64,000 bases of DNA from Leptonemataceae bacterium (GTDB taxonomy: Bacteria; Spirochaetota; Leptospiria; Leptospirales; Leptonemataceae), in the NCBI GenBank assembly GCA_965227295.1, contig OZ245742.1, positions 3,936,001 to 4,000,000 of the forward strand. The letters run 5' to 3'. The position numbers and the translations under genes are program-made. Below, piece after piece: positions 1-64,000 of the stretch (position 1 is its first letter; every line of letters starts with the position of its first letter). The notes under the pieces are model-generated. The model had not been told where the DNA came from. It was given only the letters and a program-made list of their open reading frames with translations, and did no database searches.

Positions 1-217
1 GCTGGTTCCAGGCGACCACGGAGGTCATGCCGGGGAACGTGGTAAAGCGCACCGGAACGGCGTCTTCGCCGTAAGAAACGCGACGGTAGCTGAGCCGCAA
101 ACCGACGTCCGGGTCGAACGCAGCATTCTTTGCAAAACGAATTACCTCAACTCCCGCTTCGCCGTAGCAAAAAATGTCCTTACACCATTGCGCAACTTAC
201 TTCATGTTGCTCACGGC
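1..217 (+). repeat. 330-bp-unit repeat array 1 (partial, runs off the window start)
   Basis: Contains blocks GCTGGTTCCAG, ACGGAGGTCATGCCGGGGAA, GCGCACCGGAACGGCGTCTTC, CAAAACGAA and TGCGCAACTTAC shared with the arrays at 6k, 37k and 62k. Ends directly at the TGA stop (218-220) of the minus-strand gene. Confidence 0.95.
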
Positions 218-2221
218 TCAGCCATCCACCTCCAGTACGAGATGCAATTCCGGCGTGGCCCAGACGGCTTCCGTCGGATGCCGCCTCGGATCATTGTCGA
301 CGCGAATCGCGGCCAGGGCCGCGCCGCTCTCATCGAGGACTTCCATCCGGCCCTGGTGCAATCGATGCCCGTATTTCCGCGGCGGAACGCGGCGAAATAA
401 CACCTGGCCGTCCGCGGTCACCGTGTCGACGTAGTGCGGATCGCTGTAGTAACCCGTAAGCCGGGCATCCTCTGAAATTAAGGGCCGGGAAAAGATCTCC
501 CGGCCGTCCGCCAGGTTCCAGATGCGCAGCCGTTCTTTCGCGCCCGTCGAGAGGACGCGGGCACCGTCGTGGGAAAAGGTGATGCTGCTGATCGCGGCGG
601 AGTGACCGAAAAAGCCTGAGCGTTCCTCCAGGCCGTCCGGGCCGGAAGCCAGGACCCGAATCCCTTCCGCCGGATTCTCCGAACCCACCAGCAGCAGCAG
701 CCCGTCCGGAGAATACGCCATGGCCGAAGCCCGTCCTGGTACGTCCAGGGCGTGCAGTACCCGCCCGGATTCCACGGCCAGCAGATAGACGGTGTTTCCG
801 TTACGGTCGCTCACGGCCAGGAACCGGCCGTCATGGCGATGGGCGATGATGGTCCGAATGTTATAACTCAGGTCTTCCGGCCGCTCCCGGTACGTCGCAA
901 TGATTTCGCACGAAGCGGTGTCTGCGATCCGCAGGCCGTGATCGGAGATGATGAGCCGGTCATCGGTCAGGTGATGCGAGTTTTGCGGCGGCCCGCCCTC
1001 CAGATAGTTACCCGGCTCGTCCTCCTCCACCGTGCCCAGCGGATGCCCCGTGAGGGCGTCCCAGAAATGCGGCTGCGAATACAACAGCCGACCGGACGGA
1101 TGCGAAAACATCACGCGCGAGTGATCCTGCGATCGCAGGTCCGCTCCGTCGGCTCGATACCGGTCCGGTTCGTAGACCTGGAGCCGCCGGCAGTCTCCAA
1201 TCACGGCCACGGTCTCGCCGTCATCCGTCACCGCGACGACATCCCCAAAACGCGGGGCCAGTGGGATGCGGACATCGTTTTCGAAGTCCAATGGATCGAT
1301 CAAACGCACGGCGGCGTATTCGAGGACGGCGAGCCGGTTTCCCCTCGAAGACAGGGCAAGAGAACCGAAGGGCGACGGCGTGGAGCCGCTCGCGATCAAG
1401 CTCGTCTTCAGCGCGCCGCCCTCGCTGAAAACTTCGTAGACCAACAAGACGCACTCTTCTTCGCTGCGTTCACCCCGCAGGGCCAGCCGCGAGCCGTCTT
1501 CGGAGAAAGCCCCTTCAAAGAGAAAAGCCAGGCGGCCGGATTCGTCCCGGGTATCAATCTCCGCGAGTACGTTGTCATGAGCATCCATGATCATCGGTGG
1601 TGAACGTCTGCGGCCGGTACGAATCCAGACGCCCGTGCGCGCGACGCGTTCCCGGCTGCGCCCGCGGTTCGGAATCGTGTCGATGCCGTTGTCGGAGGAG
1701 ATCCGGAGCGCACCGGAGACCTGGCGTGAACCGTACACGGGCTCGTACTCGATTTCGATACTGCCGTCGGGAGCCACGCCGGCCCAGGTACACCGGCCGG
1801 CTGCATCGAGATGTATGTCGGCGACCAGGCCGGAATCCAGACCGACCACGGGTGGTCGGAGAGAACGCAACCACGCAGATCGAACGCCGCCCTGACGTTC
1901 GGCGCGCCATCTTTCGAGCTGCCGATGGAGCAGGGGCGGACGGTCGTCGCGCGCCGGGAGGAAGATCTTTCGATCCGGGCAGTCGAACCACCAGCAGCGA
2001 TTCCACAGACACGGAAAGAGCGTTTCCGGATACTCACTCAGCCAGGCATGATCGAGGCGCACCGCGACGCGCACGTGTTTCAGGATACGTCGCGCTCCTC
2101 CGTTGCCGGCGGCGCGCTCTTCACTCGCACGCAGAAGATTCAGGAGCCGGGAAACACCGCCGCTATCCAGGGCCCTCTGCAAATCCGCGAAGTCGGGGAT
2201 CAGGCCGGCCGTGTCTTCCAT
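218..2221 (-). CDS. WD40/beta-propeller repeat protein
   Basis: 667-aa ORF with WD-like repeats (GHSAAISSITFSHDGARVLSTG...LRIWNLADG; MAYSPDGLLLLVG; AFSEDGSRLAL). Confidence 0.7.
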   Translation of the reverse strand: MEDTAGLIPDFADLQRALDSGGVSRLLNLLRASEERAAGNGGARRILKHVRVAVRLDHAWLSEYPETLFPCLWNRCWWFDCPDRKIFLPARDDRPPLLHRQLERWRAERQGGVRSAWLRSLRPPVVGLDSGLVADIHLDAAGRCTWAGVAPDGSIEIEYEPVYGSRQVSGALRISSDNGIDTIPNRGRSRERVARTGVWIRTGRRRSPPMIMDAHDNVLAEIDTRDESGRLAFLFEGAFSEDGSRLALRGERSEEECVLLVYEVFSEGGALKTSLIASGSTPSPFGSLALSSRGNRLAVLEYAAVRLIDPLDFENDVRIPLAPRFGDVVAVTDDGETVAVIGDCRRLQVYEPDRYRADGADLRSQDHSRVMFSHPSGRLLYSQPHFWDALTGHPLGTVEEDEPGNYLEGGPPQNSHHLTDDRLIISDHGLRIADTASCEIIATYRERPEDLSYNIRTIIAHRHDGRFLAVSDRNGNTVYLLAVESGRVLHALDVPGRASAMAYSPDGLLLLVGSENPAEGIRVLASGPDGLEERSGFFGHSAAISSITFSHDGARVLSTGAKERLRIWNLADGREIFSRPLISEDARLTGYYSDPHYVDTVTADGQVLFRRVPPRKYGHRLHQGRMEVLDESGAALAAIRVDNDPRRHPTEAVWATPELHLVLEVDG

Positions 2222-2237
2222 GGAATCATCGATCGCA

Positions 2238-2807
2238 CTAACTCAGCCGCCCGGTTTGCACGTTCACCCGCACCAGAATGAAACTGAACAGCAAACGATC
2301 GATGGCGCGATCGAGGATGATCTGTTCGCGCTCGTCGATCTTGCCGTCGGCCAGGGCCTTGCCGAGAAACTGAATGAGTTGCGGCAGTCGTTGCTTGCGC
2401 GTTCGCGCGAGCCAGAGCTGAAACTCGGAGATTTTGATGTTGCGATAGCGGCCGAGCCGGCCCTGGCCGCGCCAGCGGTTTTGCTCGAACGTAACGAGCA
2501 TGCGATAGTCGTAACGCAAATTTACAGCGGTGTAGCGTTGTTTGCGCGAAAGCAGCGCGCGCAGTTTTACGAAGTGATTCAACGTCTCGTCGATGGCAGA
2601 CGTGAGTTCAAAACGTTCCTGACCCACCAGGAAACCGTCGTCCGAAAGCAGTCGGTCGTACGTGGCCTGGAGGCCGTTGAGACTCAGGATGCACAGTTTC
2701 AGCCAGGCCGCCGCGTCGTCGCCGTTCTCCGGCGGTTTCGGAATCAGGCCGCTGATGCGCAGATTGCCCTCGTCCGAAATTTCCAGCGTGTTGGCGGTGG
2801 ACGGCAT
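2238..2807 (-). CDS. hypothetical protein
   Basis: ORF 2238..2834, likely ATG at 2807 (MPSTANTLEISDEG). Protein-like composition and co-oriented with the WD40 gene. Confidence 0.65.
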   Translation of the reverse strand: MPSTANTLEISDEGNLRISGLIPKPPENGDDAAAWLKLCILSLNGLQATYDRLLSDDGFLVGQERFELTSAIDETLNHFVKLRALLSRKQRYTAVNLRYDYRMLVTFEQNRWRGQGRLGRYRNIKISEFQLWLARTRKQRLPQLIQFLGKALADGKIDEREQIILDRAIDRLLFSFILVRVNVQTGRLS

Positions 2808-2908
2808 GGTGACAGAGATCCCGCCCGCGCGCATTGCCGCAATCGATTTGCGGCGATGCTAACTTAGAATTCGCATGACGATCGGCGCGGGGCGCGCACG
2901 GTGGCGTC

Positions 2909-4225
2909 GTGCGACTGTCTCAGTTCGGAGAAAAGTTTCGTGGGAGTTCCGGTATCCTGGAACTCATGGACGACCTGGATCTTGCGCTGAACCAACCGCG
3001 CGCTCCCGGTGCGCCGGAGTTGCTCATGCTCGGCGGCGGGAATCCGGGCCGCATTCCGGAACTGGAGCGCCGCTTCCGTGCGGAGATGGAGCAACTCCTG
3101 AACGACGGTGATCGCTTCGAACGTTTGCTGGGCGTCTACGACAGGCCCGTCGGCGCCGGGGACTTCGCCGCCGCCATGGCAAAGCTGCTCCGGGATCACT
3201 GCGGCTGGGAGATCGACGCGCGCAACGTCGCACTCACGAACGGCAGCCAGAGCGCGTTCTTTATGCTGTTCAATCTCTTCGGCGGCCGACGGGCCGACGG
3301 GAGCCGGGGACGCATTGTGTTGCCCATCGTGCCCGAGTACATCGGTTATGCGGACACCGGCATCGACCCGGAACTCTTTCTCTCGGTGCGGCCGCGCATC
3401 GACATCCTCGAAGCATCCGACGCGCGTCGTGCCGGTGTCTTCAAGTACCAGGTCGACCTTGATGCGTTGCGCGCGACTCTGGATGATTTGCCGTCCGGGG
3501 AAGACGCGGCGGCCCTGTGCATCTCACGTCCGTCGAATCCTTCGGGCAACGTGGTTCCCGACGACGACCTTCGGCGACTCGCCGACCTCGCCGCCGCGCG
3601 GGACATCCCGCTGATCGTCGACGCGGCCTACGGCGGCCCGTTTCCGGACATCGTCTTCGGCGATGCGCAACCACTGTGGCGTCCAGGAATGATCGTCACG
3701 CTCAGTCTGTCGAAGTTCGGCCTGCCGGGTTTGCGGACCGGGATCGTCGTCGCCGACGAAGAAGTGATCGAATGTCTCGGCCGCATGAATGCCGTGCTGA
3801 ATCTGGCCGGGGGGAGTGCCGGGCCGGCGATCGCCCTGGAGTTGGTCCGCAGCGGCGAACTCATTCGCCTCTCCCGGGACGTGGTGCGTCCGTACTATCA
3901 GCGCAAGTCCGACGCGGCCACCGCGCGTTTCCGGGAACTGTTTCGAGATCTGCCCGGCGTACGCCTGCACCGTAGCGAGGGCGCGTTCTTTCTGTGGCTC
4001 TGGTTTGAGGGCCTGCCGATTTCCACGATGGAACTTTACCGGCGACTGAAAGCGCGGGGAACCCTGGTGGTGCCCGGCCATTATTATTATCCCGGCCATG
4101 CTGGTGAGGATTGGCCACACGTGCACGAGTGCATTCGCCTGAGTTACGCTCAGGCCGACGACATCGTCGAGCGCGGACTGCTTTCGGTTCAGGGAGAAGT
4201 CCGGCGTGCGTACGGGTTTGATTGA
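2909..4225 (+). CDS. avtA: valine--pyruvate aminotransferase (class I PLP aminotransferase)
   Basis: N-terminus SQFGEKFRGSSGILELMDDL, plus MLGGGNP, NVALTNGSQSAFFMLFNLF, SRPSNPSGNV and SLSKFGLPGLRTG (PLP lysine), typical of AvtA. Confidence 0.9.
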   Translation: MRLSQFGEKFRGSSGILELMDDLDLALNQPRAPGAPELLMLGGGNPGRIPELERRFRAEMEQLLNDGDRFERLLGVYDRPVGAGDFAAAMAKLLRDHCGWEIDARNVALTNGSQSAFFMLFNLFGGRRADGSRGRIVLPIVPEYIGYADTGIDPELFLSVRPRIDILEASDARRAGVFKYQVDLDALRATLDDLPSGEDAAALCISRPSNPSGNVVPDDDLRRLADLAAARDIPLIVDAAYGGPFPDIVFGDAQPLWRPGMIVTLSLSKFGLPGLRTGIVVADEEVIECLGRMNAVLNLAGGSAGPAIALELVRSGELIRLSRDVVRPYYQRKSDAATARFRELFRDLPGVRLHRSEGAFFLWLWFEGLPISTMELYRRLKARGTLVVPGHYYYPGHAGEDWPHVHECIRLSYAQADDIVERGLLSVQGEVRRAYGFD

Positions 4226-4255
4226 CCCCGTGCTTTCATCAATTCTGATTGTTAG

Positions 4256-5950
4256 ATGCGCCGGTTTCTCCCACGCGCTCTTCGGTCCGGGGTGTTTTCC
4301 CGGACCCTGTCCCGGGACCTGGCCACGGGCCTGGTCGGTGTGATTGCGCTGGTGCTCTGTTGCGTCGGTCTGTTCATCTATGTTGTGAGCGAACGGAAGA
4401 CGGAGAACGAACTGCGCTTCCAGGCCGAAGAACTCGTCGACGAGCTCGCCGATCTTTTGCTGCCTCACGTGGTAAACCTGGACCGGGATCGCATTTCGCA
4501 TCTGGCCCACGCCTATCTCCAGGGCGGCCCGCTCCGTTCGGTCCGCCTGTTGGATGCAAACGACGTCGTCCTGACCCGCGTCCGACAACCGGGCATCTAC
4601 GGCGAAGACGAGACGGCCTTTGAGCTGAGCCGGGAACTTTACGACGAGCAGGGCCTGCGCGGCCGGCTTATTGCGACGTTTTCCCATCGTCCCGCCGACG
4701 ACCGACACCGGGAACTCTTAATTTCCATTCTGCTCGTCTTTGGATTTGTGACGGTGACTGTCATTTTTTCCACGCGCCTGCTGTTGCAGCGGATCCTGGC
4801 CGCGCCGTTGGAAGGTCTGCGCCGGGGGATCGATCGCATCGCCCGGGGAGACTATCGCCATCCGTTGCCGGTGCTGCCCCAGCGCGACCTGAACGCCATC
4901 GTGGAGAGCGCGAATCGCATGGCCCGGCAAATCGAGCGGCGGGACATGGAAATCAAGGACTACGCGGCAAGCCTGGAAGAAGCCAATCGCGAGCTGGAGC
5001 GCAAAATCTTCGATCTCGAACGGGCCCAACTGGAAATCCGGAACTCCGAGGAAAAGTACAAACACCTGGTCGAGAGTTCCAGTGACATCATCTTCTCCCT
5101 GGACGGCGGCGGGCACATCGTTACGATCAACGCCGCCGTGCACCGACTCCTGGGATGGAACCCGGACGGCCTGGTGGGCCGGCAGTTCACGGACCTGCTC
5201 TTTCGCTTCGATGAAAAGACGGCCGATCTGCGCGAAAAGCTCGTGCAACAGCACTTCCACAATCTCCGGGAGTCCCGGCGGCCCGCGGTCTTTCGCATGG
5301 ACTTTCGCACCAGCCAGGACGAGCCCCGGGAACTGGACGTGCGTCTGGAGATCATGCGTGAAAACGGTGACGCCGGCGCGTTGATTTTCGGCAAGGCCGG
5401 CAGCGCGCCCGAGGACGTCATCAGCCGGCATTGTTCCCGGGAGGTGCGGCGTTACGTTATCGGCAACTATCTGACCGTGGCCGACCAACTGGCGCACGTG
5501 CTCATCACCAGTACGTCCCCGCGCCTGAGTGACGATGACGACGCGGGCATTCGCATCGGCCTGCGGGAGATTTTGATCAACGCCATTGAGCACGGCAATC
5601 TGGGAATCAGCTTCGACGAAAAGAGCGCGGCCATCAACTCCGGCGAGTACTACCAGCTCATTACCGAACGCCAGCGGGACCCTCGTTACCGCGATCGCAA
5701 GGTTACGATCATCTACGCCTTAAGTTCCAGGCGGGCCTCGTTTCTCGTTCGTGACGAGGGCGCCGGCTTTGATTACGAGGATGTGCTGCGACAGGATCCG
5801 GTACCCACCGACGTCTATCACGGTCGGGGCATCGCCATCGCCACGCGTTTTTTTGATACGGTTCGCTATCGCGGGCGGGGGAACGAGGTCATTCTCGTGA
5901 AACTCTTTGAGCAGGGCCCCGGAGCCGTACCCGCTCCGCCCCGCGGATAG
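4256..5950 (+). CDS. membrane sensor with HAMP, PAS and an anti-sigma-type HATPase domain
   Basis: Two TM segments, HAMP (APLEGLRRGIDRIARGDY), PAS (LVESSSDIIFSLDGGGHIVTINAA) and C-terminal EILINAIEHGN...DEGAGF...GRGI. Confidence 0.8.
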   Translation: MRRFLPRALRSGVFSRTLSRDLATGLVGVIALVLCCVGLFIYVVSERKTENELRFQAEELVDELADLLLPHVVNLDRDRISHLAHAYLQGGPLRSVRLLDANDVVLTRVRQPGIYGEDETAFELSRELYDEQGLRGRLIATFSHRPADDRHRELLISILLVFGFVTVTVIFSTRLLLQRILAAPLEGLRRGIDRIARGDYRHPLPVLPQRDLNAIVESANRMARQIERRDMEIKDYAASLEEANRELERKIFDLERAQLEIRNSEEKYKHLVESSSDIIFSLDGGGHIVTINAAVHRLLGWNPDGLVGRQFTDLLFRFDEKTADLREKLVQQHFHNLRESRRPAVFRMDFRTSQDEPRELDVRLEIMRENGDAGALIFGKAGSAPEDVISRHCSREVRRYVIGNYLTVADQLAHVLITSTSPRLSDDDDAGIRIGLREILINAIEHGNLGISFDEKSAAINSGEYYQLITERQRDPRYRDRKVTIIYALSSRRASFLVRDEGAGFDYEDVLRQDPVPTDVYHGRGIAIATRFFDTVRYRGRGNEVILVKLFEQGPGAVPAPPRG

Positions 5951-6710
5951 AGCGGGGCGGAGCGGGTCGCTGCGATGAAGACGCCGTTCCGGTGCGCGCC
6001 CCACATTTCCCCGGCACAACCTCCGTGGGTGGGGAACAACTGCCGCGGCCACGACAAGCGTGGCCTTGCCCCTGGAACAACCGCGGCGTTTGCCGTGAGA
6101 CACATAAAGTAAGCTGCGCATTGGTGAAGGGCCTTTTTTTGCTACGGCGAAGCGGGAGTTGTGGTAATTCGTTTTGCAAAGAATGCTGCGTTCGACCCGG
6201 ACGTCGGTTTGCGACTCAGCTACCGTCGCGTTTCTTACGGCGAAGACGCCGTTCCGGTGCGCTCTACCACGTTCCCCGGCATGACCTCCGTTCATCTGCT
6301 GGAACCAGCCGTAGCCATATCAGGCTTAATTTACGCTGGCCTTAACTTACACCACGATTCGGGGCGTAATCGAACGAACAAAACGTTTCCGGTAGTTCAA
6401 GAGCTGTGCCCCGCGGCGGTTGCCGTAAAAATAAGGAAGTAAGTTGCGCAATGTTGAAGGGCCTTTTTTTGCTACGGCGAAGCGGGAGTTGTGGTAATTC
6501 GTTTTGCAAAGAATGCTGCGTTCGACCCGGACGTCGGTTTGCGACTCAGCTACCGTCGCGTTTCTTACGGCGAAGACGCCGTTCCGGTGCGCTTTACCAC
6601 GTTCCCCGGCATGACCTCCGTTCATCTGCTGGAACCAGCCGTAACCATATCAGGCTTAATGTACGCTGGCCTTAACTTACACCACGATTCGGGGCGTACT
6701 CGAACGAATC
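5929..6710 (-). repeat. 330-bp-unit repeat array 2 (inverted relative to arrays 1, 3 and 4)
   Basis: GCTACGGCGA at 6141 and 6471 gives an exact 330-bp period. About two units plus a deleted partial unit carrying hairpin modules. Fills the convergent gap 5950/6723. Confidence 0.97.
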
Positions 6711-6722
6711 GAACAGTTGTTG

Positions 6723-7223
6723 CTAAAACAGCTTCGTCGCGTCGCCGTGTTCAAGATGGACTTTGCGTTGTTCGTCCGGGAGCACCAGGAAGTACTCGTC
6801 GTTGTCGTCCACGTGCAGGTACTCGACCAGGGAGGCCATGGCGGGGCCGGTGAGGCGGGCCGGGACGTCTCGTTCCGGAATGATGACAGCGAGCAGATCG
6901 TCGCCGTAAATGCGCAGAGAGTTCCCCGGGACGCGCAGGGTTTCGCCGGAGTCGAGGACGAGGCGCAGACGTACTCCGCCGGGGTCGTCCGGATCGGCTT
7001 CCGGGTAGGCCGCGGTTATGAAGAGCGGAAAACCCTCGACACGATCCAGGTAGCCGTGTTCTAAAAGTTCGCCGAAGCGATTGATGATGTAGTAGCCGTC
7101 GCCGTCCTGGCGGAGGTTCTGTTTGAAGTACGTGAGCACGCCTTCCTGGAAGATTTCGTTCTCACGAAAGAACCAGCGGCCGTCGGCGGCGATGGTGATT
7201 CCGGGTCGTGTGGTGCGGGCCAT
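6723..7223 (-). CDS. DUF1285-like protein
   Basis: ITIAADGRWFFRENEI...YFKQNLRQDGDGYYI resembles the DUF1285 N-terminal pattern. Confidence 0.55.
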   Translation of the reverse strand: MARTTRPGITIAADGRWFFRENEIFQEGVLTYFKQNLRQDGDGYYIINRFGELLEHGYLDRVEGFPLFITAAYPEADPDDPGGVRLRLVLDSGETLRVPGNSLRIYGDDLLAVIIPERDVPARLTGPAMASLVEYLHVDDNDEYFLVLPDEQRKVHLEHGDATKLF

Positions 7224-7639
7224 CAGGGATCAGTATAGTTATAAAGGATTACGGTTACCACCCCGGATTCGAGAGTGAGATTGCCCGTCTCCACGTACTG
7301 GTTCGCGTCGGTGGGGGATCCGGTGATGAGCGTGTTCGTGGTGAAGTCCCGGGCCGTGACCCAGGCGCCCTCGGCCCCCCGGCGCCGCGCCTCGCCGCGC
7401 AGATAGCGGCGGAAGTTTTCGTTTTGCAGGTCGGCGGACGGATCCCGGACGATCAGAGTCCCCAGGCGTTCGTAGGGGCGTGACGGCGGGCGGACGCGGA
7501 TTTCCACTTCTTCGACGTCGGCGCGCCGGAGATTGGGATAGTCGTCCTCGGGATAAAACTCCGCGGAGTAACAGCCGCCGAGGAACAACGTGATGAAAAT
7601 CGCGACAGTAATGTGTGATTGCGTGAAATTTACTTTCAT
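7223..7639 (-). CDS. putative lipoprotein
   Basis: Likely ATG at 7639 (MKVNFTQSHITVAIFITLFLGGC): hydrophobic signal and lipobox Cys. Its stop overlaps the start of the next gene. Confidence 0.7.
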   Translation of the reverse strand: MKVNFTQSHITVAIFITLFLGGCYSAEFYPEDDYPNLRRADVEEVEIRVRPPSRPYERLGTLIVRDPSADLQNENFRRYLRGEARRRGAEGAWVTARDFTTNTLITGSPTDANQYVETGNLTLESGVVTVILYNYTDP

Positions 7640-7671
7640 TTTCCCGGCCGCACCGTGAAGTCTGTAGTGGC

Positions 7672-7986
7672 ATGGATTCCAAACAAGATCGGAGCAACAC
7701 CGGAACCACATCTCAGGCGGGCGGAGCCGCTCCCGGGGGGGACGCCTCCGGAGCATTCGAGTACTGGAAGGCCGTGGTCCCCATGATCGCGGACCTGATT
7801 CCTCTGTTCTTCGATAAGTGGGCGGAAGTCAATCACCGGGCGACGTTTCAGGATCTGGAGCGGGACCAACAGCGCCTGGCGCGGCGCCTCGGCCGTCTGG
7901 CCGGCCGCATGCGTTGGTACCAGACCGCGTTTTTCCTGTTGCTGCTCTGGAATATAGTTTTGACCGTATTCCTGATCATCAAGTAA
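7672..7986 (+). CDS. small membrane-anchored coiled-coil hypothetical protein
   Basis: 104 aa with a C-terminal TM segment ([19 protein letters not shown]). Confidence 0.6.
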
Positions 7987-8003
7987 ATTCAACGCCTGCC
8001 GGT

Positions 8004-8681
8004 ATGGATAAAGATCCGCAAAAAAAAGAAAACCCGCTCCGCATCGGCGTCTGCAATCTTGACGAACTCGAAGAGAAGGTCAAGGCCTTCCGGATCATGA
8101 ACCAGTCGGCGCTGAAGAAACGCTACATTCTCTCCCGGGAAGTCGTCACCGCCCCGGGCGGCAGCATCCTCCTGTCCAAGTCCGCGGAAATCGACATCTC
8201 CCGGGCCAAGCTCCTCCGCCGGCACTTCGGCAGCGACGACGCGTTCAAGACGTTCCAGCCGGACGAGGGCATCGTAATCATCTCGGACATGTCGAGCCCC
8301 GAGGGCATTTCGTTGTCGATGGACATCGTCACTCAAATCATGAACATCGGCGGCGGGGCCTACGAGGGTTTCATCGATCGCGTGGACAGCTTCACCGATT
8401 TTTTGAATCTCTTAAAGAAGGCCCTGTTTCCGAAGCTGCTCATCATCGGCTACATTCCCCCCGAGCGTCTGGAGATGGAAAAGATCAACTTCGTGCGCGC
8501 CAAACGCGTCGATCACTACGTCCGCGCCATCGAGCTCACCCACAGCACCACGAAGACCCAGCCGTACTTCCCGAAAATCAAGCAGGTGCACATCGACACG
8601 GGCGACGCGAAGTCCTGGGGGCGATTCATCATCGAGATCGTGCGCGAGTATACGAAGCCGTACTTCGTTGAGGACTTTTAG
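8004..8681 (+). CDS. conserved hypothetical protein
   Basis: Likely ATG at 8004 ([17 protein letters not shown]). Strong GC3 codon bias and no recognised motif. Confidence 0.75.
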
Positions 8682-8700
8682 GAAATCGAGGCAATAGATA

Positions 8701-8745
8701 ACTCCGAGGATCGAGGAGCCGAAACGGTGCCTCGGTCCTCGGAGT
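8701..8745. repeat. short inverted-repeat element, CCGAGG family
   Basis: ACTCCGAGGATCGAGG (8701-8716) and CCTCGGTCCTCGGAGT (8730-8745) are 15/16 complementary. Confidence 0.8.
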
Positions 8746-8822
8746 CCATCCTCTTAAAAACGCCCGGATCGATCTACAGGCGTCTAAAGCATTTCCTCGA
8801 ACGGCCGATTTTGTATAGTATC

Positions 8823-9599
8823 ATGACCCGCACCGCTTTCATGCTCCTCACCGCCCTTGCGATGGCCGGCGCGTTGTTCGCCGGGGAGGCCGACGATCTC
8901 TACAAGACCGCCCTGGAACAGGACGATGCCCGGGCACTACAGACGCTCTTTCGGGCGCGCAAGCTGGCACCGAAAGACGCGCGCATTCATTATCGCATCG
9001 GTTATCTGTATCACAAGATGAACCGCCGGCCCGAGGCGCGGCAGTCCTACGAAGAGACCATCGCCCTGAAACCGTGTCACACCCGCGCGTTGAACAACGT
9101 CGGGAACATCCTCTACGATCAGGGCGAACGCGAGCGAGCCGTGGCGGTGTATCGTCAGGCGATTCAGTGCGACGCCGACTTCTTTTCCGCGCACTATAAT
9201 CTTGCGAACCTCTACCGGAAAGAGGACAAACTCCAGGATGCGGAGCGGCACTATCTCAAGGCCATCTCATCGCACTCCGACCATTACCGCAGCCATCACA
9301 ACCTGGGTTTGATTTATTTGCGCCGTGCGAAGGATCATCTCGACGACGGGGCGAGTCCCGAAGAGGTCCGGAAGAACGAGGACTTTCGAAAAGCGCTCCA
9401 GCACTTCGATCGGGCGTGCAAACTGAATGTGCGTGACCCCTTGAACTTCTACAATCGCGGCCGGGCCCACGCGTTGGCCCAGGATTACCAGCGCGCGGTC
9501 TCCGACTACAAGCGGTCACTGTCGTTGATCAAACGCGAATCGGCGTTCAAAAACCGCCTGCGCAAAAAGATCCAGGTCCTGGAAGTGAAGGGTCGCTAA
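8823..9599 (+). CDS. secreted tetratricopeptide repeat protein
   Basis: Signal peptide MTRTAFMLLTALAMAGALFA and several TPRs (ALNNVGNILYDQG, AHYNLANLY, SHHNLGLIY). Confidence 0.85.
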   Translation: MTRTAFMLLTALAMAGALFAGEADDLYKTALEQDDARALQTLFRARKLAPKDARIHYRIGYLYHKMNRRPEARQSYEETIALKPCHTRALNNVGNILYDQGERERAVAVYRQAIQCDADFFSAHYNLANLYRKEDKLQDAERHYLKAISSHSDHYRSHHNLGLIYLRRAKDHLDDGASPEEVRKNEDFRKALQHFDRACKLNVRDPLNFYNRGRAHALAQDYQRAVSDYKRSLSLIKRESAFKNRLRKKIQVLEVKGR

Positions 9600-12109
9600 A
9601 CCTTATAAAACTCGACGTTGCCGGCCAGTTCTTTCGGTAGGTCCTCGCCGTATTTGCGGTACTTGACTTCGAGTTCTTTCAACTTGCGGTTGCGGATGTT
9701 CTTGAAGCGGTTGTGAATGTCGGCGTAGGCCGGCTGCGACGCGATTTCGTCGCGGATCTTCTTCGCGAAGGGCACGTGCCGGTAAAAGATTTGCCGGGCC
9801 ACCTTGTTTAGCTTCAGGACACCCTCGGCCTCGTATTTGATCCACGAGATGTAGTCGTTCGTAAAGCGGTCGCGGTCCGTGCGGAAACGTTTGAATTCCG
9901 AGGACAGCTTCTCTTTGATTTCGGGGCTCAGGTCGCGATTCTTTTTGTAGAATTGTACGTAGTCCGTATAATCCGCCGTGATCGACGGCTGGGAGACGTT
10001 GTTCCAGTCGGCGCCCATGATCGTTTTCGTAAGTTCCCAGCGAAAGGCCGCCGTGGCCTCGAGGAGTAGCGTTAGAAGATCGGCCGTGGCGAACGTCGGT
10101 ACGATGATACGTCCGCGCGAGGACTTGGAGCGGGTGGAGGTGTCCTGCCACATCATTACTTTTGTGCCGATGCTGGGTATGATGATGAAGTTCGGGATGA
10201 CGCGCATCTGCACGAACTCTTTCAAGATGCCGCGTTCTTCGTCGTTGATCAACACCTCGCGGTGGTAAGCCGAAAAGTCGACGCTGAGCAGGTTGTCGAT
10301 CTCGTCGCTCAAACGTTCCGCCGTTACGAAGGCCTTTTCCAGCGGCATGGTGATTTGATAGCGCGTTAGAATGGGGAAGGCCGACGTCGGCTGACCGGAC
10401 GTGAGACGCGTGTTGACCTCGAGGAAGTTCTGGATTTCGTAGCGGATGCGCTTCTCCGGCGTGTTCATCTCGTCCGGTAGATCGGACTCGCGTTTCCAGC
10501 CGGCGCTCTTGTTTTCGCCCTTGAGTTTTTCGAAGTAGGTGAGGCCCATCTCGTCGACACTGGGCGGCTCTTCTCTCCGGCCGACGAGCTCCAACCAGTC
10601 AATGACGTTGTGCACCGGATGATTGGCCCGGGTGGTATCCTCGGCATTGTAGAGATAGGCGAGGTGTTCGTCGTCGAGCAAATCCTCGTCGAAGAAACCG
10701 AAATAGAGCATGAGCTTCACGGCCTGGGGCACCTGGCCTTTCGTCTCTTGAAACTTGAAGAAGGCCTTCTCGTAAGTCTTCCAGTAGATTTGCCCGATTT
10801 GCCGGCGGAGCTTGCGCGGATCGCCGCCGGAGTCCATGGGGTTCTGCATCGCCTTGAACTTCTTGAGCATGTCGACGATGCTCTTGGTTTCTTCGGCGGG
10901 CATCTGCAAAAACGACATGATCTTGCCCGGCGAACCGTGCAGATCCTTGCGAATGGCTTCGATGTCCACGCCCACGGATTCGACGTGCTGTTTTTTCTCT
11001 TCGACTTTCTGCACGTCCTGGTTGGTGTTCAGGAAGGTGTCGATCTTTTCGAGAGACGGATGCACGTCCGGATACTGGATGCCCTGGAGCTGCCGGTAGT
11101 TCTTTACGAACGTGTCGATGGAGTGATGCACGTACTTCAGAATGGCCGTGAACTCTTCCAGGGGCACGCTGGTGAAGCCGGAGTTGAGCAGATCGGAGAG
11201 CAGATAGAACTTTTCGGCGTAGCAGTAGTCGCCGGACACCAGGGATTCCATGGCGACGTCGACACTTTCCTGGAGGGCGTAGACCTCGCCGGAACCCTGA
11301 ATGACGAAGCCGGCGAGTTTCTTCGCCATGCCCTCGAGGATTTTAACATCGGCCTTAAACATCGCTCCCTGGATGTTAACGGGCAGGCCGAGCAGGCGGC
11401 GTTGAAAATTAAAGTCGTCCAGGTGGAAGGCGGAGTCGAACTCGTAGCTTTTTTTGAGGATGCTCGAGTGATCGCCCTGGAGCCAGATTTGATTGATGGG
11501 TTCCGGGATTTGCCCGCCGTTTTGCTGGAACTCCGAGACCACGACCTTAGCCGTGGAGACCACCGGGTCGATGACGGCGTCGGTGGGCGGCGGCGCGTCG
11601 TCGTCGGCGGGCCCGGCCTCGAAGGGCTGCGGGTTACACTTAAAGTAGGCCACGGCCAGGTTGTCGATGGTCTTCAGTAGATTTGCGAGATAGCCGGAGT
11701 GGTTCTTCACGGCGTGCTGGATGGCCATGGTCTCGTTCATGAGCGAGCGCACGGCCATCATGCCGACGTTCAGTTTGCCCAGGATGAGCTGGGTGAACTG
11801 GCCGCCCTTTGGAATGGGAAACGCGCTGATGACGCAGTCCGTGGCGGTGATGTAATGACAGGGATACTCCTCGCCGGATACGAGGGAGGCGAAGCCGGGG
11901 ACGCTGTTCGGCCCCAGCTTGTACATGCGGCGCTTGCCCTGGGAGTAGTAACGATTGAGGGCGAAGATCTCGCCCTTGTGCAGGATGGTCAGCATTCCCG
12001 CAGGCTGACCCGCTTCAAAGAGCACGGTCCCGGCGGGGACCTGTTGTTGCTGAAGCGGTTTCGAGGTATCGAGGGCCACTGCCACAACCATCCACCTTGC
12101 CGGGGCCAT
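9596..12109 (-). CDS. large cyclic-nucleotide-binding-domain protein (start may be GTG near 12079)
   Basis: N-terminal cNMP-like fold (VPAGTVLFEAGQPAGMLTILHKGEI) followed by a long helical region. Strong codon bias. Confidence 0.75.
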   Translation of the reverse strand: MAPARWMVVAVALDTSKPLQQQQVPAGTVLFEAGQPAGMLTILHKGEIFALNRYYSQGKRRMYKLGPNSVPGFASLVSGEEYPCHYITATDCVISAFPIPKGGQFTQLILGKLNVGMMAVRSLMNETMAIQHAVKNHSGYLANLLKTIDNLAVAYFKCNPQPFEAGPADDDAPPPTDAVIDPVVSTAKVVVSEFQQNGGQIPEPINQIWLQGDHSSILKKSYEFDSAFHLDDFNFQRRLLGLPVNIQGAMFKADVKILEGMAKKLAGFVIQGSGEVYALQESVDVAMESLVSGDYCYAEKFYLLSDLLNSGFTSVPLEEFTAILKYVHHSIDTFVKNYRQLQGIQYPDVHPSLEKIDTFLNTNQDVQKVEEKKQHVESVGVDIEAIRKDLHGSPGKIMSFLQMPAEETKSIVDMLKKFKAMQNPMDSGGDPRKLRRQIGQIYWKTYEKAFFKFQETKGQVPQAVKLMLYFGFFDEDLLDDEHLAYLYNAEDTTRANHPVHNVIDWLELVGRREEPPSVDEMGLTYFEKLKGENKSAGWKRESDLPDEMNTPEKRIRYEIQNFLEVNTRLTSGQPTSAFPILTRYQITMPLEKAFVTAERLSDEIDNLLSVDFSAYHREVLINDEERGILKEFVQMRVIPNFIIIPSIGTKVMMWQDTSTRSKSSRGRIIVPTFATADLLTLLLEATAAFRWELTKTIMGADWNNVSQPSITADYTDYVQFYKKNRDLSPEIKEKLSSEFKRFRTDRDRFTNDYISWIKYEAEGVLKLNKVARQIFYRHVPFAKKIRDEIASQPAYADIHNRFKNIRNRKLKELEVKYRKYGEDLPKELAGNVEFYKV

Positions 12110-12191
12110 CGGTAAAGCAAAATTCCCCGAACAAAGCTCTTACACTTACGCATCCCTGACGCGAATAGAAATGCCTTCCGGTTTTGGGAAA

Positions 12192-12908
12192 TTACTGCGG
12201 CTTCCACGGACCGTCCCCGCGGGTTCCGAAGAGGGCCGTGCCGATGCGGATCATCGTTGAGCCTTCTGCGACGGCAAGCTCCCAATCCCCCGACATGCCC
12301 ATGCTGAGTTCGCCGTCCGGCAGAATCTCGTCGCGCAGTTCGCGCAGTTGATGGAAGACCTCGCGCGTCCGGCCGGCGTCCTGGCTTTCGGGACCCATCG
12401 CCATAAAGCCGCGGAAGATCATTGCGTCGTCGCCGGGAAATCCATCGGCGTTACGCACTTCCTCGATGGACATGCCGCCGGCTTTGCTTGCCTCGCCGGT
12501 GAGATCCACCTGGATGAGATAGCGCAGGGGCATGAAGTTCGCGTCGCCGTCATCATCCGCATACTTGCGCACGGCCTTGTGCAAACTCTTCAGTGCGCTC
12601 CAGGATGAAGCCCCGTGGACCCAGTGGAAGAGACCAGGGATCTGCCGGGCCGCGCCGGATTGTAACGGGCCGATGTGATGATAGACGGGAAGGGCGTCTG
12701 TGTTTAGAGCGGACACATCCACCAGCGGGAACTTGTCCCGCGCCTCGTTCTGGCGATTCTCGCCGAAGTCCCGCAGACCGGCGTCCAGCATCTCCCGGAT
12801 GCGCTCCGGGCCGTGGGTCTTCGAGACGGCGATGATGCGGACACCGGGACGGCCGAGTTCTAACAGCCGCTCCCGGATGGAAGCGATGCGCTCGCGGGGA
12901 GAGGACAC
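12192..12908 (-). CDS. yggS: pyridoxal phosphate homeostasis protein
   Basis: IIAVSKTH, FGENRQNEA, HHIGPLQS and LSMGMSGDWELAVAEGSTMIRIGTALFG. Probable GTG start at 12908. Confidence 0.93.
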   Translation of the reverse strand: MSSPRERIASIRERLLELGRPGVRIIAVSKTHGPERIREMLDAGLRDFGENRQNEARDKFPLVDVSALNTDALPVYHHIGPLQSGAARQIPGLFHWVHGASSWSALKSLHKAVRKYADDDGDANFMPLRYLIQVDLTGEASKAGGMSIEEVRNADGFPGDDAMIFRGFMAMGPESQDAGRTREVFHQLRELRDEILPDGELSMGMSGDWELAVAEGSTMIRIGTALFGTRGDGPWKPQ

Positions 12909-12915
12909 CGGGGGA

Positions 12916-13443
12916 TCAGGAGCGGGTGAGATGGGCGACTCGTGCCGGATCGAGCTGCTTGACGCCACCCTGTTCCAGCAGGCGCGCCGCATCGACGCTG
13001 TCCGCGGACGGACCGTTGAAGTTCAGTGCGTAGAGGTTTTCCATTTCGACCTGGACGCTCTTGAGCGAACGCATGAGATGCTCCATGCGATCGGCCGTGG
13101 CCTTGCTGAGTGCATCCAGGTTCGGTTTCTGTCCGTCCTGGAGCTCCGGGAAGAGGGGTTCCTCGCCGAAACGCAATGCAGCGCTGATCTGCTCCGGGTT
13201 GCGGTTGAGATACTCGCTGCGGCTCTGCTCGCGGGAGTACTCGCGCTGCACGCCGCTGAGATCGGCCTGGAGCTTCAGCAGCCGGGATTCCAGCGAGGAC
13301 TGGGACAGACCCTCCGCGGAGTTCGTGGACCCGGCCTTTGCGCCGACGCCGACCCCGTCCCCGGCGGAACGCTGGTTTTCCTGGCGCCGTTCTTTGATGA
13401 TGTTTTCTGCGGAATTGAGGAGTGCTTTGCCTGAGATTTGCAT
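12916..13443 (-). CDS. coiled-coil hypothetical protein
   Basis: ATG at 13443 (MQISGKALLNSAENIIKERR). Helical protein directly upstream of yggS. Confidence 0.7.
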   Translation of the reverse strand: MQISGKALLNSAENIIKERRQENQRSAGDGVGVGAKAGSTNSAEGLSQSSLESRLLKLQADLSGVQREYSREQSRSEYLNRNPEQISAALRFGEEPLFPELQDGQKPNLDALSKATADRMEHLMRSLKSVQVEMENLYALNFNGPSADSVDAARLLEQGGVKQLDPARVAHLTRS

Positions 13444-13666
13444 GGTTCTGGACCTGCTCGTATGATTTATGTCACCAATTACAATTGCAATCAAAATCGT
13501 GAAGACCTGAGTCCTCTATAGGTCTATCGACGAGTCTCCGGAGATTTTTGACTGTTTTTCCTGAACATCGCCGCGTTTTTCGGATTTTTTTTGGCGTCCC
13601 ATTACGGCCGGGACCGAAGAAAAGGCTTTACACGGCCCGTACCGTGGCGCGACATATTCCGGAATT

Positions 13667-14656
13667 ATGGACCGTGCGCGCCTCGTTACCGCCCTCGCTC
13701 TCGTCTTTTCCATGTTTTCCGTTATCCTGGGCATCGCCAACATCGGCGTGCGGAGTTCGGACTCACCGTTCGTGAGTGACACGGAGAGCTTTCTCAGCTC
13801 CGGCACGGCCGGCATCGCGCTCATTGAGGTGCACGGCGCCATTCGCAACGGCTACGGCTCGAACGGGGCGGACTCCATCGTGAAGCTGCTCGACGCGGCG
13901 AAGACAAACTCTTCGGTCCGCGGCATTCTCCTGGACGTGAACAGCCCTGGCGGGGCCGTGGGGGCCACGAAGAAGATCTACGACAAGGTCATGGACGTGC
14001 GCCTGGTGAAGCCGGTCGTCGCCGTGGTGACGGACGTCGCAGCGAGCGGCGGCTATTACGTCGCGAGCGCTGCGGATCAGATCTTCGCCTACGAGGGCAG
14101 CATTCTGGGCAGCATCGGCGTGATCATGCTGCGCCCGGACGTCTCGGATTTTCTCGCGAGCTACGGCGTCCGCATCGAGCCCATCACCGCCGGCCGTTTC
14201 AAGGATATGTCGTATCCGTTCCGTCGGCTCACGGACGAAGAGCGCCGCATGTACGACGACATGATCGAGGCGGCCTACCAGCAGTTTCTGGAAGATGTTT
14301 CCAAAGGGCGCAAGCAGGGCAAGGACACCGTCGAGAAGTGGGCCGAGGGCCGGGTCTTCTCCGGTAAGTACGCGAAGTCCCAGCAAATCATCGACGACAT
14401 CGGCGGACGGGCCGAGGCCGTAGCTGCTATTAAAATCATGTTAAAAACGAACGAGGACCTGCCGCTGCTCGAACCGCCGCGCACGTTCTTCGAAGAGCTG
14501 TTCTTCAGCTACGATGCTTCGTTCGGAAGCCGCGGGGGCGGGGCCGGTGCCCGCTACGAGGACCTGCTGAGCGCGCCGGTGCTGTATCTGTATCCGGACG
14601 GTGCGGGTATGCTGCTCGACCTGCTCGAAGTGAGCGCGGTCGGCGCAAAACGATAG
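13667..14656 (+). CDS. sppA: signal peptide peptidase (S49)
   Basis: DVNSPGG, DVAASGGYYVASAAD, GSIGVI and AEGRVFSG. Confidence 0.92.
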   Translation: MDRARLVTALALVFSMFSVILGIANIGVRSSDSPFVSDTESFLSSGTAGIALIEVHGAIRNGYGSNGADSIVKLLDAAKTNSSVRGILLDVNSPGGAVGATKKIYDKVMDVRLVKPVVAVVTDVAASGGYYVASAADQIFAYEGSILGSIGVIMLRPDVSDFLASYGVRIEPITAGRFKDMSYPFRRLTDEERRMYDDMIEAAYQQFLEDVSKGRKQGKDTVEKWAEGRVFSGKYAKSQQIIDDIGGRAEAVAAIKIMLKTNEDLPLLEPPRTFFEELFFSYDASFGSRGGGAGARYEDLLSAPVLYLYPDGAGMLLDLLEVSAVGAKR

Positions 14657-14677
14657 GCGATAGCCCCGGCGAAGATC

Positions 14678-15274
14678 ATGCGCGAAGCCGTTCTCAATTT
14701 TCTGACCCTCTGCCACATGGCGCTCCAATCCCCCGGCGAACTTTCGACCGGCCTTGAGCGCACACCCCGGCGGACTCCGATTCTGGGGACGGTTCTGTTG
14801 CTGTCATCGCTCAGTACGGCGACGGGCATGTTCTACATCCGCGATTACTACCACTCCACGTTCTTCGCGGCCATTTTCTTTCTGACGCTGGTGCACATCG
14901 GCATTGCGGTGTTGTGGTCCGTGTTGCTCGGTTGCGTGATCGACGCTCTGGTTTCCCTGCGCAGCGCCGAGCGTGCGGGCAAGGCCTGGAACACCGCCGG
15001 TATGTTGATCATGTCGACTCTGCCGAACATTTTTCTGATCGCGTTTGCCGTGCCGGCCCGCCTGCTGCGGAACCCGGAGCTACTGCTGGTGCCCGCGCAA
15101 CTTTTGTTGATGGTCTGGGCCGTGTGGATCGCCGTGCAGGGCATCATCTATCAGTACGAGCTCACGGTCCGTAACGCGGTGCTGATCTACCTGCGTTCGT
15201 TGGGCATCGTGCTCGTGTTTCCGTTTTTGTTTTTTCTGTTCATTACCCTGGAACTCACGGGGTTAATGCAGTAA
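14678..15274 (+). CDS. multi-pass membrane protein (Yip1-like)
   Basis: About five hydrophobic segments. Its stop overlaps the surE start (TAATG). Confidence 0.7.
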   Translation: MREAVLNFLTLCHMALQSPGELSTGLERTPRRTPILGTVLLLSSLSTATGMFYIRDYYHSTFFAAIFFLTLVHIGIAVLWSVLLGCVIDALVSLRSAERAGKAWNTAGMLIMSTLPNIFLIAFAVPARLLRNPELLLVPAQLLLMVWAVWIAVQGIIYQYELTVRNAVLIYLRSLGIVLVFPFLFFLFITLELTGLMQ

Positions 15275-16056
15275 TGTCCGGTCGGCGCATCCTGGTGTCG
15301 AACGACGACGGCTATGACGCGCCCGGCCTGCGTTGCATTGAAGCAAGCCTGGCCGCTCTCGGCGAGGTCTGGGTCCTCGCCCCGGATCGCGAGCGTTCGG
15401 CTACGTCCAACGCGCTGACGATTCGCGAAGAACTCATCTTGAAACAGGTGGGCGAGCGTCGCTTTTCACTGAACGGCTATCCGGCGGATTGCGCGAACGT
15501 GGCTTTTTTTTCGGGGCTGCTGCCGCCGTTTGATCTGGTGGTTTCGGGCATCAATCACGGGCCGAACCTGGGCGACGACGTGCACTACAGCGGCACGGTG
15601 GCGGTGGCGCGCCAGGCCGCCGTGCACGACATTCGTGCCGTGGCCATCAGTTGCGCGCACTACGATCCGTCGGAACTGCATTTGCAGCGAACGGCGAAGT
15701 GGCTGGCCGCCTGGCTGCGGGAAAACCTGGACGGGCTGCGCGTCGGGAACGTCTACAGCATCAACTTTCCGCCGGAAACGCCGGAGGTTACGCTGGACAC
15801 ACCGCTCCCGGACGTGCGCTATACGTATCAGGGCAAGCGCACTTATAAAGACGAGTATCACGTCCTGGACGGAGAGGGGCACTGGCTGCTCCGCCTGAAA
15901 GAAACGGAGTTCGGTCACGTGAAGCAGGACCACTCCGACAGCGAGGCCGTGGCGGACGGATTTGTTTCGGTGACGCCCCTCAGCACGTTCACCACGGATC
16001 GGCGGGAATTGCATAAATGGTTCCGGAAGACGAGAACGAAAACGACTTCGAGCTGA
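15274..16056 (+). CDS. surE: 5'/3'-nucleotidase SurE
   Basis: ILVSNDDG, GYPADC and VVSGINHGPNLGDDVHYSGTV. Confidence 0.95.
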   Translation: MSGRRILVSNDDGYDAPGLRCIEASLAALGEVWVLAPDRERSATSNALTIREELILKQVGERRFSLNGYPADCANVAFFSGLLPPFDLVVSGINHGPNLGDDVHYSGTVAVARQAAVHDIRAVAISCAHYDPSELHLQRTAKWLAAWLRENLDGLRVGNVYSINFPPETPEVTLDTPLPDVRYTYQGKRTYKDEYHVLDGEGHWLLRLKETEFGHVKQDHSDSEAVADGFVSVTPLSTFTTDRRELHKWFRKTRTKTTSS

Positions 16057-16763
16057 GTCCCGAAGCGGCCGGCGTCGACTTTGAGGTCGGCGAAACGTCC
16101 GCGGTAGACGGGGACGCCGGCCAGGACTTCGAACACAAGATCCTGGAGCGGATCCTCGGTCTCAAGCAGATGATCAAGGACGGCCTCGGCGGTCCCATCG
16201 AACTGCACGAGCTGGGCATTTGTTATTTTCATCTGCATAACTTTCGCCAGGCATCGCAGTTCCTGGCCGATCTGATCGAAGAGTACGGGGACTACGTGGA
16301 GATCGCCTCGGTGATGGCGCTCCAGGCGTTGTGTTTGATCGAAGACCGGGAGTTCGCGGCGGCCGAGAAGATTTTGAACGAACGTGTGAATCGCTACGCC
16401 ACCGATACGCGGCTCATCTCCATGCTGGCTCACGTCTACGAAAAGACCGGCCGGGAGCTGGACGCGATTCAGATGCACCGTCGGGTGCTGGAGCTGGACC
16501 CGGACAGCATCAACTCCCTGAACAGCCTGGGCTATCTTTTGACATTGCACGGCGAACGTAAGGATCGCATGGAGGCCTTCGATTGTCTCAAGCGCGCTCT
16601 ACAGCAAAAGCCCGATCATCCGGCGTACCTGGACAGCTTCGGTGTCTTTCTTGCAAAGCACGGGGATCGCCAGCGGGCGCGCCGGGCGTTGCTGCGAGCG
16701 TTGCAGCGCGCTCCGGGGAACGCGGAAATTCTGGCGCACATTCGTGAGTTGCTGGAAAAATAG
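16017..16763 (+). CDS. tetratricopeptide repeat protein
   Basis: Acidic N-terminus, then TPRs (VLELDPDSINSLNSLGYLL; PDHPAYLDSFG). Confidence 0.85.
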   Translation: MVPEDENENDFELSPEAAGVDFEVGETSAVDGDAGQDFEHKILERILGLKQMIKDGLGGPIELHELGICYFHLHNFRQASQFLADLIEEYGDYVEIASVMALQALCLIEDREFAAAEKILNERVNRYATDTRLISMLAHVYEKTGRELDAIQMHRRVLELDPDSINSLNSLGYLLTLHGERKDRMEAFDCLKRALQQKPDHPAYLDSFGVFLAKHGDRQRARRALLRALQRAPGNAEILAHIRELLEK

Positions 16764-16824
16764 AAAATAATCTTGCCCTCGATTCGGTGGACGTTAAGTG
16801 AGAGTATCTGGAGGTTCTCATTTT

Positions 16825-17406
16825 ATGAAACGTACGATAGCATCCCTTCTCGTTGTGTTGTTGCTGATTCCCACGATGGGCAGCCGCTGCTTCGGCGGTT
16901 TTGTTCTGACGCGCAAGTGGCACGGCTTCATCAGCGGCATCAACAATAAATGGCTGCGCTGGATTGTCTTTCTGATTACGTGCATCGTCTACGGCATCGC
17001 CATCTGGGTGGATGCGATTATCTTCAACTCCATCGAGTTCTGGAGCGGTTCGAATCCCATGGCTCACGGCGACTTCGACGAGAACGGCGAGTTCGTCCGC
17101 GTCCAGGAGAAAGACGGCGAGAAAGTCGTCTACACCTACCGCCAGTACGGCGAGGTGCTTTCCATCGACATGTACAAAGACGGCGACTACCGCGGGAACA
17201 TGACGCTGCTGCGCTCGCAGCCGGGCGTCTTCTATCGTGATGTGGACGGTCGTTTGGAAGAGCTGGACGTCTCGCGTCTGAACGCGGGCGATCGTCAGGT
17301 CATCCACATGCGCGCGAACGGCAAAGTCGTAGAAAGCCGCGAAGTAGAAACGCGGAAGTACTACGAAATGTCCCGCGAATTCGAAGGCGCCGCTCCGGCG
17401 TACTGA
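16825..17406 (+). CDS. DUF3332-family protein
   Basis: GGAGG RBS and ATG at 16825. Pattern CFGGFVLTRK...NKWLRWIVFL...DAIIFNSIEFWSGSNP. Confidence 0.75.
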   Translation: MKRTIASLLVVLLLIPTMGSRCFGGFVLTRKWHGFISGINNKWLRWIVFLITCIVYGIAIWVDAIIFNSIEFWSGSNPMAHGDFDENGEFVRVQEKDGEKVVYTYRQYGEVLSIDMYKDGDYRGNMTLLRSQPGVFYRDVDGRLEELDVSRLNAGDRQVIHMRANGKVVESREVETRKYYEMSREFEGAAPAY

Positions 17407-17416
17407 GAAGAGGGTG

Positions 17417-17531
17417 ACCACCGAGGCTCCGAGGTCACCGGGGGAAGAGTGGGAGAGATTTCGTAGCTGATTGCATTCAGGTAATGATCGCTCTCTGGTT
17501 TTTTACTCAGTGTCCTCGGTGCCTCGGTGGT
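17417..17531. repeat. inverted-repeat-bounded element, CCGAGG family
   Basis: ACCACCGAGGCTCCGAGGTCACCGGG and CTCAGTGTCCTCGGTGCCTCGGTGGT are 22/26 complementary around a spacer of about 63 bp. Confidence 0.8.
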
Positions 17532-17549
17532 TGATTCGATTTCGCTTCA

Positions 17550-18470
17550 TTGAAACTCGAACAGGAAACCGTCGGCCCGTTCTCGAAGTTCACGTTCACC
17601 AAAACGATCCCCGGGCAAAAGGCCTCGTCTGCATTGAACGTCTTTCGCCTGGGCGATACGCTCATTGACGGCGGCAGCGAATCCGCCGCGCCGTTTTTGA
17701 TCGAGGCCATGGCCGAAGATCCGCCGCGGCGCATTTTGCTCACGCATCAGCACGAGGATCACATCGGCGGACTCGGTCGGCTCGTGCAGGCCTGGGGACG
17801 CCTGCCGGTGCATGCTCCGCGGGAGCACCTGGAAATCATTCGCAGCGGTTACACCGTACCGCAGTACCGCATCGATCACTGGGGCGATACGCGGGCTTAT
17901 CCCGATCTGGAGCTGATTCCGTACGACGCCGGCGATGTTTACAATGCGGGCGGTTTTGATTTGGAGATTCTGGACACGCCGGGTCATACCCCGGGGCACA
18001 AGTCGTTCGCCTTAAGAGACGGTGAGCGCATCTTTGTGATCAGCGGGGATCTGTATCTTGCACCGCGCCTGCCGAATGCGTTTTTCGAGACCTCGGTGCC
18101 GGACATGATCGCGTCGCTCGATCGCCTGGCAGCTCTGGGCGATGAGTTCACGCTGATGCCGAGCCACGGCGGACCGTACTCCGACGGCGCCAAACGCGTG
18201 CGGCAGTTGCGTGACTGGTATGTAAAGGAACGGGCCGCGATTCTTAAGATTCACCGGGAGCAGCCCGCCGCGGATTACAACGCGATCTTCCAGGCGCGGC
18301 ACGATTTCTACAATCCCATGGAGTTGCTGTCGCGCGGTGAACTCAGCCGTTGCGCCTTGATCCGCGGGGTCATCGATCCGGTGGTGGAGTTGCCCGCGAT
18401 GCCGATTGTGCTGGATGCGAAGTTGTACGCCGCGAGCCGGAAACGGATTGAGCAGCGGGGGAAAGGCTGA
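17550..18470 (+). CDS. metallo-beta-lactamase-fold hydrolase
   Basis: THQHEDHIGG, TPGHTPGH, SGD and PSHG. TTG start. Confidence 0.88.
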   Translation: MKLEQETVGPFSKFTFTKTIPGQKASSALNVFRLGDTLIDGGSESAAPFLIEAMAEDPPRRILLTHQHEDHIGGLGRLVQAWGRLPVHAPREHLEIIRSGYTVPQYRIDHWGDTRAYPDLELIPYDAGDVYNAGGFDLEILDTPGHTPGHKSFALRDGERIFVISGDLYLAPRLPNAFFETSVPDMIASLDRLAALGDEFTLMPSHGGPYSDGAKRVRQLRDWYVKERAAILKIHREQPAADYNAIFQARHDFYNPMELLSRGELSRCALIRGVIDPVVELPAMPIVLDAKLYAASRKRIEQRGKG

Positions 18471-18538
18471 TGCTGAAATCTACTTGCGGCCATCCGTGCC
18501 CGCGTGCCGACGCACGCTGACATCTCCCGGCGGATCCT

Positions 18539-18826
18539 CTACATTCCCCGCAATTCGTAGACGCGGATGCCTTTGATAAACGGGCACTTCGCCGCGATCT
18601 TCTCCGCGGCGTCCAGGTCCGGGGCTTCGATGATGTTGTAGCCGGTGATGGAATCCGGTCCCCAGGGGAGTTCTGTGACGCCGGCCGCGGTGATTTGCCG
18701 GCCGCCCATGAAGCCGCTCTGCGCGACGTTGACGTCGGTGATCGAGGCGAACCATTCCTTCCAGGCTTCCATGATTTCGGGCGTGGGTTGTTCGAATCCG
18801 TAGTGCAACAACAGGAATTGCTTCAT
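18539..18826 (-). CDS. YciI-family protein
   Basis: ATG at 18826. Sequence MKQFLLLH...ITGYNIIEAPDLDAAEKIAAKCP. Confidence 0.8.
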   Translation of the reverse strand: MKQFLLLHYGFEQPTPEIMEAWKEWFASITDVNVAQSGFMGGRQITAAGVTELPWGPDSITGYNIIEAPDLDAAEKIAAKCPFIKGIRVYELRGM

Positions 18827-19091
18827 AAATGCAGGCTCACTCAAAACACAAGTCTCCCACCCCCGTGGGTGGTTTGGTGGTGGGTGATGACTGGTGTACT
18901 TTTTAAAGGCGCGGCGCTTTAGGTCAGTCGGCTTTAGCAGAGGTTTTCGCATCCGTCAACCCGGAAAATGTCACACCCCTGTGCGATGATAGCGTGGGGG
19001 AATCTACGCTATGGGATGGTCAGAATCACTTTGCCGGTATGCCGGCCGTCGCCGAAATATTGAATCAAGGCGCCCCGTGCGACGCGATAGC

Positions 19092-19838
19092 TTACGCCAT
19101 CTTGCGCGCAATTTCCGCCGGCCGCGCGACAGCGATCAGATGATCCCCGCGTTCGAAGATAACGTCGGGCTCCCGCCGCTTGCGTACCCGCCGTGCGGAG
19201 ATTACCGGATCACGCAGGCCCATCATGAAAAGCGTATCCTTCGTGAATCCGCCGGCGATCGCGTCGCGCAGCTCGTTCTCATCCAGGCCGCGCCGCCATT
19301 GTCGGATCATCTTCGCCGCACGAAAGATCAGCGGCGGCGGCAGTTCCCGGGACATCTGCGCGAGGCCCTTCGCCCAGGGCGACGGTCGGAAAAACGGAAA
19401 GAGCCGGGCTACGGTGTTTCGCATGGGCCGGTACGCAAACGCCGGGACGAGGTCCGCGGCGCGCGCGAGCTTGCCGGCGACATTCGAAAGATCGGCGCCG
19501 CAAAACGCCGTGGAGATGAGGACAAGTCGTTTCGGCTGCAGCAGGCCTTGCGCGATCCATTCCTGGGCGATCATGCCGCCGAAGGAACAGCCGACGAGTA
19601 CGTCCGGTTCGCTAATAAAACTTTTTCTATTGTTAGTGGGCCGGCTGTAATCATCGAAGAGGCGCGCCGCGAATTGTCTCAGGGACTCACGACGTTCCGG
19701 CGCAATGTACTCCACGTGCTCCGCGACGATGGGTTGTTTGCGTCGGGTGTTGATGTGATGGATCAGCGGGTCGTACATGGCCCCGGTGGCGCCGAGGCCA
19801 GGCAGGAAAACGTAGCGTGCTGCGGAAGATCGAACCAT
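19092..19838 (-). CDS. alpha/beta-fold hydrolase
   Basis: FLPGLGA oxyanion motif, GCSFGG nucleophile elbow, and GLRDPV / GDH. ATG at 19838. Confidence 0.8.
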   Translation of the reverse strand: MVRSSAARYVFLPGLGATGAMYDPLIHHINTRRKQPIVAEHVEYIAPERRESLRQFAARLFDDYSRPTNNRKSFISEPDVLVGCSFGGMIAQEWIAQGLLQPKRLVLISTAFCGADLSNVAGKLARAADLVPAFAYRPMRNTVARLFPFFRPSPWAKGLAQMSRELPPPLIFRAAKMIRQWRRGLDENELRDAIAGGFTKDTLFMMGLRDPVISARRVRKRREPDVIFERGDHLIAVARPAEIARKMA

Positions 19839-19866
19839 GTTCTGCGTCAGTATAACGTACCGGCGC

Positions 19867-21084
19867 TCACCAGTCGATCCCTGCGCCGGCATCGAGCAGC
19901 GCCGCTCCGAAATCGCGGCCGAGATAAGTACTGTTGGCGAGCACGATGAGGGCGAGGTCATCCTCCGGGTAAATCCGCAGATGCGCCGTGAAGGCGGCGC
20001 CGGCTCCGGCGTGAGCGATGTAGTGGCGGCCGCGAGGATCCGTGCGTTGAAACCAGGCGAGGCCCATCTTCGCCGGCGTGCCGTCCGGTGTTTCGGTGGG
20101 CAGTCCCGGGGCGAGCATCGATCTTATGCTCTCCGGTTTTAGAAGCGTACCGTCGTCTTCCAGGAACGTTACGGCAAAACGCGCGAGGTCCGGGGCCGGG
20201 CCGATCAAACCCGTGGCGCCCTGTTGGTCGGAGAAGACCGTGTTGAACCAGATGCGTCCGCCGGAGTCTTCGCGATACGCGCGATCGGTATCGATGTAAA
20301 ACGGCACGATGCAACGCATGATGTCCCGGGGATGGGAGCCGGTCATTGTCAGCCGGGCGCGGCCGACGTCGAAGGCGGTGGCATCCATGTGCAATGGCTC
20401 CAGGATTTGCCTGCGCAGGTACGTCTCGTAGTCTAGGCCGCTTTTTTTTTCGATGAGTGCGGCCAGAACCACGTAGCCGATGTTCGAATACGCGGAGCGA
20501 CTGCCCGGTGTGAACTGCAATTCGTTGTAGTTCGATAACTTATCTTTAACAAAACTTAGCTGATCCAGGCCGCGGCCGCCGCGGGCCGCGCGGTCTTCGG
20601 TGTAGTGGATCCAGCCGATGATCTCCGGACCGGTGTTCGGCAGGCCCGAGGAATGTTGCAGGAGTTGGCGGATCGTCACGGACGCGTGCCGCGGATTTTT
20701 GTCGTCGACGATGGTGCCGAAGAACGGCAGGTGTTTCGCCACCGGGTCGTCGAGATCCAGGGCTCCGCTTTCCGCGAGTTGCAACACGGCCACGGCGGTA
20801 AAGGGTTTCGTTACGGACCACCATTGCGAGGCGGCGTCGATGTGCATGGGCGTGTTGCGCGGCCCGTCGGCGAGTCCGGCGGCGTGGCTGTAGACGATGC
20901 CTTTGCGTCGAGCGGCAATGAATGTGAGCCCCGGCGGTTCTCCGGTCGCGGTAAGATCATTCAAGAACTTCGTGAACTCCGCCGGAGTGCGCAACGAAGC
21001 GGGCACGTCCATGGCCGGCGGGAGGACGGCACAGCCCGCGAAGAGCAACAGGCCGCACGAGAAACACACAGTGATTCGGTTCAT
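19867..21084 (-). CDS. serine hydrolase (class C beta-lactamase-like), putative lipoprotein
   Basis: SVTK (SxxK), LLQHSSGL, YSN and HAG. Lipobox FAGC. Confidence 0.88.
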   Translation of the reverse strand: MNRITVCFSCGLLLFAGCAVLPPAMDVPASLRTPAEFTKFLNDLTATGEPPGLTFIAARRKGIVYSHAAGLADGPRNTPMHIDAASQWWSVTKPFTAVAVLQLAESGALDLDDPVAKHLPFFGTIVDDKNPRHASVTIRQLLQHSSGLPNTGPEIIGWIHYTEDRAARGGRGLDQLSFVKDKLSNYNELQFTPGSRSAYSNIGYVVLAALIEKKSGLDYETYLRRQILEPLHMDATAFDVGRARLTMTGSHPRDIMRCIVPFYIDTDRAYREDSGGRIWFNTVFSDQQGATGLIGPAPDLARFAVTFLEDDGTLLKPESIRSMLAPGLPTETPDGTPAKMGLAWFQRTDPRGRHYIAHAGAGAAFTAHLRIYPEDDLALIVLANSTYLGRDFGAALLDAGAGIDW

Positions 21085-21091
21085 GGGAGGA

Positions 21092-22237
21092 TCATAACCG
21101 ATCCACGGGAGTCGTAGTCCTGGCTTCGGAAGTTCGGACTCGTTTTAGTGATCGCTTGCGGTACTCCGCCGGTGTGATCCCGCTTATTTCTTTGAACACG
21201 GAGTGGAACGAGGACTTCGACTGAAAACCCGCTTCGAAGGCGATGCGCAGGATCGAGTACTCCGCGAAGGCCGTATCAGCCAGCAGGCGCCGGGCTTCTT
21301 CGATGCGGTAGCCGTTGACGAAGGCAAAGAAGTTCTTTCCGTAGCGCCGGTTGATGAAACGCGACAAACGGTGGATGGGAACGCCGAGCGCGTTCGAAAG
21401 ATCCTGAATCGTCAGATCATCCTGACGCCAGGAACCTTCGCGCATGTACGCTTCCAGGCGTTCTGCCAGGTCGCGATCCGCGGTGGGATCCGGAACATCG
21501 TCCGGCGCGGATGCCGTCGTCGCCTTAAGTTCGGGGGCGTCGTCCCTGGCAGCAAAGGCGCCGCGGTAACCGACAGCGAAGACCCAGAAAGCGACCAGGA
21601 CGTAGAGTGACTGATCAAAGAGCGGCCGGCCGACAATCAACGCGCCGCTGCGGAGCAACAGCGCCGCCGTCCAGATCGCGGCGTTGATGGCCAGGGCCAC
21701 GCCCGGCCAGACGTCACGACGGGAGTAGTAGGCCTCGCGCCGACGCCGACGTTCACGGAGAGGGATTGCGATCGCCGCGATGGTGTACGCCAGTCCCGCG
21801 GCGATGATCGTGAAGTCCAGGATCGCAAATACCGGCGCTTCGCCGCGGAGGTAATTTGCAAACAGTGCGGCCTTATGATCGGCACTCCTCAGAAAAAACG
21901 GGGACTGATAGATTTTGAGTCCGATGAACGGCAGCGTATGGATCACGTCGATCGGACGCAGGCCGCCTCCGCCGGCGAGGGCGCGCACGTAGAAGTAGAG
22001 CATCGGCCCGTGCAAGATCGGCAGGCCGTAACGGATGCCGATGAGATGCGGAAACATGAGGACCAGGCCTTCCGTGTACAGGATGGTGCTACTGAGATCG
22101 ACGGCGAGCAGGACGAGCCAGGCGGCCAGGATGCGGTTGGCGGATTGGTTGCCGGCATTGCGTCGGAACAAGAGAGCGAGCGCCAGGATCAGCGAATGGA
22201 CGGCGGCGAGCTGGAGGATGATGGTGGTGGGGGACAT
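21092..22237 (-). CDS. AraC-family regulator with N-terminal membrane domain
   Basis: Six to seven TM segments, then NFFAFVNGYRIEEA...IAFEAGFQSKSSFHSVFKEISGITPAEYR. Confidence 0.9.
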   Translation of the reverse strand: MSPTTIILQLAAVHSLILALALLFRRNAGNQSANRILAAWLVLLAVDLSSTILYTEGLVLMFPHLIGIRYGLPILHGPMLYFYVRALAGGGGLRPIDVIHTLPFIGLKIYQSPFFLRSADHKAALFANYLRGEAPVFAILDFTIIAAGLAYTIAAIAIPLRERRRRREAYYSRRDVWPGVALAINAAIWTAALLLRSGALIVGRPLFDQSLYVLVAFWVFAVGYRGAFAARDDAPELKATTASAPDDVPDPTADRDLAERLEAYMREGSWRQDDLTIQDLSNALGVPIHRLSRFINRRYGKNFFAFVNGYRIEEARRLLADTAFAEYSILRIAFEAGFQSKSSFHSVFKEISGITPAEYRKRSLKRVRTSEARTTTPVDRL

Positions 22238-22280
22238 GATACCGTGGTGACGATGTCCGATTGCCTGATGGGATCTTACA

Positions 22281-22393
22281 ACTCTTTGCGCCAGGGATCG
22301 GAAGGGTCGCGCGTAGCGCGAGTCTCGCCGCAGGCGAGACCGGAGCCCTGGAGAGCCCGACCGCCGCCGCAGGCGGCGGGGGCGCCCAAAAAA
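22281..22393 (+). repeat. multi-hairpin REP-like element (AGGGAT...CGCCCAAA family), copy 1
   Basis: Hairpins CGCGC-GTA-GCGCG, GTCTCGCC-GCA-GGCGAGAC and CCGCCGCC-GCA-GGCGGCGG. Aligns with the reverse complement of 30145-30264 and with 51211-51252. Confidence 0.85.
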
Positions 22394-22427
22394 GGATTTT
22401 TGCTAACTCTTCGTGATCTATAGTTAA

Positions 22428-25823
<3,396 letters not shown>

Positions 25824-26013
25824 AATAGGTAATGGTAGAATTTTTCAGCAGGGATGTCTGTCCAGTGAAATGGGCGGGCGGATGGGTGTTCCGTTGCCTG
25901 AAAAATAGGCAGATTGCGGTTAGAAGGCAAGGGGATTGGCTCCGAGGACGCCGAGCGGAAGATGGGGAGGGTGGCGAATTTTGCACGCGCGCGTGCGAAA
26001 TTGGGCGAGTGGG

Positions 26014-26568
26014 TTATGGGGTGGCGAAGATGTCGGCGATGTCTACGGCGAGCTCCGGCAATACGGTCGATTCGATCAACCCACGCTCGCGCAATTCCCG
26101 GGCTGCTTTGAATTGCCCGTCTTGCAATCGCAGAATCCGCAGCGTTCGTTCCGCGGGATCGACGATCCAGTACTCGCGCACGCCGTACTGCTCGTAGCGA
26201 GCCTGTTTCTTTCCGAGATCGTAGTGCGCATTCGATGGCGATAGCACCTCAACCACCAGGTCCGGCGCGCCCTCGATCTTGACCGCGCCGATGATGCTCC
26301 GGCGTTCTTCAGAAATAAAAATCACGTCCGGCTGGTAGGTGTTCGTCTCGGAGAGATATACGTCGATGGGAGAGATGAATACGTCTCCGCCGCCGACCTC
26401 CTTCAGGTGGGCCTTGATCTGCCAGTAGATTTCTCCGGCAATGCGTTGATGATGCGGCGTGGGCGAGGGACTCATAACCAGATCTCCGTCGATGAGCTGA
26501 TATGCCGCGCCGTCATCTAATCGAGCGTAGTCTGCATAAGTCCGGGGTGTCTTCGTTTCCGGCGGCAT
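26014..26568 (-). CDS. Uma2 (DUF820) family endonuclease-like protein
   Basis: YQLIDGDLVMSPSP, QPDVIF, PDLVVEVLSPS and YEQYGVREYWIVDP. Confidence 0.92.
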   Translation of the reverse strand: MPPETKTPRTYADYARLDDGAAYQLIDGDLVMSPSPTPHHQRIAGEIYWQIKAHLKEVGGGDVFISPIDVYLSETNTYQPDVIFISEERRSIIGAVKIEGAPDLVVEVLSPSNAHYDLGKKQARYEQYGVREYWIVDPAERTLRILRLQDGQFKAARELRERGLIESTVLPELAVDIADIFATP

Positions 26569-26706
26569 GGCTGCATTGTAGCACAGGGGCGAACCGAGTC
26601 AAGCCAGGTGGTCGCACTAAATACAAAAATTCCCCATCGCACCGTCGAAAAAGTGTACACCAAAATGTCATGACAGCGTTCGCGCGATGCCCATGCTGTC
26701 GCCTGC

Positions 26707-27846
26707 ATGCACGCCTTTCTGTATGTGACCCTGCCGGCGATTTGCCTGCTCATTGTCTTCGCGGCCGGTGAACTCGCGGTTCGTAACATACGTCGGCAAA
26801 ACGTCTGGCTTGCGCTGATCTTCCTTGCCTACGCCCTCGTATTGCTGCGCGCCTTTCTATTGTTCTCCGGCTGGATGCCGGCGGTACCTCTGTTGTACGA
26901 ATCCACGCTGCCGGTAAATTTCTGGATCGGCCCGCTGATCTACATCTATCTGCGCGAGGCTTTGGGTTTGCATCGCGCCGCGCATTCATCGCTGACGAAT
27001 CTGCGTGAAATCCTGCCGCACTTCGTTCCCGGCGTGCTGGTCTTCGTGTTGACGATCCCCAACGTGATGCAGCCCGGCGCGAGTACGATCGAACGCATCG
27101 CCGTTGCCGGGGCGTTCTTTGACGGCGCGGCACATGGTTTGTTTTCGGATCCGTACCTGCTCCTGACCCCGCTCGCGCTCATCCATGTTGCGATCTACCT
27201 GGCCTTGCTCGTGCGTTCGATGCTACTGCTGTTGAATCTGGAAACGCTGCGCCGCCAGGCAACGGTGCGCGCCTTTCTGTCCATGACCGCCCTGGCATTG
27301 ATCAGCACGGGCTGCGCCTTCGCGGGCATACTCTTCGCGCAACGAGAGCTGGTGGAGTTCGCCATCGGTCTGCTCGCGCTGGTGGTGCCGTTGCTGTATG
27401 TTTATCAGAAGCGCTATCCGGATCTCTTTGACGTGCTGGAGGGGCTCCTGCGTACGGAGCGCGAAAAGCGGGCGCGCTATCTGCAATCGCAGTTGGCCGG
27501 CGTGGATCTGACGAAACTGGAGCGACGGCTGACGGAGTTGATGGATGCGGAACACGTGTATCGCCGGGACGATCTCACGCTGCCGGCTCTCGCGGAGTTG
27601 CTGGATACGACGCCGCATCGATTGTCGGAGTACCTGAACAGGATCCGGCAGATGAGCTTCTCCGAGTACGTGAATCGCCGTCGGGTGCAGGCGGCCCAGG
27701 TCCTGCTCCTGGCGGAGCGGGATCGCACCGTGCTCTCGATTGCGTTCGAGGTCGGCTTCAATTCCAAATCCGCTTTTAACAAAGCTTTCGTTCGATTCAC
27801 GGGAGACAACCCGGCGCAGTTCCGAAACCAGGGAGTGAATTCATGA
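26707..27846 (+). CDS. AraC-family regulator with N-terminal membrane domain
   Basis: TM-rich N-terminus and IAFEVGFNSKSAFNKAFVRFTG HTH. Confidence 0.9.
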   Translation: MHAFLYVTLPAICLLIVFAAGELAVRNIRRQNVWLALIFLAYALVLLRAFLLFSGWMPAVPLLYESTLPVNFWIGPLIYIYLREALGLHRAAHSSLTNLREILPHFVPGVLVFVLTIPNVMQPGASTIERIAVAGAFFDGAAHGLFSDPYLLLTPLALIHVAIYLALLVRSMLLLLNLETLRRQATVRAFLSMTALALISTGCAFAGILFAQRELVEFAIGLLALVVPLLYVYQKRYPDLFDVLEGLLRTEREKRARYLQSQLAGVDLTKLERRLTELMDAEHVYRRDDLTLPALAELLDTTPHRLSEYLNRIRQMSFSEYVNRRRVQAAQVLLLAERDRTVLSIAFEVGFNSKSAFNKAFVRFTGDNPAQFRNQGVNS

Positions 27847-27920
27847 GGCGCGCGCAATTTTTTTGGGCTCACTTTATAAGTCCGGTCGATCGAGCCGGAC
27901 GAAGCCGTTAAGATATCGTC

Positions 27921-28322
27921 ATGAAAACAGCCATTCGCATTCTCACGGTCGATTCCCTGGCCGGCCTGGCAGTGGGCGTCCTGACCCTGGCGCTTACGCC
28001 GTTGCTCACCGGGCCGTTCTTTCAGTGGCCGATCGAATACGTCTTTTTCATCGGCGGGGCCAACGTCCTGTACGGTTGCTACTCCGGTCTGCTGGTGTTG
28101 AGCCGGCGTCGCCTCGGTCGCGTCCCGGTGGCCGGCGTAATTCTGTTGATCATCGCCAACAGCGTCTGGGCCGGGCAGTGCTTCGCGCAGATCTGGTGGC
28201 TGTCCCACGGTAAACCGCCGATTCTGCTGCTCGTGCACATGGGCCTGGAGGCGCTGTTCGTGCTCGGCCTGGCGTTCGTTGAGGCACGGGATGTACTGCC
28301 GGCGGTGGGCGAGCGGAACTGA
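27921..28322 (+). CDS. small four-TM membrane protein
   Basis: 133 aa, hydrophobic, directly downstream of the AraC gene. Confidence 0.7.
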   Translation: MKTAIRILTVDSLAGLAVGVLTLALTPLLTGPFFQWPIEYVFFIGGANVLYGCYSGLLVLSRRRLGRVPVAGVILLIIANSVWAGQCFAQIWWLSHGKPPILLLVHMGLEALFVLGLAFVEARDVLPAVGERN

Positions 28323-28382
28323 TTCGCCGGATCCGCTAAAAATTCTCGACGCTATCGCGGCCAGACAGGACACCCGAATTCC

Positions 28383-28841
28383 ATGAAGGTCGTGCGCCGT
28401 GTGCTGTTGATCCTTGTGCTGACCCCGCTGCTGTTGTTCGGCGGTTATCTCATCTACGCGCAAACGCTCATCGGCGTGCATCCGAAAACAGTCGCGTACT
28501 ATCAAAAATTATCCGGGGAACTCCGTCGTCGCAGGCACTCGCCGAACTACTTCATCTTAACCACGATCCGCCCGCGTTGGTTGAACGAGCTGCTGCGTCC
28601 TTTCGGCGCGGCACCGTTCAGCCGGCACGTGCACGCGGAAGCCGTGGACCTCATCGTCCTGGATGTGAACGGCGACTGGTCGGCCGATGCGAAAGACGTC
28701 GACATCGTCTACGATGTTTTGAATCGCGTGATCGTGCGCGACGGCGGCGGGGTGGGGACCTACAAGGGCGAGCCCTTATTTTTGCAATACCAGATGATTC
28801 ACTTCGATTGCCGCGGGCATCGGGCGCGGTGGCACCGCTGA
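28383..28841 (+). CDS. peptidase M15-like (D-Ala-D-Ala carboxypeptidase fold) metallopeptidase
   Basis: N-terminal anchor, SRHVHAEAVD (H-x6-D) and MIHFDCRGHRARW. Confidence 0.7.
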   Translation: MKVVRRVLLILVLTPLLLFGGYLIYAQTLIGVHPKTVAYYQKLSGELRRRRHSPNYFILTTIRPRWLNELLRPFGAAPFSRHVHAEAVDLIVLDVNGDWSADAKDVDIVYDVLNRVIVRDGGGVGTYKGEPLFLQYQMIHFDCRGHRARWHR

Positions 28842-28856
28842 GGCCCGCGGCAACGT

Positions 28857-29867
28857 TCAAATTATCTTCGTCTGTTCGATGAACCAACCACGCGCGGCGG
28901 TGGTGACGGCTTTCTGGACCGTCTTCCATTCGAGGCCGCTCGCTTCGAGTTCGGCGCCCGATTCTTTCTGAACGTCCTGTGTGAAGGCAGCCAGAAAACG
29001 ACCGGTGTTGCGCGGATCGTAGACCGCATCGCAGCTTTCCGTCGCGATCTGTTCGAGGCGGTTCGGCGTGACGAACAAGTCCACGAACTCAGCGATGTTG
29101 CGCGCCGTTTCCGGATCCACCGTCGCCGGCGCTTTGCTGCGTACGACCTGATGTTTCTCGCCCTTGGCCTTGAACATGTACTGCCCAAGCATCTCGCGAT
29201 CGATGGTTTGCGCATCGCCGGCGAGGCCGACCGGAAAATAGACCAGGCCTTCGCCGGTTCCTGCAACACCGAAGCGTGCTTTCACAAACGGATCGCATGC
29301 TTCCACGGCGCTCACGCGGGCGTTGATGGCGTCCACGGCCGCGCGCATTTGACCTGGATTCGTCCAGTCGATGTCCACGTCGGGTTCGTCCCACGGCAGG
29401 ATGTGTACTCCCGGAAGTGGACCGAGGCGTTCTGCGATCCACTCCGGTCCCATGTAGACGTCTTCGCCGATTTGTATGGAAAAGACCGCGAAGATTTTTT
29501 CGGGAATGTCGCAGATGGCAGCGCCTTTCTGGATTCCCGGCCCGCACCATTCGCCGAAGACCGTCATCGTCACACCGGTGGGAACCGTGGCCGCGAGCGT
29601 CTGCCAGCCGGCGTTGTTTTCCTGAAGCCACCGCGCGAAACCCGCGTTGTCGTTTTCGACGGACAGTACTGACGTGCGGCTCTGGGGCGAGACCACGCCG
29701 TCGCACAGGCTGATGCCCGCGTTCGTCCCGTGGAGTTTTACTTTCGGCCGGTAGCGGATCGGACCGTTGTGTGCGACCGTGGTCGGTCCCACGCGTTCCG
29801 CGTAGATCTCCACCGCTCGCCGCACATGGCTGAAGCTCTCAATCGACGGCCATTTGATGTGATTCAT
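28857..29867 (-). CDS. ATP-dependent RNA ligase, Rnl2-like
   Basis: Nucleotidyltransferase motifs I KLHGTN, III FGEWCG, IIIa FAVFSI, IV GEGLV and V FKAK. AGAGGA RBS before ATG at 29867. Confidence 0.85.
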   Translation of the reverse strand: MNHIKWPSIESFSHVRRAVEIYAERVGPTTVAHNGPIRYRPKVKLHGTNAGISLCDGVVSPQSRTSVLSVENDNAGFARWLQENNAGWQTLAATVPTGVTMTVFGEWCGPGIQKGAAICDIPEKIFAVFSIQIGEDVYMGPEWIAERLGPLPGVHILPWDEPDVDIDWTNPGQMRAAVDAINARVSAVEACDPFVKARFGVAGTGEGLVYFPVGLAGDAQTIDREMLGQYMFKAKGEKHQVVRSKAPATVDPETARNIAEFVDLFVTPNRLEQIATESCDAVYDPRNTGRFLAAFTQDVQKESGAELEASGLEWKTVQKAVTTAARGWFIEQTKII

Positions 29868-29896
29868 GTTTCGTTCCTCTAACTTGATGGGTACGC

Positions 29897-29935
29897 AAAA
29901 AGGGCGGGCCTCCGTTCTTCCGGATGGACCCGCCC
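29897..29935 (-). terminator. intrinsic terminator in the 5' leader of the RNA ligase gene
   Basis: Minus strand reads GGGCGGG-TCCATCCG-GAAGAA-CGGAGG-CCCGCCC followed by TTTTT, about 30 nt upstream of the ligase ATG. Confidence 0.75.
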
Positions 29936-29964
29936 CCTGCACGTCTTCCCAACGATGCGTACGG

Positions 29965-30036
29965 TCAGGGCCCGTCCCGGCTCCCCGTTACCCATGCGGC
30001 GCAAGGCCGTGCGTCGTTGTAAAGATGCGTATTCAT
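29965..30036 (-). promoter_or_regulatory. candidate 23-aa leader peptide MNTHLYNDARPCAAWVTGSRDGP*
   Basis: ATG at 30036 to TGA at 29965, ending about 30 nt before the terminator. Its last codons can pair with the terminator 3' arm. No SD sequence is visible. Confidence 0.5.
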
Positions 30037-30144
30037 TGCGTGTGTTGGATGGATTGGACGAAGGAAAGTTGCATTTTGTTACGTTTTTCAGGTGTTGGCG
30101 GTCCGTAAAATGCAAATCACTAATTGAATATAAAATTATATTAG

Positions 30145-30264
30145 TTTGGGCGTTCCCCTCCGCTTCGCTCCGGGTCGGGCTTTCCGGGGCTCCGCTTCGC
30201 TGCGGTCTCAGCCGAAGACGGCTGAGACTGGGCCTTCGGCCCACCCCTCCAATCCCTAACGCAA
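30145..30264 (-). repeat. multi-hairpin REP-like element (AGGGAT...CGCCCAAA family), copy 2
   Basis: Reverse complement TTGCGTTAGGGATTGGAGGGGT-GGGCC-GAA-GGCCC-AGTCTC...GAGACC...GGAGCCCCGGAAAGCCCGACC...CGCCCAAA aligns with 22286-22390. Confidence 0.85.
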
Positions 30265-30360
30265 GAATTGAGAGTTCGCGGCCGTCGTATTCTTTCCCAC
30301 ATCCTGCAAAAAACTTGACGCATGCGTCACTTTTTTTAAGATGCGGCCCTGAGGCCCTCC

Positions 30361-31893
30361 ATGAACCAGAGCAAACGCAACCCGTCCGTCGTGATCGTGG
30401 GAGCCGGTATGACCGGCATCCTCATGGCCATTCGCATGCGCGAGGCCGGCATTCACGACGTCGTCATCCTGGAAAAAAAAGAAAAGATCGGCGGGACCTG
30501 GCGAGAGAACACCTATCCCGGCATCGCCTGCGACGTGCCCGCGCATTATTATACCTATCGCTTCGAACTGAACCCGCACTGGTCGAACTTCTTTGCGCCG
30601 GGCCGTGAGATTCAGCAGTACTTCGAAGGCGTCGTTGAGAAGTACGGCCTGCATGAGATCATTCATTTGAACGAAGCGGTGACGGCCGCATCTTATAAAG
30701 ACGGGAAGTGGACCGTGAAGACGAGTCAGCGCAAGACCTACGTCGCCGACTTCTTTATCGCGGCGACGGGCATTCTGCATCATCCGGCCATGCCGAACCT
30801 CAAAGGCCTGCAAACTTTCGGCGGGCCCATGTTTCACACGGCGGAGTGGAACCACGACGTGCAGTTCGGTCCCGGCGTGCGGGTGGGGGTGATCGGCAAC
30901 GGCTCCACGGCAGCGCAGTGCGTGCCGGAACTCGTGAACAGCGGGGCGGAGGTTACGGTATTCATGCGCACGCCGCAGTGGATCGCGTATTTTCCGGACT
31001 TTCGTTATCCGCAATGGTTCAAAAATTGGGTGCGTCGATCAAGAATGTTGCTGGCGTTGCAGCGCCGGATCGGTCGCTATACGATGCTCTTTTTTAACGC
31101 GGCGACGGCCGGCGTTATGCCTTACAAGAAACTCGTGGAATGGATCTGTAAACTCAGTCTGCGCTTTGGTGTTAAGGATCGCGAGTTGCGCGAACGACTG
31201 CGGCCGGACTATCGTGTCGGTTGCAAGCGCGTGGTCATCAACGCCACGTTTTTCCCGGCCATCCAGAAAGAGAACGCGCACATCGTCCAGACCGGCATCG
31301 ATCGGGTTACGAAGCAGGGCATTGTTACGAAAGACGGCAAGCTGCACGAGCTGGACGTGCTCGTATGTTCCACGGGCTTTCATCCGTTCTACTTTATGCG
31401 TCCCATGAACCTGAAGGGCCGCGGCGGCCTTTCCGTCGATACGGCCTGGAAAAAACGCATCGATGTTTACAACTCGGTGCTGTGTCCGCAGTTTCCGAAC
31501 ATGTTTCTCATGCTCGGCCCGTACACGCCCATCAGTAATTTTTCGGTGATTGCCATGTCCGAGTGCCAGGCCGATTACATCATGCAGCTCATCGAGTTGT
31601 GGCGCGAGCGTGTCTACGATGCGGTCGAGCCGAAAGTCGAAGCGGTGGAGCGCTTTCGCGAAAAAGTGCGCCAGGGTCTCGCTGGTTCGGCCTGGGCGAG
31701 TGGTTGCAGTTCGTGGTACTTAAGCGATAGCGGTGAGCCTCAGGTGTGGCCGTTTACGTGGCGCAAGTACGAACAAGAGTTGGCGCGACCGAAGTTAGAG
31801 GACCTGGTGTTGGAGAAGATCCAGGCGAAGCCGCCGCGTAAGAAGGCGGCTTCATCAAAATCGAAGCGGAAGCGGGTGGCCGTGGCGGGGTAG
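30361..31893 (+). CDS. Baeyer-Villiger-type flavin monooxygenase
   Basis: GAGMTG, GGTWRENTYPG, fingerprint FGGPMFHTAEW and second Rossmann motif GNGSTA. Confidence 0.92.
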   Translation: MNQSKRNPSVVIVGAGMTGILMAIRMREAGIHDVVILEKKEKIGGTWRENTYPGIACDVPAHYYTYRFELNPHWSNFFAPGREIQQYFEGVVEKYGLHEIIHLNEAVTAASYKDGKWTVKTSQRKTYVADFFIAATGILHHPAMPNLKGLQTFGGPMFHTAEWNHDVQFGPGVRVGVIGNGSTAAQCVPELVNSGAEVTVFMRTPQWIAYFPDFRYPQWFKNWVRRSRMLLALQRRIGRYTMLFFNAATAGVMPYKKLVEWICKLSLRFGVKDRELRERLRPDYRVGCKRVVINATFFPAIQKENAHIVQTGIDRVTKQGIVTKDGKLHELDVLVCSTGFHPFYFMRPMNLKGRGGLSVDTAWKKRIDVYNSVLCPQFPNMFLMLGPYTPISNFSVIAMSECQADYIMQLIELWRERVYDAVEPKVEAVERFREKVRQGLAGSAWASGCSSWYLSDSGEPQVWPFTWRKYEQELARPKLEDLVLEKIQAKPPRKKAASSKSKRKRVAVAG

Positions 31894-31994
31894 TGGAAGA
31901 GAAGAATTTACACCGAGGCCCCGAGACACCGAGGGAAGAATGAGGAATGCGAATTTACACTTAAGTTCAGGTCGTGTTCGACCCTAAAAATCGT

Positions 31995-33050
31995 TCAATA
32001 ATCCGCCGAAGCCACCGATTCTCGATGAAAACTCCGGCACCGGCCCATCTGAAAATCGATGGAACACAAGAACGGCTCCGGGTTGATCCGCTGCGAGGTA
32101 CCGAGCCAGATTTCGTAATGCAAATGCGTACCCGTGGCGCGACCGGTGCGGCCCATGGTGCCGATGCGCTGGCCGCGAAAGACCTGATCGCCGACGCGCA
32201 CTTCGGTGCGATTCATGTGCGCGAACATGCTGTAATAACCGAAGTCGTGTTTGATGACCACCGCGCGACCGTAGCCGTTGCCGGCGCCGTAGACGCGATG
32301 GACTTCACCGGGACCGGTGGCGTAGATCGGTGTGCCCAGGGGGCCGGAGGTATCGAAGCCGGTGTGGAACTCGAAGCCCTGTTTCGTGAGCGGGTTCACA
32401 CGAACGCCGTAGCGCGACGTATCGTGCAGGCCGCCGAAGTTGCGAAAGGGACGGCCCAGGGGCATTTCGGTGTACACGCCGAGGCCGTCTTCTAAAGATT
32501 CCGTAAGGGCTGCCAGCAGCGGCGTGTGGCCGTCGAGCAGATACTGCGTGGTGCGCAGGGCGTAGACGGGCGGTAGATACTCGGAAATGCCCATCTCCGG
32601 ATCCTCGATGCTTTCGCGGAGCAGCATGAGTTGCGCGCGATCCACCATGGCGGATTCCGTCGGCAAAACACCCAGCTCGTACTCCGGAACGCCCAGGACT
32701 TCCGAGATGCCGAACAGGCGTTCCCGCAGGTCGCGCTTCATCGCGCGGGTTTCGTTGACGCTGCGGGTGAGTTCTAACGCGCGCTGGAAGTTATCGCCGT
32801 AGCGCGTTTGGAGGCGATTGATTTCCTGCACATGCAGGCGCTTCAGATAAAAACCGTAGAAAGCCAGGAAGACCGCCAGGGCCAGCGTGCCCGCCAGAAA
32901 GACGATCATGAACCAGTTCAACTGGAGGGAGAACATCTTTTCCTGGCCATGGGGAATGACCATGATGGTGAGACGCTCTTCGCCTTTCTTACGAAACTTG
33001 AGGGCGAGACTTTCGTAGAATTCCCGCAGCTTTTCGATGAGACGGTCCAT
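31995..33050 (-). CDS. M23-family metallopeptidase
   Basis: HTGFD, GYGRAVVIKH and ATGTHLHYE. N-terminal TM segment, ATG at 33050. Confidence 0.9.
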   Translation of the reverse strand: MDRLIEKLREFYESLALKFRKKGEERLTIMVIPHGQEKMFSLQLNWFMIVFLAGTLALAVFLAFYGFYLKRLHVQEINRLQTRYGDNFQRALELTRSVNETRAMKRDLRERLFGISEVLGVPEYELGVLPTESAMVDRAQLMLLRESIEDPEMGISEYLPPVYALRTTQYLLDGHTPLLAALTESLEDGLGVYTEMPLGRPFRNFGGLHDTSRYGVRVNPLTKQGFEFHTGFDTSGPLGTPIYATGPGEVHRVYGAGNGYGRAVVIKHDFGYYSMFAHMNRTEVRVGDQVFRGQRIGTMGRTGRATGTHLHYEIWLGTSQRINPEPFLCSIDFQMGRCRSFHRESVASADY

Positions 33051-33142
33051 GCCGGGCGGAGTGCCCACACTCGATGGCAAGTTCCCCCTGTCAAATGCTA
33101 TATTTTTATTTACCGGATGAGCCGCAGGCGAAACACGTCCTT

Positions 33143-34699
33143 ATGTCCGGCAAAGATTCGCAGAAGAAATCGAACCAGAAAGCCCCCCCGCAAAATCCTG
33201 AAGAAGATCTGTCGCCTTCGGACATCTACGAAATGCGCCTGCGCAAGCTGGCCGTTTTACAGGAGTCCGGCAAGGACCCCTACATGCAGGAGTTCCAGCC
33301 GGAGATCGGTGCCGCGGATTTGCTCCAGGTTCCCGAGGCCGAGTTCTCCGAGGAAACCACATTTGCCGTGGCCGGTCGCATTCGTTCGAAGCGGCTCATG
33401 GGCAAGGCCGGATTCTTCGACCTGGAAGATGCGAGCGGCCGCATTCAGCTCTACGGCAGCAAGAAGGATCTCGGTGACGACTACGAACTCTTCACCGGCC
33501 TGGACCTCGGCGACGTCGTCGGCGTGCGCGGCTTCTTATTCGTAACGAAGACCGGCCAGACCACGCTGCATCTCAAAGCAATCATCCTGCTCGCGAAGTG
33601 CCTGCGCCCGCTGCCCGCCGTCAAAGAGGCGGACGGCAAGGTCTTCGACGCCTTCGCCGACAAAGAGCAACGCTATCGCCAGCGCTACGTCGATCTCATC
33701 GTCAATCCTCACGTGCGCGATACGTTCGTTCTGCGTTCGCGTATCGTCCAGACCATGCGCCAGACGTTGACGGAGCGCGACTTTCTCGAAGTAGAAACGC
33801 CCATGATGCATCCCATCCCGGGCGGGGCCGCGGCCCGGCCGTTCATCACGCATCACAACACACTGGACATGGATCTGTATCTGCGCATCGCGCCGGAGTT
33901 GTATCTCAAACGACTCATCGTCGGCGGTTTTCCGAAGGTGTTCGAAATCAACCGAAACTTCCGGAACGAGGGCATCAGCTTCAAGCACAACCCCGAGTTC
34001 ACCATGCTCGAACTCTACGAAGCCTACGGCAACATGAGCACCATGCTGGCGCTCTGCGAAGAGCTGATCGCGGGAACGGCGCAGAAGCTACTCGGTGACT
34101 ATAAGATTCCGTACGGCGATGACACCATCGATCTCACGCCGCCCTGGACACGCCTGCCGTACCTCGAAGCCATTGAAAAGTACTCCGGCGTGAAACTCGA
34201 AGAGGGCATGGCCGTGGACGCGGCGCGCTCCGCCGCGGAAAAGGCCGGCCTCAAGCAAGACGCTCTCGCCGACTGCGACTCCGTCTGGAAAGTCGCGGAG
34301 CTGTTGTTCGACGAAAAGGTGGAGCACCATCTCGTACAACCGGTGTTTATTACGGACTTTCCGCTGGAGCTATCGCCGCTCGCGAAGGCGTATCCGGATC
34401 GCCCGGAAGTCGTGCAACGCTTCGAGCCGTACATCTGCGGCCGCGAGATGGGCAACGCCTTCAGCGAGTTGAACGATCCTCTGGATCAGAAGCGACGCTT
34501 CGAAGCGCAGGTGAAAGAGCGCGAGGCGGGCAACGCGGAGGGCGGTTACATGGACCTGGACTACGTCCGGGCCCTCGAATACGGCATGCCGCCGACCGGA
34601 GGTATGGGCATCGGCATCGATCGGTTGGTCATGTTGCTCACGAATTCACATAGCATTCGCGATACGATCCTCTTTCCCTTGCTCCGGGCGGAGGGTTGA
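33143..34699 (+). CDS. lysS: lysine--tRNA ligase (class II)
   Basis: RYRQRYVDLI, GGAAARPFITHHN, RNFRNEG and YGMPPTGGMGIGIDRL. Confidence 0.99.
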   Translation: MSGKDSQKKSNQKAPPQNPEEDLSPSDIYEMRLRKLAVLQESGKDPYMQEFQPEIGAADLLQVPEAEFSEETTFAVAGRIRSKRLMGKAGFFDLEDASGRIQLYGSKKDLGDDYELFTGLDLGDVVGVRGFLFVTKTGQTTLHLKAIILLAKCLRPLPAVKEADGKVFDAFADKEQRYRQRYVDLIVNPHVRDTFVLRSRIVQTMRQTLTERDFLEVETPMMHPIPGGAAARPFITHHNTLDMDLYLRIAPELYLKRLIVGGFPKVFEINRNFRNEGISFKHNPEFTMLELYEAYGNMSTMLALCEELIAGTAQKLLGDYKIPYGDDTIDLTPPWTRLPYLEAIEKYSGVKLEEGMAVDAARSAAEKAGLKQDALADCDSVWKVAELLFDEKVEHHLVQPVFITDFPLELSPLAKAYPDRPEVVQRFEPYICGREMGNAFSELNDPLDQKRRFEAQVKEREAGNAEGGYMDLDYVRALEYGMPPTGGMGIGIDRLVMLLTNSHSIRDTILFPLLRAEG

Positions 34700-34711
34700 A
34701 GTATCTTGTTG

Positions 34712-34843
34712 TAACTCCGAGGACCGAGGGGCCGAGGTTTTTTGGGGAGGGTTGGGCTCGTTGATCGTTGGTCAGCTATGCGATTCGGTTTGTTTAAGAA
34801 TCTTCTCCCGCCTTGAATCTCGTACCCTCGGTCCTCGGAGTTA
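34712..34843. repeat. 132-bp element with perfect 19-bp terminal inverted repeats, CCGAGG family
   Basis: TAACTCCGAGGACCGAGGG (34712-34730) and CCCTCGGTCCTCGGAGTTA (34825-34843). Confidence 0.88.
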
Positions 34844-34864
34844 AAAAATCCTCACGGACCCTCC

Positions 34865-36976
34865 ATGCACGACATTCCACTCCTCAAAGAACTCATCGTC
34901 ATTCTCGTAATCGTCATTCCGGCGATCTTAGTGGGCATGCGCCTGCGTATTCCGTCCATCGTCGTCTTCTTGATCGTCGGCGGCGTGTTGGGCCCGTCGG
35001 CTTTCGGACTCGTGGAAAGCCGGCACGAGGTGGAGTTGCTCGCCGAGATCGGCGTGGTGTTGTTGCTGTTTACCATCGGTCTTGAGTTTTCCCTCGAAAA
35101 ACTCGGGCGCCTCAAGTTCCTGGTGCTCTTCGCCGGCGGCGGCCAGGTGGGACTCACGATCCTGGTGGTCTGGTCCACCGCGATGTACGGCGGCGTGAGC
35201 TTCGAGCGGGCCATGGTTCTCGGCTTTCTTGTGGCGCTCTCGTCGACAGTGATCGTGCTCAAGACCCTCGGTGCCCGCGGCGAAGTGGACACGCCCGAGG
35301 GCCGCGTGTCGCTGAGTATTCTGCTCTTTCAGGATTTGATGATCGTGCCCATGATGCTGATCCTGCCGTTGCTCGCGGCCGGTGCCGACGGCGGCGGTGT
35401 GGACCTGGGCAGCCTCACCGCGACGATCGGCGTGGCCTTCGGCGGCGTCGTGTTCATTCTCGTGGGCGCGTATTTGGTCGTGCCGTACCTGTTAAAATTC
35501 ACGGCGAGCGCCAACAATCGTGAACTCTTTTTGCTGACGGTCATTTTCATCGTCTTCGGCACGGCCTACATCGCGACGTACTTCGGATTGTCGCTCGCCC
35601 TGGGCGCGTTCCTGGCCGGGCTCATCGTCTCGGAGTCCGACTACGCGGATCAGGTAGTGGCGGACGTGCTGCCCATGCGCGATGCGTTGTCGTCGTTGTT
35701 TTTCATCGCGATGGGCATGTTTCTCGACGTGGACTTCTTGCGGGAGAATTACGCGCAGGTGCTGGGCGCCGCGGCGATCATTCTCCTGCTCAAGGGCGCC
35801 ATCATCACCTTCGTCGTCTATGCCATGTCCTATCCCTTGCGTCTCGCCATCGTCAGCGGTTTGATCCTCGGGCAGATCGGTGAGTTCAGTTTCATTCTGG
35901 CACTGAGTGCCAACGAATACAGGTTAATCGCCGAGCAGGACTACCAGCTCTTTCTTTCGGCCAGCGTGGCCACGATGATGCTCGCGCCCTTCCTCATTCG
36001 TTACGCCGGGCGCTTCGGTTTTTTACTGGAAGATCGACTCGGCCTGGAACGTCTCTCTCAACCGTTTGTACAACTGCGGCGCATCCTGTCCCGCGAGCGG
36101 ACAGAGGAGACCGGCGTCCGCGAAGCCGGGGCCGACGCCGCTCCGGAATCGGCGTCGCCGGCAAAGACGAAGGCGAAGACGGAGAAATCCGATGCGCTCT
36201 CGGGTCACGTCATCATCGTGGGTTTCGGCAAGTCCGGCCAGCAGCTAAGCCAGGTCCTCGGGCGCGTGGGCATTAAGTTTGTCGTGTGTGAGATCGACCA
36301 CCGGCGCTTTCGTCTGGCCCGGGAACAGGACAGCCCGGCCATCTACGGCGATGCGGCGAGCACCGAGATCCTGCATAAACTCCACGTGCACAGCGCTTCG
36401 TCCCTGGTGCTTACCGCCGGGACGCCGGACATCGTCGCGCGCACCGTGCGCGTGGCCCGCAAAGAAAATCCGCGCATACACGTCATTGCACGGACCCGCT
36501 ACATCGACGACATCGAATCCCTGCGCCTCGCCGGCGTGGATCAGGTGGTGCCGGAGGAAATGGAGACGTCCATCGAGATCTTCTCGTTGGTGCTGCGGCA
36601 CTATCACATCCCGCGGAATGTCGTCGCCACCCAGATCGCCGTCATCCGCAGCGAGGACTACGGCCCGCTGGTGGGCAACGAGGCAGGTTCCACTCAATCG
36701 AAGTTAGAGCAACTCACGCACATTCTTTCGGCCACCGCCACGGAATCCGGCCTGCTCCTGGACGACTCGCCGGCCATCGGCAAAAGCGTCGCCGACACGA
36801 ACATCTTCGGTGAAACGAATGTGACGATCATTGCCGTGGTTCGTTCGGATCAGAGCGTTGCGCACAATCCGGGCGGCGACTTCGTCTTTGCGGCGGGGGA
36901 CATCGTGATTATGATCGGCACCCACGCCGACATCGACGCGGCGTTGGGCGTGCTCGGCGGGAAAGTGGTTTCGTGA
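34865..36976 (+). CDS. CPA2-family cation:proton antiporter (Kef-like) with TrkA_N and TrkA_C domains
   Basis: LAEIGVVLLLFTIGLE, LLFQDL, LGAFLAG, HVIIVGFGKSG and a C-terminal RCK_C domain. Confidence 0.92.
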   Translation: MHDIPLLKELIVILVIVIPAILVGMRLRIPSIVVFLIVGGVLGPSAFGLVESRHEVELLAEIGVVLLLFTIGLEFSLEKLGRLKFLVLFAGGGQVGLTILVVWSTAMYGGVSFERAMVLGFLVALSSTVIVLKTLGARGEVDTPEGRVSLSILLFQDLMIVPMMLILPLLAAGADGGGVDLGSLTATIGVAFGGVVFILVGAYLVVPYLLKFTASANNRELFLLTVIFIVFGTAYIATYFGLSLALGAFLAGLIVSESDYADQVVADVLPMRDALSSLFFIAMGMFLDVDFLRENYAQVLGAAAIILLLKGAIITFVVYAMSYPLRLAIVSGLILGQIGEFSFILALSANEYRLIAEQDYQLFLSASVATMMLAPFLIRYAGRFGFLLEDRLGLERLSQPFVQLRRILSRERTEETGVREAGADAAPESASPAKTKAKTEKSDALSGHVIIVGFGKSGQQLSQVLGRVGIKFVVCEIDHRRFRLAREQDSPAIYGDAASTEILHKLHVHSASSLVLTAGTPDIVARTVRVARKENPRIHVIARTRYIDDIESLRLAGVDQVVPEEMETSIEIFSLVLRHYHIPRNVVATQIAVIRSEDYGPLVGNEAGSTQSKLEQLTHILSATATESGLLLDDSPAIGKSVADTNIFGETNVTIIAVVRSDQSVAHNPGGDFVFAAGDIVIMIGTHADIDAALGVLGGKVVS

Positions 36977-37000
36977 TCCTCTTGCCACAGACGATGATGT

Positions 37001-38151
37001 GTCTTATTCGCAAGAATCGCTATGGTAGCTGAGTCGCACAACCAGCGTCCGGTGTCGGCAAGGCCCCACTTGTTGGGGCCGCGGCAGTTGGTTCCCCACT
37101 GGCAGTATTCTTAACAAAACGAAAATCCACAACTCCTGCGAGCCGTAGCCAAAAGATTCCCTTCACTATGCTGCAACATACTTCATATTCATCCCGGTCA
37201 ACGCAACGAACCGCAGCTCTTGAACTGCCGGAAAGTTTTTATTCGTTCGAGTACGCCCCGAATCGTGGTGTAAGTTGAGGCCAGTTTGGATTAACACTTT
37301 TTTGGGTACAGCTGGTTCCAGCAGATGAACGGAGGTTGTGCCGGGGAACGTGGTAAGGCGCACCGGAACGGCGTCTTCTTCGTAAGAGACGCTACAGTTG
37401 CTGAGTCACAAACCGACGTCCGGGTCGAGGCGGACGATCTTAGCAAAACGAAATACCACAACTCCCGCTTCGCTGTAGCCAAATCAACCCCCTCACGATT
37501 GCGCAACTTACCTTGTGTGTCTCACGGTAAACGCAACGAACTGCAGCTCTTGAACTACCGGAAACGCCCGGGTAGTTCGCACACGCCCCGAATTGTGGTG
37601 TAAGTGGCGGCCAACGTAAAGTAAGTCTTTTGTGGGTACAGCTGGTTCCAGGGGCAAGGCCACGCTTGTCGTGGCCGCGGCAGTTGTTCCCCACCCACGG
37701 AGGTTATGCCGGGGAACGTGTTAAGGCGCACCGGAACGGCGTCTTCTTCGCAAGAGACGCTACAGTTGCTGAGTCACAAACCGACGTCCGGGTCGAGGCG
37801 GGCGATCTTAGCAAAACGAAATACCACAACTCCTGCGAGCCGTAGCCAAATCAACCCCCTCACGATTGCGCAACTTACCTTGTGTGTCTCACGGTAAACG
37901 CAACGAACTGCAGCTCTTGAACTGCCGGAAAGTTTTTATTCGTTCGAGTACGCCCCGAATCGTGGTGTAAGTTGAGGCCAGTTTGGATTAACACTTTTTT
38001 GGGTACAGCTGGTTCCAGCAGATGAACGGAGGTTATGCCGGGGGACGTGGTAAGGCGCACCGGAACGGCGTCTTCTTCGTAAAGATCCAGCAAGCGAATC
38101 CGCACCCCGTAGTCCCGCTCTATCCGCGGGGCGGAGCGGGTGCGGTTGCGC
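37001..38151 (+). repeat. 330-bp-unit repeat array 3 (about three units plus hairpin modules)
   Basis: ACGCCCCGAAT at 37253, 37583 and 37950 gives spacings of 330 and 367, the latter containing a hairpin insert. Fills the convergent gap 36976/38154. Confidence 0.97.
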
Positions 38152-38153
38152 GT

Positions 38154-39179
38154 TTACTTTCTAAATAAGTAATGCGTCACTTCCCATTCCTTGCCGCCGC
38201 GCGCGCCGAATAGTTCCGCCACCGCCATGTAAAAGATCCGCCAGTAGGCCCACCACTTCGTGGCCTGATCCACTCCGTAGACGTTCTCCAGAATCGGCCG
38301 GATCCTCTCGCGATTGGCGTCCATGTTTTCCAGCCACGCTTCCGACGTACGTTGATAATGAACGCCGTCGACGACCCACATCTTTTCGATCTGCAACGGC
38401 GGAGCGAAGTGCAGGTACAGATTGCGCGACGGCATGATGCCGCCCGTAAAAAAGTAGCGACCCATCCAATCACTCGGACCTTCGCTTTCGAAAAGATAGG
38501 CCTGCTCGCGATGGTTGAATACGTGAATAAAAAGTTTGCCCTTCGGAGCGAGCCAGCTTCGGACCTTTGCAAACAGGGCCTCGTAGTTGCGCATATGTTC
38601 GAACATTTCCACGGAGACGATGCGCTGGAACTTCTTCTGCGTTTTGAAGACGTTCATGTCCTTCGTAATGACCTGCACGTTCTTGAGATTGCGTGCCTTG
38701 AGTTGTGATTGGATGTACTCGCGCTGGGGTTTTGAGTTGGAGACCGCCGTAATCTTGCTGTTCGGAAAGTTTTCGGCCATAAACAACGTGAGCGAACCCC
38801 AGCCGCAGCCCAGTTCCAGAATGGACTGCCCGTTCGTTATCTCCGCGCGATCCACGGTGAGTTCGAGCATGCGCCGCTCGGCGTCGTCCAGGTTCGTGAT
38901 GTTCGGTTCCCAGTAACACGAGCTGTATTTAAGATGTTTACCCAGGCAAAGTTCGAAGAACGCCGGCGGCAGCTCGTAGTGCTGCTCGTTCGCTTCTTTC
39001 GTCGCGTAAGCGATGTCGGACTTGCGCAGTTCTTCGACGAGTTGCATGAACTCGCGTTGTTGTTCTTCGGAAGATTGGGCCGCGAACCGGCGCAGCCGCC
39101 CGTTGTTCAACCGGCGGATCCCCAGGCGAATGAGCATGTCGGGCAAGAGATTTTTTTCTAACAGACGATCTAATAGCAT
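38154..39179 (-). CDS. SAM-dependent methyltransferase, CFA-synthase / coclaurine N-methyltransferase-like
   Basis: ANEQHYELP, LKYSSCYW, ILELGCGWGS, VSVEMFEHMRNY and WMGRYFFTGG. Confidence 0.9.
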   Translation of the reverse strand: MLLDRLLEKNLLPDMLIRLGIRRLNNGRLRRFAAQSSEEQQREFMQLVEELRKSDIAYATKEANEQHYELPPAFFELCLGKHLKYSSCYWEPNITNLDDAERRMLELTVDRAEITNGQSILELGCGWGSLTLFMAENFPNSKITAVSNSKPQREYIQSQLKARNLKNVQVITKDMNVFKTQKKFQRIVSVEMFEHMRNYEALFAKVRSWLAPKGKLFIHVFNHREQAYLFESEGPSDWMGRYFFTGGIMPSRNLYLHFAPPLQIEKMWVVDGVHYQRTSEAWLENMDANRERIRPILENVYGVDQATKWWAYWRIFYMAVAELFGARGGKEWEVTHYLFRK

Positions 39180-39235
39180 GTCAGGATGGAAATAAATGAA
39201 CCGTCATCGAACCGGCGACGTTTTAGTTTGATTGC

Positions 39236-40672
39236 ATGGCGAAAAGCGAAAGAGCTCCCACGAACGGCGACGAAGCAAAGCTCCCGCTGCGCGCGAAGCT
39301 CGGATATGGTACCGCGGAACTCGGCGTCAGCGCCGTGGAGATGCTGATCCAGGTATACCTGCTCAAGTTTTACAACGTCGTCGTCGGCCTCGATGAGATC
39401 TGGACGGGCCTGGCCCTGGCCATCGCCGTACTCTGGGACGCGCTGAGCGATCCCATTATGGGCGCCATCTCGGATCGTACGCGGAGCAGGGCCGGCAAGC
39501 GTCGGGTCTACTTCATTCCGGGCGCGATTGCGCTGAGTGTTTCGTTTATTCTGATCTTCAACCCGCCGGAGCTGGACTCGCAGCTCTTTAAGTTTCTGTT
39601 CCTGCTGGTTACGTATCTCATGGTCAACACCGGCATGACCATCATCGCGGTGCCCCATTCGGCTCTGGGCGGCGAACTCTCCTTTAATCGCGACGAACGC
39701 ACCGAGGTCTACGGTTCGCGACTCTTCTTCGGCACTGTCGGTCTGCTTGTGGGGACGATCCTGCCCGGCCTGGTCCTGGCGGGCCTCGGCGGCAAAGAAA
39801 CTCCGGAGAACATCGAGACCTCGCGCAACCTGGCGAGCGTTTACCTGGCCGTCCCCATCTTAGTTACCGCCGTGCTCTCGTACTGGTCCACCGCCGGACG
39901 GGAGCGGGCGCATCAGGACGTGGTCGCCGGTGAGGGCGGGGTGGGCGCGTTCTTTGTGTCGCTCTGGCAAATCATCCTTAGCCCGGTGTTCCTGCCGCTG
40001 CTTCTGGCCTTCGCCGTAGCCGGCATCGGCCGGGCGCTCAACGCATCGATCGCGCTGTACTACTACGAATATCGCCTGGAGCTGCCGGAGAGCGAAACGG
40101 TCTTCAAGATTCTACTGCCGTTCTTCTTTTTTATCATCGCATCGATCCTGCCCTGGGTCTTCGCGTCGAAACGCCTCGGTAAAAAATGGCCGGCCTTTTC
40201 GGGAATTTTCGGCCTCGGTCTCATGACCTGCATCGTCTACCCGCTCTTTCCGCCCGGCGATGCGACGTGGCCGTTGATCGCGGCGTTCATCGGCGGCATG
40301 CTCGGCGGCGCCCTCGTCCTGTTGGAATCCCTCGTCGCCGACATCGTGGACTACGACGAACTCAAGACCGGCCAGAACCGGGAGGGACTCTACTTCGGCG
40401 CCTGGCGGATGAGTACGAAGGTCTCCCGGGCGGTGGGCATTCTCTTCGCGGTGGCGCTGTTGAGTTTGATCGGCTTTGAACGCGAGGCCGCGGAGCAAAG
40501 CGCGGGCACGCTCACCGGTCTCGCGCTTATCTTCGGTCCGGGGGTGGGGCTGCTGTTTATTGCGGGGGCCTTGCTGTTTGCGCTCATGCCGCTCACCGAT
40601 CGGAAGCACATGCAGGTGCAGCGGATTCTGCGCCGGCGACGGAATCGAAATTCCGCAATGCATCGGACTTGA
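39236..40672 (+). CDS. MFS transporter, GPH/MelB-like
   Basis: WDALSDPIMGAISDRTRSRAGKRR, ADIVDYDELKTGQNREGLYFG and about 12 TM segments. Confidence 0.9.
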   Translation: MAKSERAPTNGDEAKLPLRAKLGYGTAELGVSAVEMLIQVYLLKFYNVVVGLDEIWTGLALAIAVLWDALSDPIMGAISDRTRSRAGKRRVYFIPGAIALSVSFILIFNPPELDSQLFKFLFLLVTYLMVNTGMTIIAVPHSALGGELSFNRDERTEVYGSRLFFGTVGLLVGTILPGLVLAGLGGKETPENIETSRNLASVYLAVPILVTAVLSYWSTAGRERAHQDVVAGEGGVGAFFVSLWQIILSPVFLPLLLAFAVAGIGRALNASIALYYYEYRLELPESETVFKILLPFFFFIIASILPWVFASKRLGKKWPAFSGIFGLGLMTCIVYPLFPPGDATWPLIAAFIGGMLGGALVLLESLVADIVDYDELKTGQNREGLYFGAWRMSTKVSRAVGILFAVALLSLIGFEREAAEQSAGTLTGLALIFGPGVGLLFIAGALLFALMPLTDRKHMQVQRILRRRRNRNSAMHRT

Positions 40673-40771
40673 ACGGTGTTCGACATGGAATCCGGAACGT
40701 CTCATCTTGCAAGAAAAAGATTGGACGATGGTCGGATTCTGTCGTAACCTGAGCATAGGTCCGAAATCCAT

Positions 40772-41662
40772 ATGAAGTTCCTCATCAAAGATTTAAGCCG
40801 AATGACAAACTTTTCTCCGGCGCGCATTCGCAAGTGGCAGGAACGATATCGTATTTTTGAACCGACCCAGGGGAGCAACGGCTATTGGTACTACACCAAC
40901 GAGGACTATCTCGTTTTGCGGAGTATCCAGCAGCGTCTGGCCCTGGGTCAGAAGCTCTCCCACGTCATGTCTCTGGGGCGCGAGCATCTGCTGAACAACC
41001 TCATCAACGACGAGTTCTCCGAGGAAGAATGGAAATTGATCCAATGGATCAAGGATTCCAGCTACAAGGACCTCGGAAAATACGTCGAAGAGAAACGCGA
41101 CAGCGGTGGTCTGGCCTACACCGCGTGGATTCGCACCGTGCTGCAGCCGCTGGTATTGATGACCGGCCGGGCCTGGGAGACCGGTTTTCTTTCCGTAACG
41201 GAAGAACATGCGTTCAGTCGCTGGTTCCAGGGTTTCGTACAGAACAGCATCCGTGAAGTTGCCGGGCCGGAGAAGATCGACTGGCTGGTCGTCACCTTTC
41301 CCGGTGATGAACACGAACTGGGCGCACTCATGCACGCCGCTTTGTTGCAAAGTCGTAACAAAGGCGTCCGCTTCGCCGGGCACCTTCCGAAAGAAGAACT
41401 GTTGCGTGAGATTCGCGAGGGCGAGTATCGCAACGTAAGCATCTCCTGCGTACTACCCCAGGCGAAGGATAAAATCGAAGCGCTGCGTCGCGATATCAAG
41501 GGCGTTGATGATAGTTTGCGAGTTTATTTCGGCGGCTACATGTTCAGCGACAGGGATCGAAGCCAGGTCACCGCTTCAAACGGCGGGCATTCCGGGGCGA
41601 CGAATCTCGAACGCAAGGCCGCAGCGAAAGAAAGCTTAAGTGTACGCGAAGCCGTAAATTGA
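40772..41662 (+). CDS. MerR-family regulator with cobalamin-binding domain (CarH/LitR-like)
   Basis: MerR HTH (RIRKWQERY...GYWYY), W-x9-EH (WETGFLSVTEEH) and DEHELG B12-binding motifs. Confidence 0.8.
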   Translation: MKFLIKDLSRMTNFSPARIRKWQERYRIFEPTQGSNGYWYYTNEDYLVLRSIQQRLALGQKLSHVMSLGREHLLNNLINDEFSEEEWKLIQWIKDSSYKDLGKYVEEKRDSGGLAYTAWIRTVLQPLVLMTGRAWETGFLSVTEEHAFSRWFQGFVQNSIREVAGPEKIDWLVVTFPGDEHELGALMHAALLQSRNKGVRFAGHLPKEELLREIREGEYRNVSISCVLPQAKDKIEALRRDIKGVDDSLRVYFGGYMFSDRDRSQVTASNGGHSGATNLERKAAAKESLSVREAVN

Positions 41663-41734
41663 TACCCTCCGCGTTTTTCGCGCGACGTTGAAAAAAGTAA
41701 CCACCGTTTCGCCGCGAACTTCGTATCCTTAAAT

Positions 41735-43018
41735 ATGCAATCGCTGGCAATTATCGGCAGCGGGATTTCAGGTCTCGGCGCCGCTTATTATCTTCGCAAC
41801 GACTTTCGCATCGACGTCTTCGAGAAGAACGACTACGTCGGCGGACACACCAACACCGTTACCGTAGAAGATGCGGGGCGGCCCATGCCGGTGGACACGG
41901 GCTTCATCGTTTACAACGAAACTACGTATCCGAACCTCACGCGGCTCTTCGCCGAACTCGACGTCGCCACCCACCGTTCGGACATGTCTTTCGGCATGTT
42001 TAATCACGACACCGGCCTGCAATTCAGCGGCCAGGGATTGAACACGCTCTTCGCGCAACGCCGTAACCTCCTGCGACCGAAGTACTGGAAGTTTCTCATG
42101 CAGGCCAATCGTTTCAACAACGAAGCACCGCTGCACCTGGAGCAGGGCCTGGCCGACGCGCCGCTCTTCGATTATCTGAAAGCGCAGGGTTACGACGACT
42201 ACTTCATCTTTAACTTCATTGTGCCCATGGGCTCGGCGGTATGGTCGACACCCGTGGATCGCATGCTGGAGTTTCCGGCGGCGGCGTTGATTCGTTTTTT
42301 TCACAATCACGGTTTTCTCGGCATGAGTACGCAATTGCCGTGGCGCACGGTGACGAACGGCTCGCACTCGTACGTGCGCAAGATTCTCGATCACCTGGAC
42401 GAAGCCGGCGCGACGGTGCGCACGGGGGAAGGCGTCCTCGGCGTGCGTCGCGATCCCCGCGGCCCGGGTGTGATCGTGCGTACGAAACACGGTGAGTATG
42501 CCTGCGATCGCGTGCTCCTGGCCGTGCACGGCGACCAGGCCCTGCGCCTGCTGGAGGATCCCACGCCGGAAGAGAGCGAACTACTGGCGGCCTACAAATA
42601 CGAGGCGAACCGCGCCGTGTTGCACACGGACGAATCCGTCATGCCGCCGCTCCGCAGAATCTGGTCGTCGTGGAACTACAAGTCGCGGCAGAGCGCGGGC
42701 GGTTCCACGCAAACCGCCACGGTCTACTGGATGAATCGCCTCCAGGCGCTGCCCACCCGGACGAATTACTTTGTGTCCATCAACGATTTCGAAGACATCG
42801 ATCCGGCTAAGGTTATACGCAGCATCGATTACGAACATCCGCTGTTTTCCAGCAAGGCCATCGAATACCAGTCGCGCCTGGATGAACTGAACGCGCGCGG
42901 TCCGCTGTACTTTGCCGGCAGCTACTTTCGCTACGGATTTCACGAGGACGGCCTCATTTCCGGGCTGCGCGTGGTGGAGAAACTCAGCAGTGAACGCTTT
43001 CGTCTCCTCCCTGTATGA
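41735..43018 (+). CDS. FAD-dependent oxidoreductase (amine-oxidase fold, UfaD-like)
   Basis: IIGSGISGL, GGHTNT, VDTGFIVYN, WSSWNY, YEHP and YGFHEDG. Confidence 0.88.
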   Translation: MQSLAIIGSGISGLGAAYYLRNDFRIDVFEKNDYVGGHTNTVTVEDAGRPMPVDTGFIVYNETTYPNLTRLFAELDVATHRSDMSFGMFNHDTGLQFSGQGLNTLFAQRRNLLRPKYWKFLMQANRFNNEAPLHLEQGLADAPLFDYLKAQGYDDYFIFNFIVPMGSAVWSTPVDRMLEFPAAALIRFFHNHGFLGMSTQLPWRTVTNGSHSYVRKILDHLDEAGATVRTGEGVLGVRRDPRGPGVIVRTKHGEYACDRVLLAVHGDQALRLLEDPTPEESELLAAYKYEANRAVLHTDESVMPPLRRIWSSWNYKSRQSAGGSTQTATVYWMNRLQALPTRTNYFVSINDFEDIDPAKVIRSIDYEHPLFSSKAIEYQSRLDELNARGPLYFAGSYFRYGFHEDGLISGLRVVEKLSSERFRLLPV

Positions 43019-43898
43019 GTGCCGGGTCTTCCACCGGCGGTATGTGCGGACCGATCTGCGGTTCGTCCGGCGGATCTTTCTGTTCTGCATCGACCTGGAC
43101 GAACTTCCGGAGCTGAATCGTCGGCTCCTCTGGTTCGGCCACAACTGTCTGCGCCCGTTTTCGTTTTACGATCAGGATCACTTTGTCTGGCAGAGAGACG
43201 GTGGGTTGGGCCGCAGTACGAAAGATCGAGTCATCGAGTACCTGCATGAACGCGGTGCGGACTTTACGGTGGGGCGCGTGCTCCTCGTTACGAATCTGCG
43301 GGTATTCGGCTATGTCTTTAACCCGGTGAGCTTCTACTATTGTTACGACGAAACCGGTCGTCTGCGCGCCGTGATTTCGGAAGTGAACAATACCTACCTG
43401 GAGCAGAAACCTTTTTTGACCTGGGTGGAGACCGCGGAGGACCTGGAACTCCAGGCTGGCGGTGATATCGAACGCCGGGCTGCGAAGAACTTCTATGTTT
43501 CGCCTTTTATTCGGCATGATACCGAGTTCTATTTTAAGTTTGCCGGCCCCGGCGAACTTCTGCGCGTGCGCATCGATTCTTATCTCAAACGCCGGACGAT
43601 CCTGAAGGCGCAGATCCACGGTCGCCGCCGGGACCTGAATGATCGCAGCCTGCTGCGCATGATGTTCCGCTATCCGTTCATTACGCTGAAGGTCATCGCC
43701 TGGATTCATCTCTATGCACTAAAGCTGTATTTACGAAAGCTCTTCGTATTCGATAAAAAACAAAGTGATGAGCGCATTGTCCGGTACGGCGAGAGCGAAG
43801 GTGTCGTCTGTGACACAAATGTGCCGGCCAGGCGCGAATATTCCACCCGGGTTCGTCGTGCGCCCCGAAAAAAAGAGCGGGAGCCCGCCGGAGTTTGA
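42990..43898 (+). CDS. DUF1365-family protein (UfaO-like)
   Basis: GTG at 42990 overlaps the previous gene. Motifs VFHRR, GYVFNPVSFYYC, EVNNT, KNFYVSPF and IHLYALKL. Confidence 0.88.
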   Translation: MNAFVSSLYECRVFHRRYVRTDLRFVRRIFLFCIDLDELPELNRRLLWFGHNCLRPFSFYDQDHFVWQRDGGLGRSTKDRVIEYLHERGADFTVGRVLLVTNLRVFGYVFNPVSFYYCYDETGRLRAVISEVNNTYLEQKPFLTWVETAEDLELQAGGDIERRAAKNFYVSPFIRHDTEFYFKFAGPGELLRVRIDSYLKRRTILKAQIHGRRRDLNDRSLLRMMFRYPFITLKVIAWIHLYALKLYLRKLFVFDKKQSDERIVRYGESEGVVCDTNVPARREYSTRVRRAPRKKEREPAGV

Positions 43899-43952
43899 AT
43901 TACCTTCGAACAGAGAAAGGATTGATTATATTTTGATTGATTGGAGCATAAA

Positions 43953-45299
43953 ATGAGTTCAGCCCTGGAGACAAAAGAGGAAGTGCAAATCGAAGCACCG
44001 GTTTCCGGTACCGCGCCCCTGGGCGCCGGTCGAGGTGCCCGGCAGGCAGCGCAGCATCGCCCTGGTTTCTATGAGGGCCTGTTTTTCCGTGCGTTGCAGA
44101 ACATCGAGGACGGCGGACTGGACGTTGTCTTTCCGGACGGCCGCGTCCGCCGTATCGGCCAGGCCGACGCGGCCGAGCCGGCCGTCCTCGAAGTACGGGA
44201 ACCGGTTTCTTTTTTCCGGCACTCGGTGCTCTTCGGCGAGATAGGATTCGGCGAGGCGTATGTCGAAGGCTGGTGGGATTCCCCGGACGTGCTTGAGGTC
44301 ATGGCGTTCTTTATGCGCAACTCGGCCCAGGCACCGACCTTTTCCCGCTCGCTGATCAAGGGGCTCTTCATTGCACCGCTCGCGTTCCTGAACCGCATTG
44401 CCTATCGTCTGCGGCCGAACACGAAACACATGTCGCGCAGGAACATTTCCGAGCACTACGATCTCTCCAACGAATTTTTCCAGCTCTGGCTCGACGAAAG
44501 CATGGCCTACTCCAGCGGGGTCTTCGAGAACGAAGAGAGCACCCTGCACGAGTCTCAACTCGCGAAGTTCAAGATGATCGCGCGCAAGCTGCAATTGAAC
44601 GATACGGATCACGTCCTGGAAATCGGCTGTGGTTGGGGCGGCTTCGCGGTTTACGCCGCGAAGAACTACGGTTGCCGCGTGACCGGCGTTACGATCTCCC
44701 GGGAGCAGTACGACCTGGCCCGCGCGCGGGTAAAGGCCGAGGGCCTGGAAGACCGCATCGATATCCAGTTCTGCGACTATCGCGACATTCAAGGCCGCTA
44801 CGACAAAATCGTATCTATCGAAATGGTGGAGGCCCTGGGCTATCGATTCCTGGATACCTTCTTTCGACGCTGCAACGAACTGCTCGCCGAAGACGGCATC
44901 ATGGTGATCCAGTGCATCACCTTCCCGGATCCGTACTACCGGCGTTACATGAACTCCACCGACTTCACGAAGAAACACATCTTTCCGGGGTCGCTTCTGC
45001 TTTCGCTGCGAGAGACGATGCAGAGCCTCGGCCGTACCGGAGACCTCTGCGTCTTTAACGTGGAGAGCATCGGCCGACACTACGCGCGCACGCTCCGCGA
45101 GTGGCGCCGTAATTTCGAGGCCGCCCTCGATGACGTACGGGCCCTGGGCTTCGACGATCGCTTCATTCGCAAGTGGCGTTACTATCTGCTCTTCTGCGAG
45201 TGCGGCTTCGGTCACAACTACATCAACGATTTACAGATTCAGTTCGCCCGGCCGCAGAATCTGAAACTACGCAATTATGTTCACATTCCTCGCTCGTGA
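43953..45299 (+). CDS. cfa: cyclopropane-fatty-acyl-phospholipid synthase family methyltransferase (UfaM-like)
   Basis: GFGEAYVEG, NISEHYDLSNEFF, MAYSS, VLEIGCGWGG, SIEMVEA and HIFPG. Confidence 0.9.
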   Translation: MSSALETKEEVQIEAPVSGTAPLGAGRGARQAAQHRPGFYEGLFFRALQNIEDGGLDVVFPDGRVRRIGQADAAEPAVLEVREPVSFFRHSVLFGEIGFGEAYVEGWWDSPDVLEVMAFFMRNSAQAPTFSRSLIKGLFIAPLAFLNRIAYRLRPNTKHMSRRNISEHYDLSNEFFQLWLDESMAYSSGVFENEESTLHESQLAKFKMIARKLQLNDTDHVLEIGCGWGGFAVYAAKNYGCRVTGVTISREQYDLARARVKAEGLEDRIDIQFCDYRDIQGRYDKIVSIEMVEALGYRFLDTFFRRCNELLAEDGIMVIQCITFPDPYYRRYMNSTDFTKKHIFPGSLLLSLRETMQSLGRTGDLCVFNVESIGRHYARTLREWRRNFEAALDDVRALGFDDRFIRKWRYYLLFCECGFGHNYINDLQIQFARPQNLKLRNYVHIPRS

Positions 45300-45322
45300 G
45301 CGGGGAATTACTGGAGGCTACC

Positions 45323-46093
45323 ATGAACACGAACACAAACCGCAAACGCATCCTGATCGTGGCCGTGCTTGTGCTGGGTATTGTCGCATTCAGCGCGCCC
45401 GCGTCGGCAATCACCGACAACGGCGTGGTTCGCTATCGCGGCAACGCTTATGATCTCGACACGGGCAAGTTCATCTACTCCGAAAACCATGCGGAGCACT
45501 GGTCGAACGGGAAACACATCTACTCCGTCGTGACCTATCGGGACGCGTCCGGCAAGGCGATCGCGCGCAAGCGTATTACGTTTACCGAGAATCCGGTCCA
45601 GCCCACGTTTGAGATGAAAGATCTGCGCGACGGCTATGTCGAGGGGGCGAAACGGCTGAGCTCCGACCGATACCGGTTCTACAAAAAATCCAGTGAGAGC
45701 GCGCAGTTGCAGGAAGGCGTGGTGCAGGCGTCGCGACCGGCGGTGATCGACGGCGGTTTCGACTATTACATTCGCCGCAATTTCGACAGCCTGGCCGCGG
45801 GCAAAGCACATACGGTCAATTTCGCGGTGCCGGCCCGCCTTGCGTATTACAGCTTCCGTGTTTCGAAGGTTAAGGACCTGACAATCGGCGATCGTTCGGC
45901 GGTTATGTTTCAATTCGCACCGCAAAATTTTATTCTGCGGCAGTTGGTGAAGCCGCTCTACGTCAGCTACGATCGCGAGACGAAGCGCCTGCTGGTCTAT
46001 TCCGGTTACACGAATATCGATGACGGATCCGGAAGCAGTAACTATGAGGCGCGTATTGTTTTTGATTATCCGGCGGCGATAGCCGGCCGGTGA
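45323..46093 (+). CDS. secreted hypothetical protein
   Basis: GGAGG RBS, ATG at 45323 and signal peptide ending APASA. Last gene before a terminator. Confidence 0.75.
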   Translation: MNTNTNRKRILIVAVLVLGIVAFSAPASAITDNGVVRYRGNAYDLDTGKFIYSENHAEHWSNGKHIYSVVTYRDASGKAIARKRITFTENPVQPTFEMKDLRDGYVEGAKRLSSDRYRFYKKSSESAQLQEGVVQASRPAVIDGGFDYYIRRNFDSLAAGKAHTVNFAVPARLAYYSFRVSKVKDLTIGDRSAVMFQFAPQNFILRQLVKPLYVSYDRETKRLLVYSGYTNIDDGSGSSNYEARIVFDYPAAIAGR

Positions 46094-46111
46094 AAGTGTG
46101 CTGAGTGTAAA

Positions 46112-46149
46112 CGGCGCGCTCGTTTTCGGGCGAGCGCGCCGCTTTTTTT
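46112..46149 (+). terminator. intrinsic terminator
   Basis: CGGCGCGCTCG-ttttcggg-CGAGCGCGCCG followed by cTTTTTTT. Confidence 0.85.
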
Positions 46150-46744
46150 ATTCTTCGAACAACTTCCGATAACTGCCGTAACCGGCCTTCTCCAGGTCCT
46201 CTCTTCCGATAAAGCGCAACGAAGCCGAGTTGATGCAGTAGCGCAGATACGTCGGCGGCGGTCCGTCTTCGAATACGTGACCCAGGTGCGAGTCCGCGTG
46301 CTTGCTGCGCACTTCCACGCGAACCATGCCGTGGGACGTATCGGTCTTGCTTACGACATTGTCCGCTTCCAGGGGCGTGTAGAAACTCGGCCAGCCCGTG
46401 CCCGATTTGTACTTGTGCGTGGAGCTGAACAACGGCTCGCCGGAGACGATGTCGACGTAGATGCCTTCTTTTTTGTTGTCCCAGTACTCGTTCTGGAAGG
46501 GACGCTCGGTGCCGTCTTCCTGGGTGACGTAGTACTGTACGGAGCTGAGTCGTTGCTTCAGGGTTTCCTTTGAAGGTTTTTGAAACGAATCCGGGGAAAA
46601 GCCTGAGCCCGCCGCGGCAAGGGGGGCAACCGGAGTCGGATTCGATTCGGCGGCCTCATCCGGAGCGCCGTCGGCACGGCCGCAGCCGGAAAGAAGCACT
46701 GCGACCACGGCCGAAGCTGCGAAGAAGAGCGAGGAGTACATCAT
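46148..46744 (-). CDS. msrB: peptide methionine-R-sulfoxide reductase, with putative lipoprotein signal
   Basis: [25 protein letters not shown] and RYCINSASL. Lipobox LLSGC. Confidence 0.95.
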
Positions 46745-46810
46745 AAGAGATGAGAAACCCGGAACGCCCGTGGGTTACAGGATCATGGGGCCCGGCAAAG
46801 GATCGAAAAC

Positions 46811-46849
46811 AAAAAAGCCGGCGTCGCAATTCCCGCGAACGCCGGCTTT
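46811..46849 (-). terminator. intrinsic terminator downstream of nrdJ
   Basis: AAAAAAGCCGGCGT...ACGCCGGCTTT hairpin with a T-tract on the minus strand. Confidence 0.8.
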
Positions 46850-46872
46850 ATTGTTGTGAAAGCGGCCGTAAT

Positions 46873-49800
46873 TCAGCTACAGCCGGTCGTTGAGCCGCAG
46901 CTCATGCACTTGAGGCAGCTTCCATTGCGGATGAGGGTGAACTGCTGGCATTCCGGGCAGGGATCGCCTTCGTAGCCTTTCATCTTCGCAATTTCCACGG
47001 TCTCTTTCTGAGTGGTCTGCAGCGTCGTGGTGACGGACACGCCCGGCGCGCCGTCTCCGATGAGTGCACCGGCGGCAAAGTCGCCGGCATCGCCGATGTC
47101 CGGCATCCAGGAGAGCCGACCCTCGGCATCGCGCTGTCCCAGACTCGTCTCACTCAGCTCGTCCATCTCCGCGTCCGAAGCGCTGAGTCCTTCGAGTGCC
47201 TGGTCCGTGTCGCGGACACCGCGCAGGCCCACGGGATTCGACGACTCGTCCGAAGGCCCGCGGACCACGTCGCCCCGGAGATCCTCCGGTTGAACCTGCG
47301 CCAGGTCCGTGCGACCGAGATACGTGATGGCCAGTTCCCGGAAGACATAGTCGATGATCGACGTGGACATTTTGATGTGCGGGTTGCCCTGGACCATGCC
47401 GTTGGGTTCGAAGCGCGTAAAGCAGAACGCGTCCACGAATTCCTCAAGGGGCACGCCGTACTGAAGACCCAGGGACACGGCGATAGCGAAGGAGTTCATG
47501 AGCGATCGGAAGGCCGCGCCTTCTTTGTGCATGTCCAGGAACATCTCGCCCAGGCGTCCGTCTTCATACTCGCCGGTGCGCAGGTAGATCTTATGACCGC
47601 CGACGACGGCCTTTTGTGTATAGCCGGCGCGACGATCGGGGAGGCGGTTGCGTTTCGCCATGTAGCGATACACGAGCTTCTCCGTGGTTTTTTCGATCAG
47701 CGACTGCGCATCCTGTTGTTGCACGGCGCTTTCGGCAGCCACGGTGTCGTCCGCCGCATCTTCCTCTTCGTCCTCGTCCACCTGGATGTTCAGCGGCTGG
47801 GACAGCTTGCTGCCGTCGCGATACAGGGCCACAGCCTTGTTCATTACTTTCCAGGCAAGCTCGTACGCTTCTTTGACCTCGGAAATCGCCGCTTCGCCCG
47901 GCATGTTGATGGTTTTCGAGATCGCGCCCGAAAGGAACGGCTGCGCCGCGGCCATCATGCGGATGTGCGAATCCCACTTGAGGAAACGTTTGCCGTAGCG
48001 ACCGCAGCGGTTCGCGCAATCGAAGACGGACAGGTGTTCTTCTTTAAGATGCGGTGCACCTTCCACGGTCATGGTGCCGCAGACATAGTCGCCGGCCGCA
48101 CGGATGTCTTCTTTTGCGAAGCCGAGTGCCTCCAGCAGATTGAATTCCAGCGAGTCGATCTCATCGCCCAGTTTCAACGTACCGCGAAGGAACTCTTCGC
48201 CGATCGTGAACTTGTTGAACACGAACCCCAGATCGAACGCCGTCGACAGCGAACCTTCGATGCGCTCCAGGACTTCGTCGGTGAAGCCTTTGGCCTTGAG
48301 GCTCTCATGGTTTACAACGGGCGCGCCTTTGAGCGTACCGTGACCCACGGCGTATTTCACGATGCCGGTGATCTCGGTATCGTTATAGCCGAGTTTCTTC
48401 AGAGCCGGCGGGATGCACTGGTTGATGATCTTGAAGTAACCACCGCCGGCGAGCTTCTTGAACTTCACCAGCGCGAAGTCCGGCTCAATCCCGGTGGTAT
48501 CGCAGTCCATCACGAGACCGATGGTACCCGTCGGTGCGAGCACCGTTACCTGAGCGTTGCGGTAGCCGTGCTGTTCGCCCATGGCGAGCGCGCGATCGGC
48601 CTCTTCCCGGGCTGCTTTGAGCAGATAGTCCGGGCAGTGTTCCGGGTCGATACCGAGCGGAGTAACGGTGAGCCCTTCGTACTCTGATGCCTCACTGTTG
48701 TAGGCCGCGCGGCGGTGGTTACGGATGACCCGCAGCATGGCGTCTCTGTTGCCCGGGAAATTCGGGAACGTGCCCAGGCGTTCAGCCATCTCGGCGCTTG
48801 TGGCGTAGGCGTTCATGTGCATGATCGCCGTGAGCGCGCCGCAGAGGGCCCGGCCTTCGTCGGAGTCGTACGGAATGCCGAGGACCATGAGCAGCGAGCC
48901 CAGGTTCGCGTAGCCGAGGCCGAGCGTCCGGAATTCGTACGACAACTGCGCGATCTTTGCCGACGGATACTGCGCCATCGTTACCGAGATTTCCAGGACC
49001 ATGGTGAGGATGCGCGTGGTATGTCGGTAGCCCAGGTCGTCGAACTCGCCGGTTTCCTGGTTCAGAAACTTCAGCAGGTTCATGGACGCTAAGTTGCACG
49101 CCGTGTCATCTAAGAACATGTACTCGGAGCACGGGTTGGACGCGTTGATGCGTCCGTCGGTGGGACAGGTATGCCATTCGTTGATGGTGGTGTCGAATTG
49201 CACGCCCGGATCGGCGGACGACCAGGCGGCGTAGGCGATCTGATCCCAGAGTTCCCGCGCCTTTACAGTGCGATGTGCTTTCGGTTCACGACCCTCGGCC
49301 TCGGCATCCTCACGCTCGGTGCGCCAGTAGAGATTCCAGTCCCCGTCATTCTCCACGGCGTCCATGAAGCCGTTGGTGATGCGCACGGAGTTGTTGGAGT
49401 TCTGTCCGGAGACGGAGAGATACGCCTTCGACTGCCAGTCCGTGGTGAGCTCTTCGAAGAGGATCGAAGTGTGACCCTGCTTCGCGAGCTCCAGCACGCG
49501 ATGGATGTAGTTGTCCGGAATCATGACGGCGCGGGCTTCTTTGACAGCGGCCTTGAGTTCCGGATTCTTATTAATGGTAAACTTCGTCTCGGGATCGGTG
49601 CCGGCGTGGGCCGCGGCCATGATGGCGTTCAGGTGACGATTGGCCAGCTTCGAACCGGCCACCAGTGCCACGACCTTCTGCTCTTCCACGGCCTTCCAGT
49701 TGATGAACTCCTCGATGTCCGGGTGGTCCATGTCGAGGCAGACCATTTTCGCGGCGCGGCGGGTGGTGCCGCCGGACTTGATGGCCCCGGCCGCGCGGTC

Positions 49801-50625
49801 GCCGATCTTCAGGAACGACATGAGGCCGGAGGAACGGCCGCCGCCGGAGAGGGGCTCGCCCTCGGCGCGCAGGTTCGCGAAGTTCGTGCCCGTGCCGGAG
49901 CCGTACTTAAAGAGCCGCGCTTCCCGGAGCCACAGGTCCATGATGCCGCCTTCGTTTACCAGGTCATCGTTGATGGACTGAATAAAGCAGGCGTGGGGCT
50001 GCGGGTGTTCGTACGCGGAGGAAGAGCGCGTGAGTTCGCCGGTTACCGGGTCGACGTAGTAATGTCCCTGACCGGCGCCGTCGATGCCGTAGGCCCAGTG
50101 CAGGCCGGTGTTGAACCACTGCGGGGAGTTCGGTGCGGCGGTCTGGCTTGCGAGCACGTAGAGCAACTCGTCGTAGAACGCGCGGGCATCTTCCTCGCTC
50201 GTGAAGTAGTTGTGTTTGTAGCCCCAGTAGGTCCAGCAACCGGCCAAACGATGGAAGACCTGCTTCGCCGAGACCTCACCGGTGGTCCGGTCGTCCGGGG
50301 GCAGGGCGTTCAGCGCTTCGTGATCCGGCTGATGGCGCCACAGCCACTGCGGTACGCCGTCCTCGGGCACGGCCTTGATGCGTGCGGGGACGCCGGCCTT
50401 GCGGAAATACTTTTGGGCGAGGATATCGGTGGCCACCTGGGACCAGCCTTTGGGAACCTCGACGTCATTGGCTTCGAAGACCACCGTGCCGTCCGGATTC
50501 ACGATCCGGCTGACGCGATGCGTCCATTCGAAGCCCTCCCAGACCGCAGTCTGTTCGTGCGGCGCGCCGTCCGGATCGAGCGTCCAGTTCGCGGCGTGCG
50601 AAGTGTGGTAGCGTTTAACGAGCAT
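46873..50625 (-). CDS. nrdJ: class II (adenosylcobalamin-dependent) ribonucleotide reductase
   Basis: [33 protein letters not shown], a TSCPD-like domain and C-terminal CPEC...[11 protein letters not shown]. Confidence 0.97.
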
Positions 50626-51252
50626 GTCTTCCTCCGAATTCTTGTGCGGCCCCGCTACGAGTCAAGGAATTACCCGTCAAATATTCAGGTAACACTTGCT
50701 TATGACGCTCCCGGGCTCAATCGGGATACGCCGTTTCTTTGTTCTTATTTCGTGAATGTTTCCGCTGTACGCGGGGTGGTGTGACGTCGATCAAACCAGC
50801 TTAAATGAAAGCATTATGTCGCATTTTTAAGCAATGGCCGGTTTGGTCTTATGTCACATTCAGTTCCAGTTAAAGCACCTTGCCTTGCATTCGGTCAAAT
50901 CCTTTTGACTGATTTCCCCTGGAGTCGTCGCAAAAAAGTTTACACTTTCCTGGCCCACGCCGGGTCCCGATCTACACCCCGCCGCTCCCGGAATTATGTC
51001 CCGTAAGCGGGGGGAGAGATTTGGGCCTTCGTTAGAAAACTGTCAACAGGAAACCGTGAAAATCGCCCGGGGAAGGAAAAAAATTATGTCACGCTTTTTC
51101 CTCATAATAATGCACCACCGGGGCACCGAGGACACGGAGAAGACAATGTCACAGGAGGTAGAGAGGTAGAGAGCTTTTTGGATTGGGCTGGTTTGTTATG
51201 AATGTTTGCGACTCTTCGCGCAAGGGATTGGAAGGGTCGCGCGTTAGCGCGA

Positions 51253-51607
51253 GGGGCTGACCAAAAAGGTCCTGGATACGGACTCGACGAACGGATCCTG
51301 GAAAAAGGCGACGGCCGGTTGAGACTCTGTGCATGTCAGATCCGCACGCAGACGAACTTTTCCCTGAAACGACCGAATTGAGCGGTGCCTCGCGGAAGCC
51401 CAGGGCGCAGAAGTTCAAGCCGTATGTTCAAAACGAGAGTTATCTTTTCCCGCCGAGTACGGAAGATTACGTGGAGCCGGGGCATCTCGCGCGGATCGTC
51501 AGCGAGGTTTAAAAGAATGAGCTGCGAACGGAGCCAGGGGGAGCGGAGCTCCCCCCAATAAAATGAATGCCCGATCTTTCCTGACAGGCCACTTATTGGT
51601 CAGCCCC
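51253..51607 (+). mobile_element. internally deleted IS1182-family element (355 bp)
   Basis: Terminal IRs GGGGCTGACCAAAAAG (51253-51268) and CTTATTGGTCAGCCCC (51592-51607), 15/16 complementary, enclosing a transposase N-terminal fragment. Confidence 0.8.
51333..51512 (+). pseudogene. truncated IS1182-family transposase (59 aa)
   Basis: MSDPHADELFPETTELSGASRKPRAQKFKPYVQNESYLFPPSTEDYVEPGHLARIVSEV*. The FKPY.Q....L.PPS..D.....H..R.V..V pattern is typical of IS1182 N-termini. Shorter than any ORF in the supplied track. Confidence 0.8.
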
Positions 51608-51670
51608 GCTACACTCGCGGCGATGCGCCCAAAAACAAACTACCTCACAATCTTCAGGCCGTCCACTAAC

Positions 51671-52642
51671 CTACTCATCCCCCGCCAGGACTTCGACCAT
51701 ATCGTGACGCACGCGTTTATGAATCGCGTCGTACTCCGGTGAGTCTTTCCCGTAGGCGAGAAGGGCGTACCGTAACAGATGGCCGTTCTTTTTCTTCTTA
51801 AAGAGCGTGTGGTTCTTATGGTCCTGGCGGCGGTCGGCGAGCACTTCTTCGTAACGATAACAGGCAGCAAGCAGACGATGCGCCTCGGGATCCTGCTTGT
51901 TATCTTCGCGCAGGCTCATGTAGCGCTCCAGGATGAAGATGCAGTCCGTTAAGTTGCGCGACTTAAACTGCTGCTTCACGTACTGGCGAAAGACCTGTTC
52001 TTTGAGATCGAGGTACGGTGCCGAGTCGCGGACCGAGGGATTCTGAATGCTGTCGAGAATGCGGATGGCGCGGGTCAGCCGACCAACGGCTTCACGACGA
52101 TACTCGGCGCGGACCTGCTCCATGTGTTTGCGAATGCGTTCCGTTCGTTCGGAGTTGCGCCAGGCCTCTTCTTTGAGCGGGCGATCGGCTTCGAGTTCGG
52201 CGCGCGTGCGTTTTGCGGCGAACTCGCCGGCCTTGATCGTTTGCAGAGATTCGCGGTACTGGCGTCGGGCCTGCTCCAGGCGTTCCATAGAGGTTTCGCT
52301 GGATACGTCGTCCAGGATTTTCAGTTCGGGAAAGAGCGGGGAGATGTCTTCGTCGACCCACTTCTGGTCGTCGCGGTTTTCCTCTTCGACGCCCGAAGAA
52401 CTGTCGTCGTTCTCGCCTTTGTCGAAGGCGTGGTCAAAGAGGTTGTCCTCAGACGTTTGCTCAAAATCATCGTTGCTGCCGAAGAAAAACCGTTCGTCGG
52501 TACCGGATTCGTCCGGTCGCACGCGGACCTTGCCGTCGCCGTCCGCAGGGACATCGTCCTGCTCGGCGACGAGCGGGAATGCCAGGGCCAGAGCGGCGAC
52601 GAGCACGAGAATCTTCTTACATAGACGGAGACGCAGGTCCAT
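51671..52642 (-). CDS. FcpA-related periplasmic flagellar coiling protein
   Basis: ATG at 52642 plus signal peptide. AIRILDSIQNP, NLTDCIFILERY, AHRLLAACYRYEE and KKNGHLLRYALLAYGKDSPEY parallel the Leptospira FcpA C-terminus as recalled. Confidence 0.75.
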   Translation of the reverse strand: MDLRLRLCKKILVLVAALALAFPLVAEQDDVPADGDGKVRVRPDESGTDERFFFGSNDDFEQTSEDNLFDHAFDKGENDDSSSGVEEENRDDQKWVDEDISPLFPELKILDDVSSETSMERLEQARRQYRESLQTIKAGEFAAKRTRAELEADRPLKEEAWRNSERTERIRKHMEQVRAEYRREAVGRLTRAIRILDSIQNPSVRDSAPYLDLKEQVFRQYVKQQFKSRNLTDCIFILERYMSLREDNKQDPEAHRLLAACYRYEEVLADRRQDHKNHTLFKKKKNGHLLRYALLAYGKDSPEYDAIHKRVRHDMVEVLAGDE

Positions 52643-52681
52643 ACTTGTGCTTCGGCAAATTTTTTCAGAACGTGAACGATT

Positions 52682-53953
52682 ATGTCCGATTTTACGCCGA
52701 CAGATATCCCTCTGAACTACCGGGATGGAGCCCTGCATTTCGACGAACTGGCTGTCGAGGCCCTCGCGCGCGAGTTCGGCACGCCGCTGTACGTGTACTC
52801 CGCGGCGGCCATCCGGGCGCGTCTGGCGGAGTTCGCGGCCGGTGCCGGGAGTCGCAAACACCTTGTTTGTTATGCCGTAAAGGCGAACTCGAATCTCGGC
52901 ATTCTCAAGCTTGTCGCCGATACAGGGGCGGGGGCCGACATCGTGAGCGGCGGCGAGCTCTTCCGCTGCCTGCGAGCGGGCATTCCGGCGGATCGCATCG
53001 TGTTCTCCGGCGTCGGCAAATCGGACCAGGAAATTCGCGAGGCCCTGGCAGCGGGCATCCTCATGTTCAGCGTTGAATCCGGCGAGGAACTGCGGCGCAC
53101 CTCGGAGCTGGCCGTGGCAGCGAATCGAACGGCGCACGTGAGCATTCGCGTGAATCCGGACGTGGATGCGAAGACCCATCCCTACATCTCGACGGGGCTG
53201 AAAGAAAACAAGTTCGGTGTGCCCCACGGAGAAATCCTGGCTTTGTACGATCTGGCGATGGAGTTGCCGGGCGTGGAGCCGCGGGGGATCGGTTTTCACA
53301 TCGGTTCGCAACTCCTCGGCCTGGACGGCTATCGCGATGCGGCCGGGCGTGTGCGCGGTCTGGCGGCGGAATTGCGCAAGCGCGGCGTAAAACTCGAACA
53401 CCTGGATGTGGGCGGGGGCCTGGGCATTACTTACAACGATGAGCGACCGCCGTCTATCGAGGACTACGTGCGCACCATGTTCGAAGCGTTGCCCGAGACG
53501 GAGTTCGGTGATCTGCGCATCGTTTTCGAGCCGGGACGCTCCATCGTCGGGAATGCCGGCGCGTTGATCACACGCGTTTTGTATCGCAAGTCCAACGAGG
53601 GCAAACGCTTTCACATCATCGACGCGGCCATGAACGATCTCATCCGTCCGGCTTTGTACAGTGCCTACCACGAGGTCTGGCCGGCCGTCGAGGAGCGCCG
53701 CACGGCTTCAGGTCCCGCCGATCTGGTCGGGCCGATTTGCGAAACCGGGGATTTCCTGGTGCGCGATCGGGAGTTGCCGGACTTCGAACAGGGCGACCTG
53801 GTGGCCCTGGCCTCGGCGGGGGCCTACGGTTTCGTCATGGCTTCGAATTACAACAGCCGTCCCCGGGCCGCGGAGGTCCTGGTGGACCAGGGCCTGCCGA
53901 AACTCATCCGGCGGCGGGAGTCGTACGAGGATCTCATTCGCGGCGAGGAGTGA
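52682..53953 (+). CDS. lysA: diaminopimelate decarboxylase
   Basis: YAVKANSN, HPYISTGLKENKFG, HIGSQ, EPGR, GPICETGD and MASNYNSRPR. Confidence 0.98.
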   Translation: MSDFTPTDIPLNYRDGALHFDELAVEALAREFGTPLYVYSAAAIRARLAEFAAGAGSRKHLVCYAVKANSNLGILKLVADTGAGADIVSGGELFRCLRAGIPADRIVFSGVGKSDQEIREALAAGILMFSVESGEELRRTSELAVAANRTAHVSIRVNPDVDAKTHPYISTGLKENKFGVPHGEILALYDLAMELPGVEPRGIGFHIGSQLLGLDGYRDAAGRVRGLAAELRKRGVKLEHLDVGGGLGITYNDERPPSIEDYVRTMFEALPETEFGDLRIVFEPGRSIVGNAGALITRVLYRKSNEGKRFHIIDAAMNDLIRPALYSAYHEVWPAVEERRTASGPADLVGPICETGDFLVRDRELPDFEQGDLVALASAGAYGFVMASNYNSRPRAAEVLVDQGLPKLIRRRESYEDLIRGEE

Positions 53954-54047
53954 TTCCGCGGGACCTCGGTCCTCGGAGTCACCTTCTTCCCCGTTTTCAC
54001 TGGAAATTTTCGATGTACGGGCCGATACTGTAAAGAGCGATCCGGAC

Positions 54048-55187
54048 ATGTCGAAACCGCTGATCAGATTTCCCGCACCGGCCGTCTGTGCCGCCCGGCT
54101 CGTGTTGTGCCTGGGCCTTGCCGTGGTGCTCGTGGGTCCGCTGTCCGCGGAGGCTCCCGACGAAACGAACATGGGTCGCTTGATCCAGCGGAACCAGAGC
54201 AATCTGCGGTACTTCGACAACGTGGTCAGCAACCTGCCGCTTGAAGACGGCCAGGGCAATCCGAACTCCCTGCGTGCCGACATCATTGAACGCTATCGTC
54301 TGGCCCTGCAGCACGACTTTCACGCGAACCTCTGGTACATGCAGGGGAACTACTCCGGCACGCGCAAAGAACTGAAGATTTCCATGGATCACCTGCAGCA
54401 GGCCTACGAGCGCACGCTGCGGTTTTACAACGATACCACGGCTTCGCTGCTGGACGGGGCCGCGCCGCTGGTCGTGCGCATGCGCGATTCGTACGGCAAG
54501 TACTTCCTGAAAAAAGGTTACGCCAACCTGGAGCACGCCCGGGCCTTTCGTCTGCGCGGCTACAACATCAATCCGAACTATCACAAGAATCAGCTCTACT
54601 ACTATCGCCAGGGCATCAAACACGCGCGTGCCGCCCGACGTTATGCCGTCCTCGCCATGATCGAGGCGCGGTTGCCCCTTGAAGAACGTGAGCAATTCCG
54701 CCAGATCTCCTACGATGAGATCCGTTCGCCCGAGGGCCGCAAGCAGCCGCCGTTGAACGACTACGGCCGCGTCTCCACGTTGCTCCGCAATCTCATCACG
54801 CAAAAGCGCATCCCCGCTACGGTGACGTCACGCAATCTGGCCGAGCCGGTTACGCTCATTCTCATGGAAGTCCATCAGGATAACTACAACCGCCGCATTG
54901 ACACCCGGGATTCCGTGTGGCTGGAGCTTACTTCGAAGCTGGATTCGCGTCAGTTCTACACGGACTACGTACTCCCGCGGCGCAATACCGAAAACCGGAA
55001 CGAACTGGGCCCGGAAGACAGCGATCCGTTGGTGCCGCCGGAGAACGAAGACGACGCGAACGACGGCGCCGGTGACGACAACGCGCAGCCCACGGGTTAC
55101 CAGGACGTGCTGGATATGCAGGCTCCCGTGGCCGGTGATGGTTTGATCGATGAAGCCGGGGATGACCTGGAAGATTCGTATTTCTAA
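54048..55187 (+). CDS. OmpL37-family-like exported protein
   Basis: ATG at 54048 plus signal peptide. PDETNMGRLIQRNQSNLRYFDNVVSNL and DFHANLWYMQGNY resemble the Leptospira OmpL37 family from memory. Acidic tail. Confidence 0.55.
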   Translation: MSKPLIRFPAPAVCAARLVLCLGLAVVLVGPLSAEAPDETNMGRLIQRNQSNLRYFDNVVSNLPLEDGQGNPNSLRADIIERYRLALQHDFHANLWYMQGNYSGTRKELKISMDHLQQAYERTLRFYNDTTASLLDGAAPLVVRMRDSYGKYFLKKGYANLEHARAFRLRGYNINPNYHKNQLYYYRQGIKHARAARRYAVLAMIEARLPLEEREQFRQISYDEIRSPEGRKQPPLNDYGRVSTLLRNLITQKRIPATVTSRNLAEPVTLILMEVHQDNYNRRIDTRDSVWLELTSKLDSRQFYTDYVLPRRNTENRNELGPEDSDPLVPPENEDDANDGAGDDNAQPTGYQDVLDMQAPVAGDGLIDEAGDDLEDSYF

Positions 55188-55204
55188 ACTTAAGCCGAAG
55201 CCGT

Positions 55205-55615
55205 CTACGAACCTTCCGGTTTCTTCGGCGGATCCGTTTCGAACGGTTTGCGGCCCAGCAAAATACCGAGGCCCTGCTCGACGATCGTTTGCGAGTTCTG
55301 CGCCATTTTTCGGGTGGTGTGTTCGATTAAGTCGCCGCTCATTACGGAGGAGAGGGCCTCTTTGAAACCCTCGCGCACCTCTTCACGGAACTCGGGCATG
55401 AGTTCCTGGCCGGCTTCGAGTACACCCTCACGGAGTTGCTCTTTGACGTAACCGGTGGTGCTCTGAAGTTCTTCGATGATTTCTTCGTAGATCTTCTGAC
55501 GCAGATACGCGACGAAGAAAACGTAAGACGCGCTGAGCGTCAGAATGGTGGTCAGCACTGCCGTAATCACGGCGAAGATGATCATTGGTGCGTACGAAGG
55601 TTCGGCAAAGTCCAT
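55205..55615 (-). CDS. membrane-anchored hypothetical protein
   Basis: 136 aa with an N-terminal TM segment, directly downstream of the helicase. Confidence 0.7.
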   Translation of the reverse strand: MDFAEPSYAPMIIFAVITAVLTTILTLSASYVFFVAYLRQKIYEEIIEELQSTTGYVKEQLREGVLEAGQELMPEFREEVREGFKEALSSVMSGDLIEHTTRKMAQNSQTIVEQGLGILLGRKPFETDPPKKPEGS

Positions 55616-55623
55616 GGGTTTAC

Positions 55624-57777
55624 TCAGGCATCCCCGGAAGGCGCCGGGGAGCCCAGAGATTCCAGCCCGGCCAGAAGGCCTGTCAACGTATTTTGTTCGT
55701 CCGCTTCATCGACGGCGGAACCCTCGCGCACGATCCATTCCACTGTGCCTTCGGGCAGTTCGTCCCAGAAGCGCGACGGTTCTACCAGGGTCGTTTCGCC
55801 GAATTTGCGCCGGGAGGAGGCCGCCGAGAGAAACAGTTCCCGTTTGGCGCGGGTGATCCCCACGTAGTAGAGCCTGCGTTCCTCGGCCAGGGCCTCTTCT
55901 TCGTAGCCGCCCTCTTTTGCTTCTTCCAGGGAACGCGACGCCGGGAAGAGTCCTTCTTCCAGACCGGTGAGAAAGACCACGGGAAACTCCAGTCCCTTCG
56001 AAAGATGCAACGTGAGCAGTTGCACCCGGCCGCGTTCCCGGTCTTCGTCCTCACCATTGTCCGAAGCGAGCAGGGCAATGCGCGCGAGAAAGTCGAAGAT
56101 GGTCGGTGCGCCGGAGTCGTCCCAGTTGTCTTCCATGAACGCGAGCATGTTGATCAACTCGGAGATGTTCAGCATGCGTGCTTTCACCGCGCCGTCGTTG
56201 TCGTTGTCCCGGCGGAACTCCATTTCGAAGTTCAATTCTTTGACCAGCTCGGCGAAGACCGGTGCGAGCTTCGTCGCCCGGCCGAATTTAGAACGATAGT
56301 TGGCGAGCAACTCCAGGAACTCGTAGATGGCCGCGACGGCATCCGTGCGCATGCCCGGGATCAACTGCGCTTCTTCGCTGATGCGTTCCAGCACGGAGTA
56401 GACGTCCTGGCGGTGTTCTTCGTCCTGATCCAGGATGAACTGCGAAATCTTCGCGATGGAACCTTCGCCGATACCGCGCCGCGGCCGGTTGATGATGCGC
56501 ATGAGCGCGGTTTCGTCACGGGGATTCGCCAGCACGCGGAGATAGGCGATGAGGTCGCGGACCTCGCGACGGTCGAAAAACTTGTAACCGCCGACGACGT
56601 GATGTGGAATATTTCGATTGCGTAACTCCTGCTCGAAGGCGCGGGACTGGAAGTTCGTGCGAAAGAGAATCGCAAAATCTCCGGGCTGATTTTCGTTTTG
56701 GACGACACGTCGCTGGATCTCGTCGCTGATGATCTCGGCCTCGCGTACCTCGTCGGCCCCGATGATGCCGCGCAAAGGCTCGCCCATGCCGGCCACTGCC
56801 CGTAACTTCTTCCCGGTGCGGGTTAGATTGTTGCAGATGACCGCGTTGGCGGCGTCGAGAATGCGGCCGGTGGAGCGGTAGTTCGTTTCCAGGCGCACGA
56901 CCTTCGCCCCGGGAAAGTTTTTCTCGAAACCCAGGATGATGTTCACGTCGGCGCCGCGCCAGCCGTAGATGGACTGGTCGTCGTCACCGACGACGCAGAG
57001 TTCCCGGGAATCGCCGACCAGGATGCGGAGCAGTTCGTACTGGGCCGGGTTCGTATCCTGAAATTCGTCGACGAGAAAGTACTTCCAGCGTCGGCGGTAC
57101 TTCTCCAGGACCTCGGGATGTTGTAACAGGATTTGCTGCGGCAGTAAGATGAGATCGTCGAAGTCCACGCCGTTCAGCGAGCGAATGTTCTTCTGGTAGC
57201 GGCGAAAGATCTCGCCGAAGAGTTCCGCTCCTTCTGCGAAACCACGGCGTTCCGCGAAGACCTCGGGTTCCTCACCGGCATTCTTGCACAGCGAGAGGAG
57301 CGCGAGCACGTTCGATTCTTTCGCCGACGCCGGGTCCAGGCGCAGGCTGCGATAGATGTCCGCGACGACGTTCTCCTGATCCTCTTTCGCCAGGATCGAA
57401 AACGGAAAGCGATAGCCCGGCAGGCGTTCAATGTCCTTTTGTAAGATGCGATTGCCCAGGCTGTGAAACGTGGAGACCACCATGCCCCGGAGCTTCTTGC
57501 GCTCCAGCATGGAACTGAGCCGCGACTTCATTTCCCGCGCGCTCTTGTTCGTGAACGTCACCGCCACGATGGACTGGGCCGTCATGCCGCTCTCAATCAT
57601 CCCGGCGATGCGATGCGTGATGACGGTGGTTTTTCCGGAGCCGGCTCCCGCCAGGATGAGCACCGGCCCGCGTAGAGTACGCACGGCCTCGGCCTGTTCG
57701 GGATTGAGGCCGCGAGCCTTGCCGCCGGCCTTGCGTGCGGGGCGCGAGCGGGATGATGTGCGGTTGCCGGTGGCCAT
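55624..57777 (-). CDS. UvrD/Rep/PcrA-family DNA helicase
   Basis: AGAGSGKT, VTFTNKSAREM, VDEFQDTN, VGDDDQSIYGWRGA, LETNYRST, HLSKGLEF and EERRLYYVGITRA. Confidence 0.97.
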   Translation of the reverse strand: MATGNRTSSRSRPARKAGGKARGLNPEQAEAVRTLRGPVLILAGAGSGKTTVITHRIAGMIESGMTAQSIVAVTFTNKSAREMKSRLSSMLERKKLRGMVVSTFHSLGNRILQKDIERLPGYRFPFSILAKEDQENVVADIYRSLRLDPASAKESNVLALLSLCKNAGEEPEVFAERRGFAEGAELFGEIFRRYQKNIRSLNGVDFDDLILLPQQILLQHPEVLEKYRRRWKYFLVDEFQDTNPAQYELLRILVGDSRELCVVGDDDQSIYGWRGADVNIILGFEKNFPGAKVVRLETNYRSTGRILDAANAVICNNLTRTGKKLRAVAGMGEPLRGIIGADEVREAEIISDEIQRRVVQNENQPGDFAILFRTNFQSRAFEQELRNRNIPHHVVGGYKFFDRREVRDLIAYLRVLANPRDETALMRIINRPRRGIGEGSIAKISQFILDQDEEHRQDVYSVLERISEEAQLIPGMRTDAVAAIYEFLELLANYRSKFGRATKLAPVFAELVKELNFEMEFRRDNDNDGAVKARMLNISELINMLAFMEDNWDDSGAPTIFDFLARIALLASDNGEDEDRERGRVQLLTLHLSKGLEFPVVFLTGLEEGLFPASRSLEEAKEGGYEEEALAEERRLYYVGITRAKRELFLSAASSRRKFGETTLVEPSRFWDELPEGTVEWIVREGSAVDEADEQNTLTGLLAGLESLGSPAPSGDA

Positions 57778-57866
57778 GCCTTCCGGGCAGGGGACATAAT
57801 CCGGGGGCGAGCGTCAAGCGCGGATTGCGGATTGGGAGATTCTGTCGCAGGGGGACGAGAGCGCTC

Positions 57867-59054
57867 TTATTCGTTCTGAGTTTCCGATGACGATCCGGGG
57901 GCTGCCGTTTCTGGTTCGCCCGGGCCCGCTGTGGACGGTGCCGCTTCCGTGTTCGGCGTCGGCGCTTCGTTCTTTGCCTCCAGGCGTTCCATATTCCTGT
58001 GCACAATCTGCGTGTACTCGTGTTCTTCACCGAGCCGTTCCGTGAAAATTGCGAGCGCCTGTTCGTAGCGTTCTCTGGCCCGTGTCGTATCGCCGGAGTT
58101 CGCCAGCGCCAGACCCAGGTTATTGTAGCGCACACCCAACGCCACGCCGTCGCCTGAATCCGGGACGTCACCCGCCTTAAGAATCGTAAGCGCTTTCTCG
58201 TAGTATTCGATGGCTTGCGCATGTTCGCCCAGGCGATCATAGGCTGCGGCCATGTTATTGTAGCGCCGCGCGGTCGTCGCGGTGGCCGGCGGCTCGCCTT
58301 CGCCGGCATCAAGGGCGAGGGCTTCTTCGTAAGATTGAATGGCCTGATCGTAGGCCCCGGCCGCGTGATAGGCTGCGCCCAGGTTGTGCAGCAGCGCACC
58401 GATGCGCCGCCGGAGTTCTTCCGTATGCTTCGCCCCGGAAGCGGGCTGTGTGTTTTCGGTTACGGACTGAGTAAATCTGGCAAGAAGTTTGCGATCTAAA
58501 TATAAGGCGCGCTGAAGATAGCCCGTTGCTTCGATGGCCCGCCCCATATGCAGAAGCACGAGTCCGAGGCGGGCATAGAGCTGCGATGTCCGCGCGTCCG
58601 TCTCGCCGTACTCGCCGCGGGCGAGACCGAGGGCCGTTTCGTATGCCGTGCGGGCCGCCTGGAGTTTTTCACCGGTATTGTCTTTCAGACTCAGACGTTC
58701 GTAACTTTCGGCGAGTGCAACGTAGTACTCCGGACGGGCGTCGAGCAACGCCGCGGTTTCGAAAAGCTGTCGCGCGCCTGGAAAATCTCCAGCTTCTCCG
58801 CGACGCCGGCCGAGGAGATACGCGACGCGAGCCGCGGCCCGGTTCTCCACGCTCACGTCCGCGTCTGCGCCGGACCGGGCGCCGCCTTCGAATTCCGCGG
58901 CGCTCTCGGCCAGGCGTTCCAGGGCGGACCGCAACTCGCCGGCCGCAAGCGGCGGCGCGAACAGCAGCGTCGCCATCAGAGCCAGGGCGCGGCCCGGGAG
59001 ACTTCCCCGGCGGTGAATCATACTATAGAAGATCATCAAACCAAACGTACGCAA
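57867..59054 (-). CDS. secreted TPR protein (start uncertain)
   Basis: Long TPRs (LLHNLGAAYHAAGAYDQAIQSYEEAL; YNNLGLALANSGD...ALAIFTERLGEEH). Confidence 0.82.
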   Translation of the reverse strand: MRTFGLMIFYSMIHRRGSLPGRALALMATLLFAPPLAAGELRSALERLAESAAEFEGGARSGADADVSVENRAAARVAYLLGRRRGEAGDFPGARQLFETAALLDARPEYYVALAESYERLSLKDNTGEKLQAARTAYETALGLARGEYGETDARTSQLYARLGLVLLHMGRAIEATGYLQRALYLDRKLLARFTQSVTENTQPASGAKHTEELRRRIGALLHNLGAAYHAAGAYDQAIQSYEEALALDAGEGEPPATATTARRYNNMAAAYDRLGEHAQAIEYYEKALTILKAGDVPDSGDGVALGVRYNNLGLALANSGDTTRARERYEQALAIFTERLGEEHEYTQIVHRNMERLEAKNEAPTPNTEAAPSTAGPGEPETAAPGSSSETQNE

Positions 59055-59066
59055 GCAGAAATCTGC

Positions 59067-60206
59067 TCAGTATTGAACGCGAGTTTCGAGCACCGTCGCG
59101 TTTTCCCGGTCACGGATCCGGGCGACGACGGCGGCCTCCGTAAACTCCAGGACGCCGAAGTTCAAACCGGCGAAGAGTTCTCCGACGCGATGGCGATTCT
59201 CCTCGCTCCAGCCGACGGGCACGCTGTGGGTCATGCCGCTGGACGTTACGTCGACGATCTCCAGGCCGCCGGGCGTTTGCGTTCGCGAGATTTCTGCTAA
59301 GTGCCGGTCGCCGGAGATTAGGACCACGGCCCGGGGCCGGTGGCGGTCCAGGAGATGGTAGAGGCGCTTTCTGGCCGCCGGAAAGTTGGCCCACTTTTCG
59401 TAGCGGTGTTCTTCGGCCACGACCTGAACGCTGGAGACGATCACATGGACCGCCGCCCGGCTGTTCTGTAGCTGATCTTCCAGCCAGGTCCACTGGGCCT
59501 CACCGAGGATGTCCGCGGTCGCGGCGGCCTCGTCCGATTTCGGGCGGGCGTCGCGGTGATAGCGCGTGTCGAGCAGGATGATGCGTACGAATCGACCGGG
59601 GCGAGCGGCCAGGGGAAAATCGTAGGCCTCGTACGTGCCCTGGCGAATCCGTCGCGGTGCGTTGTCCGGAACATCGAGGAAGTCGAGCAGGGCGCGTCGG
59701 GCCGCACCCCGCAGCGGGAATTCGCGACCGCCATTGTTCTTGCCGTAATCGTGATCGTCGTAGATGCCCAGGACACCCGCACTCAGCGTCGCGGTGAAGC
59801 TTCGATAGCCTGGATGTTGTTTTTGCAACGCATAGGCCGCGCGCAGGCTCTGTTCGTCACGAACCTGTCCGGTGGGAATGCGCAGCCAGGCCTGACCGGC
59901 CACGCCCGGCCACACCCATACGTCGGCATAGACGATGTCGCCGGTCCACAGGAACGCATCGGGTTCGGCGGCGTGCAAGGTTTCCCAGAGCGGTTGATCG
60001 GCGTAGTAATCGTTGCATGAACCGAAGGCGAGCCGGGCCAGGACCGGGTTTCCCGCGCCTGGAGCCGGTGCCGGCGTGCGTACCGGTTCGTTCTTGAGTT
60101 CCGGGGGATAACATGCAACATAAAGCAAAAGCATTAGAAGCGGGAGCCGGAATCGGAGACGATGCGGGAGGCCGCGGCAATTTCGTTTTTTGGTGATTGT
60201 TTGCAT
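59067..60206 (-). CDS. phoD: alkaline phosphatase D family protein
   Basis: LAFGSC, WTGDIVYAD, YDDHDYG, LLDTRYHR, LGEAQWTWL and ISGDRH. Start uncertain. Confidence 0.88.
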   Translation of the reverse strand: MQTITKKRNCRGLPHRLRFRLPLLMLLLYVACYPPELKNEPVRTPAPAPGAGNPVLARLAFGSCNDYYADQPLWETLHAAEPDAFLWTGDIVYADVWVWPGVAGQAWLRIPTGQVRDEQSLRAAYALQKQHPGYRSFTATLSAGVLGIYDDHDYGKNNGGREFPLRGAARRALLDFLDVPDNAPRRIRQGTYEAYDFPLAARPGRFVRIILLDTRYHRDARPKSDEAAATADILGEAQWTWLEDQLQNSRAAVHVIVSSVQVVAEEHRYEKWANFPAARKRLYHLLDRHRPRAVVLISGDRHLAEISRTQTPGGLEIVDVTSSGMTHSVPVGWSEENRHRVGELFAGLNFGVLEFTEAAVVARIRDRENATVLETRVQY

Positions 60207-60385
60207 GGCTGTGGTGTTTCGTCGATTCTCCGGAATTTTTGATTGCTCCGTCGGCTGTGTGCGAGCGACAAGAAACATCTCCATGCAACCTCTCGTGCCG
60301 GCCTTTCGCTCATGGAACTAAATTACCAATATTATTAAAATCTGTTAATATTATTGCGAGGCCGTTACGGCGTCGTTCATATTGA

Positions 60386-61504
60386 ATGTCACAGAATCAC
60401 CGACAGACCAACGATCCGGAGCAGCTAAAGAGAGTCATTGAGCGCGTCTTCGTGCCGGCGGGGACAATCTTTCTGCGGGATCGTAACGGTGATACCCCTT
60501 CGCGAATTTTGAGGTATACCTTTCCCGTAATGGAAATCCAGAAACCGCCCGGGGATGCGGCGCGGTTGCGTTTGCTGACGGTGGAGCATCGCGACCATCG
60601 CCTCATGATCGAGTGCGGCGTGCTGAAGAGCAACGAAAACACGGAGATGATCAAACCCCTGCGTTTGCACATCCGTACGAAGGAGCGCGCCGAAGCGCGG
60701 CTGAAGTTCGATCATACGGCGCGGGCCAACGAGCCCTACATTACCGGTACGCTGCCGGTGGACGGCGTGCCCACGTCGCTCGCCTCCATGGATGCGAAGC
60801 GGGATTCGGTCTTGCGGGTCTACGCCCTGGCGTTGAAGGAACGTTTCGATCAAGAAACCATGGTCAAGGTGCATCTGCGTAAGTCCAATCGTCTGGACCA
60901 TCGCATGCGCCCCATGAACAATCTGCGCAAGCCCATCTTCGCGCCGAACCGCTTCGAAGAGGAGGGCTGGCACCGCGAGGGCATGCACGAGTTTGTCCCG
61001 TTCTCCGAGTACCGGAAGATCCGCACATACGAGGACATTCCGCGGACTTATACTTCGGAAATTTCCGAGCCGCTCTGGTTTCGTGATCGTTATCTGTACG
61101 GTTATCTTCAGGTGATCCACCGGGAGATGCTGACCATCGAACAGTACGAGATGGTCGAGAAACTCGCGCGTAAACTGGAGGAGGATCTGCTCGGTTACGA
61201 CTGTTTGCCGAAGAATCCGCTCCGGTGCGTCGTGGAGGATATCTCGCACCACGGTATCGGATTTCTCTATCCGCGCGGGGCGCCGTTTTTCAAGTCGCTG
61301 ATGCCCGGCGAGGACATCTTTTTTGATTTGCATCTTCCCGGCCAGGATGATGCTCTGCGTCTGCAGGGCGTCATTCAGAACGTGAAGAATCTCACGGACA
61401 ATTATCGTTTCGGTGTGGAGATCGAACGCATGACGCCCGAAGAATCCGCGGCCATCGATAAATACCTGATCGAGGCCGAGGGTCGCAAGAACGAGGATGC
61501 ATGA
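60386..61504 (+). CDS. DUF1577-like protein with C-terminal PilZ-like domain
   Basis: SEISEPLWF...YGYLQV GAF-like part, then VEDISHHGIGF...FGVEI PilZ-type motif. Confidence 0.65.
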   Translation: MSQNHRQTNDPEQLKRVIERVFVPAGTIFLRDRNGDTPSRILRYTFPVMEIQKPPGDAARLRLLTVEHRDHRLMIECGVLKSNENTEMIKPLRLHIRTKERAEARLKFDHTARANEPYITGTLPVDGVPTSLASMDAKRDSVLRVYALALKERFDQETMVKVHLRKSNRLDHRMRPMNNLRKPIFAPNRFEEEGWHREGMHEFVPFSEYRKIRTYEDIPRTYTSEISEPLWFRDRYLYGYLQVIHREMLTIEQYEMVEKLARKLEEDLLGYDCLPKNPLRCVVEDISHHGIGFLYPRGAPFFKSLMPGEDIFFDLHLPGQDDALRLQGVIQNVKNLTDNYRFGVEIERMTPEESAAIDKYLIEAEGRKNEDA

Positions 61505-61965
61505 AAATCCGGACGTGTTCCCTCGAAGACTTCGCGCAGATCCTGGGGGAAATCGAGAATTACTGGGGCGATGATCGCACGCGTCATCTGCATCATCCGT
61601 TGCTCGTCCATGAGTTTCGGGACACGGCCTTCGTCATTAAAATCGGCGACGTGATTGCGGCCTATCTCTTCGGCCTTTTGGCCCGCGACGGCCGCTACGG
61701 TTACATCCACTTAAGCGCGGTCCGCGGTTCGCATCGCCGCCGGGGCCTCGCCACGCAGTTGTATCAGCACTTCTTCGACTACTGCCGGGCGCGGGACGTG
61801 AAGTCCGTGAAGGCGGTCACGACTCCCTGGAACGATTTTTCAATCCACTTCCACAAACACATGGGCTTTCGGTTGTTCGGTGAAACCGTAGAACACGGCG
61901 TGCCGGTGATCAAACACTACAGCGGCCCGGGCGAGGACCGCGTGGTGATGTTCAAGCGGTTGTAA
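61501..61965 (+). CDS. GNAT-family N-acetyltransferase
   Basis: YIHLSAVRGSHRRRGLATQLY and NDFSIHFHKHMGF. ATGA overlap with the upstream gene. Confidence 0.9.
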   Translation: MKIRTCSLEDFAQILGEIENYWGDDRTRHLHHPLLVHEFRDTAFVIKIGDVIAAYLFGLLARDGRYGYIHLSAVRGSHRRRGLATQLYQHFFDYCRARDVKSVKAVTTPWNDFSIHFHKHMGFRLFGETVEHGVPVIKHYSGPGEDRVVMFKRL

Positions 61966-62978
61966 ACGCCCCGAATCGTAGTGTAAGTGGCGGCCAGTGT
62001 AAATTAAGACTTTTATGGGTACAACCGGTTCCAGCTGACGGGCGGAGGTCATGCCGGGGAGCGTGGTAAGGCGGACCGGAACGGCGTCTTCGTTTCGGAA
62101 AAACCATCAAGCGAAGGCGCACTCTGGAGCCCCGCTCTATCCGCGGGGCGGAGCGAGTGCGCCTTCGCGCCCGGCGCACCGGAACGGCGTCTTCATCGCA
62201 AGAATCACCTCGGTAGCTGAGTCGCACAACCGGCGTCCGGGTCGAAGCAAGCGTGCTTCGCAAAACGAAAAACCACAACTCCCGCTTCGCCGTAGCCATA
62301 AAAATCCCTTCACTGTTCCGCAACTCACTTCCTGTTTCTCACAGCAACAGTTGCGAACCGCAGCTCTTGAGCTACCGGCAACGCTCAGGTTGTTCGTAAA
62401 CGCCCCGAATCGTGGTGTAAGTGGCGGCCAGTGTAAATTAAGACTTTTATGGGTACGGCTGGTTCCAGCTGACGGGCGGAGGTCATGCCGGGGAATATGG
62501 TAAGGCGGACCGGAACGGCGTCTTCGTCGCAAGAATCGCCTCGGTAGCTGAGTCGCACAACCGCGTCCGGGTCGAACACAGCATTCTTAACAAAACGAAA
62601 TACCACAACTCCCGCGAGCCGTAGCCAAATCAATCCCTGCAAAATTTCGCAACTTACCTTATGATTCTCACGACAAACGCCGTGAACCGCAGCTCTTGAA
62701 TTACCGGAAACGCGCGGGTTGTTCGCGGACGCCCCGGATCGTAGTGTAAGTGGCGGCCAGTGTAAAATAAGGCTTTTATGGGTACGGCTGGTTCCAGGCG
62801 ACCACGGAGGTCATGCCGGGGAAATGTGGGGCGCGCACTGGAACGGCGTCTTCGCCGTAAGAGACGCAACGGGGACATAACGACCCCTTCACCGTTGCGC
62901 AACTTACTTCATGTTTCTCACGGCAATCGCAACGAACACGGCTCTTGAACTACCGGAAACGTTTTATTTGCTCGAGTA
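61962..62978 (+). repeat. 330-bp-unit repeat array 4 (about three units with one insertion and one deletion)
   Basis: ACGCCCCG at 61966, 62400 and 62729 gives spacings of 434 and 329. Starts inside the GNAT stop codon and ends 8 nt before the cysN stop. Confidence 0.97.
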
Positions 62979-62986
62979 TCGTGGGC

Positions 62987-64000
62987 TTACTCCGGCGCAA
63001 GCAACATCCCTGCGGCAACGGTACTGTTCGTTCCTTCGTCGATGAGAATGAACGAACCCGTGCGGCGGTTCTTGCGGTAGTCGTCGTAGAAGATCGGTGC
63101 GGCCACTTTTAACTCGACTTCGCCGATGTCGTTCAACGTGAGTTCGTCCGCGTTTTCCGTTTCGAGTCTCTCGATGTCCATGCGATTGTTCACGGCCTGG
63201 ACGATCGCGCGCACGCGATGCGTCGTGTGTTGCAACAGGAACTTCCCGCGCGGGCGGAGCGGTTCGTCGGTCATCCAGCAGAGTTTCGCGCGCAATTCTT
63301 TGCCGGCAAACGGAGCGTTGTCCGCGGGAACGATCATAGTGCCGCGGCTGGCGTCGACTTCGTCTTCCAGGCGCAACGATACCGCCATGGGAGCGAATGC
63401 GGCTTCGAGTTCCCCCTGAAAAACATCGATGCTTTTGATTTTCGTTTCGGTACCCGCGGGCAACACGCGCACGGTGTCGCCTTTGCGGAACGTGCCCGAG
63501 GCCACGCGGCCGGCGAAGGCCCGGTAGTCCGGATGCTCCGGGGTCTGCGGGCGGATTACCGTTTGTACGGGAAAGCGCGGATCCTCTAAGTTCTCGTCGT
63601 GTTCCAGCTCCACCGTCTCCAGGTGTTCCAGCAGCGTCGGTCCGTCGTAGTAACTCATATTCGGCGAACGTTTGACCACGTTTTCGCCTTCGAGAGCGGA
63701 GACCGGAATCACCCGGGAGTCGCGAATGCCGAGCTGTGCCGTGAGGGCCTTGAATCCGTCGCGGATTTTCTCAAACGTTTGTTGATCGTAACCTACCAGG
63801 TCCATCTTGTTCACGCAGAGCACCACGTGCGGAATTCCCAGAAGCGACGTGATGTAGCTGTGCCGGCGCGTTTGTTCGATGATGCCTTTGCGAGCGTCCA
63901 CGAGCAGGATGGCCAGGTTCGCCGTGGACGCGCCGGTGACCATATTGCGGGTGTACTGCACGTGGCCGGGCGTGTCCGCGATGATGAACTTGCGTTTGTC
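62987..64000 (-). CDS. cysN: sulfate adenylyltransferase subunit 1 (5' end outside the window)
   Basis: RKFIIADTPGHVQYTRNMVTGASTA, VNKMD, RFPVQTVIRP and TGSFILIDEGTNSTVAAGM. Confidence 0.95.
   Translation of the reverse strand, partial: DKRKFIIADTPGHVQYTRNMVTGASTANLAILLVDARKGIIEQTRRHSYITSLLGIPHVVLCVNKMDLVGYDQQTFEKIRDGFKALTAQLGIRDSRVIPVSALEGENVVKRSPNMSYYDGPTLLEHLETVELEHDENLEDPRFPVQTVIRPQTPEHPDYRAFAGRVASGTFRKGDTVRVLPAGTETKIKSIDVFQGELEAAFAPMAVSLRLEDEVDASRGTMIVPADNAPFAGKELRAKLCWMTDEPLRPRGKFLLQHTTHRVRAIVQAVNNRMDIERLETENADELTLNDIGEVELKVAAPIFYDDYRKNRRTGSFILIDEGTNSTVAAGMLLAPE

Follow-up and report, generated by a model that had tools for sequence, protein, structure and literature searches.

In the 64-kb window analyzed here (the whole stretch of DNA under study), four arrays of a noncoding unit of 329 to 330 bp lie at the ends of genes. 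Within an array the units run head to tail in one orientation, with a constant end that is closed by a GC-rich hairpin resembling REP sequences, and the arrays take up the entire spacer between the 3' ends of convergent genes. With about even confidence, we read these arrays as a lineage-restricted noncoding family that acts at the DNA level, a bacterial "satellite" that resembles an outsized BIME or NIME in its construction; this interpretation is based on some 10 unit copies read as DNA.

A 330-bp repeat family in four arrays

The arrays occupy positions 1 to 217, ca. 5926 to 6712, 36977 to 38152, and 61958 to 62978 of the window. They total ca. 3.17 kb, which is 4.9% of the window and 2,976 of its 6,455 intergenic nucleotides (ca. 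46%). When the unit at 37301 to 37630 was used as a blastn query against the window, 16 HSPs were obtained, all 16 within four intervals (1 to 216, 5973 to 6705 on the minus strand, 37001 to 38082, and 61966 to 62961). An HMM built from 6 units gave 15 matches at E values of ≤5.7e-10, every one within the blastn intervals, and two extra, nonsignificant matches (E values of 1.9 and 8.3). TRF reported a period of 330 at 6107 to 6708 (97% matches) and of 329 at 62173 to 62862 (83% matches). It missed array 3, in which the start-to-start spacing is uneven (330 and then 367, the latter due to a 37-nt net insertion), and array 1, in which less than one unit copy is present. The preliminary description, made from the letters of the sequence, had proposed one 329- to 330-bp family in four arrays covering about 5% of the window, and blastn, HMM, and TRF results bear this out. 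The parts of the arrays are as follows.

1 to 217, plus strand: array 1, of which the window edge leaves the first 217 nt of a single unit (HMM positions 2 to 217)
5926 to 5969, minus strand: array 2 hairpin cap, a near-perfect 17- to 18-bp GC-rich stem with its core at 5932 to 5952
5977 to 6712, minus strand: array 2 units, the unit sense orientation being the minus strand (blastn, HMM, TRF, alignment)
6029 to 6075, minus strand: array 2 hairpin insert of ca. 45 nt, directly after the GCTGGTTCCAG block and identical to the array 3 copy
36977 to 38081, plus strand: array 3 units (blastn, HMM, alignment)
37057 to 37100, plus strand: variant hairpin insert of ca. 44 nt at a different unit position, after GTCCGG..TCG; its 7-bp stem folds
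37311 to 37322, no strand: example of the 12-bp near-palindrome GCTGGTTCCAGC, conserved at the unit head (read from the alignment)
37651 to 37695, plus strand: array 3 hairpin insert of ca. 45 nt in the third unit, after the GCTGGTTCCAG block
38082 to 38152, plus strand: array 3 linker and hairpin cap, with arms at 38094 to 38107 and 38138 to 38151 (inverted-repeat scan, fold)
61958 to 62098, plus strand: array 4a, a unit tail (HMM positions 264 to 328) followed by a unit head (HMM positions 2 to 81)
62099 to 62169, plus strand: linker and hairpin cap internal to array 4, with a 14-bp outer and a 7-bp inner stem
62173 to 62978, plus strand: array 4b, in which a partial unit of 285 nt is followed by one of 329 nt and by another that lacks ca. 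80 nt internally

Array 2 is composed of a 73-nt unit tail, one 330-nt unit, a truncated unit of 227 nt, and a 74-nt unit head that carries the hairpin insert; array 1 is 94% identical to it over 200 nt in inverted orientation. Array 3 opens with a unit that is degenerate or partial; units of 330 and 367 nt follow, and a unit head of 74 nt closes the series. In the unit alignment, 9 of the 11 unit heads carry GCTGGTTCCAG, and unit length varies through 1-nt indels, net insertions of 37 to 44 nt, and deletions of ca. 80 to 100 nt. We found no internal subperiod within the unit, since autocorrelation and half- and third-unit alignments all fell within the range of shuffled sequence. Head-to-tail units at a constant period of 329 to 330 bp, present at four loci, are a satellite-type trait.

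Tandem repeats carry a risk of misassembly, and the copy number within an array could be wrong in the assembly. That the arrays themselves are an assembly artifact is nevertheless scarcely credible: the four are 15 to 30% apart, each has indels and inserts of its own, unique genes flank every one of them, and the contig is 5.94 Mb in length.

Location at convergent gene ends

All three internal arrays lie in convergent junctions, a class that makes up only 11 of the 49 junctions in the window (P of ca. 0.009). The preliminary description does not mention this placement. The contacts with the neighboring genes are close. Array 1 abuts the stop codon of a minus-strand WD40-repeat gene (218 to 2221), and a histidine-kinase-like ORF (4256 to 5950) has its last codons and stop inside the array 2 cap. 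The array 3 cap ends 1 nt before the stop codon of a minus-strand CMAS-family methyltransferase gene (38154 to 39179). At array 4, the stop codon of a GNAT gene (61963 to 61965) falls inside unit-homologous sequence of 4a, while 4b ends 9 nt before that of a minus-strand EF-Tu/CysN-like gene (62987 to 63961). With three arrays in convergent junctions and array 1 at a gene 3' end, the family has the extragenic, 3'-end location typical of REP and BIME sequences. The convergent-only rule is not absolute, since one predicted protein (P0126) starts with unit sequence, which makes up its first 42 residues and is followed by an ordinary-looking protein; at least one array outside the window therefore seems to lie on the 5' side of a gene.

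One explanation for this location is that the arrays are host-selected architectural DNA, in which phased putative binding sites for a nucleoid, topoisomerase, or insulator protein would buffer supercoiling or transcription collisions between convergent genes. Here the function itself, and not a by-product of selfish spread, would account for the arrays. The bias to convergent junctions speaks for this explanation, as do the conserved blocks (including the near-palindrome) at fixed spacing, the persistence of arrays that differ from one another by 20 to 30%, and the analogy with the BIMEs of E. coli, for which binding of gyrase and IHF has been reported. However, the remaining 8 of the 11 convergent junctions have no array and have spacers of ≤101 nt, so arrays are not required at convergent ends in general. 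Moreover, unit number and integrity are highly variable, and two proxy searches found no trace of the family in other genomes. On balance, we regard a purely architectural origin as distinctly unlikely.

The hairpin cap and the hairpin insert

Two hairpin modules were overlooked in the preliminary description. The first is the cap, a GC-rich module of 44 to 71 nt. Its core, CTCTATCCGCGGGGCGGAGCG, occurs three times in the window, compared with a chance expectation of 0.01, and all three copies are within arrays. Arrays 2 and 3 and the left part of array 4 have a common end phase, just after GGAACGGCGTCTTC, with the hairpin following, and the 16-nt block CCGGAACGGCGTCTTC precedes the cap in every capped segment. 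The array 2 cap, folded as DNA, gives −28.0 kcal/mol (z score of −7.17), and the array 4 cap gives −28.2 kcal/mol (z score of −5.64); the z score of the array 3 cap is −1.95. The array 4 cap is 82% identical to that of array 3 and has copies of GGCG[G/C]ACCGGAACGGCGTCTTC on both of its flanks. The outer stems differ in sequence between copies, but pairing is kept. The second module is the hairpin insert of ca. 45 nt, with three occurrences in the window. Two compensatory pair changes set the stem of the variant insert at 37057 to 37100 apart from the stems of the other copies, and the variant is 85% identical to 37653 to 37692. Whether the family shares with REP and BIME sequences a short, GC-rich imperfect palindrome as its repeated unit depends on the part considered: cap and insert, at three copies each, are such palindromes, but the 330-bp unit, which is the bulk of the arrays, is not.

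The presence of a defined, hairpin-bearing end raises the possibility of a nonautonomous mobile element whose mobilizing enzyme acts in trans from another locus in the genome. That enzyme might be a recombinase, a rolling-circle HUH protein like those of IS91 and Helitrons, or a Y1 transposase of the RAYT or IS200/IS605-like type. The cap would then be a terminal recognition or termination signal, and repeated initiation, or intermediates in concatemeric form, would produce the arrays. Consistent with this, the hairpin stands at one defined end of the three capped segments, after the same 16-nt block; arrays occur at several unlinked loci, and further ones lie outside the window; as with fresh insertions, array ends reach into the 3' ends of genes; and arrays 2 and 3 have in common a 72-nt patch that is 99% identical. 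Arrays 2 and 4a, both of them cap ended, also begin at similar unit positions (ca. 258 to 264). Array 3, however, begins at another phase. In addition, a scan of 54 ORFs in the window revealed no transposase, integrase, RT, cas, RAYT, HUH, or recombinase gene, in agreement with the earlier statement that none of the first four is adjacent. The same holds for the reported lack of terminal inverted repeats and target duplications: an inverted-repeat scan of array 3 returned the cap hairpin only, and the array flanks have no duplication and no common motif. Units within an array also differ by up to ca. 30% in places, so the arrays are not recent concatemers of one circle. Taking both sides together, we consider movement in trans unlikely.

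Two related proposals in the preliminary description fare less well. It had noted that the arrays start at different phases of the unit and suggested that such permuted ends would fit spread through rolling-circle or concatemeric intermediates. The starts do differ, but the three capped segments all end at one phase followed by a cap, which weakens the rolling-circle argument; the concatemeric one is weakened by the nonidentity of units within an array (71 to 100% identity by segment). Two other candidates were set aside. A MITE or IS-derived element is not supported, since the array 3 scan and the array flanks gave no terminal inverted repeats or target-site duplication, and an integron cassette array (CALIN) was rejected on the constant 329- to 330-bp period and the homology along the entire unit.

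Conserved blocks and a mosaic history

In an alignment of 8 unit rows, 145 of 330 columns are variable, and these columns are clustered (118 runs versus 163.4 ± 8.9 in a runs test, with 0 of 5,000 shuffles as low). The near-invariant blocks and the four 19-nt variants quoted in the preliminary description are all seen in this alignment, and the block set is kept in 7 more predicted ORFs from other arrays on the same 5.94-Mb contig. Less of the claim that the intervening blocks change in sequence while keeping their length has survived: the conserved blocks are real, but the variable segments are diverged homologues in a few (about two) allelic classes, and indels are present. Of two short motifs searched for in the window, ACCGGAACGG has 10 of its 10 matches within arrays, and CCGGRRAACG has 5 of 8, the remaining 3 being near chance level.

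The history of the units is recombinational, and their genealogies are mosaic. This follows in part from tandem expansion, seen as a two-unit (697-bp) higher-order repeat in array 3 (37109 to 37385 and 37806 to 38082 are 91% identical) together with internal deletions. Furthermore, units are closer within than between arrays (up to 96 to 100% by segment compared with 65 to 85%), and the nearest relative switches by segment. Over four segments, unit A3_1 is 80, 96, 98, and 71% identical to A3_2, whereas A3_0 is 62, 70, 76, and 100% identical to A3_2, and A2_1 is 93, 82, 69, and 75% identical to A3_1. Finally, in the insert region, 6007 to 6078 and 37645 to 37716 are 99% identical over 72 nt in surroundings of ca. 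80% identity, although arrays 2 and 3 are 31 kb apart and divergence between arrays is ca. 15 to 30%. Concerted evolution, the higher-order repeat, and this shared patch are further satellite-type traits.

Absence of coding capacity

The possibility that the arrays are real or decayed protein-coding repeats deserves mention because 330 nt equals 110 codons and the unit is open on the antisense strand in several copies. Antisense ORFs of 76 to 120 amino acids recur in arrays 2, 3, and 4, a 197-amino-acid ORF elsewhere in the genome covers nearly two units, and 7 such ORFs stand in the database as predicted proteins. Nevertheless, variable columns in the 8-row alignment show no preference for codon phase (48, 52, and 45), and dN/dS for the longest recurring (antisense) frame is about 1 (0.48 to 1.34 over 15 pairs and 0.75 to 1.34 in 12 of them). 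Reading frames are disrupted by 1-nt indels between units, and neither the 9 array ORFs tested nor 3 ORFs outside the window had a Pfam match. A 92-amino-acid sense-frame ORF had no match among 5.8 billion proteins, and a profile of the antisense frame, run against 1.84 billion representative proteins, matched 6 proteins and one cluster mate, each of them encoded on the contig that contains the window. The preliminary description had called the unit noncoding, and the units indeed encode no conserved protein. The protein-coding reading is close to refuted, and we give it next to no weight.

No support for a conserved RNA or single-stranded DNA fold

The preliminary description had offered selection on a structured RNA or single-stranded DNA as one meaning of the conserved spacing. 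We find no support for a conserved fold of either kind. RNA folds of three units on both strands gave z scores of +0.21, +0.89, +2.32, −0.28, −0.24, and +0.80, and one unit folded as DNA gave +0.58 and −0.28, so that all eight folds lie between −0.28 and +2.32. The SCI was no different from its null (0.68 and 0.70 versus 0.65 and 0.69 in shuffles), and compensatory pairs numbered 5 and 3, compared with 3.5 ± 1.6 and 4.1 ± 1.7 when shuffled alignments were passed through the same pipeline. Some nominal signal was seen with RIBOSUM-based RNAalifold on the 8-row alignment, namely, 5 double-sided pairs versus 1.0 ± 0.9 in partner shuffles (0 of 500), 95.2% of cells paired, and a consensus pseudo-energy below that of column shuffles (z scores of −4.0 sense and −5.6 antisense). 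We ascribe these signals to two causes: the structure was fitted on the very alignment in which the signals were measured, and the partial rows impose a pattern of gaps. They are discounted because shuffled alignments reach at least 5 compensatory pairs in 15 of 60 cases, because 2 of the 5 double-changed pairs sit in helix columns 39 to 50, where, to judge from the alignment, the row with the 37-nt insertion is out of register, and because the signals vanish when the 3 complete units are used alone (consensus z scores of +0.18 and +0.06). Helices on either strand have at most one compensatory pair each.

Could the arrays nonetheless be transcribed and act as RNA, either as tandem small-RNA genes or as long 3'-UTR elements? 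In the former case, the variable segments would set target specificity, as in Sib/Ibs-type families and guide-RNA arrays; in the latter, the elements would protect or terminate convergent mRNAs. The convergent setting makes read-through transcription of both strands likely, the conserved scaffold blocks alternate with variable segments, and the cap hairpin adjoins a gene stop codon in arrays 2 and 3. Together with the nominal signal of the 8-row alignment, the antisense strand of 2 units offers a weak stem rich in G-U with a U-rich tail after it. Against this, the region from 36800 to 38300 contains no sigma-70-like promoter and only 2 terminator-like sites, both weak (2.1 ± 1.6 in shuffles). 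The Rfam search that had been suggested returned no match over the whole window, either at the gathering threshold or at an E value of ≤0.1; for array 3 at E values of ≤10, the best hits (2.4 and 7.6) were far below gathering scores. A tRNA/tmRNA search likewise found none and lends no support to such an origin. The variable segments, moreover, are diverged homologues and not unrelated spacers. When 642 of their 16-mers were compared with the window outside the arrays, 32 overlapping matches at ≤2 mismatches were found, where a hand estimate gives ca. 20, so by this estimate the matches are at about chance level. A small hydrophobic ORF is not conserved, either. We therefore judge an RNA role to be quite unlikely.

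The guide/protospacer idea was dropped on the same 16-mer result. CRISPR-, TIGR-, and guide-RNA-type arrays were excluded on the grounds that the units are homologous over their full length, that the segments are not unrelated spacers, and that no cas- or tas-like gene occurs in the window. Type I toxin-antitoxin long direct repeats were ruled out because no conserved small hydrophobic ORF was found across the arrays; of the array ORFs of at least 18 amino acids, only 2 are hydrophobic enough to pass the cut, and a single indel variant contains them both.

A probably lineage-restricted family

Further copies of the family exist elsewhere in the same 5.94-Mb genome, where they were found as predicted ORFs. 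At 68 to 75% identity, the best named LysRS relatives come from Leptospirales or Leptospiraceae MAGs, which fits the guess of Leptospiraceae in the preliminary description. An exact two-block DNA pattern, which recovers 10 of the 10 window copies, matched 0 stretches in 185,579 species genomes, although diverged relatives would escape it. Distant blastn searches of plasmid and phage collections gave no match. The KefC-like neighbor protein led to 28 loci of distant relatives (best full-length identity, 41%; best partial identity, 49%), and none of these loci has the 330-bp unit. Five strings of unit sequence occur in the text of 0 papers, and the portions of the literature covered, on the topic and on the Leptospirales, contain no description of a 330-bp family. 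In a recent preprint (bioRxiv 10.64898/2026.10.21.760802), the passages on tandem arrays deal with CRISPR, TIGR, and VIPR arrays with periods of 5 to 79 nt, and nowhere in the preprint do the terms "Leptospir-," "spirochaet-," "satellite," or "convergent" occur. The earlier impression that the unit matches nothing described thus stands for Rfam, plasmids and phages, the 185,579 species genomes, and paper text. The best reading of the exact-pattern and ORF-proxy searches, which found none in other genomes, is that the family is restricted to its lineage.

A possible mechanism and its implications

If the arrays are a satellite-like family acting at the DNA level, unequal crossing-over or slippage would grow and shrink them, and ectopic gene conversion would exchange patches between them. 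The conserved blocks are probably protein-recognition sites, of which the block CCGGAACGGCGTCTTC and the near-palindrome GCTGGTTCCAGC are candidates; the latter, with 5-bp arms around a central TT, may be a dimer-binding site. The putative binder may be a host factor of the nucleoid, topoisomerase, or termination type, like those proposed for REP and BIME sequences, or else an enzyme that is encoded at another locus and founds new arrays. At convergent gene ends, such insertions may be tolerated or even useful.

A bolder version, which we offer as a long shot, is an undescribed mode of making and spreading tandem DNA. A hairpin-capped 330-bp module would be copied in register by an enzyme encoded elsewhere, through rolling-circle or template-switch synthesis primed at the junction of CCGGAACGGCGTCTTC and the hairpin, and the host would then retain the arrays at convergent ends as sequence-specific protein-binding platforms. 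Enzyme-copied, host-retained arrays of this kind would be the bacterial equivalent of functional satellite DNA.

The general view is that nonfunctional DNA is purged from bacterial genomes, whose known intergenic repeats (such as REP, BIME, MITE, and ERIC) are short. That arrays 20 to 30% diverged persist despite deletion bias argues for selection or active spread. Because capped tandem arrays of a boxed 330-bp unit account for almost half of the intergenic sequence across 64 kb and are 15 to 30% diverged between loci, either long-term selection or a continuing copying mechanism is implied. Should a binding protein or copying enzyme exist, the family would be a tractable bacterial model of satellite-DNA dynamics (concerted evolution, higher-order repeats, and ectopic conversion) and would bear on the insulation of convergent gene ends. 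On a practical level, the arrays give rise to spurious ORF calls, 7 of which are already in protein databases, and possibly to misassembly.

Comparison with known systems

Nonautonomous elements of the IS91/ISCR/Helitron type also lack terminal inverted repeats and target duplication, have a hairpin near one end only, and tend to form tandem arrays. The present family differs in that the window has no HUH gene, no conserved terminal motifs or target tetranucleotide emerged, and units within an array are too diverged for recent concatemers. The LDR and QUAD repeats of E. coli (Ldr/Rdl and Ibs/Sib type I toxin-antitoxin loci) are likewise intergenic, a few hundred base pairs long, and present both in tandem and at scattered sites, and in their paralogues conserved parts are separated by short specificity segments that vary in sequence but keep their length. 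Unlike them, the 330-bp units have neither a small hydrophobic toxin ORF nor any sign of a structured antisense RNA.

The likeness to intergenic mosaics is greater in architecture than in scale. NIME and RIME sequences, of Neisseria and rhizobia, respectively, are lineage-specific intergenic mosaics with short inverted-repeat modules. Their repeat units are 50 to 150 bp, whereas the unit described here is two to six times longer, is strictly head to tail at a constant period, and does not have a hairpin module between every unit. REP and BIME sequences, too, are extragenic, biased to gene 3' ends and convergent junctions, and clustered in arrays without coding capacity, and they mix GC-rich imperfect palindromes that have covarying stems with other conserved motifs. 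REP units are ca. 35 nt, and BIME periods are ca. 80 nt in enterobacteria and pseudomonads. In contrast, the 329- to 330-bp unit is mostly nonpalindromic, the palindrome being confined to the cap and to occasional inserts; the window shows no RAYT gene, and there is no sequence similarity to anything in the collections searched.

Eukaryotic satellite DNA provides the remaining parallel. The arrays described here have only 1 to 3.5 units each, lie between bacterial genes, and are hairpin capped, and a centromere-like role is not implied. Yet they have in common with such satellites head-to-tail units of a few hundred base pairs, concerted evolution within arrays, a two-unit higher-order repeat, the exchange of variants among dispersed arrays, and conserved "boxes" within otherwise variable monomers.

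RESULTS

We found that the dispersed repeat with a period of about 330 bp, which the preliminary description had proposed from the sequence alone, is recovered by blastn, by a profile HMM and by TRF, and that it forms four arrays of a 329-330-bp unit:

1-217: array 1
ca. 5926-6712, minus strand: array 2
36977-38152: array 3
61958-62978: array 4

A 330-bp query from array 3 gave 16 blastn HSPs against the window, all within 1-216, 5973-6705 (minus strand), 37001-38082 and 61966-62961, and a six-unit HMM gave 15 significant matches in these intervals and none elsewhere in the window. TRF reported periods of 330 and 329 in arrays 2 and 4; it misses array 3 because a 37-nt net insertion in one unit makes the spacing 330 and then 367. 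The combined length is ca. 3.17 kb, and, going by a rough ORF map, 2,976 of the window's 6,455 intergenic nt belong to the three internal arrays. No sub-period was found within the unit. In descriptive terms, the family qualifies as a satellite-type tandem repeat.

Both the conserved blocks of the unit and its mosaic history are real. The blocks and the four 19-nt variants quoted previously are all present in the unit alignment, where variable columns are clustered (118 runs versus 163.4 ± 8.9, with none of 5,000 shuffles as low); the longest stretches without variation comprise CCGGAACGGCGTCTTC (16 nt), two 10-mers, one 9-mer and two 8-mers. The closest relative of a unit varies along its length, identity by segment being 80/96/98/71% for A3_1 versus A3_2 (labels give array, then unit), 62/70/76/100% for A3_0 versus A3_2 and 93/82/69/75% for A2_1 versus A3_1. 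Array 3 is a higher-order repeat of two units (697 bp), arrays 1 and 2 (1-217 and 6092-6621; 5.9 kb apart and mutually inverted) are 94% identical over 200 nt, and a 72-nt patch common to arrays 2 and 3 is 99% identical in surroundings of ca. 80%. Such patterns are characteristic of unequal crossing-over and ectopic gene conversion. That the arrays are an artifact of assembly is extremely improbable. Three to four genes, in a block of 5.7 kb, lie between arrays 1 and 2, and the GC skew, positive over most of the window, is near zero in 1-6000. The inverted likeness and near-zero skew are compatible with an inversion or a recent exchange between the two arrays.

The unit had been called non-coding, and codon phase, indels, dN/dS and Pfam all agree. 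Variable columns fall 48/52/45 by codon phase, 1-nt indels separate units, and the array ORFs have no Pfam match. The longest recurring frame is antisense (ORFs of 76 to 120 aa in arrays 2 to 4), with dN/dS of 0.48 to 1.34 across 15 pairs, mostly near 1, and a 92-aa sense-frame ORF has no homologue among 5.8 billion proteins. That the unit is a coding sequence is hardly credible. A type I toxin-antitoxin repeat was likewise ruled out, since the arrays contain no conserved small hydrophobic ORF.

The proposal of a structured RNA or single-stranded DNA fared less well: within the limits of some 10 copies, the unit shows no conserved fold. An Rfam search returned nothing. RNA folds of three complete units on both strands gave z-scores of +0.21, +0.89, +2.32, -0.28, -0.24 and +0.80, and DNA folds of one unit gave +0.58 and -0.28. 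RNAalifold consensus energies (8 rows) reached just -18.6 and -27.0 kcal/mol, the covariation terms being positive. SCI values (0.68 and 0.70) equaled the null (0.65 ± 0.03 and 0.69 ± 0.04), and in our own helix scan of both strands, each helix had at most one compensatory pair. Nominal signals did appear, but they do not survive fair controls. The RIBOSUM RNAalifold structure of the 8-row sense alignment, with 95.2% of cells paired, held 5 double-changed pairs versus 1.0 ± 0.9 in partner shuffles (0/500); the weaker antisense structure held 3 versus 1.6 (63/500 shuffles), and consensus pseudo-energies against column shuffles had z-scores of -4.0 and -5.6. Shuffled alignments passed through the identical fit-then-count pipeline yielded 3.5 ± 1.6 (sense) and 4.1 ± 1.7 (antisense) compensatory pairs, reaching the observed counts in 15 of 60 and 50 of 60 cases. 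Moreover, two of the five sense pairs fall in a region in which the insertion-bearing row looks out of register, to judge from the alignment, and the three complete insertion-free units alone gave energy z-scores of +0.18 and +0.06. We regard it as quite unlikely that the arrays are a transcribed RNA or 3′-UTR element.

Genuine structural signal is limited to two small hairpin modules, a cap and an insert; neither module had been noted in the preliminary description. Capped array segments share one end phase (sense orientation), directly after CGGAGGTYRTGCCGGGG...GGAACGGCGTCTTC, followed by a 10- to 40-nt linker and a GC-rich hairpin with the core CTCTATCCGCGGGGCGGAGCG. Three copies of this core are present in the window, each of them in an array (0.01 expected by chance). 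As DNA, the cap hairpins fold at -28.0, -28.2 and -18.5 kcal/mol (z-scores of -7.17, -5.64 and -1.95, respectively), and their outer stems differ in sequence while pairing is kept. The array 4 cap is internal, with copies of one 22-nt unit block on either side. The insert, a hairpin of ca. 45 nt found only within 330-bp units, acts like a very small insertion module of its own and is present in three units:

6029-6075: insert in array 2
37057-37100: insert in array 3 at another unit position, stem with two compensatory pair changes
37651-37695: insert in array 3, identical to the array 2 copy and at the same unit position

The window (59% G+C) carries ordinary chromosomal genes. Those flanking the arrays or close to them encode, among others, LysRS, a KefC-type antiporter, CMAS-family methyltransferases, a GNAT acetyltransferase, a PilZ protein, a PAS/HAMP histidine-kinase-like ATPase and a WD40-repeat protein; carB and the genes for a class II ribonucleotide reductase and a UvrD helicase are examples from across the window. 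A scan of 54 window ORFs revealed no transposase, integrase, RT, Cas or Y1/HUH domain, in keeping with the earlier statement that no transposase, integrase, RT or cas gene is adjacent. A rolling-circle or RAYT-type element mobilized in trans is an unlikely alternative here. All three internal arrays wholly occupy the spacer between convergent genes (convergent junctions, 11 of 49 in the window; P of ~0.009 for all three), and array ends abut or overlap stop codons. The PAS/HAMP kinase-like ORF (4256-5950) has its last codons and stop within the array 2 cap hairpin, and the stop codon of the GNAT gene (61501-61965) falls in unit-homologous sequence. That two flanking genes take their 3′ ends from the repeat suggests insertion of arrays or caps into gene ends, or recombination there.

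Other features of the window were also recorded. A lipid-modification-type gene cluster (38154-45299; two CMAS-family methyltransferases, an MFS transporter, a MerR/B12-binding regulator, an amine-oxidase-like flavoprotein and a DUF1365 protein) adjoins array 3. A 39-nt intergenic motif unrelated to the 330-bp family occurs in the same orientation at 22276-22314, 3′ of carB, and at 51206-51244 (87% identical). The latter site is within a long spacer (50626-51670; 1,045 nt without a called ORF and without an Rfam match at an E value of ≤0.1) upstream of the class II (B12-dependent) ribonucleotide reductase gene (46873-50625).

Beyond the window, a profile of the antisense-frame ORF matched six proteins and one cluster mate among 1.84 billion representative proteins. 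All seven are on the window's own 5,938,550-bp contig and none is identical to the window sequence (48 to 81% identity); further arrays therefore exist elsewhere in the genome, and these retain the same conserved blocks. These seven predicted proteins, P0121 to P0127 (62 to 238 aa; same contig, outside the window), are antisense-strand translations of further units and therefore spurious gene calls; at P0126, the array apparently lies 5′ of a gene. Three of them start with a different module that they share, MLSADAESRRFRT..., and a fourth has it after an 11-residue lead, which hints at another array-end variant, absent from the window. A two-block exact pattern that matches 10 of 10 window copies, a narrow proxy, found no stretch in a 185,579-species genome collection. 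The best named relatives of the window's LysRS are Leptospirales or Leptospiraceae MAGs (68 to 75% identity), which fits the Leptospiraceae affinity suggested in the preliminary description; the databases contain no close relative. With close relatives unsampled and both proxies narrow, exact pattern and profile found the family in no other genome or metagenome, and it is so far known from one genome only.

DISCUSSION

The family is non-coding and shows no sign of a conserved fold. It contains conserved boxes, its evolution is recombinational, and it carries a fixed-phase hairpin cap and favors convergent junctions. The best-supported reading is a lineage-restricted, DNA-level repeat family whose dynamics are satellite-like and whose setting and hairpin modules resemble those of BIMEs and NIMEs. 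The boxes are probably protein-recognition sites. That the family serves primarily as an architectural scaffold for the host is rather improbable. Arrays of this DNA-level family might persist because convergent ends tolerate them or benefit from them, or through re-seeding by some enzyme.

Tests for membership in an Rfam family, a MITE, a CRISPR-like array or integron cassettes all failed, and we found no description of the family in the literature searched. It has setting and hairpin modules in common with REP/BIME elements but differs from them in the type of unit. We rate it as belonging among the bacterial intergenic mosaic repeats, where its unit length, regular tandem layout and local abundance are unusual.
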